Source of the DNA: Acidimicrobiia bacterium
GTDB lineage: Bacteria; Actinomycetota; Acidimicrobiia; Spongiisociales; ZC4RG35
Direction of reading: 5' to 3'
DNA length: 64,000 bases
Assembly (NCBI GenBank): GCA_965203555.1
Contig: CBDBCY010000004.1
Location: 2,016,001-2,080,000 of the forward strand
Within the stretch, counting starts at the first letter, position 1; every line of letters begins with the position of its first letter. A model generated the notes under the pieces. It did not search any database. It was given only the letters and a program-made list of their open reading frames with translations, and was not told where the DNA came from. Below, piece after piece: positions 1 to 64,000 of this stretch. A program made the translations under genes and the position numbers.

Positions 1-2
1 GA

Positions 3-923
3 CTGTCCGGATTGGACCGGGTGTTCTTCGCCAACTGCGGCGCGACCGTCAACGAAACCGCCATAAAGCTGGCCCGGCGGTACGCCCAGGAGAAGTATGG
101 AGCAAGGCGTTACGAGATTGTCTCACTCATCGACTCCTTCCACGGCCGAACCCTGGCGACTCTGGCGGCTACCGGGCAACCCGCCAAACAGCAGACTTTC
201 CAGCCACTGCCACCCGGGTTCAACCAGGCGCCCGCCGGAGACATCGACGCGCTCGCCGAAGCGGTGGGCGACCGGACCGCGGCGGTGATGGTGGAGACAA
301 CCCAGGGAGAGGGAGGAGTGGTGCCCCTGCGGGGTTCCTACCTGCAGAAGACCCGGGAGCTTTGTGATCGGATGGGCGCCTTGATGATCGTCGACGATGT
401 TCAGGCCGGAATGGGTCGCACCGGTCATATGTTCTCCTGGCAGGGTCTGGGTTTCGAGCCGGACATCGCCACGGTGGCGAAGGCGCTGGCGAACGGATTG
501 CCGATCGGCGCCTGTCTTGCCCGGGAGGAGATCGCCACCGCTTTTCGGCCCGGTGATCACGGGACCACTTTCGGCGGCGGCCCGGTTCCCTGCTCGGCGG
601 CGTTAGCGGTGCTGGACGAGATCGAGGAACGCGATCTGCTGGGTAACTGCCAGGCGCGGTCGCGCCAATTCGTCGAGGGCTTGAGCGCTCTGGACGGCGT
701 GGTGAGCGTGCGGGGGAGGGGGCTGCTGCTGGCTGCCATTCTGAAGGAAGAATGGGCGGCGGAGGTCACCAAACGGGCGCTGGAACTGGGACTGGTCGTA
801 AACAATGTGCGGCCCGACGCGGTGCGATTCGCTCCACCACTCACCATATCGCCCGAGGAGACCACCGAGGCGATCTCCCGGTTCGCCACCGCCCTGTCGG
901 ATTCGATCTCCTCGGAGAACTGA
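3..923 (+). CDS. argD: Acetylornithine aminotransferase (class III PLP), 5'-truncated by the window edge
   Basis: Motifs SFHGRT, QGEGGV, DDVQAGMGRTG, AKALANGLPIG (PLP Lys) and HGTTFGG. Frame is open back to the window start; precedes argR/G/H. Confidence 0.93.
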   Translation: MSGLDRVFFANCGATVNETAIKLARRYAQEKYGARRYEIVSLIDSFHGRTLATLAATGQPAKQQTFQPLPPGFNQAPAGDIDALAEAVGDRTAAVMVETTQGEGGVVPLRGSYLQKTRELCDRMGALMIVDDVQAGMGRTGHMFSWQGLGFEPDIATVAKALANGLPIGACLAREEIATAFRPGDHGTTFGGGPVPCSAALAVLDEIEERDLLGNCQARSRQFVEGLSALDGVVSVRGRGLLLAAILKEEWAAEVTKRALELGLVVNNVRPDAVRFAPPLTISPEETTEAISRFATALSDSISSEN

Positions 924-924
924 A

Positions 925-1401
925 GTGAAGTCGGCGGGGGCCCGGAGGCGGGCGCTGCGCAGTCTGCTGGCCCGGGGAGATGCAGCGGAGCAGGCCGACT
1001 TGGCCAGGGAACTGGCCACCGAGGGATACGCGGTCAGCCAGTCCACCATCTCTCGAGACCTCCGCTACCTGGGAGCGATCAAAGATCAGGATGGCCACTA
1101 CCGACTAGTCTCACCCAATAACCGGTCCGACCACCTCAATGACCCTGAACGAAGGCTGACCAAGGCAATCAACACCTACACCGTTTCGATCGAGGCTTCG
1201 GCCAATCTGGTGGTGTTGAAGACCTTCCCCGGCGCCGCTTCGGTGGTGGCCTCCGCACTGGATGCCGCTTTTGAAAGAGGAGAGGTCGGGGACGCCTTGG
1301 GGACGGTGGCCGGCGATGACACGGTCCTGGTGGTGGCGGCCCAGCCCGCCGGCGGTCGGAATCTGAAGAAGCAACTGGAGCGAATTGGGGAGATGGTATG
1401 A
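925..1401 (+). CDS. argR: Arginine repressor
   Basis: wHTH motif [20 protein letters not shown] and Arg-binding motif [11 protein letters not shown] at 925 directly follows the argD stop. Confidence 0.93.
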
Positions 1402-2582
1402 CCAGAGTGGTGCTTGCCTACTCGGGTGGCCTGGATACCTCGGTGATCCTGGCCTGGCTTCGAGAGGTTCACGACGCGGAAGTGATCACTTTCACTGCCG
1501 ACGTCGGGCAGGGCGAGGAAGTTGCCGAGGCCCGGGAAAAAGCGCTTGCAACCGGCGCCGTTGAAGCGGTGGTCTCCGATCTTCGTGACGAGTTCGTCAG
1601 CGAAGCGGTGTTTCCCGCTTTTCGGGCCGCTGCCCTGTACGAGGGCTACTATCTCCTCGGCACTTCCCTGGCCCGGCCGATCATCACCGCGGGAATGATC
1701 GAGGCGGCCCGGCACTTCGGGGCGGATGCCGTCTCTCACGGGGCCACCGGAAAGGGTAACGACCAGGTGCGCTTCGAATTGTCCACCTACGCACTGCAAC
1801 CCGACATCCGGGTAATCGCTCCCTGGCGGGAGTGGGACTTGAAGGGACGCGCGGATCTGGTGGAGTACGCTCGCCGGCGCGGCATTCCCGTTCCGGTCTC
1901 ACCCGAAAAGCCCTATTCCACCGACGCCAATCTGCTGCATATCTCATATGAGGGAGGAATACTGGAAGATCCGTGGGCTTCTCCACCGGACGACATGTTC
2001 ACCCTCACGGTTGATCCCCGGCTGGCGCCGGACGAGCCTGAGCAGGTCAGCGTCTCCATCGAAAAGGGAAATCCGGTGGCGGTGAACGGCCGGCGCCTGG
2101 AACCGGTGGCCCTGCTGGAGGAACTGAACCGTTTGGGCGGTCGGCACGGGGTGGGTCGGGTCGACATAGTGGAGAACCGGTTTGTGGGGATAAAGAGCCG
2201 TGGAGTGTACGAAACGCCCGGAGGAACGATCCTGTATCACGCCCTACGGGCGGTGGAGTCGATCACGCTCGACCGGCAGGTGGCTCATCTTCGGGATGAA
2301 CTGGCGCCCCGCTACGCCGAGATGGTTTACAACGGCTTCTGGTTCGCTCCCGAGCGGTACGCTCTTCAGACACTGTTTGACGAGATGGCCGAGACAGTCA
2401 CCGGGGAGGCTCGGCTGTCGCTCTACAAGGGATCGGTGACGATCCTGGGCCGCCGGGCCCCCTACAGCCTCTACGATCCCGATCGGGCCACATTCGAGGA
2501 GGACAAGGTTTATGACCAGGCCGACGCCGGCGGATTCATCCGGATAAACTCCCTCCGGCTGCGGCCTCCGTCGGAGGGGTAG
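1398..2582 (+). CDS. argG: Argininosuccinate synthase
   Basis: Motifs [41 protein letters not shown]. Confidence 0.97.
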
Positions 2583-2585
2583 GCG

Positions 2586-3971
2586 ATGACCCTCTGGGAA
2601 GGGAGGCTGGGAGGCGTCCCTGCCTCGCAGCTGTGGGACTTCACCGTCTCAACCGCCGACCGTCGCCTGCTCCGAGACGACATTGATGGATCCATAGCCC
2701 ACGTGGAGATGCTCGGGGAAGCGGGGATCCTGTCGGGGGACGAGACGACGGCCATCGTTGACGGCTTGCGAGCCATAGCCGAGGAAGCCCGGACCGGTGT
2801 CTTCGTTTTCCTGGAAACCGATGAGGACGTGCATTCGGCGGTGGAGCGTCGTCTTGTCGAGTTGGTGGGACCGGTGGGGGGAAAACTCCATACCGGCCGG
2901 TCCCGCAACGACCAGGTGGCGCTTGATCTCATCCTTTACATGCGACGAGGGGTGGCCGGACATGCCAAAGGCTTGGCCCGACTGGCGTTGGTCCTGGTGG
3001 AGGCGGCCTCCCGGTTGGGTCCCGAGATGGTGGTTCCCTCCTATACCCATCTGCAGCAGGCCCAGCCCACCTTGCTCGCCCATCACCTTCTGGCCTACGC
3101 CCACATGCTGGTCCGGGAGCGGCAGCGCTTCCTGGATCTGAGCACCAGGTTGGATTCCTCCCCACTGGGGGCGGGCGCCTCGGCGGGATCGTCTCTTCCT
3201 CTTTCTCCGGACAAGTCCGCCGAACTGCTGGGAATGTCCCAAGCCTTTGCCAACTCATTGGATGCGGTCGGGTCGCGAGATCGGGCCACCGAGTATGTGT
3301 GGTGTTGCGCCCGGACCCTGGTTACCCTCTCCCGCCTGGGAGAAGACCTGGTCCTGTGGTCCACCCGGGAGTTCGGATGGGTCACCCTGGCCGACGAATT
3401 CGCAACGGGGTCATCCGCCCTTCCGCAGAAGAAGAACCCGGACATCGCCGAGCTGGCCCGGGGCAAAGCGGCCGGGGCTATCGGGGGCCTCACGGCCATG
3501 ATGGCCTTGGAGAAAGGTCTGCCGATGTCATACAACAGGGATCTGCAAGAGGACAAGGAGCACCTCTTCCGGGTGGACGACGACCTGGCCGGCGCCTCCT
3601 CCGCCTTGGCGGGGCTATTGGCGACTGCCCGCTTCCATCCGCCGCCACCGGCATCGGAAACGGCCGCCCTGGACCTGGCGGAGGCACTGGTCGGCAGGGG
3701 AGTGCCCTTCCGGGAGGCGCATCGGGTGACCGGTGGAATCGCCGCCCGCCTGGCAGCCGAAGGCCGGGGTTTCTCATCCCTCAGCGCCAGCGATCTAACT
3801 AACGCCCATCCCAGCTTCAAACCTTCCGACCTGGATCTGCTGGACCCGGTTGTCTCGGTCAAACACCGCGCAACGCCCGGCGGAGGCAGTCCCGAAAGCG
3901 TGGCAGTCCAGATCGACCACCTGCGCACCGAACTATCCGGTTGGTTGACCAAAGACGGAGGTTGGCAATGA
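2586..3971 (+). CDS. argH: Argininosuccinate lyase
   Basis: Motifs HTGRSRNDQV, YTHLQQAQP, TGSSALPQKKNPD, YNRDLQEDKE. Confidence 0.96.
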   Translation: MTLWEGRLGGVPASQLWDFTVSTADRRLLRDDIDGSIAHVEMLGEAGILSGDETTAIVDGLRAIAEEARTGVFVFLETDEDVHSAVERRLVELVGPVGGKLHTGRSRNDQVALDLILYMRRGVAGHAKGLARLALVLVEAASRLGPEMVVPSYTHLQQAQPTLLAHHLLAYAHMLVRERQRFLDLSTRLDSSPLGAGASAGSSLPLSPDKSAELLGMSQAFANSLDAVGSRDRATEYVWCCARTLVTLSRLGEDLVLWSTREFGWVTLADEFATGSSALPQKKNPDIAELARGKAAGAIGGLTAMMALEKGLPMSYNRDLQEDKEHLFRVDDDLAGASSALAGLLATARFHPPPPASETAALDLAEALVGRGVPFREAHRVTGGIAARLAAEGRGFSSLSASDLTNAHPSFKPSDLDLLDPVVSVKHRATPGGGSPESVAVQIDHLRTELSGWLTKDGGWQ

Positions 3972-4275
3972 GGTTTTGTGAGGTTCCCTGGCGCTCGCAG
4001 AAAGCCAGAAGGATGCGGACCCACCACCCCGAGGTGGTCCTCGTAGCCCCGGTTCGGTTTCGACATCTCCTGCGGCTAATACAAAATCGAACCGCCCCCA
4101 TCGACGGCGGGCTATGAAACCGTGGCGGATTAGGGCTTGAACTGTGTCAAGGCCCTCCGCATGTGGGCCAGAGCCCTGGGCTGGGGTATTTGCGCGCCAG
4201 GGCCAGAGGCTCCAGTCGATGGGAGAGAATACGGGCTTGGCGCCCTCCTCTGCGAAGGGATCGGCTGACCTGTCC

Positions 4276-4302
4276 TATAATGAGGGCCGTGTTCGCAGGA
4301 GG
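4276..4302 (+). promoter_or_regulatory. -10 box (TATAAT) and Shine-Dalgarno (AGGAGG) of the TA operon
   Basis: Consensus TATAAT at 4276-4281 and AGGAGG at 4297-4302, upstream of the ATG at 4311. Confidence 0.55.
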
Positions 4303-4310
4303 TTGCCGCG

Positions 4311-4646
4311 ATGATGAACATCAAACCCCACGAAAACGTTCCCCTTTCCGTTGATCACGAGTCTGAAACGATCCGGGTCGAGGGAGGGCGCCTCAAGTTG
4401 GACAATGTCATCATCTGCTATGAGATGGGCTACTCCACCCCCGAGGCTCTTCACGCACAGTACGACTTCATATCAGTAGGCACCATGCGGCGAATACTGG
4501 ACTGGTACCACACCCGCAAGGACGAAGTGGATGCTTACGTCGCTCACAACGAAGCCATATGGGAAGAAGCCAGGCGCTACTGGGAACCTATCTTCGCTGA
4601 GCGGCAGGAACGTACCCGGAGTCAGCGCGAGTCAGCCGCGTCGTAA
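4311..4646 (+). CDS. DUF433-family antitoxin (VapB45-like)
   Basis: IRVEGGRLKLDNVIICYEMGYSTPEALHAQY resembles DUF433 (iRv.GtRi.v..i....G.spEei...y); lies upstream of a PIN-like gene. Confidence 0.75.
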   Translation: MMNIKPHENVPLSVDHESETIRVEGGRLKLDNVIICYEMGYSTPEALHAQYDFISVGTMRRILDWYHTRKDEVDAYVAHNEAIWEEARRYWEPIFAERQERTRSQRESAAS

Positions 4647-4667
4647 CCGCTCATAAGGGCAATATGA

Positions 4668-5066
4668 TTGTGCTATGTGCTGCTTGTTCTGATGGACGCT
4701 GACACGGGAATGGCTCTGTTTGAAGCGATACAAGCGGCGTCGGAAAGGGCAGGCGTCGATTTCGACATGATGCGCGCCGTTGATCTTCTGCCGCCGAGAA
4801 CCCCCGACAACGAAGTCTTGGAACTCGCTGCGAACGAAGGGCGCGTGACCGTGACTCACGACGTGAACACCATGCCCGCCGTCGCGGACTATCGCGTCGC
4901 CAACCGGCTTGCCATGGCGGGACTTATCTTGTCCCACCAGCAAACCCCGCCCTACTACGCGGCCCAGTGGATAGTGCATCAGCACGTTCAGAGAGAAGAA
5001 TGGGATCTCGGTTGGGAGGGGGCCATAGAGTGGGTACCCACGCTTAGGATACACTCTCGATTATGA
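4668..5066 (+). CDS. DUF5615 PIN-like toxin (VapC45-like); start may be GTG 4677
   Basis: N-terminal hydrophobic strand LVLMDAD and PDNEVLELAANEGRVTVTHD match the DUF5615 pattern (D..vl..A...gRvllThD). Confidence 0.75.
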   Translation: MCYVLLVLMDADTGMALFEAIQAASERAGVDFDMMRAVDLLPPRTPDNEVLELAANEGRVTVTHDVNTMPAVADYRVANRLAMAGLILSHQQTPPYYAAQWIVHQHVQREEWDLGWEGAIEWVPTLRIHSRL

Positions 5067-5354
5067 GGGCTCTAGGCGATGAGGGAGCGGGCCGGACCGG
5101 TTTGTTGGTGCTTGGTTGTGCCAGGTGATCGGGGTGAGGGCGAGGATTCAATGCAATACCCGGGCGTTGCCGCCGGTAGGAGTGCGTCCGCGTGGCGTTC
5201 GAGAGTGAGTTGGTCTCCGATGGTGTCATGCATCGATGCGATGGTTTGATGGACAAGGTTTGTGCTGACAAACACCCGAGCGGAGGCCGTTGGAACCTAA
5301 ACTGAGGGCCACTTCCTACTCAAGCCCGTACAGATCCCGGACAAAGCACATTAG

Positions 5355-6878
5355 GTGAACCGACCCAGCCTCGCCCCGCCCACCCGTCCGCCGTTTTGGC
5401 GCAATGCCACCTTTCTGAAGTGGGCGGCCCAGATCGGAGTGCTCTTCGGGGTGGTCGCCTTGGGCTATGTGTTGATCGGAGAAGCCGCGGCCAACATGAG
5501 AGCGCAGGGGCTGTCACTCGACTGGGATCTGCTGACTGATCCCCCCGGCATCCAACTGGGAGAGGGCATCTTCATCAAACCCGACACCGGACTGGAGGCG
5601 TTCTACACCGGAGCGGTCAACATGCTGCGGGTCGCCATGTCGGGAATCGTTGCAGCCACGGTGGTGGGCGCCGTTGTGGGCATCGCCCGACTCTCTTCGA
5701 ATTGGCTGGCTTCCAAGTTGGCCACAGCGTTCGTCGAGACCGTTCGCAACATTCCGGTCCTGGTGCAGGTGGTGTTCTGGTTCTTTCTCGCCTCCATCCT
5801 GTTTCCTGTTCTGGCAGAGGACAGTTCCGGCCCCATCCCGGGAATCTTGTTGGTCAGCCGCAAGGGGGTTTCTTTCGCCTGGCCCTTCCCGCAGGAGACG
5901 TTCTGGCAGTGGGGCGCCTTCCTGGTGATAGGCCTTCTGACCGCCCGGTGGATCTACCGTACGCGGATGCGCCGCGCCGAAGAGCTGGGGGAAGACACAC
6001 GTCCTCTGACATGGGCATTGTTGACCTTCTTGGCTTGGGCTTTGGTGGGCTGGTTCGCTCACCCGTTGGCAGGGGCGGTGGGGTGGCTGTTCGGTCTGCT
6101 GGCTGCCCAGGTCGGCGCTGTACCTGTTCTGGCCTACCAGGGACTCTTGGCTCTCCTCGCCCTCTATTTGGCCTGGCGCTGGATTCACCGGTTCTTGGAG
6201 TCCCGTCGAAGCCCGGCCGGGCTGGCCAAACTAACCGACGACGACTATTTCCGAATGCTCCTGGCTGGGGTGCTGGGCATAGGCGGCGCAGCGGTCCTGC
6301 TTCTATGGCCCGGCATCACGGATCTAGGCGCTGGCGTCCTTCAGTCGATCTTGGAGTTCTTTGACCAGAAGTTCGATTTCCTGCGGACTGGCGCACCGTT
6401 GGCCATCGGGCAGCCTTCTGTTGAAGTACCGGGCCGTTTTCCCCAGATCGGGGACACCGGTATGACCATGACCCCTTCCTTCTTCGGGATCTGGATGGGG
6501 GTGACGCTGTACACGGCCTCCTTTATAGCCGAGATCGTGCGAGGCGGAATACTGTCGGTTCCGAAGGGTCAGAGCGAGGCCGGATATGCGTTGGGTCTAC
6601 GCCGAGGACAGCTTCTGCGAATGGTGATCCTTCCCCAGGCCTTCCGGGTGATCCTTCCTCCATTGGGCAACCAGTACCTGAATCTGTCCAAGAACACCTC
6701 CCTCGGCATAGCGGTGGCCTTTCCCGAGATGGTACAGGTCGGCCAGACCATGTTCAACCAGACCGGCGACACCATCCAGGTGATCCTGATCTGGATGGCG
6801 TTCTATTTAAGCATCAGCCTGCTCCTGTCGGTGCTGGTCAACTACTACAACAGACGTTCCCAATTGGTTGAGCGATGA
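5355..6878 (+). CDS. Polar/general L-amino-acid ABC permease, AapQ/BztB-like, enlarged
   Basis: Motifs VETVRNIPVLVQ, EAA loop AEIVRGGILSVPKGQSEAGYALGL, and LNLSKNTSL. Confidence 0.85.
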   Translation: MNRPSLAPPTRPPFWRNATFLKWAAQIGVLFGVVALGYVLIGEAAANMRAQGLSLDWDLLTDPPGIQLGEGIFIKPDTGLEAFYTGAVNMLRVAMSGIVAATVVGAVVGIARLSSNWLASKLATAFVETVRNIPVLVQVVFWFFLASILFPVLAEDSSGPIPGILLVSRKGVSFAWPFPQETFWQWGAFLVIGLLTARWIYRTRMRRAEELGEDTRPLTWALLTFLAWALVGWFAHPLAGAVGWLFGLLAAQVGAVPVLAYQGLLALLALYLAWRWIHRFLESRRSPAGLAKLTDDDYFRMLLAGVLGIGGAAVLLLWPGITDLGAGVLQSILEFFDQKFDFLRTGAPLAIGQPSVEVPGRFPQIGDTGMTMTPSFFGIWMGVTLYTASFIAEIVRGGILSVPKGQSEAGYALGLRRGQLLRMVILPQAFRVILPPLGNQYLNLSKNTSLGIAVAFPEMVQVGQTMFNQTGDTIQVILIWMAFYLSISLLLSVLVNYYNRRSQLVER

Positions 6879-8611
6879 GCACTGAATCATTCGAGCTTGT
6901 GCCCCCTGAGCCTCCTCCGAAAGCAATGCGGATCGGGTGGCTGGACTGGGCGCGCAAGAACCTGTTCAACTCGGTCGCCAACGGAACCCTGACCGTGCTT
7001 CTGACGGTCGGGCTGTTGCTGGGGATTCTGGCTGTGTTGCGTTTTGTCTTCAGCCTGGATCGCCGCTGGGAAGTGATCCCGCCCAACTCCGCCAACTACG
7101 CGGTGGAAGCCTATCCTCGCGAGGACTTGGCCAACATGTGGTGGTCTCTGTGGATCATCGCTGGCTTGGTGGGCGTTTCCACGGCTTTTTGGGGAATGGG
7201 CGGCAGGGTGTCCGTGATCAAGGTCCTGGCGGCGGTCAGGGCGGTGGGGGCGACGGCACTGGTGGTGGGTGTGCTGTCGCTGTGGTCTCCCGCCGGAACC
7301 GCCACCCAGTCTCTGCTGGTGTGGGGTGGCGCGGCTGTGTTCGGGGCGGGATTGGCGATGATGCGGATGCTGCGGGAGGAAAGGGATACTTCGATGGCGA
7401 CGGTGCTGGTGGTAGTGGGCGGGCTGTTTGTGGCCCTGTTGTGGTACCTTCCCCTGGAATCCACCACCACTTGGCCCCTCACCTTTACCGCCCTGGTGGT
7501 CGTGGCCTTCCATTGGACCGGGAAGCTGTTGGGGAAATGGGTCTCGGCCCAGGTTGCGAAGAGAGTGCTCGTCCTCTTGTGGGCGGTTTCCTTTCCGGTG
7601 ATCTACATGCATATCCAACGCAGCCCAACATTGGTTTGGGAAGAGGTGACGCCATGGCTTCCCTGGGCGGGCCTGGTAGTAGCTGCCGGCCCGGCCGTCA
7701 TCTGGTTGGTGAGCCGGGCGGGAAGGGAACAGGCGGCCGGATTGAACTTCCTGCTGGGCGCGGTGTCCATCTTCTCCTGGGTGGTCCAGTGGCCGATGGC
7801 CATTCGGATCCTGTTTCTGTTGCTCACGCTGTTTTCCCTGGCAACACCAACCTTCGCCGCCAGCCGCCAGGCGCGGAAGATGTTCTACTGGTCATGGCTC
7901 GGGGGAGGGGCGTGCACCCTTTACTTCTTTTTACTGGGGATTGGCTCAACTGATCTGGCCACTCGGGGCCACTTCTTGGGCGGCTTCAACCTAACACTGC
8001 TGCTGGCTTTGGGCGGGACCGCGCTGTCCTTTCCCGTAGGCCTGATGCTGGCACTGGGGAGAACCTCTTCCATGCCCATTTTCCGGCTGCTGTCCATTGC
8101 CTACATAGAGGTGCTGAGGGGGGTTCCTCTCATCACAGTCTTGTTCTTCGGCGATAAGGTGATACCCCGGTTCCTGCCACCGGGACTGGACTTTGCCGGA
8201 GAGGCTAAAGCCCTGTTGGCAATCACGGCCTTCTCTGCGGCTTATCTGGCCGAGAATGTGCGAGGTGGTTTGCAGTCGGTCTCCAAGGGTCAAACCGAGG
8301 CGGCCCGATCACTGGGGATGAGCACCGCCCAGATGACCATGCTCATCACCGTTCCCCAGGCGCTTCGGGCAGTGATACCCGCCCTTGTCGGGCAGGCCAT
8401 CGCACTCTTCAAGGACACTTCCCTGGTGGCCATCATCGGGCTGGCTGATTTCTTACGAGTGGCCCGCGACATCGTGCCCAACCAGCCCGATTCTCTGGGG
8501 AGCATTCTCGAAAACCTGCTCTTGGCGGCCGTAATTTATTGGATTTTTGCTTTTAGCTTCAGTCGGGCGAGCCTACGACTGGAGAGACGACTAGGCGTAG
8601 GCACCCGCTAG
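6875..8611 (+). CDS. Amino-acid ABC permease, AapM/BztC-like, enlarged
   Basis: Motifs WARKNLFNS, IEVLRGVPLITVLF, AYLAENVRGGLQS, FKDTSLV. Confidence 0.85.
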   Translation: MSTESFELVPPEPPPKAMRIGWLDWARKNLFNSVANGTLTVLLTVGLLLGILAVLRFVFSLDRRWEVIPPNSANYAVEAYPREDLANMWWSLWIIAGLVGVSTAFWGMGGRVSVIKVLAAVRAVGATALVVGVLSLWSPAGTATQSLLVWGGAAVFGAGLAMMRMLREERDTSMATVLVVVGGLFVALLWYLPLESTTTWPLTFTALVVVAFHWTGKLLGKWVSAQVAKRVLVLLWAVSFPVIYMHIQRSPTLVWEEVTPWLPWAGLVVAAGPAVIWLVSRAGREQAAGLNFLLGAVSIFSWVVQWPMAIRILFLLLTLFSLATPTFAASRQARKMFYWSWLGGGACTLYFFLLGIGSTDLATRGHFLGGFNLTLLLALGGTALSFPVGLMLALGRTSSMPIFRLLSIAYIEVLRGVPLITVLFFGDKVIPRFLPPGLDFAGEAKALLAITAFSAAYLAENVRGGLQSVSKGQTEAARSLGMSTAQMTMLITVPQALRAVIPALVGQAIALFKDTSLVAIIGLADFLRVARDIVPNQPDSLGSILENLLLAAVIYWIFAFSFSRASLRLERRLGVGTR

Positions 8612-8623
8612 TTTGAGGGAGTA

Positions 8624-9379
<756 letters not shown>

Positions 9380-9696
9380 GATGCTCTCCCACCCGTTAGT
9401 TCGAGCAGTGGACGGCAGCGCTAAGGATGGCTACGTTCTGTCTTCCAAAGCAACAGTGACTCAAAGGCGGTTGCGCCACCTCGCCAGTTCTATAGCTTCT
9501 GAAACGGATTCTTGATCCTCGGAGCCAGCGGGCTCTGCGGCTTTATGGCGTTTTTATTTCCCGGTCGTAAAGCTTGCTTAGAGCTTCAAGGAAGGAAAGC
9601 GGAAGGTGAGAAATCCTAGGAGCGGTAAGCTACCCGAGACGAGGAGAGGGTGGTGACGATGAAGGTGACGAAGAGTACGAACCAAGGGAGGAACAG

Positions 9697-9891
9697 ATGA
9701 GCGACTCGATCAAGGGCTACATGGTCCGAGGCAAGAAGCGGGCGCCGAAGGTCTACGGAGTGGGCCGGGTGTGCGTCCAGCGGGGATGCGAGGTGAAGCT
9801 GAACCGCTACAACCGCCGCGAGTACTGCTACAACCACGCTCCCATTCGCTATCCGAGAGTCCGGGGACGAGTGCTTCCCGAAAACGCCTAG
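9697..9891 (+). CDS. Small basic protein with a putative C-x4-C-x12-C-x2-H zinc finger
   Basis: Strong SD GGGAGG before the ATG; CVQRGC...YCYNH pattern; followed by a terminator. Confidence 0.65.
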   Translation: MSDSIKGYMVRGKKRAPKVYGVGRVCVQRGCEVKLNRYNRREYCYNHAPIRYPRVRGRVLPENA

Positions 9892-9911
9892 TCGTACCGA
9901 ACGCAATGGTG

Positions 9912-9944
9912 AAGGCGGCCTTGGGCTGATCCCAAGGCCGCCTT
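9912..9944. terminator. Bidirectional hairpin terminator
   Basis: 14-bp perfect stem AAGGCGGCCTTGGG-ctgat-CCCAAGGCCGCCTT between convergent genes, T-rich downstream. Confidence 0.8.
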
Positions 9945-9961
9945 TGGTTTAAGAGTCGGTC

Positions 9962-11911
9962 CTAGTCTTCGTCGCCGGCGGCCGCCATTTCCGCGATCTG
10001 CTGCACCACGTCCGCATTGGCCAGGGTGGTCACATCTCCAAGCTGCCGCTGTTCGGAGATGTCCTTGAGAAGGCGACGCATGATCTTCCCCGAGCGGGTC
10101 TTGGGAAGATCGTGGGTGAAGACGATCGACTTGGGGCTGGCGATCGGCCCGATCACCTGCCTGACGTGGGTCCGCAGTTCCCCTATCAACTGACTATCGC
10201 CGGTTTGGGTTCCCCGGAGGGTCACGAAGGCGGCGATGGCCTGCCCGGTGATCTCGTCCTTGCGCCCCACCACGGCCGCCTCGGCGACAGACGGATGGGA
10301 GACCAGGGCCGACTCGACCTCGGTGGTGGAGATGTTGTGCCCCGAGACCAACATGATGTCGTCCACCCGGCCCAGCAGCCAGTAGTAGCCCTCCTCGTCC
10401 CGTTTGCAGCCGTCCCCGGGGAAGTAACGGCCGGGGAAGCGTGACCAGTAAGTATCGACATAACGATCCGGGTCTCCGTAGATGGTGCGGGCCATGGAAG
10501 GCCAGGGCCGGTTGATCACCAGGTACCCACCCCCGCCCAGCGGGACCGAGGCGCCATCGTCGTCCACGACGTCCGCCGATATTCCGGGGAAGGGGAAGGT
10601 GGCCGAACCGGGCTTGGTGGTCACCACTCCCGGAAGGGAAGTGATCATGATGGCGCCGGTTTCGGTCTGCCACCAGGTGTCGACGATGGGACAGTTCTCC
10701 CCGCCGATGTTGCGGTGATACCACATCCAGGCTTCGGGGTTGATAGGCTCGCCCACCGTTCCCAGCACCCGCAACGAAGACATGTCGTGACGAGCGGGGT
10801 ATTCATCACCCCATTTCATGAAGGCCCGGATGGCGGTGGGAGCGGTGTAGAAAATGGTGACGCCGTACTCCGCCACGATCGACCACAAACGATCCAAATC
10901 GGGATGGTTGGGGGCCCCCTCGTACATGACGCTGGTCGCTCGGTTGGCCAAGGGGCCGTAGACGATGTAGGAGTGGCCCGTCACCCATCCGATGTCCGCC
11001 GCGCACCAGTAGATGTCATCGTCAGGCTTGAGGTCGAAGACGTAGGAATGGGTGGTCATGACCGAGGTGAGATAGCCGCCCTGGGTGTGGACGATTCCCT
11101 TCGGTCGTCCGGTGGTGCCCGAGGTGTACAGGATGTAGAGGGGATGCTCGGCCCCCAGGCGAGCGGGCTCCAGCTCGGTGGGCTGTCCCTTGACCAGGTC
11201 ATGCCACCAGTGATCCCGGCCTTCGGCCATGTCAACGCGGTTTTCGGTCCTGCGGACCACGACCACCGAGGAAACATCGGGACACCTCTCGAGTGCGACG
11301 TCGGTGTTGTCTTTCAGTGGGACCACGTTCCCGGCTCGCCAGGATCCGTCCTGGGTGATGACCACACGGGCGTCGGCGTCGAGGATCCGATCGGCCAGGG
11401 AGTCGGAAGAGAAACCCCCGAACACCACCGAGTGCACCGCCCCGAGCCGAGCGCAGGCCAGCATGGCCACCGGCAGTTCGGGGATCATGCCCATGTAGAT
11501 GGCAATCCGATCTCCCTTCCTGACCCCCAGGCCCACCAAGGCATTGGCGAACTGGCATACCTGGTTGTAGAGGTCCCGGTAGGTGATGGTGAGAGTGTCG
11601 CCGGGCTCACCGACCCAGTGATATGCCACCTGGTCGCCGTGGTCGGTCAGATGGCGGTCCAGACAGTTATAGGACAGATTGACTTCCCCGTCCTCGAACC
11701 ACTTGTAGAAGGGCGGATTCTCGTCGTTGAGAACCTGGGTGGGCTTAGTGAACCAGTCGATCCGTTCGAGAGCCTGGGTCCGCCAGAAATCGAGCCAGGC
11801 AGCGTCGGCCTCGGCGTGGACGCCCTCCCGGGCGTTGGCTTGGGCGGCGAATTCGGCGGAGGGAGGAAAGGTCCTCTCCTCGATCAGCAGGTTCTCCAGG
11901 GTTTCCGCCAT
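9962..11911 (-). CDS. acs: Acetyl-CoA synthetase (AMP-forming)
   Basis: Motifs YTSGTTGRPKG, VDTWWQTETG, PKTRSGKIMRR. ATG at 11911 has an AAGGAG SD. Confidence 0.96.
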   Translation of the reverse strand: MAETLENLLIEERTFPPSAEFAAQANAREGVHAEADAAWLDFWRTQALERIDWFTKPTQVLNDENPPFYKWFEDGEVNLSYNCLDRHLTDHGDQVAYHWVGEPGDTLTITYRDLYNQVCQFANALVGLGVRKGDRIAIYMGMIPELPVAMLACARLGAVHSVVFGGFSSDSLADRILDADARVVITQDGSWRAGNVVPLKDNTDVALERCPDVSSVVVVRRTENRVDMAEGRDHWWHDLVKGQPTELEPARLGAEHPLYILYTSGTTGRPKGIVHTQGGYLTSVMTTHSYVFDLKPDDDIYWCAADIGWVTGHSYIVYGPLANRATSVMYEGAPNHPDLDRLWSIVAEYGVTIFYTAPTAIRAFMKWGDEYPARHDMSSLRVLGTVGEPINPEAWMWYHRNIGGENCPIVDTWWQTETGAIMITSLPGVVTTKPGSATFPFPGISADVVDDDGASVPLGGGGYLVINRPWPSMARTIYGDPDRYVDTYWSRFPGRYFPGDGCKRDEEGYYWLLGRVDDIMLVSGHNISTTEVESALVSHPSVAEAAVVGRKDEITGQAIAAFVTLRGTQTGDSQLIGELRTHVRQVIGPIASPKSIVFTHDLPKTRSGKIMRRLLKDISEQRQLGDVTTLANADVVQQIAEMAAAGDED

Positions 11912-12083
11912 GGTGCGCTCCTTTGTCGTTTCTTGACTCGCTCCCCGAACAGGGGCGCTGAATCCGTTGGATAGGCCGATGATTTCCCGATATGACCATG
12001 GTAGGTGACAAATCGGCCGGTCGCGTTGTTCCCACCCGTGAAGTAACAAGGCAAGTGTTTGTCAACTGCTGCCGGTCTTGGGA

Positions 12084-12425
12084 TTACCACCAGTCCGATC
12101 GGTCTGCTTCATCCTCTCGGATCCGGCGCGTCTGCGCGTCAACTGCAACGACCCTCTCTTCCTGCCGCGCCATCTCCCGGGCGGTCCTGGTTTGCACATT
12201 TGCCACAGCCTGGTGGGTCCTGGCTTGCTGATCTGCCGTTGCCCGATTCACTTCTACCTGGAGGCCGGTGGCTACTCGGAGGCGCCCTTCATCAGGATCC
12301 GCCCGGTTGGCGCGACGAGCGGGCGGCCTCGTGGGCTCGTCGTGACCGCCTGTTCGCCTCCCGACGGGACGGAACAACAGGTAGACCGCAAGGAAAAGCA
12401 GCACTTGGACCAATGTGAACGTCAT
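12084..12425 (-). CDS. Hypothetical small protein: N-terminal TM segment plus Ala/Arg/Gln-rich helical region
   Basis: Fills the gap between lnt and acs on the same strand; hydrophobic TFTLVQVLLFLAVYLLF followed by coiled-coil-like sequence. Start uncertain. Confidence 0.4.
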   Translation of the reverse strand: MTFTLVQVLLFLAVYLLFRPVGRRTGGHDEPTRPPARRANRADPDEGRLRVATGLQVEVNRATADQQARTHQAVANVQTRTAREMARQEERVVAVDAQTRRIREDEADRSDWW

Positions 12426-12510
12426 CGGCGGAACGCTAGAGATGCGGTGTGACAAAGAACGACCCGGGACGCCTGCGGCCTCCGGCGGGAGAGGGGCCGA
12501 GTTGTTGCCG

Positions 12511-14025
12511 CTAACGACGGAGGCTGGGATAGCGGTGGCGGAACCGTGAATGGAGCAATTCGCCGATCAATGCCAATATCGACAGAAGCTGCAACCAGTC
12601 TCCCAGCCTGACGTAAAGGGTCGGGCCCTGGTCCGCGGCTCTGGTCTGTGTCTCCCCGATCAGCAGCGCCTCTTCGGCGAGGGGGGTGCGGGGACCGGTT
12701 TCCCCGCCATGTGTTATGAGGGTGGACCGGCCTGTCACCGCCGTGTGGATCAAGGGCATGCCCAGTTCGGCGGCCCGCATGCTGGTGATGCCGATGAACT
12801 GGTCCGAGGCGACCGACCTGGGGTAGCTTTCCTGGCTGGTGGCGAGTATCAGCAGCCCGGCGCCTTCCCGGGCGTTCTCCCGGCCATAACGGGCGAATGA
12901 TCCTTCGAAGGAGATCACCGAGCCGAAGAGACCGAAACCCAGGTCCCAAAGTACCGGACCGTCTCCGCGAACCATGTCGCGGGTAGGCAGGTCCGCATGG
13001 AGGTTCTCCACCCACTTGAACCAGGATCTGGCGGGGATGTATTCGCCGTAGGGAACCGGATGCTGTTTGTGATACTCACTGACGATCGTTCCCGTTTGGT
13101 CGAACACCACGTTGGCGTTGACCCAATCGGTGTCGTTCAGAGGCCGGTCCCCTCCGGCCAGCAGGACGGTGCCGATTCGGGCCGCTTCGGCGCCCATGGC
13201 CTCTCCCACCTCCGGAGCGTTGATGGGATCGGCCGTCCATGAACCGGTTGAACCCTCGGGCCAGATCACCAGGTCCACACTCCCTGGTTCCAGGGTGCGG
13301 GTTATCCGCAGATGGTTCTGATAGGTCTGGTAGCGTTCGTTGGCGCAGTGCGTTCCCGGACACGGGTTGTTGCCCTGCACCACGGCCACCCGGACCACCT
13401 CCCCTTCAACCTGGGGTGGCCACAGAGCGCCGCTCACCAGCAGGAAGACCACCGCCACCGCCACGCCTCCGGCGATGCGGGCGGAGGCCGCCAGTCGGAA
13501 GCGGCGGGAAGTCAGCAGGACCAGGGCGGCGGCGGCAGCGACCATCATTACCGTCCAGCCCGAGGCTCCGATCCAACGCGCTGCACCGCGGGGCGGCGCC
13601 CAGGCGCTCAGGGCATAGCCGGACATTCCCCATTCCAGTCCTCCCAGGGGCCACCGCACCCGGATCCATTCCATCAGCGACCATCCGCCCACCGCCCTGA
13701 TAAACCATCGGGAAGCCGACAGATCGGTGGCCACGGCCATGAAGACGGCGTACAGAGTAGGCCAAACCGACAGGACCACCACGGGGGGTATGAGCGCGAT
13801 GAATCCCAGTTCCCCCAGCCAGGGCATGAGGAACCCGAAAAAGCAGAGCCCGAACACGAAACCGGCCAGCACCGCCGACGGAACCGTTTGAAGTCGCCTG
13901 GTTTGCAAAAGGAACAGTGCGATGGCAGGGACGGCTATCCACCACCAGCCCCGAGGCGGGAAAGCCAGTGACAAAGCAACTCCGGCGACGGCCGAGAGCA
14001 GGATGGGAGGGACGCGTTCGGTCAT
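12511..14025 (-). CDS. lnt: Apolipoprotein N-acyltransferase
   Basis: N-terminal TM helices, VAVVQGN, IWPEG, KQHPVPYGEYIP, MRAAELG. The usual ICFE nucleophile motif reads ISFE. Confidence 0.85.
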   Translation of the reverse strand: MTERVPPILLSAVAGVALSLAFPPRGWWWIAVPAIALFLLQTRRLQTVPSAVLAGFVFGLCFFGFLMPWLGELGFIALIPPVVVLSVWPTLYAVFMAVATDLSASRWFIRAVGGWSLMEWIRVRWPLGGLEWGMSGYALSAWAPPRGAARWIGASGWTVMMVAAAAALVLLTSRRFRLAASARIAGGVAVAVVFLLVSGALWPPQVEGEVVRVAVVQGNNPCPGTHCANERYQTYQNHLRITRTLEPGSVDLVIWPEGSTGSWTADPINAPEVGEAMGAEAARIGTVLLAGGDRPLNDTDWVNANVVFDQTGTIVSEYHKQHPVPYGEYIPARSWFKWVENLHADLPTRDMVRGDGPVLWDLGFGLFGSVISFEGSFARYGRENAREGAGLLILATSQESYPRSVASDQFIGITSMRAAELGMPLIHTAVTGRSTLITHGGETGPRTPLAEEALLIGETQTRAADQGPTLYVRLGDWLQLLSILALIGELLHSRFRHRYPSLRR

Positions 14026-14082
14026 GGATCCACCTTGTCCTGTCAGGCTACCCGGATGGCGAAACCAAGTATTCTGTGTCCA

Positions 14083-14877
14083 GTGAACAAGGCCCACATT
14101 GGAAGCGATCTGGAGCTGGCGCTGGCGGTTGCCCGCCACGCGGCGCGGCGGCTGAGGGAGGCCCTGGGCAAAAGCGCCGAAGTGGAATTCAAGGGGCAGG
14201 TGGACCCTGTCACCGAGGTGGATCGGAGGGTGGAAACCGAGATACGACAGATGTTGGAAGCCCAGCGTCCTGCCGACGCCATCGTGGGAGAGGAAGAGGG
14301 CGGGATTCTCTCTTCACAGGGACGGGCTTGGATCATCGATCCCCTGGACGGCACGGTCAACTTCATACACGGCTTGGCGCCGGTCAGCGTGTCGGTTGCG
14401 CTGTGGGAGAACCGATCTCCGATGGTGGGGGTGGTGATCGAGGCCATCCACCGGGAGGAATTCACCGCGGCGCGTGGCCAGGGAGCTTGGCGGGGCGGCC
14501 AGCCGATCGCGGTCAGTTCCAACGAACGACTCTCCCAGGCGCTGGTCGGCACCGGTTTCCCCTATGATCGGCAGGAGCGGGCCTTCGAGTACGCCGCATT
14601 GCTGGGGGCGGTTCTCGCCAAATGCCAGGGAGTTAGGCGGAGGGGATCGGCGGCTTTGGATCTCTGCTACGTGGCCGACGGCAGATTCGACGCCTTTTGG
14701 GAACAGGGACTGGCGATCTGGGACGTGGCTGCCGGGATTCTGATCGTTGAGGAGGCAGGGGGTAGGGTAACCGGTCTGGATGGAGGACAGGTCCCATTGG
14801 ACGGATCGATGGTGGTTGCCACCAACGGCGTCATACATGACCCGTTCGGACAGGTGCTGGCCCGGGCGGTGAACTGA
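14083..14877 (+). CDS. suhB: Inositol monophosphatase family (SuhB-like)
   Basis: Motifs WIIDPLDGTVNF, GSAALDLCYVA, WDVAAG. Start uncertain (14056 or 14083). Confidence 0.85.
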   Translation: MNKAHIGSDLELALAVARHAARRLREALGKSAEVEFKGQVDPVTEVDRRVETEIRQMLEAQRPADAIVGEEEGGILSSQGRAWIIDPLDGTVNFIHGLAPVSVSVALWENRSPMVGVVIEAIHREEFTAARGQGAWRGGQPIAVSSNERLSQALVGTGFPYDRQERAFEYAALLGAVLAKCQGVRRRGSAALDLCYVADGRFDAFWEQGLAIWDVAAGILIVEEAGGRVTGLDGGQVPLDGSMVVATNGVIHDPFGQVLARAVN

Positions 14878-14899
14878 TTAGAGCGAAGAGGGAGTGACT

Positions 14900-16873
14900 A
14901 TGGGAGAATCCACAGCCCAGATATTCGATTACACCGGGATTACCGCGGAGCGGATCGAGGAAATCAGCGCAGCCGCCGTGGCGGATGCCGAACTCTTGCG
15001 GTCGCAGATTCTGGAAGCCGGACTTCCTCGCACCTTCCGGAACACCCTTGCTCCTCTCGAGAGGGTGGGGGAGGTGTTCAGCACAGCTTTTGGCGAGGCC
15101 GGGTTCATGGGCTATGTCCACACCGACCCGGAAGCCAGAACGGCGGGTCGCGCCTGCGCCGAGCGGCTCTCGAAGTGGCAAACAGAACTCATCTTCCACC
15201 CGGAGCTTTACCAGGCCGTGGAGGAATTCGCCGGCACCGAAGAGGCGGCTGCCCTGTCGGGAGAACGCGCCCGGTTGCTGGAGTTCGTTCGCAGGGATCT
15301 CAAGAAGGCGGGGCACCATCTTCCGGCCGAGTCCCAGGCGCGCGTCAAGGAACTCACCCAGCGTCTAATCGAACTTGGGGTTGCTTTCTCCCAGAACATC
15401 GCGGAATACGACGACGCTCTGGAGGTTTCCCGTGAGGACCTGGACGGGTTGCCGGCGTCTTATATCGATTCTCTTCCACCTGCCGAGGGGGAAGGGCGGC
15501 TTCGGGTGACGATGGCCTATCCCCATGTCGTGCCCTTCATGGAAAACGCTCATCGCCGGGACCTGCGCCAGAGCCTCATTAAGAAATTCAACAACCGGGC
15601 GGTGGACAGCAATCGGCCGATCCTGGAAGAGGCGGTGGCAATCCGCCTGGAAATAGCGTCCCTGTTCGATGAGCCTTCCTGGGCTCATCACCGCCTTTCC
15701 GAGCGGATGGCCAAAACACCGGAGACAGTGGAGCAGTTTTACGAATTGCTGCTGGCGCCGCTCCGTACCGCTGGTCGCCGCGAGCTCGATCGGATCACGG
15801 CAATGCTCGAAGCCGACAACGAGGAGGGCCCTGCCCAGGTGTGGGATTGGCGGTACTACGACAATCAGATCCGACGGACCGAGTACGGAGTAGACCAGAT
15901 GGAGGTGGCGGGGTACTTTCCGCTTTTCCAGGTAGTGGAAGGGATGCTGGATCTCACCGGAGAAGTCTTCGGACTCCGATACCGAGGGGTGGATGCGCCG
16001 GTCTGGCACGAGGATGTGATTACGTATGAGGTCCTCGACCGGGCTTCGGGTGAGCCCATCGCCCACTTCCACATGGACCTGTTTCCCAGAGAGGGCAAGT
16101 TCAGTCATGCCGCGGCATTCCCCTTGGTGGGAGGGCGTTTACTGGAGGACGGGTCTTACCATCGGCCGCGTTCCTGCATAGTGGCCAATTTCACCCCGCC
16201 GCTCGAGGGAACACAGGCACTGCTGCAGCATTCGGAAGTGGTGACCCTCTTTCATGAATTCGGGCATATCCTCCACCAGATTCTCACTCGCGCCGAACTC
16301 GGGCGCTTCTCGGGATCCAGCACAGAGTGGGATTTCGTGGAGGCGATCAGTCAGATCATGGAGAATTGGACCTGGCAGCCTCAGATCTTGGCGCGGTTCG
16401 CCTTCCATCATGAAACCGGTGAACCCCTGCCCGCCGAACTCCTGGAGAGGCTCACCGGCGCCCAATTGTTGAATATTGCTATCTCAAAACTTCGCCAGGC
16501 GAGCTTCGGGCAGTTGGACATGGCTCTGCACGGCCCCGACCGTGACAAGGACATCGACGAGATACTGGATCGCACCACCAAGGTGTCGCTCTTTCCCCGG
16601 CAGGAAGGGACCTTTTCACCGGCCAGCTTCGGTCACCTCATGGGTGGATACGACGCTGGGTACTACGGCTATTTGTGGTCGGAGGTGTTCGGGGACGACA
16701 TGTGGAGGCGTTTCGAGGAAGAGGGAATCACCAACCCGGCGGTGGGCATGGCTTACCGGCGGGAGGTATTGGAGGTGGGGGGCTCCCGCGACGCGATCGA
16801 CACGCTCCGCGCCTTTCTGGGAAGGGAGCCCGACAACAGCGCCTTCCTTCGCAAACTCGGAATTGACGGGTAA
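14900..16873 (+). CDS. M3A family metallopeptidase (thimet oligopeptidase-like)
   Basis: HEFGH zinc motif, WDFVEA, FGHLMGGYDAGYYGYLWSEV. Confidence 0.92.
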   Translation: MGESTAQIFDYTGITAERIEEISAAAVADAELLRSQILEAGLPRTFRNTLAPLERVGEVFSTAFGEAGFMGYVHTDPEARTAGRACAERLSKWQTELIFHPELYQAVEEFAGTEEAAALSGERARLLEFVRRDLKKAGHHLPAESQARVKELTQRLIELGVAFSQNIAEYDDALEVSREDLDGLPASYIDSLPPAEGEGRLRVTMAYPHVVPFMENAHRRDLRQSLIKKFNNRAVDSNRPILEEAVAIRLEIASLFDEPSWAHHRLSERMAKTPETVEQFYELLLAPLRTAGRRELDRITAMLEADNEEGPAQVWDWRYYDNQIRRTEYGVDQMEVAGYFPLFQVVEGMLDLTGEVFGLRYRGVDAPVWHEDVITYEVLDRASGEPIAHFHMDLFPREGKFSHAAAFPLVGGRLLEDGSYHRPRSCIVANFTPPLEGTQALLQHSEVVTLFHEFGHILHQILTRAELGRFSGSSTEWDFVEAISQIMENWTWQPQILARFAFHHETGEPLPAELLERLTGAQLLNIAISKLRQASFGQLDMALHGPDRDKDIDEILDRTTKVSLFPRQEGTFSPASFGHLMGGYDAGYYGYLWSEVFGDDMWRRFEEEGITNPAVGMAYRREVLEVGGSRDAIDTLRAFLGREPDNSAFLRKLGIDG

Positions 16874-16957
16874 TCATCGCTTTGTCTCCAACCCCTAGAA
16901 CTTGGCCGGGGGCCTGATCACTACTGCCCGTTGATCGCCTATGGTCGAGTCGGAGGC

Positions 16958-17659
16958 TCAGGACTCCAATTCGATGCCTCCGAACAGGCAGGTCCCGGTT
17001 ATCGTGAGCCGGCCTGCGGCGGTGCCGGGAGACGGTGGGGAACGATCATCGTCGACGCCGCCGAATAAATTGGTGGTTCGAACATCAACGATCCAACCGT
17101 CGGGGACGCGAATCGAAACGCCGCCGAATACCGCCGTGACGTCCAGGGTGGCTTCGCCGGCGGCGAGGCCCGCGTCCAGCAGGTTTAACTTGGAACCACC
17201 GAACACGCAGGTAATCCGGCCGCCCGAGAAGTTGTGATCCGTGACTCTTCGTCTGTCTTCTCTGAAGACGGTGGTGACGTCCAATTCGCCCGGTACGGAA
17301 TTGTCGTCAAGATAGGGTTCGGGCGCCTGTCGGGCCCTTTTCCTCTTCCGGCTCAACAGCATCTTTGCTCCCACCAGGATCAGGACCACCGGCCAGAACC
17401 GCCAGATGTCCCCAATGGTGTACTCCCAAACATCCTGTGTATCCAGGAGGAAGAACACGCCCAAGGCGATCAGCACCAGGCCCCCGAACCAGGAGCGGTT
17501 CCGTGCCATGTTCCAGAGTCCCACCGCGATCAGGATGGCGGGCCACCATCCACCCCACGGGATGTTCCAATCGGTGAGATTCTCCAAAAGGAACACGACA
17601 CCGATGACGAGGAACGCCAATCCGACGACAACTCGGCGGCCTCGATCAGATTTTGCCAT
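16958..17659 (-). CDS. LiaF-related membrane protein (TM repeats plus C-terminal beta-rich domain)
   Basis: Repeated WPxxLI TM motifs; C-terminal VFGG repeats; SD AAGGAG. Confidence 0.8.
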   Translation of the reverse strand: MAKSDRGRRVVVGLAFLVIGVVFLLENLTDWNIPWGGWWPAILIAVGLWNMARNRSWFGGLVLIALGVFFLLDTQDVWEYTIGDIWRFWPVVLILVGAKMLLSRKRKRARQAPEPYLDDNSVPGELDVTTVFREDRRRVTDHNFSGGRITCVFGGSKLNLLDAGLAAGEATLDVTAVFGGVSIRVPDGWIVDVRTTNLFGGVDDDRSPPSPGTAAGRLTITGTCLFGGIELES

Positions 17660-17810
17660 CTCTTCTCCTTGTCTCCTGTTTCTTCCGGCCGATGGTAGGG
17701 GAAGCAGAGCACAACATAATCGGGGGATGACCGCGCGGGCGGACTCGGGCAAGCGCCGTTCTCAACCCCTGCCTTTGCTTGAAGGCAGGCCAAAAAGAGT
17801 GGCAAAATCT

Positions 17811-17857
17811 TTTGTAAAGGTGTTTGACAAATAGGTTGTAGTGCACTTACACTGCAA
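17811..17857 (+). promoter_or_regulatory. Sigma70-type promoter with overlapping ROK-type operator palindromes
   Basis: TTGACA (17824-29), N18, TACACT (17848-53). TTTGTAAA-ggtgt-TTGACAAA (17811-31) covers the -35 box; TTGTAGTG-N6-CACTGCAA (17836-57) covers the -10 box. Confidence 0.7.
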
Positions 17858-17928
17858 TTTCAAACCCACACGGGAGCCTCCGACCTCCCTTGCCAACGGC
17901 CTTTAGGAGCGAAAGGTATGGAAAGCCA

Positions 17929-19134
17929 GTGATCGAAGAGTCGGGTTCCGGCATGCTTCGACTCCGAAACGGTCAGGCCGTTTTCGACCACTTTGTCGAA
18001 GCCGGCAGCCAAACCATCTCCCGGGCCGAACTTGCCCGCCTGACCGGACTGTCAAAGCCCACGGTGAACGCGCTGGTGTCCGACCTGGAGAAGTCGGGAG
18101 TGGTGAAACTGATTCCCTCCGTCCAGACCCGCGGCCGGATCGGTAGGCCGGCGGCTTCTTACCAATTGGCGGCTGACGCGGCCATGGTGGTGGGTGTCGA
18201 CATGGGAGCAACGAAGACCCTGGTGGGAGTCGCGGATCTGCTGGGAGAGGTGATAGCCGTGGAGCGGATCGAGACCGCACCCCACGCAAGGGCGGCGGTT
18301 GACGGGGTGGTGGCCACCACACGTCGTCTGCTGGAGGGCCTTGGGGAGCGGGCTTGCCGGCTCGAGGGCGCCTGTGTAGGAGTTCCGGGCGTCTACCGGC
18401 CCGAGTTGGACCGAGTGGAAATGGCGCCCAACCTGCCGGGGTTCGGGGATCTGGCGATCGCGGCGGAGTTGTCGAGGCAACTGGGGATTCCGGTGAGCAT
18501 TGAAAACGACGTCAATCTGGCCACTGTGGGAGAGGCGAATGCCATGACCGGGGAGGGGGTAAGGGATTTTGCGGCCATCTCGATCGGAACCGGGATCGGT
18601 ATGGGGATGGTCCTGGACGGGGAACTTTATAGAGGCGCCCATGGGGCGGCCGGCGAGATCGGGTCGGTAAAGCTTCCCCGGGTGGGCGGTGACGTGTTTC
18701 ACGCTCTCACGCTGGAGGACGTGGCGTCGGCGCCGGCTATCCGCAAACTGTTTCACCGAGCGGTCGAGGCCGGGCATCGTACCGGTTTGAACGGTGACGT
18801 CGACGTGCCCGCCATTTTCTCCGCTTCGGCCCAGGGGGACGAGGCAGCGAGGGCGGCGCTTCGCATAGCGGCCGACTCGGTCGCTTTTGCAACGTCCTAC
18901 TTCTGCTGGGTAAATGACCCCGCCCTGGTGGTGTTCGGGGGAGGCGTAGGCGCCAATCCCGTTTTTGTGGAGGCGGTAAGAGCGCGGATCGGACGCTACC
19001 TGACGGTGGTTCCGGAACTGGTGCCTTCCACTATCGGTGGACAAGCCGCATTTTTGGGGGCGGTCTCCACGGCGCTCTCCTCGGTGCACAAGTCGTTGGT
19101 CACCAGGCGACTGGGACGAAGGAGCGGGAGATGA
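17929..19134 (+). CDS. ROK family transcriptional repressor
   Basis: N-terminal HTH SRAELARLTGLSKPTV; GVDMG, ENDVN, GTGIGMG, AGEIG. Confidence 0.9.
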   Translation: MIEESGSGMLRLRNGQAVFDHFVEAGSQTISRAELARLTGLSKPTVNALVSDLEKSGVVKLIPSVQTRGRIGRPAASYQLAADAAMVVGVDMGATKTLVGVADLLGEVIAVERIETAPHARAAVDGVVATTRRLLEGLGERACRLEGACVGVPGVYRPELDRVEMAPNLPGFGDLAIAAELSRQLGIPVSIENDVNLATVGEANAMTGEGVRDFAAISIGTGIGMGMVLDGELYRGAHGAAGEIGSVKLPRVGGDVFHALTLEDVASAPAIRKLFHRAVEAGHRTGLNGDVDVPAIFSASAQGDEAARAALRIAADSVAFATSYFCWVNDPALVVFGGGVGANPVFVEAVRARIGRYLTVVPELVPSTIGGQAAFLGAVSTALSSVHKSLVTRRLGRRSGR

Positions 19135-20390
19135 AGAACGCGGCGGCCGTCATCGCCGCCGCGGTCGATGCCGACTCTCTGGTCGACCTGGTCCGGGATG
19201 CGGTGCGGATTCCCAGCATCACCGCGGATGAAGGGCGTTTCGCCGATTGGGTGAGAAGCCGGCTGGAAGAGGGTTGCTGGCACGAGGTCGATCAGGTGGA
19301 GGTGGAGCGGGGCCGCCCGAATGTGTATTCACGGGCAGGCGCCGGAGAGCATGGAACCCGGTCCCTGGTGCTGGCCGGGCACCTGGACACTGTCCATGCC
19401 GAAGACTGGACACAGGAGTGGAGAGGCTCTGATCGTGACGATCCGTTCGCCGGTCAGGTTGTCGACGGGGAGATTTGGGCGAGGGGAGTAACCGACCAGA
19501 AGGGAGGGATCTGCTCCATCATCGAAGCGGTTCGGGCGATCTATCGGGCCGGATACCGACTGAGGGGGTCGGTGATCGGATTGTTCGTATGCGATGAGGA
19601 GTCCGGCCAGCCGGGAAGCGGGGTCTCCCTGGGGATGCGAGCCGCAGTCAAGGAGCTCTTGGAAGGCTCTGGTAGCCCGCCCGACTTTGCGATCTACACA
19701 GAGCCCACCACCGGCGCCATCTACACCGCCCAGATGGGATTTCTGATAGCCGACATCACCCTGGTGGGCAAGTCTGCCTATTTTGGCAGGCCCGAACTGG
19801 GAGTGGACGCGCTGAAGGCAGGGCACGCCCTGCTCGGTGCTCTGTGGGATCACAACGAGACGCTGTCTACGGGAGAAGCCCACCACCTGCTGGGAGAGCG
19901 GTTCCTGCTGGTGACCACGGTCGGGTCGGGGGGTAACATCGCCGTGCCCGGAAAGTTCGAACTGTCGCTCATTCAAAAGTTCCTGCCCGGGGATGACCTC
20001 GATGCGGCGGCCACGGCCTTGCGGGAGATCACCGCCGGAGTCGCCGAAGAGCACGGGGTCTGTTCCGAGGTGGTCTTCTCCGCTCCGAGAGATCACTCGG
20101 TGGGGGGTACCCCCGATGAGATATCGGCTAATCATCCGGGTGTGCTTGAGTTGGCCGGCGCCATCGAAGCGACCGGCGGCCGGCAGGCGAGAATCGAAGG
20201 AGCGCCCTACTGGTCGGAGAAACCGATGCTTCGGTCGGCAGGCATTCCAGGCGTCTACTTCGCGGCAGGTGATATCGCCACCTGTCACACACCTTTTGAA
20301 CGACTACCGATAGAGGATTTCGTGTCTTTGACCCGTGCCCTGGCCTACTTCGTGGCGTCGTGGTGCGGGGTGGAGAAGTCCGCAACCTAG
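19131..20390 (+). CDS. M20 family (ArgE/DapE-like) metallo-deacylase
   Basis: Motifs GHLDTV, RGVTDQKGG, CDEE, TEPT and C-terminal CHTPFE. Confidence 0.85.
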   Translation: MKNAAAVIAAAVDADSLVDLVRDAVRIPSITADEGRFADWVRSRLEEGCWHEVDQVEVERGRPNVYSRAGAGEHGTRSLVLAGHLDTVHAEDWTQEWRGSDRDDPFAGQVVDGEIWARGVTDQKGGICSIIEAVRAIYRAGYRLRGSVIGLFVCDEESGQPGSGVSLGMRAAVKELLEGSGSPPDFAIYTEPTTGAIYTAQMGFLIADITLVGKSAYFGRPELGVDALKAGHALLGALWDHNETLSTGEAHHLLGERFLLVTTVGSGGNIAVPGKFELSLIQKFLPGDDLDAAATALREITAGVAEEHGVCSEVVFSAPRDHSVGGTPDEISANHPGVLELAGAIEATGGRQARIEGAPYWSEKPMLRSAGIPGVYFAAGDIATCHTPFERLPIEDFVSLTRALAYFVASWCGVEKSAT

Positions 20391-20398
20391 GAGGAACC

Positions 20399-22603
20399 AT
20401 GAAAGGAACCCGCAAATACAAACGCAATACATCCGCAAGGTGGCTCATAACCGGTCTGGTGGCAGTGCTCAGCCTGGTTGCGGCGGCTTGCGGCGACGAT
20501 GCCGAGGGCGAAACCACTACTACCCGGGCCGCCGCCGAAGCCACCACTACCCAAGCACCTGCTACGACGGAAGCTCCTCCAGAGCCTGTGGCGCCGGTTA
20601 CTCAGGGGCCTGGTGGTGAGGAGGCTACCGCGTCGGGTGAGATTGTTTTGAGTGGTGATGAGATTGCGCAGGTGCAGTCTGGGGGGTATACGGCGGCTTT
20701 GCTTTGGCATACGGCGGGTGCTTTCACCGATGCGGTGAGTCAGGGTGCTCGGGATGCTTTTGCCGAGTTGGGTATTGAGGTGATTGCCGAGACGAATGCT
20801 CAGTTTGATGCTGCTCAGCAGGCCAATGATGTGGAGACTGTGTTGGCGCAGGATCCTGATGTCATTATCAGTTTGGTGATTGATCCGGTGTCGGGCGCGG
20901 AGGCGTTCCGTCCTGCGGTCGAGGCCGGGGTGCAGTTGGTGTTCTTGAGCAATGTGCCCGAGGGCTATGTGCACGGTGTCGATTATGTGGGGGTGGTGAC
21001 CGATGATCTGGCTGCGATGGGGATGGCGGCTGCGGATTTGTTGGCTGATGCGTTGGGCGGCTCCGGGGAGGTGGGTTTCATCTTTCATGATGCTGCCTAT
21101 TACGTGACCAATCAGCGTGATCAGGCGTTCAAGACTTGGATCGAGCAGCGTTATCCGGGGATCGAGATCGTTTCTGAGCAGGGGTTGGCTGATCCGGCTG
21201 CTGCTGAGGAGATCGCGGCTACGTTGTTGACGCGCAATCCTGATCTTGATGGTATTTATGCGCCGTGGTCGGCTGGTCCGGCCGACGGGGTGTTGGCTGC
21301 TTTGCGGGCGGCTGGTGCTTCTGATGTGGCGGTGGTGACTTTGGATCTGGATACCAATGTTTCGTTGGACTTGGTGGAAGGCGGGAATGTGGTTGGTATC
21401 GCGGCGGATGAGGCGTATGCGCTGGGACGGACCATGGCGTTGGAGGGTGCTTACGGTCTGTTGGGCAAGGACGCTCCTCCGTTTACGGTGGTACCGGCGA
21501 TCGCAGTGACCGCTGACAACATCGTGGATGCCTACCGCCGGTCACTGGCCACCGACCCACCTCCCGAAGTCATGGCCGCACTCGGCGAGTCCGTGCCTGT
21601 GGCGCCGGTTACTCAGGGGCCTGGTGGTGAGGAGGCTACCGCGTCGGGTGAGATTGTTTTGAGTGGTGATGAGATTGCGCAGGTGCAGTCTGGGGGGTAT
21701 ACGGCGGCTTTGCTTTGGCATACGGCGGGTGCTTTCACCGATGCGGTGAGTCAGGGTGCTCGGGATGCTTTTGCCGAGTTGGGTATTGAGGTGATTGCCG
21801 AGACGAATGCTCAGTTTGATGCTGCTCAGCAGGCCAATGATGTGGAGACTGTGTTGGCGCAGGATCCTGATGTCATTATCAGTTTGGTGATTGATCCGGT
21901 GTCGGGCGCGGAGGCGTTCCGTCCTGCGGTCGAGGCCGGGGTGCAGTTGGTGTTCTTGAGCAATGTGCCCGAGGGCTATGTGCACGGTGTCGATTATGTG
22001 GGGGTGGTGACCGATGATCTGGCTGCGATGGGGATGGCGGCTGCGGATTTGTTGGCTGATGCGTTGGGCGGCTCCGGGGAGGTGGGTTTCATCTTTCATG
22101 ATGCTGCCTATTACGTGACCAATCAGCGTGATCAGGCGTTCAAGACTTGGATCGAGCAGCGTTATCCGGGGATCGAGATCGTTTCTGAGCAGGGGTTGGC
22201 TGATCCGGCTGCTGCTGAGGAGATCGCGGCTACGTTGTTGACGCGCAATCCTGATCTTGATGGTATTTATGCGCCGTGGTCGGCTGGTCCGGCCGACGGG
22301 GTGTTGGCTGCTTTGCGGGCGGCTGGTGCTTCTGATGTGGCGGTGGTGACTTTGGATCTGGATACCAATGTTTCGTTGGACTTGGTGGAAGGCGGGAATG
22401 TGGTTGGTATCGCGGCGGATGAGGCGTATGCGCTGGGACGGACCATGGCGTTGGAGGGTGCTTACGGTCTGTTGGGCAAGGACGCTCCTCCGTTTACGGT
22501 GGTACCGGCGATCGCAGTGACCGCTGACAACATCGTGGATGCCTACCGCCGGTCACTGGCCACCGACCCACCTCCCGAAGTCATGGCCGCACTCGGCGGA
22601 TAA
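20399..22603 (+). CDS. Lipoprotein sugar ABC substrate-binding protein (RbsB-like) with two identical tandem binding domains
   Basis: Lipobox VAAAC and Thr-rich linker, then the same ~335-aa periplasmic-binding-protein type I domain twice. SD AGGAGG. Confidence 0.9.
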   Translation: MKGTRKYKRNTSARWLITGLVAVLSLVAAACGDDAEGETTTTRAAAEATTTQAPATTEAPPEPVAPVTQGPGGEEATASGEIVLSGDEIAQVQSGGYTAALLWHTAGAFTDAVSQGARDAFAELGIEVIAETNAQFDAAQQANDVETVLAQDPDVIISLVIDPVSGAEAFRPAVEAGVQLVFLSNVPEGYVHGVDYVGVVTDDLAAMGMAAADLLADALGGSGEVGFIFHDAAYYVTNQRDQAFKTWIEQRYPGIEIVSEQGLADPAAAEEIAATLLTRNPDLDGIYAPWSAGPADGVLAALRAAGASDVAVVTLDLDTNVSLDLVEGGNVVGIAADEAYALGRTMALEGAYGLLGKDAPPFTVVPAIAVTADNIVDAYRRSLATDPPPEVMAALGESVPVAPVTQGPGGEEATASGEIVLSGDEIAQVQSGGYTAALLWHTAGAFTDAVSQGARDAFAELGIEVIAETNAQFDAAQQANDVETVLAQDPDVIISLVIDPVSGAEAFRPAVEAGVQLVFLSNVPEGYVHGVDYVGVVTDDLAAMGMAAADLLADALGGSGEVGFIFHDAAYYVTNQRDQAFKTWIEQRYPGIEIVSEQGLADPAAAEEIAATLLTRNPDLDGIYAPWSAGPADGVLAALRAAGASDVAVVTLDLDTNVSLDLVEGGNVVGIAADEAYALGRTMALEGAYGLLGKDAPPFTVVPAIAVTADNIVDAYRRSLATDPPPEVMAALGG
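20584..22598 (+). repeat. Direct tandem duplication of ~1004 bp (20584-21587 and 21595-22598, period 1011 bp)
   Basis: Translations are identical and no nucleotide difference was seen in the segments compared by eye. A unique 7-nt linker AGTCCGT separates the copies. Confidence 0.95.
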
Positions 22604-22646
22604 CCTTCCATGAACAGCTGATCGCATAGGGAAACGGTCGCAAGAG

Positions 22647-23660
22647 ATGAGAGCCCATGTCCTGGCCGGCGTCGCCACCCGGTTGAGGCAGGCATGGGCC
22701 AGACAGAGCGACGACGGCGGGTTTCGACGTTACGTGGTCTATTTGGCCTTCGTTTCGATTCTCGCCGTCTTCGCTCTCATGCTGTGGGACGATGGTTTCC
22801 TGAGTTGGTCGAATCTTTTGAACATCGGCCGCCAGGCAGCGCCGATCGCGGTCATGGCGGTGGGTATGGCCTTCGCCCTGGCCTCGGCGGAGATAGATCT
22901 TTCGATCGGATCGACCGTGGCGCTCTCCTCGTTGGTTGCCGCAGTAGTGGTCGGCGACCATGGATTCCTCATCGGAGCGCTGGCGGCGGTGGCCGTGGGT
23001 GCACTGGTGGGGCTGGCGAACGGCCTGATCACCGTCAAGATACGGATCCCATCCTTCCTGGTGACGCTGGGGATGCTGGGGATCATCAGCGGGATTGCCC
23101 GCAACATGAACAATCTGCAGTCGATGCCGATCAGAAACGACGCCTTCTCCGCCCTGTTCGGCGCCGGGTCGCTGGGTCCTGTCTCGTCTTTGGTGATCTG
23201 GACCGCGGTGGCCTTTGCCTTGGGCCACTTTGCACTGCACCATCTGCGGTGGGGAAGGCATGTGCTCGCCACGGGGGCCAATCGGGCGTCGGCCAAAGCG
23301 GCCGGCCTCAATACCGACCGGATTCGGATCAGCGCCCTGGTGGTCAGTTCGGTGGCTGCCTCCTTCGCCGGGGTGCTGCTGGCTGGGCGTCTGGCCATCG
23401 GCCGCCACGACCTGGGAGAGAACGATCTGCTCACCGTGATTGCCGCGGTGGTGATCGGTGGTACCAGTTTGTTCGGCGGACGCGCGTCCATCGCCGGCGC
23501 GGTGACGGGCGCCCTGATCATGGCGATGCTCAACAATGGATTGATTCTGATGGGCCTCGAGGTGGCGGACCAGTTGATCGCCCGGGGGCTCATCATCATT
23601 GTGGCGGTGGCTCTGAGCATGAGGGCGCCGTCGGAAAGCGTGGGTGACGATGTTCCTTGA
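22647..23660 (+). CDS. Sugar ABC permease (RbsC family)
   Basis: Motifs EIDLSIGS, IPSFLVTLG, IAAVVIGGTSLFGGR. Confidence 0.92.
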   Translation: MRAHVLAGVATRLRQAWARQSDDGGFRRYVVYLAFVSILAVFALMLWDDGFLSWSNLLNIGRQAAPIAVMAVGMAFALASAEIDLSIGSTVALSSLVAAVVVGDHGFLIGALAAVAVGALVGLANGLITVKIRIPSFLVTLGMLGIISGIARNMNNLQSMPIRNDAFSALFGAGSLGPVSSLVIWTAVAFALGHFALHHLRWGRHVLATGANRASAKAAGLNTDRIRISALVVSSVAASFAGVLLAGRLAIGRHDLGENDLLTVIAAVVIGGTSLFGGRASIAGAVTGALIMAMLNNGLILMGLEVADQLIARGLIIIVAVALSMRAPSESVGDDVP

Positions 23661-24852
23661 ATCTCTGATCGGAAGGAACCGGGCCTTTCTGGAGGCCGCG
23701 GTACGGCTTCACCAGGAAAACCGGATTCCGGCCAACAGTTATGTGCTTGACCTGGACGCGGTGGAGTCGAACGCTCGCCTCATGACAGCTGAGGCTCACC
23801 GCCGTGGCTTGACGGTGTATGCCATGAGCAAACAGGTCGGACGGGCCCCGGGAGCGCTTGACGCGATCACCAGGGGTGGGGCAGACGGTTATGTGGCGGT
23901 CGACATGGGATGCGCCCGGCCCATTGCCGCCAACGGACACGCAATCGGCAATCTCGGACATCTGGTGCAGATCCCGCGAGCCGAAGCGGCCGAGGCTGCG
24001 AGCCTGGCCCCGGAGTATTGGACCATCTTCTCCCGCAACAAGGCGGTTGAGGCTTCACGGGCAGTAGCAGCCCAGGGACGCAGGCAAAAGGTGCTATTGC
24101 GGATTTGGGAACAGGGCGATGTCTTCTATCCGGGCCACGAGGGCGGGTTTCACCTTGATGAACTCTGCCAGGCGATCGACTTCGTCAACGGTCTGCGGGG
24201 ATTGCAATTCGCAGGACTCACCACCTTTCCGGCCCTGCTTTTTGACGGGGCGGCGAAAAAGGTGAACCCCACTGCCAATGTCGAAACGCTGGCTCGGGGG
24301 GTGGAGGCTGCTCTCGGCCACTTGGGCTCGGGCTTTGCCATCGAAGTCAACGCTCCCGGGACCACCTCCACGGCGGTGCTGGATGTGCTGGCAGAGGTTG
24401 GCGCCACCCAGGTGGAACCGGGGCACGGCCTAACCGGCACCACCCCTTTGCATGCGGTGGAGGAGCTTCCCGAACAGCCTGCAGTGCTGTACCTGACGGA
24501 GGTGGCCCACGTTCATCAGGGAGTGCCCCTGTGTTTTGGAGGGGGGTTCTATGTGGATCCGGTGTTCGAGCCTTATCCAACCACCGTTGTGGCTGCCGCC
24601 GGGCCAGAGGATGTGAGCCGGCAGCGGGTGCCGATCGACATGCCGGATCCGGCCGGTATCGACTATTACGCGCGGCTCCACCCGGAGGGTCGGGTGCTGC
24701 GGGAGGGCGACACCGTTATCGCCGGCTTCCGCATCCAGGCTTTCGTCACCCGCTCTCTGGTGGTGGGCGTGACCGGCGTCCGCGCCGGCGCCCCGGTGGT
24801 GGCCGGGATCTGGAATGTGGAAGGGGCGCCGGTCTCCTGGGGTGGCGGATGA
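23650..24852 (+). CDS. YhfX-like fold-type III PLP enzyme (alanine racemase superfamily)
   Basis: Motifs YAMSKQVGR (PLP Lys), GNLGHLVQIP, YPGHEGGF, QVEPGHGLTGTTPLH, FRIQAFVTRS resemble E. coli YhfX. Confidence 0.8.
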   Translation: MFLESLIGRNRAFLEAAVRLHQENRIPANSYVLDLDAVESNARLMTAEAHRRGLTVYAMSKQVGRAPGALDAITRGGADGYVAVDMGCARPIAANGHAIGNLGHLVQIPRAEAAEAASLAPEYWTIFSRNKAVEASRAVAAQGRRQKVLLRIWEQGDVFYPGHEGGFHLDELCQAIDFVNGLRGLQFAGLTTFPALLFDGAAKKVNPTANVETLARGVEAALGHLGSGFAIEVNAPGTTSTAVLDVLAEVGATQVEPGHGLTGTTPLHAVEELPEQPAVLYLTEVAHVHQGVPLCFGGGFYVDPVFEPYPTTVVAAAGPEDVSRQRVPIDMPDPAGIDYYARLHPEGRVLREGDTVIAGFRIQAFVTRSLVVGVTGVRAGAPVVAGIWNVEGAPVSWGGG

Positions 24853-25616
24853 CGGCGCCTGCTCTCTCGGTGCGCAACATGTCCAAGTCGTTTCGGGCCG
24901 TGCAGGCCCTGGACGATGTGTCGTTGGACCTGCGCCCCGGTCGGGTTACGGGACTACTGGGAGACAACGGCGCCGGTAAGTCCACCCTGGTCAAATGCAT
25001 CGCCGGGGTGTACCAGGCGGATGCGGGGACGATCAGTATTGATGGAGCCGTCCATCGGATCTCGTCTCCGGATGCGGCGCGCACCCTGGGCGTGGAGACC
25101 GTACATCAGAATCTTTCGCTGATAGACAGCCTGAATGTGGTGGAGAACCTGTTCTTGAACCGGGAATACACGCGGGGCGGTCGTTTCGGCGCCAGGATCG
25201 GCTTCTTGAACAAGAGGCGAATGCATAGAGAGTGCAAAGCGACCCTGGCCAGGCTCGACATTGCCATTCCCTCGATGCGCCGACCGGTTGGTCTGCTTTC
25301 GGGAGGACAGCGCCAGGCCATCGCGATCGGCCGGGCAGTGGCATGGGGACAACGGATCGTGCTCTTGGACGAACCCGCTGCCGCCCTGGGAGTGGAACAG
25401 GCGCAAAGGGTCATGGATCTCATTCTTTCCCTGCGAGACGCAAGGGTGGCTGTTCTGCTGATCACTCACAACATGGATCGCGTCACCGCAGTTTGTGACA
25501 ATGCCGTAATTCTGCGTCAGGGCCGCAAGGCTGCCGAGGTTGAAGTCAGCCGGGTGAGCAAGGATGACTTGGTGGCCTTCATAACCGGGGCCAAATCTGA
25601 TCAACAACCGGCCTGA
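24849..25616 (+). CDS. Sugar ABC ATPase (single domain)
   Basis: Motifs GDNGAGKST, LSGGQRQ, LLDEPAAALG. Confidence 0.92.
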   Translation: MTAPALSVRNMSKSFRAVQALDDVSLDLRPGRVTGLLGDNGAGKSTLVKCIAGVYQADAGTISIDGAVHRISSPDAARTLGVETVHQNLSLIDSLNVVENLFLNREYTRGGRFGARIGFLNKRRMHRECKATLARLDIAIPSMRRPVGLLSGGQRQAIAIGRAVAWGQRIVLLDEPAAALGVEQAQRVMDLILSLRDARVAVLLITHNMDRVTAVCDNAVILRQGRKAAEVEVSRVSKDDLVAFITGAKSDQQPA

Positions 25617-25674
25617 AGGGACTGCTTCGCTCTACACCCATGACGAGAAGCTGTCTGTCGGAGGCGCCGCTCGG

Positions 25675-26412
25675 ATGGAGGTAATCGTGGAACCGGATGG
25701 CGCCGGCGTTACGCGCACCGCGGCCGACCTGGTGCAGGAGTACCTGTGCGCCACGAGAGAGCCGGCCCTGGGCCTGGCCACCGGCGGGTCCGTTGCAGCC
25801 CTTTACCGCGAATTGGTGCTCCGATACCGGCAAGGCCGGTTGGATTTTGGCAGGGCGCGGGCCTTTTTGTTGGACGAGTATGTGGGGCTGGGGCGCTCGC
25901 ATCCGCAGCGATACGCCAATGTCATTCTGAACCAGTTGGCAAGACATGTCGGCCTCGATCCTCATCGTGTTCGCGGACCCGACGGCGACGCTCCTGATTT
26001 GGCGGAGGAGTGTTCTCGCTACGAGCACCTGGTATGCGGCGCCGGAGTGGGATTGCAGATTCTCGGAGTCGGGCGCAACGGTCACCTGGCTTTCAACGAA
26101 CCTGGCTCTTCCCTCGAGTCCCGTACGCGAGTGGTGGAGTTGGCCGAGACCACCAGGGCCGACAACGCCCGGTTCTTTCCCAGTCCCGCAAACGTGCCCT
26201 TCCTGGCCATCACCCAGGGTTTGGCCACCATCAGCCAAGCGGCGCATCTGTTGGTATTGGCCACCGGATCGAACAAGGCTGCAGCTGTGCGGGCAACGCT
26301 GGAGGGAACGGTCACTTCTGCTGTTCCGGCTTCGGCCCTGCGACTCCATCCACGAGTCACGTTGCTCTTGGATCCGCCGGCTGCCCGGCTAACTCGATTC
26401 GCTCTGCCCTGA
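25675..26412 (+). CDS. nagB: Glucosamine-6-phosphate deaminase
   Basis: Motifs LGLATGGS, LDEYVGL, GVGRNGHLAFNEPG, PASALRLH. Confidence 0.88.
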   Translation: MEVIVEPDGAGVTRTAADLVQEYLCATREPALGLATGGSVAALYRELVLRYRQGRLDFGRARAFLLDEYVGLGRSHPQRYANVILNQLARHVGLDPHRVRGPDGDAPDLAEECSRYEHLVCGAGVGLQILGVGRNGHLAFNEPGSSLESRTRVVELAETTRADNARFFPSPANVPFLAITQGLATISQAAHLLVLATGSNKAAAVRATLEGTVTSAVPASALRLHPRVTLLLDPPAARLTRFALP

Positions 26413-26438
26413 GACTTCTCACAGGGACTGAATGGCGT

Positions 26439-27230
26439 CTAGCCGCTCGCCTCGGTGGTAGTCGTTGTCGGCTCTTCGGAGTCGGCCTCCTCCGATTCGG
26501 TTTCTTCGGAATCAACCGGGCCCGGCGCCGTCAGATCCCGGCTAACGATGAGGGCCGTTATCTCTTCGTCTCCGATGTACTCGGCGATGATCGCGTCGAT
26601 GCCTTCTTTGAAGACCCCGAACGCGGCGTTGAGCCCCACCTGCGCCGCCTGACGCTGCTCGCCGGTGTCAGACGACTGCAACCCGGCCAACATCTCCATT
26701 GCAGATTCAGCGATCTGGCCAACTGCCGAGACGACGGTCAGGTGTTTTGGCGGGAAATCGCCGGTTGGGGGAACTGAAATAAGGTCGAAGTCAACCCGAG
26801 CCGTCTGGATACTCTCTGCGGCCGCTTCCATCGCCGCTTCGGTATCCGAGAAACTGACATCCGTCTCGGACCGGTTGTCCCAATCGTTGCTGATGCCGAT
26901 GATCTCATTCACCAACCGACTGACTCCCACCTCCGCCGTAAGAAGCTGTTTGAGATAATTCCGGACCACTTCGGCGGGAAACGTGGATGCAGCAGCGGGT
27001 GGTTGGGTAGTGGTGGTCGTGGAAGGCTGAGTGGTGGTCGTGGGTGGTCGGGTGGTGGAAGTCGTGGCCAGGGGGGCGATGGTGGTGGGGGGAGCGGAGG
27101 TGGAGACCGTGGCCGCGGTGGTGGTACTGGAAGGTGGGGCCTCGACCGGATCCAGCAGGCATGAAGATCCGCCCAGAAAACTCAGGGAGAGGATGAGGAG
27201 CAAGACGGCAGGTTTACGCATGATCGGCAC
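26439..27230 (-). CDS. Uncharacterised lipoprotein, paralogue 1 (WDNRS family)
   Basis: Signal peptide ending GGSSC, Thr/Pro linker, helical domain NDWDNRSETDVSFSDTEAAME ... GLQSSDTGEQR. Confidence 0.75.
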   Translation of the reverse strand: MPIMRKPAVLLLILSLSFLGGSSCLLDPVEAPPSSTTTAATVSTSAPPTTIAPLATTSTTRPPTTTTQPSTTTTTQPPAAASTFPAEVVRNYLKQLLTAEVGVSRLVNEIIGISNDWDNRSETDVSFSDTEAAMEAAAESIQTARVDFDLISVPPTGDFPPKHLTVVSAVGQIAESAMEMLAGLQSSDTGEQRQAAQVGLNAAFGVFKEGIDAIIAEYIGDEEITALIVSRDLTAPGPVDSEETESEEADSEEPTTTTTEASG

Positions 27231-27733
27231 TATTCACATGGACAGCGGAAAGCCCCAGGCGCCTTCTTGGGCGGGCATTTCCCTGCTGGATTTGTAGGTT
27301 GGTTCCATGAGTCCGAATATACCCGCAGGGTCACCTGGAGCAAGGTAATAATGGGACTGGGAGAGTCTCTCTCGGCAGGCTTTCTTCCGGTTGGTGGTCC
27401 TTCCACCACCGACAAGTCCCCTTCCACGACTCCAAACAGGCGTTGTACAACTCAGATCACATGCCGAACACCTCGGTCAGGCGGCGATGCCGAGAGGACG
27501 AGGGCTCGACCGCAAAGCGCCGGGTCTGCACCGTCTGGGACATGAACCAAAGAGTCTCCCAGAGTTGTGACAACAATCACACGCCACCCAATCGTCAACC
27601 CGGGGGAACTCCATCCCGCAACAGACCTCAACTCGACCCCAGCGGCAGGACGTGACGGAATCCGGGTTCTCTCCGGGACCCCAGGCCGGCTGCCGGGAGG
27701 AGCTCGGTCATACCGGGTTATACTACCGCGTAT

Positions 27734-27970
27734 ATGAAAGTTGCGGTGTCGATTCCCGACGCGGTGTTTGAAGCGGCGGAACTACTGGCCAAGCGTCGTC
27801 GGTGTTCACGTTCGAGTTTGTACACGGAAGCCTTGGAAGGCTTGTTGGCAGTTGCTGACCGTGACGAGATCACTGCCCGTTTGGACGCTGTGTACCAAAG
27901 TGATCCTTCAGAGATCGGACCGCTAATGCTGGAGGCACAGCAACGGGCGCTGGACGACGATCATTGGTAA
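27734..27970 (+). CDS. RHH antitoxin (MazE/CopG-like)
   Basis: MKVAVSIPDAVFEAAE...SRSSLY ribbon-helix-helix, ITARLDAVY and terminal W; overlaps the toxin gene. TATACT -10 box at 27719-24. Confidence 0.85.
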   Translation: MKVAVSIPDAVFEAAELLAKRRRCSRSSLYTEALEGLLAVADRDEITARLDAVYQSDPSEIGPLMLEAQQRALDDDHW

Positions 27971-28335
27971 TCCATAGAGGCGATATTTTCTGGGTCGATT
28001 TTCGCCCGCCGATTGGATCCCAACCGGGATACAGGCGCCCGGTTTTGGTTGTGTCGAGCGAGCAGTTCAACAGAAGCAGAATCGCTACGGTGGTGGCTGT
28101 TGTAATCACGTCCAATCTGCGTCTTGCCTACGCGCCGGGAAACGTCATGCTGCCGGCCGAGACCTCCGGCCTGGATCGGGATTCCGTTGCAAACGTGTCC
28201 CAGATAGTGACTCTCAACAAGAGTGATCTTTCTCAAAAAGAGGGCCGGGTCGATGACGCGATGATGCGGATGATCGAAAAGGGCTTGGAGTTGGTGCTGG
28301 GCCTATCGCCGAAGCGGGGACCACGGGTTCCTTAG
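27964..28335 (+). CDS. mazF: MazF/PemK family endoribonuclease toxin
   Basis: Motifs RGDIFWVD, GSQPGYRRPVLVV, ITSN, DSVANVSQIVTLNK. Confidence 0.9.
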   Translation: MVIHRGDIFWVDFRPPIGSQPGYRRPVLVVSSEQFNRSRIATVVAVVITSNLRLAYAPGNVMLPAETSGLDRDSVANVSQIVTLNKSDLSQKEGRVDDAMMRMIEKGLELVLGLSPKRGPRVP

Positions 28336-28410
28336 CCCGGCTAAGGGTTGGCCGAGAGTCAAAGGCTCAGGTAACAGGAGAAACCGCCCGACTACTGTGG
28401 TAGGCGTCCC

Positions 28411-29352
28411 TCAGGGCAGTAGTTCGCAGGCCAGGTTGTTTTCATTGGTGTCGAGCAAGGCGACGTCGCCGTAAAAGGGGAAGTAGGCGTCGAACCACTC
28501 TTGAGCTTCGGCCTGGGTGGAGAAGTCACTGCAGTTTTTGGTATTGCCCGGGTCCGGCGGGGCCGTACCCAAGGTGGCGCCGGTGGCGGCAGAGGTACTG
28601 GAAGTGGTAGTGGTTTCCTCAGGTGTGGTGACCGGAAAGGAGTCATCGGCCCTGCTGGCTTCGAGCATCTCGATCCCTTCCTCTCCGGTGATGGCGGCCA
28701 CTCGGTCGATTACTTGCCCAAAGAGGTCGAACGCAGTCAAAAACCCCGCCAGCACCGCCCTGCGTGCCTCGCCGGTGTCAGGTGAACGTAGCCCGTCAAG
28801 CATCTGCGGGGGGGAATCCACCAGGATGCCCACCGCTGAACTGGCCACGCGGTGCTCATCCCGAAGACCGAATTCGGAGGGCGCCTTTATCAGAACGAAG
28901 GTGTCCTGCAGGCTTTGGGCTCGGGCAACGGTCTCCTCCAAGGCGAGTTCGGTGTCCGAGAATGAGACCCCCGTTTGAGATCTGTTGTCCCAATCGTCGT
29001 TGATGTCCCTGACTTCCATCACAAACCGAGCTATTTCAGCTTGGGCGGCCAGCAATTGCTCCAGATAGTCGAGCGCCACCCGGACAGGGGAAGTTGTCGT
29101 GGTGGATTCGGGGACCGAGGAAGTGGTGGTGGTCGGCGGCAGGGTGGTGCTTGTGGCCGGGGAGGAATCGGTGGTGGATGTCGATTCGGCAAGGGTAGTG
29201 ACCGGTGCGGTGATGGTGGGGGTGGGCGCCAGGGAGTCCTCGGGTTCGAAAAGCGCACATGAAGAAGCCCCACTCACGAGTAACGCCAACCAGGCGGGCC
29301 CCAGGATGTGGAGATAAGGAAAGCGACTGGAGAGGGTACGGTTAGATGGCAA
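28411..29352 (-). CDS. Uncharacterised lipoprotein, paralogue 2, with C-terminal Excalibur-like Ca-binding domain
   Basis: GASSC lipobox; NDDWDNRSQTGVSFSDTELALE; tail NCSDFSTQAEAQ...LDTNENNLACE. TTG start at 29352 is inferred. Confidence 0.75.
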   Translation of the reverse strand: MPSNRTLSSRFPYLHILGPAWLALLVSGASSCALFEPEDSLAPTPTITAPVTTLAESTSTTDSSPATSTTLPPTTTTSSVPESTTTTSPVRVALDYLEQLLAAQAEIARFVMEVRDINDDWDNRSQTGVSFSDTELALEETVARAQSLQDTFVLIKAPSEFGLRDEHRVASSAVGILVDSPPQMLDGLRSPDTGEARRAVLAGFLTAFDLFGQVIDRVAAITGEEGIEMLEASRADDSFPVTTPEETTTTSSTSAATGATLGTAPPDPGNTKNCSDFSTQAEAQEWFDAYFPFYGDVALLDTNENNLACELLP

Positions 29353-29368
29353 GTCTTCCCATCCTGTC

Positions 29369-30142
29369 CTATGCGACTCCGGGATGCCACCACTGTGCCT
29401 CCACCCGCCCGATGGCGTCGGAAGCGGCGGCTGTTGTTGTGGTTTCATCGTCGGGACTTTGTAGTGCTCCGGTTCCTACATTTCCCACCATCGAGGCCAC
29501 CTGCTCGATCGCGTCGGTGAAGATGTCGAAGACCGCTTCCAGCCGCACCAATGCCGCCCTGCGAGCCTCGCCGGTATCCGCGGACCGTAGTCCGTCCAGC
29601 ATCTCCGAGACCATGTCGGGCATCCGGCCGACTGCCGTTGCGGCCATCCGATGTGCTTGTGAAAAGTCGACCCCCGACGGCGCTTCGATCGATGCGAAGG
29701 CCTCGACCAAATCCCGGGTGCGTTGTACGGCATCCTCCAAGGCGGCTTCAGTATCCGAATAAGAGACAGACCCTCCGGACCGATTGTCCCATTGGTCGTT
29801 TACAGAGCGGACCTGTTCCACCAGCGCCTTTACACCGGTCTCGGCCGAGAGGAGGTCTCGGAGATAATTCGAAGCGGCCTCGGTGGGAAAGGTCGTGGTG
29901 GTAGTGGTGGCCGGCGCAGCAGTGGTCGTTGTTCCAGGCTGGACCGTGGTGGTGGTTACCGTGGCGATGGTGGTTGCCTGGGCCGAAGTGGTGGTCGGTG
30001 TCCCCGCGGCGCCTGCTGAAGTGGTCTCTGGAGCATCTGCCGCATCAGGCGAACATGACGCTCCCAGGGCAGGGAGCAACATGATCGCAACAAGGACACA
30101 GGACTTTCGGAGTGTGACAGAGGAGGTATGCACCGCTCTCAT
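29369..30142 (-). CDS. Uncharacterised lipoprotein, paralogue 3
   Basis: LGASC lipobox, Thr-rich linker, NDQWDNRSGGSVSYSDTEAALE, MLDGLRSADTGEARRA. Confidence 0.75.
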   Translation of the reverse strand: MRAVHTSSVTLRKSCVLVAIMLLPALGASCSPDAADAPETTSAGAAGTPTTTSAQATTIATVTTTTVQPGTTTTAAPATTTTTTFPTEAASNYLRDLLSAETGVKALVEQVRSVNDQWDNRSGGSVSYSDTEAALEDAVQRTRDLVEAFASIEAPSGVDFSQAHRMAATAVGRMPDMVSEMLDGLRSADTGEARRAALVRLEAVFDIFTDAIEQVASMVGNVGTGALQSPDDETTTTAAASDAIGRVEAQWWHPGVA

Positions 30143-30219
30143 TCTCTAAAACAGCTTCGCTCCTCCTGAAAATACTCACATGGACGCGCAGAAGATGGGA
30201 TTGATCAAGTGGCAGGCGC

Positions 30220-30924
30220 CTACCGGGAGGTCTTACGTTTCCAGGCCTTGGACAGGTAGGGAATGGCTTCGGGGGTCTTGCAGGAGGTCTTTCCGTGGTC
30301 GACCTCGACTTTCCCTATCCGTCGCGCCGCCTGTATCGCCGCCCGACGCAAATGCGGGTTCCGACAGCCGATGGCAATCAAAGCGCCGTTCATGGAGTGC
30401 CGCACCCGGTTGGCTGCCCGCGAGATATAGTGTTCTATGTGAATCAAGCGGCCGCTGAAGTAGTCGTCGGGCAAGCCGCCCTTGGCGTCCAAGGCCTGGG
30501 AGGCTACCAGTGACCACCCGGTGGCGCCCACCCATTCATCTTCGGGGTCGGCAGTCCATTCCTGGGCGAAATCGTCTCTCAGGGAGGTTCGACCGACCAG
30601 CGACGCCAGGGCGTCGGCCAGAACGTAATTGTCGACATCCATGATCCTTTGGCGAATAATCTTGGCGGTGATCCGAGACGGATCATCCACCATGGTGGCC
30701 AAAACTCGCGCATCGTGGTTGCCGGACATCCACAGCTCTTGCGCCAATCGAGAATTGGGAGCCAGTCGTTTGGCAACTTTCCGCAGATTGGCGTAGCTGA
30801 CTCCGAACAGCGGCGCCTGCACGCCATGACGAGGATAGACCTTGCGATTCTGGGCGGTCCCGAGCACTTCCAACTCGGCCAGTGTCTCGTCATAAAGGGC
30901 GGATGAAATGACAGCGGGCGACAG
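30220..30924 (-). CDS. AlkD-family DNA alkylation repair protein (probable CTG start)
   Basis: GVSYANLRKVAK, LAQELWMSGNHDARVLA, MNGALIAIG, IGKVEVDHGKTSCKTP. SD GGAGGA lies 6 nt before an in-frame CTG at 30924. Confidence 0.82.
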   Translation of the reverse strand: MSPAVISSALYDETLAELEVLGTAQNRKVYPRHGVQAPLFGVSYANLRKVAKRLAPNSRLAQELWMSGNHDARVLATMVDDPSRITAKIIRQRIMDVDNYVLADALASLVGRTSLRDDFAQEWTADPEDEWVGATGWSLVASQALDAKGGLPDDYFSGRLIHIEHYISRAANRVRHSMNGALIAIGCRNPHLRRAAIQAARRIGKVEVDHGKTSCKTPEAIPYLSKAWKRKTSR

Positions 30925-31056
30925 GGTGTCTCCTCCAATGGTTGGCCTCGGTCTCGGTCCAGTTTAAGGTCCACGCGAAAATCTATCTATCTGTGACGGG
31001 CCTAAGGCTGAAGCACGCTCTTACCATTCCAGAGAAGTGGCTGAAAGGAGCCTGAT

Positions 31057-32229
31057 ATGAGCAACTTGACCGCGGCGGCTGATGCCGTCCTTGACGGGGT
31101 GACATCGGGAAGCCCACGGGTACCCGGCGTCGTGGCTTTGGCAACCAACCGTGACGGCAATATCTACGAAGGCGCGAGAGGGGTCCGCTCTCTTGGCAAC
31201 GGCGCGGCGATGACCACCGACACCATTTGCGCGATCTTCTCGACCACCAAGGCCATCGGTGGTACCGCCTGCCTGCAGTTGGTGGAGGAAGGCCGGCTCG
31301 ACCTTGACGCACCGGCCAAGAACTACACCCCCGACATAGGGGAACTGCAGGTACTGGACGGTTTCGACGACAACGGGGACCCGATGCTCCGGCCCCCGAA
31401 ACGTGATGTGACAACCAGGATGCTGCTCCTCCACACCGCAGGCCTGTCCTACTTTTTCTTCAACGAAACATACAATCGGTTGGCGCAGGACCACGGCCAG
31501 GTCAGCCCGGTCACCTCTTCCAAGGAATCCCTTATGACGCCCCTGCTTTTCGATCCGGGAGATCAGTGGGAGTACGGAACGAATATCGACTGGGCCGGTC
31601 AGGTGGTGGAAGGGATCACCGGCAAGCGCCTGGGCGAGGTGATGCAGGAGCGGATCTTCGAACCCCTGGGGATGGATTCCACGTCCTTTGACCTGAGCGA
31701 TGAGATGCGGAGTCGGATGGCTTTGATACATCACCGGGGCGACGACGGAGAGTTGACGCCTCTCGACTTCGAGTTGCCGCCGGATCCCGAGGTGCACATG
31801 GCCGGTCACGGCTTGTACTCGACCGTTGAGGACTACATGAAGTTCATTCGTATGTGGCTGAACGACGGCATGGGTCCCGGCGGGCAGGTCCTCGCCAGGG
31901 AGACCGTGGAGATGGCAGTCCAGAACGGGTTGGGAGAGATGAAGATCAAGGGTCTTCCCGCAGTGGACCCGTTTCTCACCAACTACGCCGAGTTCTTCCC
32001 CGGCATGCCCAAGTCCTGGGCGTTGAGCTTCATGATCAATGACGAGGAGGCTCCGACCGGCCGGCCGGCGGGCGCTCTGGCCTGGGCGGGCCTGGCCAAC
32101 CTCTACTACTGGATCGATCGCCAGAACGATGTTGGGGGTTTCTGGGCCACCCAGATCTTCCCGTTCGCCGATGGGACATCGGTTGGCGGTTTCATGGACT
32201 TCGAGACCGCGATCTACAACAACCTGTAG
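31057..32229 (+). CDS. Beta-lactamase class C-like serine hydrolase (family VIII esterase)
   Basis: STTK (SxxK), LLLHTAG, WEYGTN (YxN), WAGLAN. SD AAGGAG. Confidence 0.88.
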
Positions 32230-32259
32230 GGAGACCTGCACAAGCTCACATTGATTAAA

Positions 32260-32294
32260 GAGATGGCTCCCCAGGTCATGCCGGGAGCCATCTC
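32260..32294. terminator. Hairpin terminator between convergent genes
   Basis: 12-bp stem GAGATGGCTCCC / GGGAGCCATCTC; T-run follows on the minus strand. Confidence 0.7.
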
Positions 32295-32346
32295 CTCATA
32301 AAACCCTCTTGAGTTGTGGCCGACTGCGTCCCTGTGGGGAACCCGG

Positions 32347-33293
32347 CTAGCGGTAGCCGCCGCCTCGCCGGAGGCTGTCGAGCGTTACGGCGATGATCAG
32401 TATGGCGCCGCGGACTACCGACTGCCAGTAGATCTGCACTTGCAGGAGGATCAGTCCGTTCTGGACGACCCCGATTATCAACAGTCCCAGGAGGGTTCCC
32501 AAAAGGCCTCCCCGTCCTCCGCTCAGGGCGATGCCGCCCAGCAGTACTGCGGCGATGATGTCCAACTCGGCGCCGTTCAGGGCGCTTGGCAGGGCCGTTC
32601 CGCTCTGGGAAGTGAGCATCAGACCCGCCAACCCCGCCAGGCAGGCCTGGGCCACGTAGGTCCAGCCTCGCAGGCGGTCGACCCTGATGCCGACGTTGCG
32701 GCAAGCTTCGCTGTTTCCGCCCACGGCGTAGAGGTGATTGCCTGCCACGGTGAATCGCATGAAGCACATTCCCAGCACCACCACCGCCAGGAACAACCAG
32801 ACGGTTATGGGGGCTCCCAGCCAGGACCCTCTTCCCAGTTCGCTCCACGCGTTGACCCCGATCACGATGTTGTCGCCGCCCGTGGAAACGAAGGCCAAGC
32901 CCCGATAGAAGAGCAGGGTTCCCAGGGTGGCGATGATCGGGTTGATTCTGAACTTGACGATCAACAGGGCATTGAACGCGCCCAGCACTCCTGCGGCGGC
33001 TACTCCCAACACACCAACCAGGACGCTGTTGACGTCCAGGGTGATCAGGCTGGCAGTGACCATACCCGCCACTGCCGCCACTGCCGCCATGGACAGGTCC
33101 AATCCTCCGGCGATCATCACCACCGTCAGACCGATAGCGATCAGACCTCTGATAGAAATGGCCTGTCCGATATTGATGAAGTTGCGGGTCGTGAAGAAAA
33201 ACTCGGACTGCCAACTGAATAGGGCAATCATCAACAACAGGGTGATGAGCAGACCGATCAGCGTCCAGTTGTCCTGCCTCTTGAAAACCGAGA

Positions 33294-33297
<4 letters not shown>
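32347..33297 (-). CDS. Sugar ABC permease (RbsC family)
   Basis: Motifs GGLDLS, INPIIATLG, IAAVLLGGIALSGGRG. Confidence 0.9.
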
Positions 33298-34067
<770 letters not shown>

Positions 34068-34089
34068 ACCTCTCTACCGATAAGGAAGG

Positions 34090-34133
34090 GAGGTACTCGG
34101 CGTACGAACCGGGGCTCGAAACGCCGAGTCCTC
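34090..34133 (-). other. Intergenic stem-loop downstream of the SBP gene (mRNA stabiliser or attenuator)
   Basis: GAGGtACTCGGCGT ... ACGCCGAGTCCTC inverted repeat. Confidence 0.5.
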
Positions 34134-34152
34134 TTTTGTTAGTTGGCTGTCT

Positions 34153-36180
34153 CTATCCGGGATAGAGGTCGAAGACGTTGTCCCGGGTTACGGGTGAGAC
34201 CGAGGGTATTAGCCGTTCGGGAACGGTCTTTCCTTCGATCAGGTCGACGATGGCCGGCACCAGGTAGGTCCCGTAGCGCTCGGGGAAGTAGGAGATGGTG
34301 GCTTTGAACACAGACTCCTCGTCAGAGCGCTCCCGCAAATCCACCAGCGCCTCGTCGGAGGCGCCCAGGCTGGCAGCGGCCGCGTGACCCAGGTAGCCAC
34401 TCTGCTCCAAAGCCAGCGCGCAGTCCACGCCGGGCTGGTCGCTGTGGCCGAAGCACAGCACGTGCTGTGCGCCGGGGTTGGCAGTCGCCCAGGTGGTCAC
34501 GTTGGGAAGGGTGTCGGTCAGGCCCTCGGTGGGGATGTCGTGGATGTTCTCGTCCGGGATGTCGAACGATTCCCGCACGCCGTCTCGGGCGCCGTCGGCG
34601 CGGGCCTTGTGGACCGGCACATCCGGAGTCCACACCAACAGCAGATGGGTGTCCTCGGGCGCCCAACCCTGCTCTTGGGCGAAGCCGGCCAGATATCGGC
34701 CGGCCTCCAGCGCCGCGTTGTAGTTGTCCGGGCCGAAGGCCACGCATCCGGGGTGGGGTCCGTCGTAGGAGACACATGGAATCCCGGCGTCGTGGAAGAT
34801 GCCGGCGATCAGTTCTTCGGTGCCGGCGATCCAGTTGGCGAAGATCACTCCGTCAACCTCTTGGGTTACCAGCAGGTTGGAGCACTCCACGGTCCGCTCC
34901 TGGTCGTAGGCGTTGTCGCAGTAGACGATCTCCACGCCCATCTCGGCGGCGATGGCGTTGATGTTGTCGGTCACGCTGTCCGTAAACGGGATACCCGACA
35001 GGCCGTCGCCGTAACCGATCCTGAACGCTCCGGAAGCTTCTCGAATCACGGCTTCGTACTCATCCTCCTCAGCCATGGCTGCTTCGTCCAGTTCGCCTCC
35101 CGGATACAGTTCCTCGACGTTGTCACGGGTGACAGGCTCCACCGAGGGGATGATCCTCTCGGGCAGGTCGGTGCGGTCTTCAATGAGATCGACGATGATG
35201 GGCACCAGATACTGTCCGTAACGCTCGGGGAAGTATGAGATAGTGGCCTTGAACACAGACTCGTCATTGCCACGCTCGCGCAGCTCCACGAGGGCTTCAG
35301 TGGATGCACCGGTTCCCGCGGCCGCGGCGTTGCCCAAGAAGCCGTTCTGTTCCAGGGCCAATCCGCAGTCGACGCCGGGCTGGTCGCTGTGGCCGAAGCA
35401 CAGCACATGCTTGGCATCGGGGTTGGCGATCGACCAGGTGGTCACGTTGGGCAGTGTGTCGGTCAGGCCCTCGGTGGGAATGTCGTGGATGTTCTCGTCC
35501 GGGATGTTGAACGACTCCCGCACGCCGTCGGTGGCGCCGTCGGCCCGAGCCTTGTGGACCGGCACGTCCGGGGTCCACACGAGCAGCAGCTCAGTCTCTT
35601 CGGGCGCCCATCCCTGCTCAAGGGCGTACTGCGCCAGGAAGCGACCGGCGGCTACTCCGGCCTCGTAGTTGTCGGGGCCGAAGGCCACGCATCCGGGGTG
35701 GGGGCCGTCGTAGGAGACGCATGGAATCCCGGCATCGTGGAAGATATTGGAGATCAGTTCTTCGGTGCCGGCGATCCAGTTGGCGAAGATCACTCCGTCG
35801 ACTTGTTGGGTTACCAGCAGGTTGGAGCATTCCACGGTCCGCTCCTGGTCGTAGGCGTTGTCGCAGTAGACGATCTCCACGCCCATCTCGGCGGCGATGG
35901 CGTTGATGTTGTCGGTCACGCTGTCGGTAAATGGAATTCCCGACAGTCCGTCACCGTAACCGATCTTCCACGGTTGTTCGGCCGGGCGGATCACGGCTTC
36001 GTAGGGGCCGGAAGGCGCCTCTGGCTCCTCCTCCATTACCTCATCTTCGGGGGCCTCTTCAACCGCGGCGGCCGTGGTCTCCGGGGCGGCGGTGGTGCCA
36101 GGAGCCTCATCCTCGTCTCCCCCGCAGGCGGCCACCAATAGGGCAATGACCGCCACTCCAACTATCAGCTTGCGTGACAT
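34153..36180 (-). CDS. Lipoprotein sugar ABC substrate-binding protein with two similar tandem RbsB-like domains
   Basis: LVAAC lipobox. IGYGDGLSGIPFTDSVTDNINAIAAEMGVEIVYCDNAYDQERTVECSNLLVTQ occurs twice (period ~945 bp). Confidence 0.9.
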   Translation of the reverse strand: MSRKLIVGVAVIALLVAACGGDEDEAPGTTAAPETTAAAVEEAPEDEVMEEEPEAPSGPYEAVIRPAEQPWKIGYGDGLSGIPFTDSVTDNINAIAAEMGVEIVYCDNAYDQERTVECSNLLVTQQVDGVIFANWIAGTEELISNIFHDAGIPCVSYDGPHPGCVAFGPDNYEAGVAAGRFLAQYALEQGWAPEETELLLVWTPDVPVHKARADGATDGVRESFNIPDENIHDIPTEGLTDTLPNVTTWSIANPDAKHVLCFGHSDQPGVDCGLALEQNGFLGNAAAAGTGASTEALVELRERGNDESVFKATISYFPERYGQYLVPIIVDLIEDRTDLPERIIPSVEPVTRDNVEELYPGGELDEAAMAEEDEYEAVIREASGAFRIGYGDGLSGIPFTDSVTDNINAIAAEMGVEIVYCDNAYDQERTVECSNLLVTQEVDGVIFANWIAGTEELIAGIFHDAGIPCVSYDGPHPGCVAFGPDNYNAALEAGRYLAGFAQEQGWAPEDTHLLLVWTPDVPVHKARADGARDGVRESFDIPDENIHDIPTEGLTDTLPNVTTWATANPGAQHVLCFGHSDQPGVDCALALEQSGYLGHAAAASLGASDEALVDLRERSDEESVFKATISYFPERYGTYLVPAIVDLIEGKTVPERLIPSVSPVTRDNVFDLYPG

Positions 36181-36252
36181 TCTCAACCTTTCTCTCTTTC
36201 AACTGTGATGGTGACGAAAATGGTCTTCGTCAAACCGGAGTCAGGTACACCG

Positions 36253-36270
36253 CCGTATGACGGTATACCA
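36253..36270. promoter_or_regulatory. Putative GntR/FadR-type operator upstream of the SBP gene
   Basis: Overlapping palindromes CCGTatgACGG and GGTATACC. Family assignment is inference. Confidence 0.4.
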
Positions 36271-36333
36271 CCATTTCCGGTCAGAAAAATAGCCTAACCC
36301 CGCCTATCCCTCAAAAGCCAACCTTGACGTTCA

Positions 36334-37632
36334 CTATTTTGGCCGCGAAATGCCTTCGGCATATTCGACCATGCTGGCGTTGACGGGATCTTCAAATTGA
36401 AATTCACCAGGTTGCAGAGTGGCGACATCAACAGGCTGTCCTCCCCGAATTACCTCCCGCACCCGGCGAATGTGGCTTATGTCAGAGAGGGGGTTTCCCT
36501 CCGTAATGAGAAGATCGGCCGCCTTCCCCTCCGCGAGAGTGCCGGTGAGGTGGTGCACGCCGAGGCGGCGACTTCCTTCCCGGGTGGCAGCCGTGAGGAC
36601 TTGCGCCGGTGTGAGCCCGGACTTTGTCAACATCTGCAATTCGTCGTGGAGGCTGAAACCGGGGATCAAGTATGGCCAGGGCGCGTCGGTCCCCACGACG
36701 ATGGGCACGCCGGCTTCATAGAACTTGGGGATGACCCTTTGGATCTCTGCAACCGCCGCCATTCGGCCCCGGGATCCTTGCGGATCGTGCCGGTGGGGGA
36801 AGGCATCCCAGCACTCACGAATCTTGTCGGGCACCCACCGCAGCCGCGGATCGGGCCGGGAGGCGAAGTGGCTGAGACGAGCCAGGCGATCCCAGACGAT
36901 GACAGTGGGACATAGCGCCGTGTTCGCCTCGATCAGTGCTTTCGTTATGTCCTCCAGATCAGCCAGATGGGTGCCGTCGAGGGGGTGAATGATCCCGCTC
37001 AGGTGCTGAAGTTCGGCCACGCCCGCCCCGGCGGCTTCCAGCGCGTTCACCTCTCCCAGGTGGGCGACTACCGGCACCCCGTTTCTTCTCCCCGCTGCCA
37101 CGGCCGCCTTGACCTGCTCCAGGTCCAGGTGAACGTAGAGCTTGATCTCGTTTACCCCGGCGGCGGCCAGCAGGTCGATCTTGGCGGCCACCGCCTCGGG
37201 ATCGGCGTGGCCTTCTCCGAGGCGAGGCCAGTTGACGTGCTCACCGTCCAGAACCGGGCCGCAGCAGCGCACCCGGGGAGTCGGCCGGGGGTCGGCCGCA
37301 AGTCGGCTACGCAGCCCCAGTATCCAGTCAAGGTCGTTGCCGATGTCCCGCACCGTGGTCACACCGGCAGCCAGGAGAGCGGGAACCATCCACGAGGCCA
37401 TGTGAATGTGGGCATCGATCAGCCCGGGCATGAGGGTGCATCCCGGAAAGACCATACGGTCGACGTCACCTGGCAGGGTCCTGGCATCCGCCACTCCTTC
37501 GATCTTGCTCCCTGATATCACCAGGGCCTTCCCCGATTGAGGCTCGGAATCCGGTGGATTCCACACCAGGTCTGGAACCAGCGCCAAGCGCGGTGAGCGT
37601 GGGTGTTGGGAGGGAGGAGATCGATGTTGCAT
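36334..37632 (-). CDS. Amidohydrolase superfamily protein
   Basis: PGLIDAHIH (HxH), GVTTVRDIG, VGTDAP, SLHDEL, GKAADL. The long ORF extension to 38271 is antisense to the SDR gene. Confidence 0.85.
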   Translation of the reverse strand: MQHRSPPSQHPRSPRLALVPDLVWNPPDSEPQSGKALVISGSKIEGVADARTLPGDVDRMVFPGCTLMPGLIDAHIHMASWMVPALLAAGVTTVRDIGNDLDWILGLRSRLAADPRPTPRVRCCGPVLDGEHVNWPRLGEGHADPEAVAAKIDLLAAAGVNEIKLYVHLDLEQVKAAVAAGRRNGVPVVAHLGEVNALEAAGAGVAELQHLSGIIHPLDGTHLADLEDITKALIEANTALCPTVIVWDRLARLSHFASRPDPRLRWVPDKIRECWDAFPHRHDPQGSRGRMAAVAEIQRVIPKFYEAGVPIVVGTDAPWPYLIPGFSLHDELQMLTKSGLTPAQVLTAATREGSRRLGVHHLTGTLAEGKAADLLITEGNPLSDISHIRRVREVIRGGQPVDVATLQPGEFQFEDPVNASMVEYAEGISRPK

Positions 37633-37713
37633 GCAGTGGACCCGGTTGTCAGCGAGATTTACCCTACCGGATGAGGACCGCAGAAGCCAGCCTCGCCCTA
37701 GCCTTCTGAGACA

Positions 37714-38493
37714 ATGACTGACGACCAACTCTCCTTGGGGGCGGGACTCTCGGGGCGCGGGGTGATAGTCACCGGCGCAGCCAGCGGGATCGGACGAGCG
37801 ACTGCTCGTCTCGCCGCGGCTTGCGGGGCCCGGGTGTGTGGGGTGGACCTGAACGGTCCGGCCTTGCGGGCGGAGAAGGAGCAATGGGACGATCCCGGTC
37901 GTCATCTGGCAGTGGAGATCGACTTGACCGGCGACGATGCTCCTCACACGGTGGTTGAGACCGTGCTGGAGGAGTTCGGCGACCTGTGGGGACTGGTCCA
38001 CTGCGCGGGAGTGCTGGTCCGCCGATCCAGCCCTGCCGAGGTGACCCGACAGGAATGGGATCTCCAGCACAGCGTGAACCTGAAAGCCTCCTTCTTCATC
38101 AACCAGGCAGTGGGCGAGGCGCTGAAAGCCCGCGGCGGGGGTGGGCGTATGATCACTCTCAGTTCGCAAGGGTGGTGGACGGGCGGAAGCCATGGTGCGG
38201 TGGTCTATTCCGCTTCGAAGGGGGGCATCGTCTCCATGTGCCGCGGTCTGTCCACCTCTTACGCTCCCCACGGGATCATGGTGAACTCCATCGCGCCCGG
38301 GGTGGTGGACACCCCCATGCTGGGGATTGGACTAACTGAGGCCGATCTCGAGGCGATCGCCGCCTCCTGCCCCATGGGAAGATTGGCGAGGCCTGAGGAG
38401 ATCGCCCAGGTTGCGGTGTTCCTGCTGTCCGCCCATGCCAGCTACATCTCGGCCGCCACCATCAATGTCAGCGGTGGTCTGCTCTTTTACTGA
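37714..38493 (+). CDS. Short-chain dehydrogenase/reductase
   Basis: Motifs TGAASGIG, YSASK, VNSIAPG. Confidence 0.92.
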   Translation: MTDDQLSLGAGLSGRGVIVTGAASGIGRATARLAAACGARVCGVDLNGPALRAEKEQWDDPGRHLAVEIDLTGDDAPHTVVETVLEEFGDLWGLVHCAGVLVRRSSPAEVTRQEWDLQHSVNLKASFFINQAVGEALKARGGGGRMITLSSQGWWTGGSHGAVVYSASKGGIVSMCRGLSTSYAPHGIMVNSIAPGVVDTPMLGIGLTEADLEAIAASCPMGRLARPEEIAQVAVFLLSAHASYISAATINVSGGLLFY

Positions 38494-38606
38494 TCCGGTC
38501 GTCGGCCAACCGACAAATACATCAGCAGGGGAGGACCAACCTGGGATTCTTCCCTATAGTCGGGGCTGTTGGATTACAGATAGAGGACAAGTCAAGGAGG
38601 GCACTC

Positions 38607-40067
38607 ATTACTGCTAAAAACACAAGTTTACGTGGAGGGGTAGGCCGGACCGACATAACCCCGCCCGTTCCCGCGGACCTGGTCGGATATGTACGCCGTT
38701 GGCGGCCTGCCATCGAGGTGCGATCTCCGCTGACGGCCACCGCCTTGGTGCTGGAGTCCGAGACCGAGCGAGTGGCGATACTGGGAATAGACCTGGCCAT
38801 TCTCAACCCCGAATACGCCACCATGATCCGGGAGATGATCGCCGAAGCGATCGACACGCGCCCCGAGTCGGTACTGTTGAATGTGAGCCACACCCATGCC
38901 GGGCCGCACACCCCCGGGCGCGTGAAGCTGGGAGGCCTGCTGGATGAGATCAGGCCTTCCGAGCAGGCCTATGCGGAGATACTTCCACACCAGATGGTCT
39001 CCGCGGCCCTGATCGCTGCGGAGAACACGGTGCCGGTGAGAGTGGGTTCGACCAGCACCGAGGTGCAGGGATTGACGGTGAACCGCCGCGAGCGGGTGCA
39101 AGGCGTGGAGGGGACGGTCGGGTCGCTAAACACCATCCTGGGCTGGAATCCCGACGGTCCGATCGACCGGGATGCGGGGGTGATCAGGGTCGACCGCCAG
39201 GACGGTTCGCCCCTGGCGGTGGTGGTGAGTTTCGGCTGCCACCCGGTGGTGGTGGGGCCCGAGGACCCGGCTATCAACCCCGACTTCCCCTGGCCGCTGC
39301 GAGACGCCGTGGAAGAGGCCACCGGGGCGATGTGCGTGTTCCTGCAGGGCGCCGGTGGGAATGTCCTGCCCTTGCAGGCGTTCATACCCGACCCCGCCGC
39401 GGGGGTGGAGTTCGGCGAGAAACTGGCGGCGGAGGCGCTGCACGCCATGGCTGGCATCGAAACGTTTGAAACTGAAATCGAGCGCCATGATTACGGTTCG
39501 GTCACTCCCATCGTCCTCTACCGGGTGGTGAGGGCCGAGAACCAGCCTCCCCAGGAGTTGGCCGTGGCTTCCACCGTGGTGGACCTGCCGCTCAAGAGAG
39601 TGCCCTCGATCGAAGAAGTGCAGGCCGAGCGGGATCACTACCGAGGCAACCTGGAGAAAGCGAAAGAGGCAGGCCTCGGACCCGAGGAACTCAATCCCAT
39701 CCAATACCACATCAGCTGGGCGGAAGCGGCGATCGCCCAGTTGGAGGAGGCCCCCTATGACCGGGTCCCGGCCTTCATTCAGGCGATCAGGATTGGAGAC
39801 ACCGCCATCGTTGCCATCCCCGGGGAAGCTTTTGCCGAGATCGCCCTGGCCATCAGGGACCGGTCCCCCACAGACCGGGCCAGCACTCTCTTCTCCGGAT
39901 ACTCCAACGGGGTTATTTCATACCTGCCCAGCGCCGCTGAGTACCCTCATGGTGGTTACGAGGTGGACTATGCCCACCATAGTTACGGTTTGATCGAACA
40001 GGTAGCCCCCGAGACGGAGGCGATCCTGGTTGAGGCAGGAGTGGCGATGCTCGAGGAGTTGTGGTAA
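38607..40067 (+). CDS. Neutral/alkaline ceramidase-like Zn hydrolase (probable ATT start)
   Basis: Motifs LRGGVGRTDITP, SHTHAGP, VNRR, GCHPV, QGAGGN, PGEAF, YLPS...GGYE. AAGGAGG lies 6 nt before the in-frame ATT at 38607. Confidence 0.8.
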   Translation: MTAKNTSLRGGVGRTDITPPVPADLVGYVRRWRPAIEVRSPLTATALVLESETERVAILGIDLAILNPEYATMIREMIAEAIDTRPESVLLNVSHTHAGPHTPGRVKLGGLLDEIRPSEQAYAEILPHQMVSAALIAAENTVPVRVGSTSTEVQGLTVNRRERVQGVEGTVGSLNTILGWNPDGPIDRDAGVIRVDRQDGSPLAVVVSFGCHPVVVGPEDPAINPDFPWPLRDAVEEATGAMCVFLQGAGGNVLPLQAFIPDPAAGVEFGEKLAAEALHAMAGIETFETEIERHDYGSVTPIVLYRVVRAENQPPQELAVASTVVDLPLKRVPSIEEVQAERDHYRGNLEKAKEAGLGPEELNPIQYHISWAEAAIAQLEEAPYDRVPAFIQAIRIGDTAIVAIPGEAFAEIALAIRDRSPTDRASTLFSGYSNGVISYLPSAAEYPHGGYEVDYAHHSYGLIEQVAPETEAILVEAGVAMLEELW

Positions 40068-41086
40068 TGGTTCGGATGCGGATGAACCAGGCGGTGGCTG
40101 CCGCCCTGGGTGATGAGATGCGCGAAGACCCCAGCGTGGTGGTGTTCGGGGAAGACGTGGCGGCCGCCGGAGGGCCGTTCAAGACTTCGGACGGGCTGTT
40201 GGAGGAGTTCGGGCCCCTACGGGTTCGGGACACTCCCATCTCCGAGATGGGGTTCCTCGGCATGGCCGTAGGCGCCGCGGCCTCCGGTCTTCGCCCGGTG
40301 GCCGAAATCATGTTTATCGAGTTCTTGGGGGTGGCGCTCGACCAGGTGGTGACGGAAGCTGCCAAATTCCACTTCCTTTCGAACGGGGTGTTCACATGCC
40401 CGATGGTGGTGCGGGCTTCGATCGGCGCCGGCTTGGGTTTCGGGTGCCAGCACTCTCAGACGTTTGAGAACTGGATGAGTCATGCCCCTGGGCTGAAGAT
40501 GGCGGTCGTGTCCGGACCCCAATCCGCCTACGGGTTAATGCGATCGGCCATCCGGGATCCCAATCCGGTGGTGGTGCTGGAACCGCGGGCTCTCTACGGT
40601 GGCCGCGCCCAGGTGACTATCGGGGAGGAGGGGATCATTCCGCTGGGGGAAATCGCCAGGGTCCGGGAAGGCGACGACGTGACCATCATCACCGCAGGGG
40701 CGATGCTGCGGGTGGCCATGGCCGCCGCCAAGGCTTCGGATGACTGGTCGGCGGAGGTGATCGACCTTCAAACTCTTATCCCCTGGGATCGTGAGGGAGT
40801 CGTTTCGGCAGTGCGGCGGACCGGTCGGTTGGTGATCGTGGAGGAAAGCCCCTACACCTCCGGTTGGGGGACGGAAATCTCCTCCTACGTCGGCTCGCGT
40901 TTGTTCGGCGAACTCAGGGCGCCGGTGCTTCGGGTCACATGCCCCGATGTTCCCGTGCCGTTCGGGAGAGAACTGGAGTTGCGCTACATGCCGAACAAGG
41001 AGTACGTAACAGAGCAGATCGATCAACTGATGGCCACCGGCCGGGTACCCGACCCCTGGTGGGTGGGAGAAGGGAGCAGCGTCTGA
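40067..41086 (+). CDS. TPP-dependent 2-oxoacid/acetoin dehydrogenase E1 beta subunit
   Basis: Motifs GEDV, RDTPISEMG, RPVAEIMF, QHSQ, EVIDLQTLIPWD. Confidence 0.9.
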   Translation: MVRMRMNQAVAAALGDEMREDPSVVVFGEDVAAAGGPFKTSDGLLEEFGPLRVRDTPISEMGFLGMAVGAAASGLRPVAEIMFIEFLGVALDQVVTEAAKFHFLSNGVFTCPMVVRASIGAGLGFGCQHSQTFENWMSHAPGLKMAVVSGPQSAYGLMRSAIRDPNPVVVLEPRALYGGRAQVTIGEEGIIPLGEIARVREGDDVTIITAGAMLRVAMAAAKASDDWSAEVIDLQTLIPWDREGVVSAVRRTGRLVIVEESPYTSGWGTEISSYVGSRLFGELRAPVLRVTCPDVPVPFGRELELRYMPNKEYVTEQIDQLMATGRVPDPWWVGEGSSV

Positions 41087-42078
41087 TGGGCGACGGAACG
41101 AAGATGGAACGCCGTTTGGCTTTGGCTGACGACCGGGTGGCGCGCTACGAGCGGATGGTGGAGATACGCGCTTTCGAGGATCGGGTGCAGGGCCTCTTTG
41201 CCGAGGGACTGGTGCATGGCACTACTCATACCGCCCAGGGACAGGAAGCGGTGGCGGTGGGCATTGCCGCCGTGGCTCGCACCACCGATACGGTCACCTG
41301 CACCTACCGGGGACATGGCATGGGATTGGCCCTCGGAATGACCCCTGAGTTGATCCTGGGAGAGATCATGGGTCGGGAGATGGGATGCATCGGCGGCATC
41401 GCCGGTTCCATGCATCTCGTCGACCGGGAACTGGGCCTGCTTCCTACTTTCGCCATCATCGGCGCCGGTATTCCGGTGGCGGCGGGGGCGGCTCTGACCG
41501 CCCAGGTGAAGGGAACCGATGATGTGGCGATCGGAGTGTTCGGCGACGGGGCGTCCAATATCGGCGCCTTCCATGAAGGTCTGAACCTGGCCGCTATCTG
41601 GAATCTGCCGGTGGTGTTCATCTGCGAGAACAACCAGTACGGCGAGTACAGCCGGATCAACCTGACCACGCCCATCGACGATCTGGCCGACCGGGCCGTC
41701 TCCTACGGGATCCCTGGAGTCATGGTGGATGGGCAAGATCCCGACAAGACGGTGGTGGCGGTGAGCGATGCTCTGGAGAGGGCGCGGTCCGGCGAAGGTC
41801 CGACCCTGCTCGAGATGAAGACCTACCGTTACGCCGGGCACTCCCGGGCCGACAAGGCCGAGTACCGACCCGAGGGCGAGTTCGAGCGCTGGTACCAGCG
41901 GGATCCGATCAACACCTTCCGGGCAAGACTGGAATCAGAGGGCCTGCTGGCCGAAGGGCAGGCTGCCGAAATCGACCGGCAGGTGGCAGCCCGCATAGAG
42001 GCGGCGGTGGAGACCGTGAAAACAAGTCCCCCTGCCGGTGTCGATGCGATGTTCCGGAACATCTACGCGCCCGCATAG
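41086..42078 (+). CDS. TPP-dependent dehydrogenase E1 alpha subunit
   Basis: GQEA, TYRGHG, TPP motif GDGA...ENNQY, TYRYAGHS. Confidence 0.9.
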   Translation: MGDGTKMERRLALADDRVARYERMVEIRAFEDRVQGLFAEGLVHGTTHTAQGQEAVAVGIAAVARTTDTVTCTYRGHGMGLALGMTPELILGEIMGREMGCIGGIAGSMHLVDRELGLLPTFAIIGAGIPVAAGAALTAQVKGTDDVAIGVFGDGASNIGAFHEGLNLAAIWNLPVVFICENNQYGEYSRINLTTPIDDLADRAVSYGIPGVMVDGQDPDKTVVAVSDALERARSGEGPTLLEMKTYRYAGHSRADKAEYRPEGEFERWYQRDPINTFRARLESEGLLAEGQAAEIDRQVAARIEAAVETVKTSPPAGVDAMFRNIYAPA

Positions 42079-42095
42079 AAAGGATGTACTAACCG

Positions 42096-42332
42096 ATGCA
42101 GTTTGAGGTGAAGATGCCCAGGCTGGGCGAGACAGTGGACGAAGTGGTGCTTCTGGAGTGGATGGTCGAGGTGGGCGACGAGGTGGAGGAGGACACCGAA
42201 CTTGCCTTGGTCGAAACTGACAAGGTGGAGACCGAGGTGCCTTCTCCCGTGGCGGGAACCGTGATCGACATACTGGTGGAAGAGGACGCCGAAGTCGTCA
42301 CCGGAGAGGTGATCTGCGTCATTGAGACGTAG
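42096..42332 (+). CDS. Stand-alone lipoyl carrier domain
   Basis: MPRLGE, VETDKVETEVPSPVAG (lipoyl Lys); 78 aa with no catalytic domain. Confidence 0.88.
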   Translation: MQFEVKMPRLGETVDEVVLLEWMVEVGDEVEEDTELALVETDKVETEVPSPVAGTVIDILVEEDAEVVTGEVICVIET

Positions 42333-42614
42333 CCGTCAGGCTTTGCCTCGGGGGTTGGGGATGGCGACGCAGGCGATTTCCACCCGCGACGCCGGGAGGC
42401 GATAGCCGAGCCTGATCCGTCGAGGGGCCCCGATCCCTCGGCGCGCGGGTGGAAATTGGCCCCTAAAGGCCGATTAGGGCGCCGGGGAGGGCGAATTCAA
42501 CCCGGTCGGCGTGGAAAAAACCACCGTTGGCGCTCCGAAATTCCGCTCTGTGGGAATAGCATGAGGAGTGGCTAGTTGTCAAATCAGTGGACAACATTGT
42601 GGAAGGAGGTGGAA

Positions 42615-43934
42615 ATGGAAGGTTTAGATACCTATTTCCGAATCTCAGAGCGCGGTTCCTCGGTAGGCACCGAGGTCCGCGCGGGCATCACCACATTCCT
42701 GGTGATGGCCTATATATTGTTCGTAAACGCCTTGATTCTCGGCGACGCGGGTCTCGATCCTGCTGCCGTGGCAGCCGGGACGGCGCTGGTAGCCGCCATC
42801 ATGACGATCGCGATGGGGGTTTTCTCCAACTACCCGATCGCCATGGCGGCCGGTCTCGGGCTCAACGCAGTGGTGGCCTACAGCCTGACGGCCCAGGGCC
42901 TCTCGATAGAGGGAGCAATGGGCGTCATAGTTTGGGAGGGTGTCATAGTCACCGTCCTCGTCTTGTTTGGCCTGCGGGAAGCCGTGATGGCAGCTATACC
43001 GACCAGCCTCAAGTACTCGATCGGGGTGGGCATAGGCCTCTTCATCCTGTTCATCGGGTTGGTCAACGGCGGGCTGGTCCACGGAGAAGGGGGCACGATC
43101 GTAGAGTTCGTGTTTCCCACCGAAGCCGGTCAGGGGGTGACCTTGATCGGGGTACTGATCGGTGTGGTTCTGGTGGCGCGCAAGGTCAAGGGGGCGATGA
43201 TCATCACGATCGTGGCAACCACCGTCGTGGCCCTGATTGCAGGGGTTGCCAGCGTGCCGGACAGTATCGCGGCATCCGTGAGCCTCGAGACCCTCTGGGG
43301 CTTCGACCTCGGCAACTCGTTTGCGGAACTCGGCTTCCTGTCAGCGATCTTGGCAATCTTCACGCTGATGCTTGCCGACTTCTTCGATACGATGGGCACC
43401 GCCACTGCCATCGTCGAGCAGGCAGGATTGACCGATGAGGAAGGCAAGATCCCTCGTCTCAAAAGCCTCCTGCTGGTGGACTCGCTCGGCGCCGCGCTCG
43501 GCGGCGTGGCCGGAGTCAGCTCGAACACGAGCTACATCGAGAGCTCGGCGGGGGTGGCAGAAGGAGGAAAGACCGGTCTCACGTCCGTGGTCACGGGGAT
43601 ACTCTTCCTGATCGCCATTGTCCTGTCGCCGCTGGCCGGGATCGTCCCGGCACAGGCGACTGCACCGGTGCTGATCCTCATCGGGTTCCTCATGGTCGGG
43701 TTGCTCAAGCACATCGACTTTACGGACATGGAAGAAGGATTGCCGGCGCTGCTGGCCATCATTCTCATGCCCTTGACGTACTCGATCACAGTCGGGATAG
43801 CGGCCGGGTTTGTGACGCACACGCTGATCAAGGTGGTGAGGGGCAAGTCGAGCGAGATTCACGTTTTGATGTGGATAGTCTCGATTGCCAGCCTGGTCTA
43901 CTTTGCCAGCGACTGGATCGAGCTGTTCATCTAG
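42615..43934 (+). CDS. NCS2/AzgA family purine permease
   Basis: Motifs EVRAGITTFLVMAYI, GLGLNA, DFFDTMGT, YIESSAGVAEGGKTG. SD AAGGAGG. Confidence 0.92.
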   Translation: MEGLDTYFRISERGSSVGTEVRAGITTFLVMAYILFVNALILGDAGLDPAAVAAGTALVAAIMTIAMGVFSNYPIAMAAGLGLNAVVAYSLTAQGLSIEGAMGVIVWEGVIVTVLVLFGLREAVMAAIPTSLKYSIGVGIGLFILFIGLVNGGLVHGEGGTIVEFVFPTEAGQGVTLIGVLIGVVLVARKVKGAMIITIVATTVVALIAGVASVPDSIAASVSLETLWGFDLGNSFAELGFLSAILAIFTLMLADFFDTMGTATAIVEQAGLTDEEGKIPRLKSLLLVDSLGAALGGVAGVSSNTSYIESSAGVAEGGKTGLTSVVTGILFLIAIVLSPLAGIVPAQATAPVLILIGFLMVGLLKHIDFTDMEEGLPALLAIILMPLTYSITVGIAAGFVTHTLIKVVRGKSSEIHVLMWIVSIASLVYFASDWIELFI

Positions 43935-43955
43935 CCCCGTCCGGTTAGTTATATG

Positions 43956-43990
43956 TACGAGAGAGCGCTTCCCGGCGCTCTCTCGTATTT
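43956..43990 (+). terminator. Rho-independent terminator
   Basis: 13-bp stem TACGAGAGAGCGC / GCGCTCTCTCGTA followed by TTT. Confidence 0.75.
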
Positions 43991-44065
43991 CACATGCCGT
44001 GTATCCACCAGTAGCTGTATACAACGTTCCGGCAAATAGCGGACCTGCCAAAGGAGAACCTGGGA

Positions 44066-45082
44066 ATGGATAGCTTCGTCCGGGGCCTTCCAAAGACCGA
44101 GTTGCACATTCACATCGAGGGGACGCTCGAGCCGGAGATGATGTTTGAGATGGGGGAGCGCAACGGTGTGGCGTTGCCTTTCGGGTCTGTCGAAGAGGTG
44201 AGAGCAGCCTACGAGTTCGACGATCTCCAGTCTTTCCTCGACATCTATTACCAAGCTGCCGAGGTACTGCAAACCGAGGATGACTTCGCCCGGTTGATGG
44301 CGGCCTACCTGAGAAAGGCGGCATCCGACGGGGTGCGGCATGCGGAGATCTTCTTCGACCCCCAGACGCACACCGAGCGCGGTATCGGCATCGGGACGGT
44401 TATTCGGGGATTGGCGCGTGGACAACAAGAAGTAGCGGATGTGTCCTCGACCCTGATCCTGTGTTTCCTGCGTCATCTGCCGCCTGAATCGGCTGTCGAG
44501 GTGTTCGAGCAAGCCCGACCGTTCCTCGATTACCTCCAGGGGGTAGGACTCGATTCGGGCGAGTTGGGCAATCCTCCCGAGTTGTTCGCCGAGGCCTACC
44601 GCCGCGCCGTCGAGGCAGGCTTGAGGCCGGTCGCCCACGCCGGCGAGGAGGGCCCGGCGGAATACATCTGGTCGGCTCTCGACGTATTAGGTGTGGAGCG
44701 GATCGACCACGGGGTGCGCGCCGGAGACGACCCGACCCTGGTGGACAGGTTGATTAGGGAGCAGATTCCCCTGACCGTGTGTCCCCTCTCGAACCAAAAG
44801 CTCCAGGTGTTTCCCGATCTTCGAGACCACAATCTCAAGGAGTTGATGGATGCCGGAGTGCTGGTCACCGTCAACTCCGACGATCCTTCCTACTTCGGTG
44901 GTTACGTCGGAGATAACTACCTCGGTATCGCATCGGCCCTGGATCTATCCCGTGACGATCTGATCCAGCTAGCCCGCAATTCGGTGACAGCCTCCTTCCT
45001 GCCCGAGGGTCGGAAAGAGGCTCTCCAGAGGGAGATCACCGACTACATCATCTCCTCTTGGCCTGGATCCACCCAAGGGTGA
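44066..45082 (+). CDS. add: Adenosine/adenine deaminase
   Basis: Motifs [34 protein letters not shown]. Confidence 0.9.
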
Positions 45083-45393
45083 ACTTGTTACCCGACAGAG
45101 CAAGAACGTCGTCCGGGCTCGCTCCTTTTCTGACATGCTTGAACGGAGCCTGCGCCGCTACCAGAACAGGGCCAGGAAGGCGGGCCAGGTCTGAATCCTG
45201 GGCCGCGTGAACGCAAGTCGATCTACCTTTTCGTAAAGCTTCTGGTCGGAGACCCTCACCGGGAACTGCTTTGCAAAGGTATCGTGCTCCCCCGTCGCAT
45301 AACCGGACAACGCGTGGGTGCGTTTCTTTAGACACAGATGTGGTTGTGTACTACAATTCGGGTGAAGATGGCTGAACACGGGAGGTTGTCATA

Positions 45394-45669
45394 GTGAAAG
45401 CTGTTCAACGAACGGCGCTGCGGGAGGCAGGGTTTACCGAGGCTCAGACAAATGCCTTGGCCATAGCACTCGAGCCGTTTGCAACCAGGGAAGACCTGAG
45501 GAGCATGGTGGAAGAGTTGCGTCATGACGTGGAAGAGTTGCGTCATGACGTGGGGGTGTTGCGTCATGATATGGGAGTGTTGCGTAATGATTTGCGGTGG
45601 ATGAAGTGGGTAGGTGGCGCTATCGGCGTAGCGGTGCTGACCGAAATGGTCAGTAGCCTCTTTCTTTGA
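45394..45669 (+). CDS. DUF1640/CCDC90-like small coiled-coil protein with C-terminal TM anchor
   Basis: LREAGFTEAQTNAL...ATREDL, heptad repeats, then KWVGG plus hydrophobic tail. SD GGGAGG. Confidence 0.75.
   Translation: MKAVQRTALREAGFTEAQTNALAIALEPFATREDLRSMVEELRHDVEELRHDVGVLRHDMGVLRNDLRWMKWVGGAIGVAVLTEMVSSLFL
45508..45591 (+). repeat. Four 21-bp tandem repeats encoding heptads (VEELRHD x2, VGVLRHD, MGVLRND)
   Basis: GTGGAAGAGTTGCGTCATGAC occurs twice exactly, followed by two degenerate copies. Confidence 0.9.
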
Positions 45670-45845
45670 AGCAAAGTCGGTTTCGAATCTGTCTGCGCTG
45701 TTTCCGTGCGTCTAGTACGCGCTTCGGCAGTCCGCTTTCTGCCGGAAGAGCGACTCTGGCGAATACGGCCCGAATATGACTTACCCTTACATCATGACGT
45801 CCCCGGCGTGACAGGCCGGGTGGCATTACCCAAGAGAGGTGGACC

Positions 45846-46256
45846 ATGGAAGCTTTGTTGATTATCGGTCGGATTATGTTCTCGTTGATTTTCCTGGGGG
45901 CGGGGATAGGACACCTTGCTCAACCCGGCGCCACCGCCGGGTATGCGGCGTCGCGGGGAGTTCCTGCCGCCGGGTTGCTGGCCCGGGTCTCGGGTGTGCT
46001 CATCGCCGCAGGCGGTCTCGGGGTCATTTTGGGGGTGTGGATGGACCTGGCCGCGCTCGGACTGGCGGTGTACGTGTTGCTGGCCGCCTTCATGGTCCAT
46101 CACTTCTGGTCCGACGAAGAGCCGACCAAGACCGCCGAGATGTCGATGTTCATGAAGAACCTATCTATCTGTGGTGCCGGACTGATCCTCTTCGCCATGT
46201 CCGCGACCGGCGCCGACATGGGCTGGGAACTGGGAACACGCCTGTTCAATCTCTGA
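45846..46256 (+). CDS. DoxX family membrane protein
   Basis: Motifs IGRIMFSLIF, YAASRGVP, HHFW, FMKNLSI. Confidence 0.85.
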   Translation: MEALLIIGRIMFSLIFLGAGIGHLAQPGATAGYAASRGVPAAGLLARVSGVLIAAGGLGVILGVWMDLAALGLAVYVLLAAFMVHHFWSDEEPTKTAEMSMFMKNLSICGAGLILFAMSATGADMGWELGTRLFNL

Positions 46257-46337
46257 GATACGCGTTCTTCGGACAGCGGTAGGAAGGATTGTCCGCCTAT
46301 TATCAGCCGGAGGAATCGAACACGGGAGGCGGCAAAA

Positions 46338-46572
46338 GTGAAAGCAGTCCAACGGACGGCCCTGCGGGAGGCGGGATTCGCCGAGCCTCAGATGAATGCG
46401 TTGGCCATGGCTCTAGAGCCGCTGGCAACCAAGGAAGACTTAAAGGGCGTCGTAGAGGTGATTCGCTATGACCTGGAAGCGATTCGTAATGACTTGCGAT
46501 GGATTAAAATGGGTAGGAGGAGCCGTCGGCATCGCGGTGCTGGCCGAACTGGTCGGCGGTCTCTTTTCTTAG
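46338..46572 (+). pseudogene. Frameshifted paralogue of the 45394 DUF1640-like gene
   Basis: Same N-terminus MKAVQRTALREAGF. An extra A in AAAA (46506-09) shifts the frame; removing it restores WVGGAVGIAVLAELVGGLFS* ending at 46572. Confidence 0.75.
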
Positions 46573-46646
46573 AGGGGTTCGGATCCCGAACGGCGGCTAA
46601 TAGGAAGCCGTGGGATCTTTGACCAGGCTCCTGTAGGATTCTGAAG

Positions 46647-47738
46647 GTGGGCACCAACCAATCCCCGCTAAAAGTTGCCGTAATCGGTGCCGGTTGGTGG
46701 GCGGTGGAGAACCACCTTCCCGTGCTGGCGTCCCGTCCCGACGTGGAAATCCGGGCTGTCTGTCGCAAGGGCGCTGCGGAAGTACAAGCGGTAGCAGAAC
46801 GGTTCGGCGCGCCGGTGGCGACCGAAGATCATGAACTCCTGCCCTGGGACGAGCTGGATGCGGTGGTGGTTTCATCGCCGCACAGCCTTCACCACGAGCA
46901 CACCATGGCCGCCCTGGACCAGGGACTGCATGTGATGTGCGAAAAGCCGCTGGCGATCACTGGCGCAGATGCCTTCGATATGGTTACTAGGGCGGACGAA
47001 CAGGGGTTGGTGTTACTTGTTCCGCACGGATGGCAGTTCTTTCCCCAGGCTGCGGTTGCCCGTCAATGGATCAAAGCAGGTCGCATCGGCCGTTTGGAGC
47101 ATGTCGTCGCCCAGATGGCGTCTCCCGCTCGGGGCCTTTTTTCCGGCGAAGAGGACTCTATCCCAGGCGCGGAGAGCCCACCCGAGCCATCCACCTGGGT
47201 GGGGAAGGAGGGCGGGTACGCCTACGGGCAACTGAGCCACCTCTACTCATTGGTGTTCTGGCTGACCGGCTTGGTTCCCACCGAGGTGATGGGGGCAGTC
47301 AGTCCCGGCCCGGCAGGAAGCGACATGTATGACGCCTTTCTGTCTACCACCCGCCAGGGTCCTCTCATCTCTGTGTCCGGAGGAGCGGGCGTGCCGACCT
47401 CCCAGCGGCATCACATGGAGGTGCGGGTATTCGGAACTGAAGGAGTGGTGATCGTGGACCTGGAGCGGGACCGCATAGAGGTGGTCCGTGAGGACGGAGA
47501 CGACTACTCCTTTCCCCTGATGAGAGGCGCGGCCATCTATCCGGGGACGCTACCGGTGCACGCCTTCTGCGATCTGGCGTTGGGCTACCTCGACGCCGTA
47601 AACCACGGCGATGCGGTTGCGTCCGCCCTTGGCATTGCGGTGATCGAAGCGGCTCTTCGCTCTGCCCGCACCCGCCGCTCGGAGCCGGTTTCTGCTGCGC
47701 TCAGTGCAGCAGAAGCAAAGGGGATAAGACTGGATTAG
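46647..47738 (+). CDS. Gfo/Idh/MocA oxidoreductase
   Basis: Motifs VAVIGAGWWA and HVMCEKPL. Confidence 0.9.
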   Translation: MGTNQSPLKVAVIGAGWWAVENHLPVLASRPDVEIRAVCRKGAAEVQAVAERFGAPVATEDHELLPWDELDAVVVSSPHSLHHEHTMAALDQGLHVMCEKPLAITGADAFDMVTRADEQGLVLLVPHGWQFFPQAAVARQWIKAGRIGRLEHVVAQMASPARGLFSGEEDSIPGAESPPEPSTWVGKEGGYAYGQLSHLYSLVFWLTGLVPTEVMGAVSPGPAGSDMYDAFLSTTRQGPLISVSGGAGVPTSQRHHMEVRVFGTEGVVIVDLERDRIEVVREDGDDYSFPLMRGAAIYPGTLPVHAFCDLALGYLDAVNHGDAVASALGIAVIEAALRSARTRRSEPVSAALSAAEAKGIRLD

Positions 47739-47939
47739 CTGGGCCACCCTGCGAATACTCCTCGGTTCACGTCAAACCAGGCAATAACGCACGGCGACTC
47801 TTCTCTTTAGGATCTACTTGCCCGCCGTCTGCCTCCACGGACAACGCCGAACAACCGGCCACACCTGGATTGGAAGACGCAGGATTCGCTGAAAAAAATC
47901 TGTCTCGACCCGGCGAGGCAATGATTCTCAACCTAGCAT

Positions 47940-47971
47940 GATCATTAAATGATCGGGTCATATGATGATCC
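47940..47971. promoter_or_regulatory. Putative operator palindromes upstream of the barrel-protein/ABC operon
   Basis: Perfect GATCATT-A-AATGATC (47940-54), followed by TCATATGA in an AT-rich context. Confidence 0.5.
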
Positions 47972-47997
47972 GAGTAGTGAAGAATAGAAGGTGTGCA

Positions 47998-48777
47998 ATG
48001 TCAATGGTTCTTCCTCCCGACGAACGCCCGCTCCTGGTCTGTCGCGTCGACTGTCCGCCCCCTCTCCAAGAGGAGCTTGACGGCTGGACTGCCTGGCACT
48101 TTGACGACTTCGGCCGTCACTACGCGGTGTTGGGGGCGTCCAGCTACAAGATCATTCGCGACTTTGATCCTGAGACAGGACTCCCCGCGGCATTTAACGC
48201 TTCCCAGGCCACCCGTTTCATTCCATACGTGGCCACCAATATTCCGGACATGCATGCTTGGATCGGAAGCGAGGTGGTAACAGGAGGGTTGGATGAGCCC
48301 ACCTTGGAACGCGAGTCGCAGTATCCGTCACTGGAGCAGGAGCCGTTCAACGGGACCATGATGACCATTTCCAAGGTGATTGGAGCCTTGGGCAGGGATC
48401 AAGTGGGAAGCGGCGGCTGTGTTGTCGAACGCTTTGAAGTTGGTCCCGAACATGAAGAGGAGTTTGACGAGTGGCTTGATGGTCCACATCTCGCCAGCTA
48501 CGCAGAACTGGACGGATGGGTGAGGATTCGCACCTTCCGGGGAGATCGGACAGCTGACTACGCCTTTCCCTGGAACCGTTACCTGGGTAAAGGAAATCGC
48601 ATGCTCTGGTGCGAGTTGAAGGCGGACGTGGACCCCAAAGAGTTTGTTCGACGTCCCGAATACAACGAGATTCTGAAGGACTCGCTGCGATGGGATTCGG
48701 TGCTGCCTTACATCACCCGCGAAGCTTGCGAGGAATTCATCGTTCGCGACCTGTCGCAAATCCCTTCGGCAGTCTGA
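47998..48777 (+). CDS. Uncharacterised protein, probably two EthD/DUF4286-like dimeric alpha+beta barrel domains (paralogue A)
   Basis: EELDGW...HF and EEFDEWL...HL repeats are typical of EthD/DUF4286-like domains; similar to 52142..52867. Confidence 0.7.
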   Translation: MSMVLPPDERPLLVCRVDCPPPLQEELDGWTAWHFDDFGRHYAVLGASSYKIIRDFDPETGLPAAFNASQATRFIPYVATNIPDMHAWIGSEVVTGGLDEPTLERESQYPSLEQEPFNGTMMTISKVIGALGRDQVGSGGCVVERFEVGPEHEEEFDEWLDGPHLASYAELDGWVRIRTFRGDRTADYAFPWNRYLGKGNRMLWCELKADVDPKEFVRRPEYNEILKDSLRWDSVLPYITREACEEFIVRDLSQIPSAV

Positions 48778-48873
48778 CATTGGGGACACAGCTACCGACT
48801 AATGCCGGGTCATAATCACTGTCTCGTAGAACGGGGCAGTGCGAGAAACTGCTAAGGAAAGGAAGATCAAGCA

Positions 48874-50274
48874 ATGAGATTAAGCAAGGAAATGGAGATA
48901 ATCCGGCGGGCGAAGCAGGCCGGAATGTCCCGACGAGAGTTCATCCGGTTGGGCGGCACCGCGGCTGCCGCCGCGGCCTTCCTGGCGGCGTGTGGCGACG
49001 ACACCGTCGAAACCACGGCCGCTGCCACCACGACGGCTGCCCCCGCCACCACGGCGGCGCCGGCCACTACCGCCGCGCCAACCACCACGGCGGCGCCCGA
49101 CGCCGACGAGGTCGGCGGCGAGATCACCCTTTGGGCATGGGGCGCCGGCTTCGAAGGAGAGGTAATTCAACAGCGCATCGACTACTTCAACAGCAAGTAT
49201 CCGAATGTGCAGGTCAACTGGGAGCCGCTGGCTGCCAACGGTTACGAGGAGTACCCACAACTTCTGGCCCGGTTTGCCGCTGGAAATGCGCCGGATGTCA
49301 TGAGGATGCTCAACTTCCAGTTGACGCAGCTCACCGCTGAGGGTGAGGCGCTTCTCCAAGTGGACGACTACATCGCAAGGGACGCCGAAGAGTTGAATAT
49401 GGGCGACTTTATCCCCACCACTGTTGAAGGCGCCAAGGTCGACGGAAAGATGTACGGACTGCCCGATAACACTGAGCCGTATGTCATTTACTACAACCGG
49501 GACGCCTTTAACGCGGCAGGACTGGAAGATCCGCAGGTGCTCTTCCAAAACGGCGAGTGGAACGAGGAAGCGTTCACAAATTCCATCGATACGCTGGTGG
49601 ACAACGGGATGCGCTTCGGGGTGTCCTTCGAGTCTTGGAACTACGATACGTTCTGCTTCATGGGTGGAGGGACGATTCTCAACGAGAACCTGGAACCCAC
49701 CATCCATCAGGGCGCCAGTCCCCAGATGCTCGGCTATTTCGCCAAGCTCATCGAAGACGGCAAGTCTCCCAATCCCGTGGTGGCTGGAGGAGCTCACTTG
49801 GAGGCCTTCCGCAACCAGCAGACCGGCATGTACCTCATGGGTCCGTGGTGGTACGGAGCCCTGGCGGGCACCCTGGATTTCGACTACGACGTGACCGCCC
49901 TCCCGAGTTTCAACGGAGTGCGGGCCGGGAAACTCGAGTTGGGAACCATCTCGATTTCCTCCCAGTCGAAGAATCCCGAAGCTGCATGGGCTTTCACCAA
50001 GACCATCACCGATACCAGAGGACTGGAGATATGGAGCCAGGTTGCCACGCCGACTCGTCGGAGCGCCTTGGAGGCCGCCGGTTTCAACGACGTGCAGTGG
50101 AAGAAGGACGCGGTCGCCATGGTAGAGGCCGGGACGTGGACGCCGTTCACCACGCAGGGCTTCGCGGTCGACACCGCATGCGCCGCCGCATTGGACCTGT
50201 TGTGGGCCGGTGAAGCCACCGCCGAGGAAGCGACCCAGGATGCGGCGAACAGAATCACGGAAGCACTGGCGTAA
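48874..50274 (+). CDS. CUT1 sugar ABC substrate-binding lipoprotein with Tat signal
   Basis: SRREFIR twin-arginine motif, FLAAC lipobox, GKMYGLP, YYNRDAF, SKNPEAAWAF. Confidence 0.9.
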   Translation: MRLSKEMEIIRRAKQAGMSRREFIRLGGTAAAAAAFLAACGDDTVETTAAATTTAAPATTAAPATTAAPTTTAAPDADEVGGEITLWAWGAGFEGEVIQQRIDYFNSKYPNVQVNWEPLAANGYEEYPQLLARFAAGNAPDVMRMLNFQLTQLTAEGEALLQVDDYIARDAEELNMGDFIPTTVEGAKVDGKMYGLPDNTEPYVIYYNRDAFNAAGLEDPQVLFQNGEWNEEAFTNSIDTLVDNGMRFGVSFESWNYDTFCFMGGGTILNENLEPTIHQGASPQMLGYFAKLIEDGKSPNPVVAGGAHLEAFRNQQTGMYLMGPWWYGALAGTLDFDYDVTALPSFNGVRAGKLELGTISISSQSKNPEAAWAFTKTITDTRGLEIWSQVATPTRRSALEAAGFNDVQWKKDAVAMVEAGTWTPFTTQGFAVDTACAAALDLLWAGEATAEEATQDAANRITEALA

Positions 50275-50283
50275 CTAGCCTGG

Positions 50284-51252
50284 GTGACGACCATCACCAA
50301 CCTAAAAACTGTCAGAGCGAATGCGGGGGACCCGCTGGTCGAGTCTCCCGCATTCAAGAAGCCAAGGGTGCGATGGAGGCGTAAAAGCACCCTGATTGCG
50401 TATGCCTTTCTGGCGCCATGGATCGTTGGTCTGGCAGTGTTTTACCTGGGGCCGGTGGCAACCTCGGCCGTTCTGTCGTTTACCGATTACAACATCATCT
50501 CGCCGGCGGAGTTCACCGGCTTCGACAACTACGAGAAGATGATCACCGATGGGGAATTCGTGCAAGCCCTGAAAGTGACCCTCTATTACACGGCCTTCTT
50601 CTTGTTGATGTACGTTGTCCTCTCGCTGTTCGTGGCCATTCTGGCCAACCGGCCGGGACGGGGAACCGCCCTGTTCCGGTTGATCGTCTTCCTTCCGTCT
50701 CTGATCCCGTTGTTCGCGGCCGCCGTCCTGTGGGGGTGGATATTCAACACCGACTTCGGGCTGATCAACTACCTGTTGGAGCAGGTGGGCCTCCCCCGGC
50801 AGGGGTTTTTCCAGGATCCCCAGCAGGCATTGCCCCTGGTGGGAATGCTGACCTTCTGGTCGATCGGATCGGCCTTTCTGGTCTATCTATCAGGGTTGCA
50901 GTCGATCCCTGTACACCTCTATGAGGCGATCACTGTCGACGGGGCGTCAGGCATCCGTCGGTTCTGGCACATCACCCTCCCGATGCTCAGCCCGGTCATC
51001 TTGTTCAATCTCATCATCGGAATCGTGCTTTCGTTCCAGGTTTTCGACATCGCCTGGGTCCTGACTGACGGCGGCCCGGCCAATCGCACGCTCTTTTGGG
51101 TGCTGTTGATTTTCCGCCGGGCCTTCCAAGACTTCCAAATGGGATATGCGTCGGCGCTGTCGTGGGTCCTGTTCATCGTCGTCGCGGGCGTGACCGGACT
51201 GATCTTTCGCACGTCCCGGTGGTGGGTCCACTACGAGGGAAGGGCCCAGTGA
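50284..51252 (+). CDS. CUT1 ABC permease (MalF/UgpA-like)
   Basis: Motifs YAFLAPW, GLQSIPVHLYEA..DGA, FQMGYASA. Confidence 0.92.
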   Translation: MTTITNLKTVRANAGDPLVESPAFKKPRVRWRRKSTLIAYAFLAPWIVGLAVFYLGPVATSAVLSFTDYNIISPAEFTGFDNYEKMITDGEFVQALKVTLYYTAFFLLMYVVLSLFVAILANRPGRGTALFRLIVFLPSLIPLFAAAVLWGWIFNTDFGLINYLLEQVGLPRQGFFQDPQQALPLVGMLTFWSIGSAFLVYLSGLQSIPVHLYEAITVDGASGIRRFWHITLPMLSPVILFNLIIGIVLSFQVFDIAWVLTDGGPANRTLFWVLLIFRRAFQDFQMGYASALSWVLFIVVAGVTGLIFRTSRWWVHYEGRAQ

Positions 51253-52142
51253 CTGCCTCTGGAACGGCGCTTCGTCCGGTTCCCACCGGGAACCTGGCTC
51301 AACGTTTGCAGCGGCGGCGCAAGGCCCTGTGGTACCTGAGCATGGTGTTCATAGGTTTGGTCATGATCCTTCCCGTCTACTACATGATCTACCTGGCCTT
51401 CTCCGAACTCGGGAAGGAGTTCGTCTTCCCGCCCGGGTTCTTGCCGGACCCGATCAAATTCGAGAACGTGCTCAAGGCGCCGGAGGGTACGGCAACCCCT
51501 CTCTGGGGATACGCAAAGAACAGCCTCCTGTACGCGGGGCTGGGCACCCTGGGAGCGTTGGTTGCGGAGTCGATGGCAGGCTTTGCCCTGGCCCGGATGC
51601 GCTTTCCGGGCCGTAACGTCATTTTCGCCCTCACGGTGGGCATGCTGATCATGCCTTTCGTCGCCACCATCATCCCCAAGTTCCTGCTGTTCAGCAGAGT
51701 CGGGTTGGTGGACACCTACTGGGCACTGATCCTGCCCTGGTGGTTCGGAGGGTCGCCGTACGGGATATTCCTGATGCGCCAGTTCTTCCTGACCATTCCA
51801 CGGGAATTCGATGAAGCCGCACTGATCGACGGCGCCGGGCCGTGGAGAACCATGTGGCTGGTGCTCATGCCCCAGGCGGTTCCGGTGCTGGTGGCCCTGG
51901 GCATGCTGCACTTCGCCTACTTCTGGAATGACCTGCTGGGGCCACTGGTGTTCTGCCAGACACGGGCCTGCAAGACCCTGCCCCAGGGCATCCTGGCCAA
52001 CTACCAGGCGACCTGGGATCCGCAGTGGGCGATGTTCATGATGTCCACGGTGCTGATGGTGCTGCCGGTGGCGGTGGTGTTCATCCTGGCTCAACGGCGG
52101 TTCAAGCAGGGATTCTTGTTCTCGGGACTGGGGGGACGGTGA
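51249..52142 (+). CDS. CUT1 ABC permease (MalG/UgpE-like)
   Basis: Motifs FLMRQFFLTIPREFDEAALIDGA and WNDLLGPL. Confidence 0.92.
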   Translation: MTASGTALRPVPTGNLAQRLQRRRKALWYLSMVFIGLVMILPVYYMIYLAFSELGKEFVFPPGFLPDPIKFENVLKAPEGTATPLWGYAKNSLLYAGLGTLGALVAESMAGFALARMRFPGRNVIFALTVGMLIMPFVATIIPKFLLFSRVGLVDTYWALILPWWFGGSPYGIFLMRQFFLTIPREFDEAALIDGAGPWRTMWLVLMPQAVPVLVALGMLHFAYFWNDLLGPLVFCQTRACKTLPQGILANYQATWDPQWAMFMMSTVLMVLPVAVVFILAQRRFKQGFLFSGLGGR

Positions 52143-52867
52143 TGCCGCTGCACCTCGGCGCCGTGCTCATTGCCCGGGCTTGGCCGCAACGGCACGCGCT
52201 CGAGGAGTTCGATCGGTGGCAGCAGACCAAGCATCTGGTCGACCTTGTGGCATTGCCGGGTGTCCGCCGGGTCAGCTACTACGCCACCCGGACGGCCGGC
52301 GTCCCCCAGGCCTGGCAGGGGAGCGGCAACCGGATGGCGGCTTACTGGGGCGAGGATCTGGAGGGGCTCAACCGTTGGATGTCCGATCCGGGCCTGGCGG
52401 AGGCCATCGAAGACGGCAGCCAATTCTTCGATTCGTTCAACGAGTTGGACGACAGCACCTACACGGGGAACGTCTACCAACTCGGACCCAGATGGCCGGG
52501 AGATCCGGAGCCATCGTTGCAGGGGTGTCTTCTAATGCAACGATTCGAAGTGACCGATCACGAGAAAGAAGAATTCGACGATTGGATCATCCGCAAGCAC
52601 CTGCCGGCCCTGCGCAGCATCCCGGGATGGCGGTGGGTCCAATGGGGCAAGGCGGTGAGGGGTCTTCCCGTGCAGTACTACAACTCCCCGGGCAATCGGG
52701 TGGTGCTGGCGGAATTGGATCACCCGACGGCGCCTGATCTGACTTCCGGACCTGTAGACCGCGTCTTGGCCGATTCGCTCAGGTGGGATCGCCGCCTCAA
52801 CTACATCCGCCGAGAGGTTGACGAGCGGGTCGCTTCTTTCGACAAACCTGTGGGGGCATCCGCATGA
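52142..52867 (+). CDS. Uncharacterised EthD/DUF4286-like double-barrel protein (paralogue B)
   Basis: EEFDRWQQTKHL and EEFDDWIIRKHL repeats, each followed by GNR; C-terminal DSLRWD..L.YI.RE shared with paralogue A. Translationally coupled on both sides. Confidence 0.7.
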   Translation: MPLHLGAVLIARAWPQRHALEEFDRWQQTKHLVDLVALPGVRRVSYYATRTAGVPQAWQGSGNRMAAYWGEDLEGLNRWMSDPGLAEAIEDGSQFFDSFNELDDSTYTGNVYQLGPRWPGDPEPSLQGCLLMQRFEVTDHEKEEFDDWIIRKHLPALRSIPGWRWVQWGKAVRGLPVQYYNSPGNRVVLAELDHPTAPDLTSGPVDRVLADSLRWDRRLNYIRREVDERVASFDKPVGASA

Positions 52868-54081
52868 GTTTTGTAACCATGGAGAACGTTTGGAAGGTGT
52901 ACCTCGACGGTACGGTGGCGGTCGAGAGCCTCGATCTCAGCGTCGAAGAGGGCGAATTGATGGTGCTGGTAGGACCGTCGGGTTGTGGAAAGTCATCCAT
53001 TCTGAGGATGATCGCCGGCCTTGAGGAGATATCGGCGGGTTCGCTCTACATCGGAGGGGAACTGGTGAACGAGGTCTCTCCCGACAAGCGCAACATCGCC
53101 ATGGTCTTCCAGAACTACGCGCTCTATCCCCATATGACGGTGGCCGAGAACATGGGGTTCAGCCTGAGGCTCCAGCACGTGGCCAGGGCCATCCGGGACC
53201 GGGTGGTGGGTGAGACCGCCAACGTGCTGAGCTTGAGCGAATTGTTGAAACGGCAGCCGGCGCAACTGAGCGGAGGCCAACGGCAAAGAGTGGCGATGGG
53301 ACGCGCCATGGTGCGGGATCCGCGGGTCTTCCTCCTGGATGAGCCCCTCTCGAATCTCGACGCCAAGCTGCGCACGCAGATGCGAACGGAGGTGCGGGAA
53401 CTGCAGCGCCGTCTCGGTGCGACCATGATCTATGTAACCCACGACCAGGTCGAAGCCATGACCATGGCCGACCGGATCGCGGTGCTGCGGCGGGGTGTGC
53501 TGCAACAGGTGGGGACACCCCGAGAGCTCTACTGGGAGCCCGCCAACCTTTTCGTGGCGGACTTCATCGGCTCACCCGCCATGAATCTGCTCCAGGGCAC
53601 GCTGGAAGTTGACGGCGACCGAGTCAGCATTCTGTACGGCGAGGGATTGACATTCGAACTGCCCTCGCGGCTGCGGACCGGTCGGACGCGGTCCGATGCT
53701 CAGGGGAAGGAAGTAATCCTCGGTGTGCGGCCGGAGCACTTCGCCGTGGCCCACAACGGATCGGAACGGGGGATTCCCGTGAAGGTGCGGTTTTCCGAGG
53801 TACTGGGGTCGGAGACCCTGGTGCATGTCGATGTGCCCGCGCCAACCGTGGTGACCGAAGGGCTTCGCGAGATAGCCCAGGACATCGACGACACGGTGTT
53901 GAGTCAATTGGAGATGTCCAAGGAAAGCCGATTCGTCGTCAAGCTGAACGGAGACCGCCCGGTGGAATCGGGAGCGCAACTGCAGATCGTTCCCGACGAG
54001 GACTGCCGTCTTTACTTCTTCGATCCACAGTCGCCTGCAACGCCCGCCTGGTCGTTGAAACCCAAGGAGGATGATTTATGA
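52864..54081 (+). CDS. CUT1 ABC ATPase (MalK/MsmX family)
   Basis: Motifs GPSGCGKSS, FQNYALYPHM, LSGGQRQR, DEPLSNLDAKLR. Confidence 0.93.
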   Translation: MSFVTMENVWKVYLDGTVAVESLDLSVEEGELMVLVGPSGCGKSSILRMIAGLEEISAGSLYIGGELVNEVSPDKRNIAMVFQNYALYPHMTVAENMGFSLRLQHVARAIRDRVVGETANVLSLSELLKRQPAQLSGGQRQRVAMGRAMVRDPRVFLLDEPLSNLDAKLRTQMRTEVRELQRRLGATMIYVTHDQVEAMTMADRIAVLRRGVLQQVGTPRELYWEPANLFVADFIGSPAMNLLQGTLEVDGDRVSILYGEGLTFELPSRLRTGRTRSDAQGKEVILGVRPEHFAVAHNGSERGIPVKVRFSEVLGSETLVHVDVPAPTVVTEGLREIAQDIDDTVLSQLEMSKESRFVVKLNGDRPVESGAQLQIVPDEDCRLYFFDPQSPATPAWSLKPKEDDL

Positions 54082-55097
54082 GTGACTCGAAGCTCTCGAA
54101 GCTTGCTCTCGGCTGCTACCCGCTCGGCGGTGGGTATGGGAATCTGGAGTTGGAGACGGCACGAGCCACCGTGGATGCCGCCTTGGATGCCGGCTGGACG
54201 TTCTTCGACACGGCCGAGGGATATCTCGACTCCGAGGTGAGGCTGGGACAGTTCTTGGCAGGACGCCGTGATCAGGTGTTCCTGGCCACCAAGGTGTTTC
54301 CCAACGAGCCCTATACCTACGAAAACATGAGGGTCTCCTTGAACAACAGCTTGAGGAAACTGCGCACGGACCGGGTTGATCTTCTCCAGTTGCACGGTCC
54401 CCCGGACTGGGTGATCACCTTCGACGACGCGCCTTCAATGGCCGAGGTGGGAGAGTCCCTGGCTCGATTGGTAGAAAGCGGTGATGTCCTCAAAGTGGGG
54501 GTCTGCAACCTCCCCGTTTCTCTGATGGAGGAACTCTCCACCACTGTCCAACTCTTCTCCACCCAGAACCTGTGGTCGCTCTACGATCAGGTCGGCACGG
54601 ACGACGGGATCCACCTGCCGGTGGGTGAGTCCATCATTCCCTGGTGCCGCGACAACAGTGTGCATGTCTTTGCCTTCAGTCCGCTGGCTCGAGGTCTGTT
54701 GGCCGACGGATTGTCGCCCGACCGCACCTTTCCGACCCACGACGAGCGGTATTACCTGCCCCGCTTCCAGCCCGACGTCTACCCCGACTGGGCGCGCCTT
54801 TCCAATCGGCTGGAGGGATGGGCGCGGGACAACGGTCGCACCCTGGTGCAGTTGGCGGTGGCTTGGACCCTGGCCACTCCCGGAGTCACTTCCACCCTGA
54901 TCGGCGCGAAGACGCCGCGCCACATCGAGGCCATGGCCGGCGCCGATGAATGGGAGATGTCGGAGAGCGACCTGGCGGAAATCGACGACATCATCGCCAC
55001 GCTCCCACCCAGAGCGGCCGCAGCCCTATCCATCGTCTGGGACCACTTTCCCGAAAATGCGGTCCGGGCCATGGCCGATCGTCGACACGGGCGGTAG
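54078..55097 (+). CDS. Aldo/keto reductase
   Basis: Motifs FDTAEGY, LATKV, DLLQLH, FSPLARGLL. Confidence 0.9.
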   Translation: MSDSKLSKLALGCYPLGGGYGNLELETARATVDAALDAGWTFFDTAEGYLDSEVRLGQFLAGRRDQVFLATKVFPNEPYTYENMRVSLNNSLRKLRTDRVDLLQLHGPPDWVITFDDAPSMAEVGESLARLVESGDVLKVGVCNLPVSLMEELSTTVQLFSTQNLWSLYDQVGTDDGIHLPVGESIIPWCRDNSVHVFAFSPLARGLLADGLSPDRTFPTHDERYYLPRFQPDVYPDWARLSNRLEGWARDNGRTLVQLAVAWTLATPGVTSTLIGAKTPRHIEAMAGADEWEMSESDLAEIDDIIATLPPRAAAALSIVWDHFPENAVRAMADRRHGR

Positions 55098-55322
55098 CTG
55101 GAAACGCCACCCGTCACAGCCATGATCCGATAATTGTGTGTCAAGCGGATTGTCTATGTGACTCGGTATGGGGGATGTCTACCTTTGAGGGTGGCTCTCG
55201 CGTCAGCGAGGCCTTCTCCGTTACCCACCCTTTTCAGACTCGCGGCTGGACTCAAGCGTAACGTGTCATGCGGTGCGAGAGTGATAGTACTTCTGCGCAT
55301 TGCCTACTTGACCTGGCGTTTC

Positions 55323-55348
55323 AATCTACTCTAACATTGTTAGAGTAG
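55323..55348. repeat. AT-rich palindrome at the 3' end of the AlbA gene (left site)
   Basis: Perfect 11-1-11 palindrome CTACTCTAACA-T-TGTTAGAGTAG (55326-48). Confidence 0.85.
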
Positions 55349-55349
55349 G

Positions 55350-56852
55350 TTATAGCCCGGGTGTTTGAGGTTCGTGTTCCGTTAGTACCCAATATGCCTG
55401 TGGGTCCTGCCGTGAGCTTCCCACCCACTTGACCAACCCAGCGGTCTGCAAGGTTTTGATGTGACGTAGAACGGTGGGTCGGGAATGGAAGGTGGCGGCC
55501 ATGATCTCGCCCGTGGAGAGCCGGGTTGCTACCCGTAATAGCTGCAGCACTTGTCGAGCGGTCTGCGGCAGTGCTTCCTCCACACCCTTGACGGTGGTGC
55601 GGGCGAGCAAAGTAACGTGAACCGAGGATGATCTCTGTTCAAAAACGGGATCAACCAGGCCCTCCCTCCGCATCCGGTCGAACATGCGGCGTATTCCTTC
55701 TCCCAACTCTTGGCCGAACCGCATGTCTGCACATACGCGGGCTATATTGGGGTTCCGGGCGTACCGCATCACTTCACGAGGATCGGCGCTGTTGGCGAGA
55801 CCAGGAAAGCGCCCCGGGCTGTGCACTTCGATTCGGTTGTCGAATATCTCGAATCGAATGTGGTCTCCGGACATGCTGTATGAGCGGTGCACGACCGCAT
55901 TCACAAGCGCTTCGCTCCACACCTCGGTGGGGATGATCGGCACAGTCTCGAATCGGCCCCGGTGTCCGAAGGCTTCCCGGGAAGGCATGAGGCTCTTTAT
56001 GGAACGACGGGCCTCTTCGATCTGACCGAGCAGAGACCCGTCAACCTGCCGATCAGTCTCCAGTTGCTGTCCGCGGCCGACCCCACGGGCATTGCCCCGG
56101 TATCTCAAGATACGCACCCGAGCCTGGGGGAACCAGGCTTGGGGCGTGATTCCGAATAGCAACACTGCGGCGACTGTGATCTGTCCGGCCCGGTCCACGA
56201 GTCCTCTTGCGGTAAGAAGTCGCTCTCCATTCCCGGATCCCAATGCCGAAGCCCAGGATGTCATGGCGCCGGGGTCCAGGTCGGCCTGGGAGGCGTCAGG
56301 TATCGGCGTTGCTTCGTAAATGCTCTGTCCCTTGTCATGCAGCAATTCCCGCCGCTGATCGAACCGGAGCTTTCGGGTTTCGTCGCCCACTCGAAGAAAT
56401 ACCTCGTCGGCGACCGTGGCATGAACCACGTTCGACTTCCTGATCCGGAATACCAACAGATGATCTCTCTGCCCGGATTGGTTGACACATGCCAGCAGTT
56501 CGGTGGAAATGGGGACCACAGGTACGGTGAAGTCGATTGCGGCCTGCTGCCAGGATGAAAGCAGCCTCGGACCGGAGTGGTAAATTCCGACGACGCAGCT
56601 CCTTTCGACTCCTTCAGAGCGGTCTTTGCTAAGACCAACCACCACGATTCCCCCGTCAGCATTGGCGAACGCCACCAGAGTGTTGGCCAGATCTCTCGCG
56701 GCGACACGCGGGCCTTTGCGCTCGAACCATTGGCTTTCGGGAACCTGGCAAAGCAACGTGCCGCATCGAGATTCGTCGGCGATTAGTGCTTGTTCAGCGG
56801 CGGCGGTGGTCACTAGGTCGGTGATCTCTCTCAAGAAAGCCAGTCTGGACAA
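55350..56852 (-). CDS. AlbA_2 (Schlafen-like) + HATPase_c_4 + C-terminal HTH protein; start may be GTG 56813
   Basis: ESQWFERK, AFANADGG.VVVG, EALVNAVVHRSY, IEVHSPG, RNPNIA, ELGEGIRRM, C-terminal wHTH. Confidence 0.85.
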   Translation of the reverse strand: MSRLAFLREITDLVTTAAAEQALIADESRCGTLLCQVPESQWFERKGPRVAARDLANTLVAFANADGGIVVVGLSKDRSEGVERSCVVGIYHSGPRLLSSWQQAAIDFTVPVVPISTELLACVNQSGQRDHLLVFRIRKSNVVHATVADEVFLRVGDETRKLRFDQRRELLHDKGQSIYEATPIPDASQADLDPGAMTSWASALGSGNGERLLTARGLVDRAGQITVAAVLLFGITPQAWFPQARVRILRYRGNARGVGRGQQLETDRQVDGSLLGQIEEARRSIKSLMPSREAFGHRGRFETVPIIPTEVWSEALVNAVVHRSYSMSGDHIRFEIFDNRIEVHSPGRFPGLANSADPREVMRYARNPNIARVCADMRFGQELGEGIRRMFDRMRREGLVDPVFEQRSSSVHVTLLARTTVKGVEEALPQTARQVLQLLRVATRLSTGEIMAATFHSRPTVLRHIKTLQTAGLVKWVGSSRQDPQAYWVLTEHEPQTPGL

Positions 56853-56854
56853 CT

Positions 56855-56880
56855 ATACTATAAACTTTTTATAGTAGATT
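56855..56880. repeat. AT-rich palindrome at the 5' end of the AlbA gene (right site)
   Basis: 9-3-9 palindrome TACTATAAA-CTT-TTTATAGTA (56856-76), related in sequence to the 55323 site. Confidence 0.8.
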
Positions 56881-57069
56881 ACACCAACCCCGTCCTTATG
56901 TGATGGTGCCTCCCAAGCCTCTATTACCTCGACGGATGGCGCCCCACATGTTCGTAACAAGCGACATCGAAGGCTCTCCCAAGGCGCCATCAGCCCTGCG
57001 AGACGGTGAAACGGTTGCTCATCACTGAACCAACTCAGGTCGATTCAGCCAGTGGGGCCAGACCGCGCT

Positions 57070-59313
57070 TTACGGTTGGTTGGCGGCCCCAGGGGTGGGG
57101 TTGTCAACGGTTTGAAAGTCGCCGGTGGCGTCGGGCAGGCGGGCGTAGCTGTGATCCGCGGGAGATTGGCCTTCGCTCCAGTCGACACTGGAGACGAGGG
57201 CGCCGTCCAGCAGCCAGATTCCCAGTTCCTCGTCTCCGCCCAAGGCGAAGCCGGGCCAGCCGTCCTTGTCCAACCTGAACTGCACGTACCCGCCCGGTTG
57301 GATGCTGGCGCCGACCGGGAAGGAGACCCGCTTGGCGGCGTCGGTGAGGCTGTCGGCCACCACAAAGCCGTCGAGCGACACCGGATGGGACAGCGGGTTG
57401 TGCAACTCGAACCAGTCCAGGGGGTCACCCTTGGCAGCCACCTCGTTGATGACCAGGCCGACCTGCGGAGGAGGGTCGGGGTCCGGTGCCTGCGGGACGT
57501 CGCCACCGGTCGACGGCGGACGCCCGAAAACGCCGGAGAAGGCGCCGGCCACCGTGGAGCCGGGCGTCGTCCCCGCCTTCGACAGTTCCAGTGTGCCCTC
57601 GGTGAAGGGCGAGAAGGCGTCCGGCGCCGCGGCTCCAGCCGGGATGGACCACGTCCCCCCGGCGATGGCGTCCTCGCCAATGAGCAGCCTGGCGCCCTCG
57701 GCCAAGCGATCGAGGTCCATGGTCAGCGTCATTCCGGTGAGGGAACCGTCGTCGTTGAACCTGATGACGGTGACGGACCCGGGCCTATCGACGTCCGGTA
57801 GCAGGCTGCTCTCCTCCGGGCTGGAGTGGCCGGCCAGAACTGCCATGCCCTCCCCCGAATCCTCGGAGCCGTTCAGCAGCAGGTTGCTGATCGTCCCCTC
57901 CCCCCAAGGCTCGGAACTCAGGTTGCTTCCCCAAGTCGTCTCGAAGACGATTTCCAGGGTGCCCGACCCGGCGTCCGGCGGGGCGGATGTCTCCGACTCG
58001 GGCCACTCGGGCGGACTGGGTATGAGGTCCGCCAGTATCTCGCCTCTCCGCTTCAGGATGAACTTGCGCACCCGCTCCGTGTCGGCGGAGGCCTCCTCTC
58101 TGGCCTCCGGTAGAGCGTGCCGCTGCACGATGGCGGCCATTTGGTCCACAACGGCCAGCAGTTCCTCCTCGTTCCAGGCGATGCCCAGGATCTCCTCCAG
58201 GCGGGCGGTGTATTTGCCCCGCCAATCGGGATGGTTGTAAAGGCGGTTGGGGATGGCCGTGAGGGCCAGCACCGACGGGGGCGGGTCGCTGATGTTGTCG
58301 AAGGGATTGGGGTCGTCCTTCAGGTGGAAGGTGTCGTCGACGCCCCACGGTATGAACACGAACGGCCCGTCTGGCTCACGGTAGAAGTGATAGTTGTTGC
58401 GGTTGCCGGCGTACCCGTCCCAGTGTCCCACCAGCACCTCCGTCGCCCAAAAGGAGAGGAACCGGTCCAGGTCCGCGATCTCGCCCAGCGCCTCCAGGCC
58501 GGCGTCGGACGGGTCCTGCAGGGCTGCCACCACCGCGTCTATGTCCGACCAGTCGGCAACGTCTTCGTTGGTCTTCTTCTCGATGGTGCCGCGAAACTCC
58601 GGCGTGAAGTCGCTTACCGTGCCTTCGTACAGGTTGCCCTCGGCGCTATCGAAGTGCCGGGACAGAAACGGCGCCTTGATTTCTTCGACATGGACGTACA
58701 GTCCCAGATCCTTCCCGTTCACCGACACGGTGGCGAAGTTGCAGCGCGGCGCGGGAATACCGGCGGCGGCGAACACCCGGTACGACAGGCAGGTGTTGAC
58801 CATGGAGGGGTCCTGGATGCTGTTGTTCAGGGTCATCCGCTTCATGATCCCGCCGAGGGACCGGCCGTCCACGTACTTGTCGAACCGCAGCTTCAGGGAC
58901 GGCTTGGTGTCGCTCTGGGAGCCGACGAACCCCTTCTTGCGAATCCCGATGTCGGTGTGGGTCTCGCCGTCCACGGTGACGGTGCCGGAAAACCAGGTGT
59001 AGATATCGGCAAAGGGCCGGGAGAGGCCGAATTCCTCGATCTCCGCCATCACGTCCTCCAGCGTCCGGGTCTGGTGGCGCAGGGTGTCCCAGTCCTCGCC
59101 GGCGATTTCGATGCTGATGTCCAGCACGCGGTCCAGGGCGAAGTAGGCATCGCCGGGGAAGGTGGTGGTGGCGCCAGAGGTGGTGGTGTCGGAGGTGTCC
59201 GCCACCGTTGAGGTGGTACCGGCAGGGGATACGTCGGCGTCGTCGGTCTCGTCCCCGCAGGCAACCGCAATCATCACGGCCGCCGCCAGCACCATGGTTA
59301 GTCGCCGGTACAC
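57070..59313 (-). CDS. CotH kinase-family lipoprotein with C-terminal lamin-tail domain
   Basis: IAVAC lipobox, IRKKG, KPSLKLRFDK, GLYVHVE, HWDGY...NNY, FIPWGVD. LTD motifs VINEV...DWFELHN...SYAR.PD...TPGAAN. Start uncertain. Confidence 0.85.
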   Translation of the reverse strand: MYRRLTMVLAAAVMIAVACGDETDDADVSPAGTTSTVADTSDTTTSGATTTFPGDAYFALDRVLDISIEIAGEDWDTLRHQTRTLEDVMAEIEEFGLSRPFADIYTWFSGTVTVDGETHTDIGIRKKGFVGSQSDTKPSLKLRFDKYVDGRSLGGIMKRMTLNNSIQDPSMVNTCLSYRVFAAAGIPAPRCNFATVSVNGKDLGLYVHVEEIKAPFLSRHFDSAEGNLYEGTVSDFTPEFRGTIEKKTNEDVADWSDIDAVVAALQDPSDAGLEALGEIADLDRFLSFWATEVLVGHWDGYAGNRNNYHFYREPDGPFVFIPWGVDDTFHLKDDPNPFDNISDPPPSVLALTAIPNRLYNHPDWRGKYTARLEEILGIAWNEEELLAVVDQMAAIVQRHALPEAREEASADTERVRKFILKRRGEILADLIPSPPEWPESETSAPPDAGSGTLEIVFETTWGSNLSSEPWGEGTISNLLLNGSEDSGEGMAVLAGHSSPEESSLLPDVDRPGSVTVIRFNDDGSLTGMTLTMDLDRLAEGARLLIGEDAIAGGTWSIPAGAAAPDAFSPFTEGTLELSKAGTTPGSTVAGAFSGVFGRPPSTGGDVPQAPDPDPPPQVGLVINEVAAKGDPLDWFELHNPLSHPVSLDGFVVADSLTDAAKRVSFPVGASIQPGGYVQFRLDKDGWPGFALGGDEELGIWLLDGALVSSVDWSEGQSPADHSYARLPDATGDFQTVDNPTPGAANQP

Positions 59314-59445
59314 AATCCTCAGGGTATCGGACCACGGTCCCAACCAGGTTATCCGGCCCGAAGCCGGACTCCGACCCGGGTTCGGCTCACCGCACGGCGC
59401 CCGGGGGAGCAGCTACCGGGGGACCCAGCTTTCAGAATAAGGGTC

Positions 59446-60306
59446 TTACCCCGAGTCGGCCAGGGCCTGGCGGATCTGGTCGCGGACGTAGATCGTCTCG
59501 CACAGGTTGTCGACCCTGTCGCAGCCCCACTTCTGCATCCACACGTACTCGGCGGCTATGAAGCCCTCATAGCCCTGATCGACCAGCCGACGAACCAGAC
59601 GTTGGATGTCGATCGTTCCCTCATAGGAGATGGCCTGCATCACTTCCGGCGCCGCCTGGCGGACCTGGTGGTGCCTCGAGATCGGCAAGAGGGTCTCGAT
59701 GCGCTCCTGGGAGATGCCCTGGTAGACGAAGTGGGCAAAGTCGAGGCAGACCTTCAGGCCTGGGACCTCTGCGACGAGTTGAGCCGTTACCTCGGGAGTC
59801 TCGGTGATGGAGCCGATGTGCGGCTCGAAACCCAGTTCCAGCCCTGCGTCCTGTGCCACCTCCACCCGCCAGGCCAGCTCCTCCACCGCCAAGTCCCAGT
59901 CGCGGGCTGGATCGCGATCCTGGAATGGACAGCCCGGCAGGATGGTCAATCCCGGAGACTCCAGCACCAGGGTGAACTCGATGAAGCGGCGGAAGTCCTC
60001 TCGGGCCTTGTCGCGAACCTCGGCGGACGGATTGTTCGGCGCCGCCGACTGCACGTCGAACACTGGCCTGAAGTCGGTGATCACGATGGGAAAGACGTCC
60101 GCCACCGCCAACCCGTGATCGTCGGCCATCGCCTTTATCCGTCGGCCGACGCCGGTGGGATCGGCGATGACGTCCTCGGCGGAATTGTTGGGATTTCCCG
60201 AGAAGACGGCAACGTCCACCGCGTCGAACTCCAGTCCCTTGATCAGGGCAAGGTTCACGTTGTACGGCAGGAGCGGGAAGGAATAGTCGGCGCAGGAAAG
60301 CCGCAT
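59446..60306 (-). CDS. Sugar phosphate isomerase/epimerase (xylose isomerase-like TIM barrel)
   Basis: Metal-ligand pattern FEPH, LDFAH, HQVR, GYEGFIAAEY. SD AAAGGA. Confidence 0.82.
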   Translation of the reverse strand: MRLSCADYSFPLLPYNVNLALIKGLEFDAVDVAVFSGNPNNSAEDVIADPTGVGRRIKAMADDHGLAVADVFPIVITDFRPVFDVQSAAPNNPSAEVRDKAREDFRRFIEFTLVLESPGLTILPGCPFQDRDPARDWDLAVEELAWRVEVAQDAGLELGFEPHIGSITETPEVTAQLVAEVPGLKVCLDFAHFVYQGISQERIETLLPISRHHQVRQAAPEVMQAISYEGTIDIQRLVRRLVDQGYEGFIAAEYVWMQKWGCDRVDNLCETIYVRDQIRQALADSG

Positions 60307-60362
60307 GGCAGTCGTTCCTTTCGTCATCGGGATGTAGCGTGCTATTAAAGTTAGGCCGACCG

Positions 60363-61781
60363 ATGAGTCGCCCCTCCCCAGACCGCCCACCTCGTATCGG
60401 CCAGTTGTCGGTTTACTTCGGACTCTTCGACGCGGCGATGCCCCCCGAGTTCCGCCGCGACCGGGAAGCACTGGCAAACCGCTTCACCGAGTTCCTTTCC
60501 GCCGGCGGGGACGTTGTCTTTCCCGGTCTGGTGGACTCCGAGGAAGCGGGACGCCGGGCGAATGACGTGTTTGCCGCCGAGCAGGTGGACGTGGTGGTGT
60601 TCGTTCCGGCCATGGCTGCCCCGCCCAGCTACGGCTGGGAGGCCATCTCCGGTCTGGGCATCCCGGTCATCTCGGTGGCGGCCCAGGAGCTCACCTCGAT
60701 ACCCGATGTGTACACCACCGAGGAGGGGACGCAGCGGAGCACCCTGGTGGGCCTGGTGATGTTCACCAACGTCATGGCCCGGGAGGGAAAGCCCATGGTG
60801 ACATTGGTGGGGCGGTTGGAGTCGGAGGAATTCGCCGCGGAGGTGGCGCAGACCGTACGGGCGGCCGCCCTGGCGAAACGCCTGCAAGGTGCGCGGGTGG
60901 GCGCCATCGGGGCTCCGATCGGGGGGTATCTGGACGTGGAGGCCACCCCCGAGGAAGTCGACGGCTTGGGATTGGAGATGGTCTCGATATCGAGGGAGGA
61001 ACTGAACGCGGCTTTTGCCGGAGCATCCCAGGAGAGCGTTGGGGAACTCGTTGACGGTCTGCGGGACAGATTCGATACCGACCGGACTCCCGACGAGACC
61101 CTTCAGCGGTCCGCCCGGCTGGCCGTAGCCCTTCGGGACATCTGCGAACGAAACGACCTGGTGGGGGGGACGGTGAACTGCCACGGCGACATGTTCCGCT
61201 GGAACCCGGAGGTGGGGATCACGGCCTGTCTGGGGGTGACCTGTCTGACCGAGGCGGGAACGCCCCTTTCCTGCACCGGCGACCTTCCCGCCGGTATCGC
61301 CCTGGTGATCGGGAAGGCCGTGGCGGGAGGGTCCCTGTACTGCGAGGTCTACGGGGTCGACTTCGAAGGAGACTGGGTGCTGCTGGCCAACGGCGGCGAG
61401 AGCGATGTCTCGATGGCCGATACATCCCGGCCGATCACCCTCCTGCCCGAGGACCACTACATGGGTGAGCAGGGTCCGGGCACCGCCATCGTGTTCTCCC
61501 TGCCCACCGGGCCCGCCACCCTGCTGAGCATGTCTCCCATCGCGGGGGCCGAGGGAGGTTGGGCGTTGGTGGTGGGCGAGGGGGAGATCATCGGTTCGCG
61601 GCACGAGTCGATCGAGGGCCCCAACGGGATGTTCCGCTTCTCCTCGGGTCCTGCGTCCGAGGCCTTCCAGCGGTTCTGCAACGCCGGCGCCACTCATCAC
61701 AGCGCCCTGACCCCCGGCCACCACCTCCGGACGCTTCGGATGATGGCGGAGTGGATAGGCTTCGAGGTCCGGGCGGTCTGA
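60363..61781 (+). CDS. L-fucose/L-arabinose isomerase family protein
   Basis: GTVNCH, ACLG, SCTGD, GATHHSAL.PGH; overall layout of FucI/AraA-like proteins. Confidence 0.72.
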   Translation: MSRPSPDRPPRIGQLSVYFGLFDAAMPPEFRRDREALANRFTEFLSAGGDVVFPGLVDSEEAGRRANDVFAAEQVDVVVFVPAMAAPPSYGWEAISGLGIPVISVAAQELTSIPDVYTTEEGTQRSTLVGLVMFTNVMAREGKPMVTLVGRLESEEFAAEVAQTVRAAALAKRLQGARVGAIGAPIGGYLDVEATPEEVDGLGLEMVSISREELNAAFAGASQESVGELVDGLRDRFDTDRTPDETLQRSARLAVALRDICERNDLVGGTVNCHGDMFRWNPEVGITACLGVTCLTEAGTPLSCTGDLPAGIALVIGKAVAGGSLYCEVYGVDFEGDWVLLANGGESDVSMADTSRPITLLPEDHYMGEQGPGTAIVFSLPTGPATLLSMSPIAGAEGGWALVVGEGEIIGSRHESIEGPNGMFRFSSGPASEAFQRFCNAGATHHSALTPGHHLRTLRMMAEWIGFEVRAV

Positions 61782-61920
61782 TACCGGCCTCTGCCCGGGG
61801 ACTCTCCCCGCCAATTAACTCTCTTCCCCACCGAAGCGCCGGAGGGTCTGTGCTCTACCATTACCTAATAGGGTTTTCTTGCAGAAGCAGGGGCTGAGAG
61901 GTCCCGGAACAGGAGAAGTG

Positions 61921-63045
61921 ATGCGCATATCCAAAGTAACTCCAATCTCGGTCGCCTATCCCGAGCCCAACGATTCGGGCGCCACCCGGCACCTCACCTT
62001 TTGCCGGATCGAGACCACCGATGGGACCGTGGGCTGGGGAGAGGCCATAACCATGTGGCCGGAGGCGTGCCGGGCCACCGAGCAGATCATCTCAGGGATG
62101 GGAGATCTCATCGTGGGAAGAGACGTGGCCGACAACATCGCCATCTGGCGGGAGTTGCGCAAACACGCCTGGTGGTATGGATATCGCGGCGGGATTTCTC
62201 ACTTCGCCCTCTCGGCGATCGACCTGGCCCTGTGGGACCTGAAGGGGAAGGACCTGGGACAGTCGGTTCTCAAGATGATGGGCGGGCCCGTCCGGGAGTC
62301 GCTGCCGGCCATTGCCAGCACGCACGCCTTCCTGACCATGGACGAGGAGATCGAAAAACACGGACGGTGGGTGCAGGAAGACGGTTACCGGGGGGTGAAG
62401 ATCGGATTGGGCAAGGCGGGGATAACCCGCCTGGGTTACGACGCCAACCGGGACATCGAATTCATGCGCCGTCTCCGGGAGGCGGTGGGCCCCGACGCCT
62501 GGATCATGCTGGACCGCGGCGTCAATTGCACCTGGGACCTGGAACACGCCATCCGACTGATCAACGCATGGGAAGAGTACGGATTGCGGTGGATGGAGGA
62601 GCCCTTCGAGCCCCGCGAATACATCAACTACCAGAGACTCCGAGTCGCCGTGAACACCATGCTGGCCTGGGGAGAGCGGGAGTGGGACGAGGACGGCTAC
62701 CGCGAGGTGATCGGCACCGGCAACGCCGACGTGTTGGGAGTCGACCCCGGTCGCGTCGGGGGGATCACCGGCGCCCTGCGGATCATTCGCCTGGTGGAAG
62801 ACGCAGGAGTGTGGTTCAACGCCCATGCGTGGAGCGGCGCACCGGTGACCGCCGCCAGCCTGGCGCTGTCGTTCAGCACGAACCGATGCCTGCTGTTCGA
62901 GTTCAAGCCCATCGAGAACCCGATGCAGCATGAACTGGTCACCAACCCCTTCGTCCATGATCGGGGCACCGTCGGCATCCCGCCGGAGCGACCCGGTCTG
63001 GGCATCGACGTGCAGGAGAAAGTGATCCAAAAGTATCGGCTGTGA
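61921..63045 (+). CDS. Mandelate racemase/muconate lactonising enzyme (enolase superfamily), probable sugar-acid dehydratase
   Basis: GTVGWGE, SAIDLALWDLKGK, MLD, WMEEP, WGE, NAH, PGLGID. Confidence 0.88.
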   Translation: MRISKVTPISVAYPEPNDSGATRHLTFCRIETTDGTVGWGEAITMWPEACRATEQIISGMGDLIVGRDVADNIAIWRELRKHAWWYGYRGGISHFALSAIDLALWDLKGKDLGQSVLKMMGGPVRESLPAIASTHAFLTMDEEIEKHGRWVQEDGYRGVKIGLGKAGITRLGYDANRDIEFMRRLREAVGPDAWIMLDRGVNCTWDLEHAIRLINAWEEYGLRWMEEPFEPREYINYQRLRVAVNTMLAWGEREWDEDGYREVIGTGNADVLGVDPGRVGGITGALRIIRLVEDAGVWFNAHAWSGAPVTAASLALSFSTNRCLLFEFKPIENPMQHELVTNPFVHDRGTVGIPPERPGLGIDVQEKVIQKYRL

Positions 63046-63092
63046 TCTTGGCGGCGTGCTGAGGTTCCGATTGGTTCCAACATGGCGCCGGG

Positions 63093-63953
63093 TCAGGCGC
63101 CGCAGACGACCTCTATGTAGGCGGTGATTTCTCGGAACGTGACCACCCCCAGGGCGCGATTGGTCTCATTGGTGAGCACCAGGTAACGATGGCCCAGCTC
63201 GGCCATGACGCCCAGGGCCTCGCTGATTGGCGTACCGGGGGCGGCGGCGGCGATCTGGTGGTTCATCCAGTCGCCCACGGGCTGGTCCTCAAGGTCCTCC
63301 ACTCGGCAGGCGATCTTCCAGAAAATGTCGTACTCGGTCAACTCGCCGATCACCGCCCCTCGGTGGTTGACCACCGACACCAACCCGGTTTGCGCGGAGA
63401 TCATGGCCTCGATGGCGACAGACAGAGAATCGTCGGCTGTGACCAGCAGCGGCTCGTGGGCGGACAGCCCGGTGAGGTCCACGAAGTGCAGATTGTGCTC
63501 CGGGGACAGGTCGGGGCCCAGGTCGCTTTGGGATTCCAGGAAGGCCGCCGCCATCCGAACCAGGTCATAATGGGTGACGCTGCCCAGAAGGTCGCCGTCG
63601 GGGCTGGTCACGGGCAGGTTCCGGAACCGGTGGGCGTTCATAAGGCGCAGCGCGTCGATGGCCGAGGCGTCGTGGTCGATCACCATCGGGTCAACGGTCA
63701 TGAAGTTGTCAACCGGGGCGTCCCACATGTCGGGAGATCGCACCACATGGTTGGTGATGTCTCGCTCGGTGAAGATCCCGGCCAGCCCGCCTCCGTGGGT
63801 GACCACCGCGCACCCCGTGCGCTGGGCAGCCATGGCCGCCACCACCTTGCGAACCCGGCGGCCGCTGGGAACCAAGACGTTTGACGACAGCTTCATGCGC
63901 GACAGAGGCATTCTTTCGAAGTGCTGCACGATGTTGATGCTTGTCACGGTCAT
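63093..63953 (-). CDS. Four-CBS-domain protein
   Basis: GIFTERD, FRNLPV, GELTEYD, GVVTFRE; two CBS pairs. Confidence 0.85.
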   Translation of the reverse strand: MTVTSINIVQHFERMPLSRMKLSSNVLVPSGRRVRKVVAAMAAQRTGCAVVTHGGGLAGIFTERDITNHVVRSPDMWDAPVDNFMTVDPMVIDHDASAIDALRLMNAHRFRNLPVTSPDGDLLGSVTHYDLVRMAAAFLESQSDLGPDLSPEHNLHFVDLTGLSAHEPLLVTADDSLSVAIEAMISAQTGLVSVVNHRGAVIGELTEYDIFWKIACRVEDLEDQPVGDWMNHQIAAAAPGTPISEALGVMAELGHRYLVLTNETNRALGVVTFREITAYIEVVCGA

Positions 63954-64000
63954 ATCCTCCGTTTCCGGCGACGTTCTCTAGCCTAGCCCGAATTCGCCGT

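Follow-up and report, generated by a model that had tools for sequence, protein, structure and literature searches.

Two related AT-rich palindromes lie at the two ends of one accessory gene in a stretch of 64,000 nucleotides from an Acidimicrobiia bacterium (contig CBDBCY010000004.1, positions 2,016,001 to 2,080,000; this whole stretch is called the window). What do they do there? The original prediction, made from the letters alone, offered a single-gene cassette moved or inverted by a recombinase at Xer/dif-like sites or, alternatively, twin operators for the helix-turn-helix (HTH) of the gene's own product. These readings were weighed by comparison of the locus with its counterparts in the genus, in other phyla and in phages.

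Two palindromes enclose one gene

The following features were considered at the locus.

55350..56852, minus strand: gene for a protein with a prokaryotic Schlafen (AlbA_2) RNase domain, a GHKL ATPase domain (HATPase_c_4) and a C-terminal winged HTH (from the ORF, Pfam and a structural model)
Core 56856-56876, extended arms 56853-56880, no strand: U (upstream) site, 21-bp dyad TACTATAAA-N3-TTTATAGTA, candidate promoter-proximal operator
Core 55327-55347, extended arms 55323-55351, no strand: D (distal) site, 21-bp dyad TACTCTAAC-N3-GTTAGAGTA, candidate distal operator
55281..55290, no strand: extra half-site-like element, GTACTATCAC on the gene strand, ~36 nt past the D site
55098..55326, no strand: spacer from the AKR stop to the D site, part of the accessory unit and absent from empty-site intergenic DNA

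Both palindromes were present as predicted. The left one (D) reads ATCTACTCTAA-CATTG-TTAGAGTAGGT (55324-55350, core TACT..AGTA 55327-55347) and the right one (U) reads CTATACTATAA-ACTTT-TTATAGTAGAT (56853-56879, core 56856-56876). Both have an 11-5-11 arm geometry with symmetric arms and a spacer of 5 nt. The D core lies at +3 after the stop codon TAA (55350-55352), with two bases between. In a repeat search, the D hairpin had 14-nt arms that were 93% complementary, and the inverted match of 19/25 between U and D was reproduced (76% over 25 nt). At arm position 5 the sites differ (C/G vs A/T) and the change is compensated in both, as had been noted and as can be seen in the sequence. GC content was 0.515-0.53 at both gene ends vs 0.59-0.64 within the gene. 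Counterparts of the half-site-like element at 55281..55290 were found in two other genomes of the genus (GTTACTGTAAC in G003, TTACTGTAAC in G007).

With ≤2 mismatches allowed, the pattern TACTMTAANNNNNTTAKAGTA matched twice in the window and never in any of 100 shuffles. A scan of the whole 3,417,261-base genome (95% complete), which had been proposed with the prediction, gave only U and D, the pair around the Schlafen gene; the reversed control gave 0. A chance origin of the palindromes was ruled out by the shuffles and by this genome-wide uniqueness. A dispersed genome-wide repeat or REP-like element was rejected, since there are only two copies in the genome and none in the gene-less genomes of the genus.

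The gene product

The longest ORF encodes 500 aa from TTG 56852. Alignment with orthologue N-termini suggests that GTG 56813 (487 aa) or TTG 56834 (494 aa) is a likelier start. The U site abuts TTG 56852, as had been noted, and lies 22 nt 5' of TTG 56834. All three domains named at the outset were given by Pfam: SLFN_AlbA_2 (PF04326, E 5.4e-10, residues 39-162), HATPase_c_4 (PF13749, E 1.1e-19, residues 329-415) and an HTH (HTH_24, E 1.4e-6; HTH_5, E 1.1e-5). In PADLOC, the protein matched positions 57-439 of a pAgo model, its N-terminal SLFN-GHKL portion (E 6.8e-25). The sequence ESQWFERK is an intact Ex4ExK motif, in which E33, Q35, W36, R39 and K40 are invariant among 37 aligned orthologues; N312 and D324 of the ATPase part are nearly invariant in the orthologue alignment.

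The AlphaFold model had a mean pLDDT of 86.2, and its winged HTH (residues 424-484) consists of H-H-H and a two-strand wing. With Foldseek, the model matched 3LMM (E 1.7e-24) and human SLFN14, SLFN11, SLFN12, SLFN13 and SLFN5 (E 2e-5 to 1e-3). ArsR/MarR-type regulators matched the C-terminal winged helix (SrnR, rmsd 2.2 A over 63 columns), and NCBIfam gave weak similarity of the C-terminus to the SdpR autorepressor and ArsR families. The protein belongs to the published 'HisKinase-HTH' or 'Schlatpase' class of prokaryotic Schlafens, all four domain and motif characters of which were found in it.

Occupied, empty and remnant loci in the genus

Five of the 17 genus genomes have the gene, which stands in three different contexts; a partial match in G039 was left out of every claim. 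With a looser dyad pattern, matches in these 17 genomes were restricted to the five gene-bearing ones and always lay beside the gene (1 match overall in the reversed control). No solo site was found in the 12 gene-less genomes of the genus. A dyad equivalent to U stands upstream of all four full-length genus orthologues, that of G003 ending in AGCA and so failing the strict pattern. A D-type dyad at +3 from the stop was found in G003 and G007, i.e. in 2/4 full-length genus orthologues. Absence of the downstream palindrome from orthologues had been named as evidence against the prediction: many orthologues do lack it, and a subset, these two included, has it. The D site is degenerate in G008 and missing in G009, so D is dispensable.

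Such gaps would be expected if only U works today and D is a degenerating remnant, now without a role, of a regulatory-module copy that once stood downstream of the gene, a reading with which the loss of the palindrome and retention of its flanks at the G011 remnant locus also agree, as does the lack of any long direct repeat in the genus (own-locus direct-repeat score 22 vs a shuffle maximum of 25). It is at odds with the state of D where D is present. Both dyad types, U and D, are retained in G000 (the window's own genome), G003 and G007, three genomes in which the protein shares 75-77% identity. There, the D-type dyads have perfect 8-10-bp arms within diverged non-coding DNA, the G000 and G003 sites differ at one spacer position, and the compensated C/G vs A/T change keeps U and D symmetric. 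The relic reading is judged very unlikely.

Nine empty AKR|TIM-barrel junctions of 46-57 nt were found in the genus. The prediction had suggested that empty alleles might keep one site next to the AKR gene; no palindrome was found at any of the nine. The inserted DNA reaches ~190-226 nt past the D palindrome, and the spacer 55098..55326 is 81% shared with the G011 remnant locus up to window position 55290. The palindromes were thus rejected as exact insertion borders, because inserted DNA extends past D and the empty junctions have no palindrome. The remnants in G006, G011 and G015 are irregular deletions. Host DNA of 233 nt is duplicated on the flanks of the G003 copy, outside the palindromes, which points to homology-based insertion. 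The gene comes and goes together with its sites, as one self-contained accessory unit.

The invertible unit of the original prediction, in which the palindromes are the inverted repeats of a switch flipping the gene relative to outside promoters, was disfavoured by the same comparison. The 19/25 inverted match and the promoter-like hexamers over both sites fit such a switch. Each site is itself symmetric, however, so that no orientation is defined; the orientation of the gene relative to its AKR and TIM barrel neighbours is equal in G000, G007 and G009; no recombinase was seen in 52025-60477, where six proteins around the gene were profile-scanned; and DNA contigs from other studies were colinear, with no strand-changing joints in 55000-57000. 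An invertible switch is extremely improbable.

The dyad across phyla and in phages

The orthologue set comprised 75 loci from four phyla, and the 250 nt upstream of each gene were searched. TACT-N12-14-AGTA was found there in 56/75 loci (56 matches in 21.0 kb), namely 27/44 non-Saccharibacteria and 29/31 Saccharibacteria loci, and the strict upstream motif was missing in 19/75. Control DNA (258 kb of coding and far-flank sequence) gave 3 matches. The dyad is also upstream of the gene in the two phages that were inspected, at Gordonia phage Nymphadora gene 38 and Mycobacterium phage Squirty gene 31 (~44% identity), 12 nt and 6 nt, respectively, before the annotated start. The phage orthologues come from temperate actinophages, where they have integrase and defence genes as neighbours in the lysogeny/defence region.

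Second sites were defined as matches to a locus's own dyad with ≤5 mismatches. There were 43 in 17.9 kb of downstream and 31 in 22.8 kb of upstream DNA; CDS (83 kb) gave 1 and far-flank DNA (124 kb) gave 2. At this threshold, 10/45 non-Saccharibacteria loci (own included) had a downstream second site, to which 3 loci seeded by the downstream site can be added. In other lineages, the dyad is accompanied by 2-3 tandem 11-bp direct half-sites, which cannot fold into a hairpin and are characteristic of arrays bound by proteins. Within a locus, the upstream and downstream copies vary together; from one species to another they differ. A recognition helix SIPSVRR or SNPPVRR pairs with the half-site TACTCGAAA, and ARPTA(S/G)RH with TACTGAAAC; elsewhere the helix is mostly SRPT/V. 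Since every variant corresponds to a single clade, phylogeny confounds this pairing of helix and half-site.

Arrays, solo and naive alleles in other lineages

In five lineages, including Arcanobacterium, Corynebacterium, another Acidimicrobiia lineage and Saccharibacteria, the whole upstream array (R) is repeated directly after the gene (R-gene-R). These flanking arrays are direct and not inverted, and transposon terminal inverted repeats were rejected on this basis. In the starting Saccharibacteria genome, 4 half-site pairs were found, all at the gene, and there were none in 200 others of the order. The Arcanobacterium repeats are ~97% identical over 180 nt. Such near-identical long repeats need more than operator selection, which counts against an operator model; gene conversion or recent duplication would explain them.

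In Corynebacterium, sites were present, 1-3 per genome, in 24/151 genomes (reversed control 0), and 13/14 single-site genomes had a complete solo array without the gene. At two loci, the solo allele equals the occupied allele minus exactly one gene and one array, and naive alleles have neither gene nor array. The 95-nt arrays occur at ~8 or more different loci, and one genome has three arrays in a row. Recombination between the long flanking direct repeats of these other lineages removes the gene precisely and leaves one array, the mechanism probably being homologous.

The palindromes or arrays could instead be crossover sites, at which a host Xer-like or other recombinase, or the Schlafen-GHKL-HTH protein itself, would move a circular cassette of ~1.5 kb. 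The 11-5-11 geometry, the three gene contexts and the existence of empty AKR|TIM sites in the genus are consistent with this, and so are R-gene-R in five lineages, the solo arrays of the single-site Corynebacterium genomes, the precise solo alleles at two loci beside naive alleles, the spread of arrays over loci and the triple array. Homologous recombination between 80-180-nt direct repeats explains the solo arrays equally well, however, and the genus contradicts site-specific crossover: no site is retained at the empty junctions or in gene-less genomes, the insert extends past D, the remnants are irregular and the G003 host duplication lies outside the palindromes. Nor is there another copy of the motif as a chromosomal partner in the 3.4-Mb genome (≤2 mismatches) or a recombinase within the 1.5-kb unit. 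The junction mapping proposed with the prediction gave no inversion or circle: contigs of three DNA-type runs from three studies had no joints in 55000-57000, those of the two other studies being colinear metagenome contigs. One of the three runs is possibly the window's own source, and contigs, as opposed to raw reads, hide rare forms. Crossover sites are therefore considered unlikely. The cassette of the original prediction survives in a loose sense, as an accessory unit present in 5/17 genomes in three contexts and as precise R-gene-R, solo-R and naive alleles in Corynebacterium. Its Xer/dif-like mechanism is not supported for this locus, given the empty junctions without a site, the insert past D, a spacer of 5 and not 6, and the lack of other genomic sites.

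A bolder version would make the Schlafen gene a mobile defence cassette with LTR-like repeats, whose own winged-helix/GHKL protein would bind and synapse the arrays, much as iterons are handcuffed by Rep proteins, silence the gene and promote or gate excision and re-insertion of the ~1.5-kb circle. This is regarded as quite unlikely. If true, an array-synapsing cassette would explain why R-gene-R, solo-R and naive alleles exist at so many places and why the unit occurs in phages.

Promoter-like and RNA features

Two promoter-like sequences were found by a consensus scan.

55308..55337, plus strand: TTGACC-N18-TAACAT, overlapping the D site and directed antisense into the 3' end of the gene
56846..56875, plus strand: TGGACA-N18-TATAGT, overlapping the U site and directed away from the gene

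The first had been pointed out in the original prediction. The same hexamers and spacing are found antisense to the G003 orthologue, and no equivalent was found in G007 or in the G006 remnant, so that this element is confirmed at the locus and kept in part of the genus. The second arises because the dyad has a -10-like hexamer on both strands. On the gene strand, the -10-like hexamer TATAGT falls within the right half of the U site, as part of a loose TTGGTG-N19-TATAGT, and TATAAT abuts the G003 dyad. At U, the consensus scan gave plus-strand promoters only and no minus-strand (gene-strand) one. The apparent overlap of dyad and promoter is thus a consensus-level one. D as the promoter of a co-directional downstream gene was rejected as a general rule: in most D-bearing loci the likely neighbours, taken from raw ORF lists, appear to be convergent or unrelated, and the next gene after D in the window is the convergent AKR gene.

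The palindromes might also act as RNA hairpins, D as a terminator or 3' stabilizer and U as a 5'-UTR stem-loop. D directly follows the stop codon and its predicted hairpin is strong (-18.1 kcal/mol for 61 nt, z -2.7), and an RNA-library contig (56721-56985; unstranded, with DNA carry-over possible) runs across U. If this contig is real RNA from the gene strand, U would lie inside a transcript, which would count against an operator at U. The lack of RNA-library cover over parts of the gene (55138-56541) is no sign of silence. The D hairpin has no U tract, however, the terminator scan found 0 at the locus, and the U hairpin is weak (-8.5 kcal/mol, z -1.8). The outer TACT/AGTA letters are conserved across phyla beyond what pairing alone needs, the half-sites of other lineages are tandem and direct, and the element stands on both sides of the gene. 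RNA hairpins carry very little probability as the explanation.

Probable operators for the protein's own winged helix

The reading that we favour, and consider fairly likely, is that U and D are promoter-proximal and distal operators bound by the protein's own winged helix, within a unit gained and lost whole. Own-HTH operators are favoured because the dyad accompanies the gene in different phyla and in phages and occurs nowhere else in the genome; the site is confined to the regulator's own locus, with 2 per genome here. The comparative data hence lean towards the alternative of twin operators in the original prediction. What the data show directly are the sites with their specificity and conservation, the way they co-vary within loci, and the occupied, solo and naive alleles. 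From the sequences we infer that the winged helix binds the sites, that it represses the gene and that U and D cooperate, as follows. A dimer of the winged helix would bind (C)TACT-N13-AGTA(G) dyads. U overlaps the putative -10/start region, and its occupation would let a potentially toxic nuclease repress its own gene. D would be a second, separately conserved operator that probably acts together with U, e.g. through a DNA loop closed by an oligomer; another probable role, in G000 and G003, is to block the antisense promoter.

Comparison with known systems

Auxiliary operators and DNA looping are known from autoregulated repressors (lac O1/O2/O3, gal OE/OI, deo). The locus resembles these in having a promoter dyad and a second related dyad ~1.5 kb away, both bound, here by prediction, by the product of the locus. 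It differs in that the regulated gene is itself the regulator and a nuclease/ATPase, that the distal site lies past the gene's own stop and that looping is predicted.

In iteron plasmids, a Rep gene is accompanied by direct iterons and an inverted-repeat operator, with arrays on both sides (F RepE incB/incC, P1 RepA incC/incA). Similarly, 11-bp direct half-sites and a dyad flank a winged-helix gene in Corynebacterium, Saccharibacteria and Arcanobacterium. Unlike the plasmids, the Schlafen unit is chromosomal and has no replication function or Rep fold, and the window keeps only the dyads and one extra half-site.

The dif site has 28 bp, with two different 11-bp arms and a 6-bp centre, and Xer-dependent dif modules include IMEX and the pdif modules of Acinetobacter plasmids. 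One gene between ~27-28-bp sites with 11-bp arms recalls these modules. Here, however, the spacer is 5 nt, the arms are symmetric (no XerC/XerD distinction), there is no dif-like genomic partner and empty sites of the genus have no copy. In integron attC sites, the halves of RYYYAAC...GTTRRRY are tens of bases apart; the 3-nt separation at the locus does not fit such sites. By analogy with retroelement LTRs and solo LTRs, a single gene is flanked by direct repeats, and its loss leaves a precise solo repeat behind. Unlike LTRs, the unit has no reverse transcriptase, its repeats are the predicted operator arrays of the gene and recombination is probably homologous. The R-gene-R, solo-R and naive series of Corynebacterium is a clean case of gain and loss of a single defence gene without a dedicated recombinase in the unit, and bears on the turnover of defence genes.

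HisKinase-HTH is one of the two commonest prokaryotic Schlafen architectures (19.2% of 5,930 proteins) in PMC13056530 (Nat Microbiol 2026), where the assays found were of four other architectures and not of this one. The same module is named the 'Schlatpase' supradomain, with a C-terminal HTH, in bioRxiv 10.64898/2026.05.29.728809. Our protein shares with the published class the order SLFN/AlbA_2, GHKL (PF13749), HTH, an intact Ex4(E/D)xK, the patchy accessory distribution and temperate-phage copies by integrase and defence genes. The strings 'palindrom' and 'operator' are absent from the main texts of both papers, and these texts do not contain the flanking dyads, R-gene-R or solo arrays described here. 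A literature search at main-text level found no description of the flanking sites. No function for the HTH in the HisKinase-HTH form was found stated in these papers. The conserved bracketing dyad offers a testable answer for its role, i.e. docking of the nuclease on its own locus for control. CTACT-N13-AGTAG with 11-bp half-site arrays can also serve as a marker with which to locate such genes, delimit them precisely and spot their relics.

Among full-length relatives, only DIP2311 of Corynebacterium diphtheriae (PDB 3LMM) has a solved structure (phmmer E 5.4e-10, with the Foldseek match given above). It differs in sequence (17-19% identity) and is a structural-genomics protein without functional or DNA-site information; it is named in passing as a fold match in the text of PMC8780604. 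Photorhabdus TrlG (AlbA_2 and HATPase_c_4) belongs to the temperature restriction locus, and its mutations were mapped in temperature-tolerant clones (bioRxiv 10.1101/2020.06.02.129163). TrlG is a distant relative that shares the two N-terminal domains, and the figure legend on it in that preprint mentions no HTH or DNA sites. Plasmid matches had an identity of at most 31.5%.

Palindromes and gene layout

Both palindromes of the original prediction were present at the positions it had claimed. They are 21-bp dyads, one upstream of a Schlafen-type gene (U) and one just past its stop codon (D).

Features of the locus (window coordinates)
54078-55097, plus strand: aldo/keto reductase (AKR), convergent with the Schlafen-type gene
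55327-55347: D palindrome, TACT..AGTA core, starting 3 nt past the TAA stop
55350-56852, minus strand: Schlafen-type ORF, the sole ORF between the palindromes, 500 aa counted from the first TTG
56856-56876: U palindrome, TACT..AGTA core
57070-59343, minus strand: CotH/lamin-tail protein (CotH), neighbour
59446-60477, minus strand: xylose-isomerase-like TIM-barrel protein (TIM), neighbour

A start at GTG 56813 or TTG 56834 appears to fit better than the first TTG. The GTG start yields MTTAAAEQAL..., resembling MTTTAVERAL... of the G008 orthologue in the N-terminus alignment. With the start placed at either codon, U lies ~20-45 nt upstream of it. A repeat search of the window recovered D as a hairpin with 14-nt arms (93%) and D and U as a 25-nt inverted match (76%). 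The two-site pattern had 2 matches in the window and 0 in 100 shuffles; scanned genome-wide, as originally proposed, the motif occurred at just these two places in the 3.42-Mb assembly. GC dropped to ~0.52 at either gene end. A consensus scan placed promoter-like hexamers inside both dyads, on the plus strand only, and gave no terminator. The RNA hairpin of D was calculated at -18.1 kcal/mol for 61 nt (z -2.7), with no U tract, and that of U at -8.5 kcal/mol (z -1.8).

The encoded protein

Pfam assigned SLFN_AlbA_2, HATPase_c_4 and winged HTH domains to the protein. The N-terminal SLFN-GHKL part of the PADLOC pAgo model was matched at E 6.8e-25, and NCBIfam gave weak matches, to SdpR/ArsR-type HTH only. 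ESQWFERK corresponds to the Schlafen RNase motif Ex4(E/D)xK (PMC13056530), and its residues E, Q, W, R and K were invariant in 37 orthologues. In the AlphaFold model (mean pLDDT 86.2), residues 424-484 form a C-terminal winged helix of three helices and two strands. Using Foldseek, the model was matched over its full length to DIP2311 (3LMM, E 1.7e-24), which is also the sole PDB relative at sequence level, the N-domain to mammalian SLFN5/11/12/13/14 and the C-terminus to ArsR/MarR-type repressors. The protein belongs to the 'HisKinase-HTH' class, given as 19.2% of 5,930 prokaryotic Schlafens in PMC13056530; the matching class elsewhere is the 'Schlatpase' supradomain with C-terminal HTH (bioRxiv 10.64898/2026.05.29.728809).

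Ten more matches, distant paralogues of 22-34% identity, were spread over contig 4 of the window's own genome (G000), a notably expanded family for a genome of only 3.4 Mb. One of them (L019, G000:C4:1451582-1455427) had a different AT-rich palindrome at 1074-1105, 51 nt before the start (arms matching at 11 positions, with one mismatch permitted). A second had a weaker upstream palindrome and the others had none. Some paralogues, at least, may have operators of their own.

The site family in related loci and phages

Seventy-five related loci (37-77% identity) were collected from Actinomycetota, Chloroflexota, one Gemmatimonadota MAG and Saccharibacteria (31 of the 75, mutually non-independent). 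TACT-N12-14-AGTA was found within 250 nt upstream in 56/75 loci (27/44 non-Saccharibacteria and 29/31 Saccharibacteria) and within 250 nt downstream in 10/75, against 3 occurrences in 258 kb of coding sequence and distant flanks. A search of each locus with its own dyad, at up to 5 mismatches, added 43 sites over 17.9 kb downstream and 31 over 22.8 kb upstream; the background was 1 in 83 kb of CDS and 2 in 124 kb of far flank. Of the 31 Saccharibacteria loci, 24 had a downstream site, as did 10 of 45 others (counting the own locus); to these come L050, L065 and L086, in which the seed site is itself the downstream one.

In several lineages the upstream regulatory module is repeated in direct orientation after the gene, and the downstream site is part of that copy. 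The module runs from 2-3 direct 11-bp half-sites in tandem through a spacer to the dyad.

Direct repeats of the module
Arcanobacterium (L055): ~180 nt, ~97% identical
Corynebacterium (L057, L058, L059): 81-104 nt
Acidimicrobiia (L062): 118 nt
Saccharibacteria (L084, L092): 92-93 nt

Both copies carry the same lineage-specific spacer letters, a case of concerted evolution. No long module repeat is left in the window. An Anaerolineaceae MAG (L068) had five related dyads ~100 nt apart, 91-514 nt upstream, and two more past the stop, forming a tandem array of the module.

Orthologues of ~44% identity were found in temperate actinophages (25 records, 15 with at least 80% query coverage). Both records that were examined place the gene near a tyrosine integrase, with a dyad just upstream of its start; Mycobacterium phage Squirty (L122 3501-6263) adds a weak downstream variant. 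Squirty gene 31, annotated 'DNA helicase, RecG-like', adjoins genes 29 and 30, the former annotated RelA/SpoT-like. The corresponding region of related phages is a known home of prophage-encoded defence genes.

Conservation of U and D in the genus

Among the 60 genomes searched were 16 genus relatives, four of which had full-length orthologues (G003, 77%; G007, 75%; G009, 74%; G008, 68%), all with a U-type dyad upstream. Compared with TACTATAAAAAGTTTATAGTA in G000, this dyad had one or two changes in G007 and G009 and was a TACTGTT... variant in G003 and G008. A D-type dyad, TACTCTAA-N5-TTAGAGTA, was located at +3 past the stop in G003 and G007, one spacer position differing between G000 and G003; it was degenerate in G008 and missing in G009. 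The retention of each type while the proteins diverged by ~25% argues for selection on both sites. Beyond D, an extra half-site-like element and spacer were common to G000, G003, G007 and a gene remnant in G006. The antisense TTGACC-N18-TAACAT was the same in G000 and G003 and had no counterpart in G007 or G006.

Of the two options originally raised, a mobilised or invertible cassette and twin operators for the gene's own HTH, these comparisons point to sites for sequence-specific DNA binding by the unit's own protein, through its winged helix. This reading is put forward because the TACT/AGTA letters are kept across phyla beyond pairing, the dyad comes with direct half-sites in tandem, the sites are confined to the gene's own flanks and co-vary within loci, and the recognition helix differs in clades with different half-sites, a comparison confounded by clade. 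The overlap of the dyads with -10-like hexamers suggests autorepression of the gene, and the separate conservation of D suggests that it is a second operator. U and D could cooperate by looping; D might block an antisense promoter or incoming transcription. No published description of these sites was found in literature searches, and the words 'palindrom' and 'operator' are absent from the main text of PMC13056530, PMC13462974 and the Schlatpase preprint.

Presence and loss of the unit

Gene fragments were found in three further genus relatives (G006, G011 and G015).

Synteny of full-length copies
G000: AKR-[gene-CotH]-TIM
G007: AKR-[gene]-TIM
G009: TIM-gene kept, DNA downstream different
G008: AKR|TIM junction empty on one contig, CotH...gene on another
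G003: junction empty, gene 35 kb off, beside rplI

The AKR-TIM gap measured 46-70 nt in nine genomes (G013, G001, G014, G016, G010, G004, G003, G008 and G005), and none of these gaps contained a TACT..AGTA site or half-site. The predicted empty-site alleles with one retained palindrome were thus not encountered in the genus. The G006 remnant consists of the last ~115 codons and a degenerate D module. That of G011 comprises two short pieces together with the AKR-side spacer as far as window 55290, D being gone. A looser dyad pattern matched, in 17 genus genomes, only in the five gene-bearing ones and always beside the gene (reversed control, one match in total across the 17). Given the variable synteny, the site-free gaps, the remnants and these restricted matches, the unit is an accessory insertion whose limits lie beyond the palindromes and whose loss in the genus leaves no site. 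In the G011 remnant (L043) both sides of D are retained without the palindrome itself, as would fit the loss of a palindrome left unprotected.

The G003 unit is flanked, outside the palindromes, by a 233-nt direct repeat, ~88% identical (L050 -336..-104 and +118..+350 relative to the gene; L029 9155-9387 and 11054-11286), at a locus adjoining rpsF and rplI. Its downstream copy starts ~11 nt ahead of where a neighbouring minus-strand ORF (11065-11745, L029) has its stop-codon end, so the repeat probably represents host DNA that was duplicated on insertion. The insertion looks homology-based (Campbell-type) or duplicative.

The CotH gene (L032 5174-7645) lies between the Schlafen gene and TIM only in G000. 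It is missing from the AKR-TIM site of G007; in G008, on the other contig, a short-chain dehydrogenase ORF separates it from the Schlafen gene, 1.9 kb away.

Matching sequencing runs were labelled sponge and coral metagenome. Their contigs were colinear with the window over 53500-57148 (X4, sponge) and 53500-58076 (X5, coral), with ~1% differences. The predicted inversion or circle junctions were not seen in assembled contigs over 55000-57000; all joints listed fell inside CotH (57151-58391). Summed depth over this CotH body was far higher, with many joints, which suggests many related CotH copies in the community. An unstranded RNA-library contig, possibly DNA carry-over, spans 56721-56985, across U.

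Corynebacterium alleles

The Corynebacterium-type dyad was found in 24 of 151 species genomes (reversed control, 0/151). Sites were paired 1,472-1,527 bp apart in nine (one with a third site), two were on different contigs in one, and 14 had a single site. The gene was between the sites in 5/5 pair loci fetched. Single-site loci had a complete array and no gene within 2.5 kb in 13/14 cases, one of these 13 being cut by a contig end. Searches of the solo-array genomes G076, G117, G156 and G209 gave only paralogues of at most 28% identity.

Solo loci L128, L130 and L124 were aligned with occupied L139, L057 and L058 over both flanks. The solo 95-nt array matched both occupied copies, and the alleles differ by a single gene with one array (1,500 bp); solo L129 had the equivalent relation to occupied L141 and L142. 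At the first locus, G114 and G184 had neither array nor gene, and the more distant G134 and G170 apparently likewise. All three allele states, occupied, solo and free of both array and gene, are therefore present at this locus. Arrays were found at about eight or more different Corynebacterium loci.

This occupied/solo/naive pattern is what the cassette proposal called for. The solo state is explained equally well by RecA-type recombination between the 95-nt direct repeats, and no recombinase gene is encoded in the unit. On the operator reading, the arrays might additionally serve recombination. In L137 (G206, 2490-5880) the order is array, 1.88 kb of ORFs without Pfam family, array, Schlafen gene, array; the same arrays may here enclose a second content unrelated to the first.
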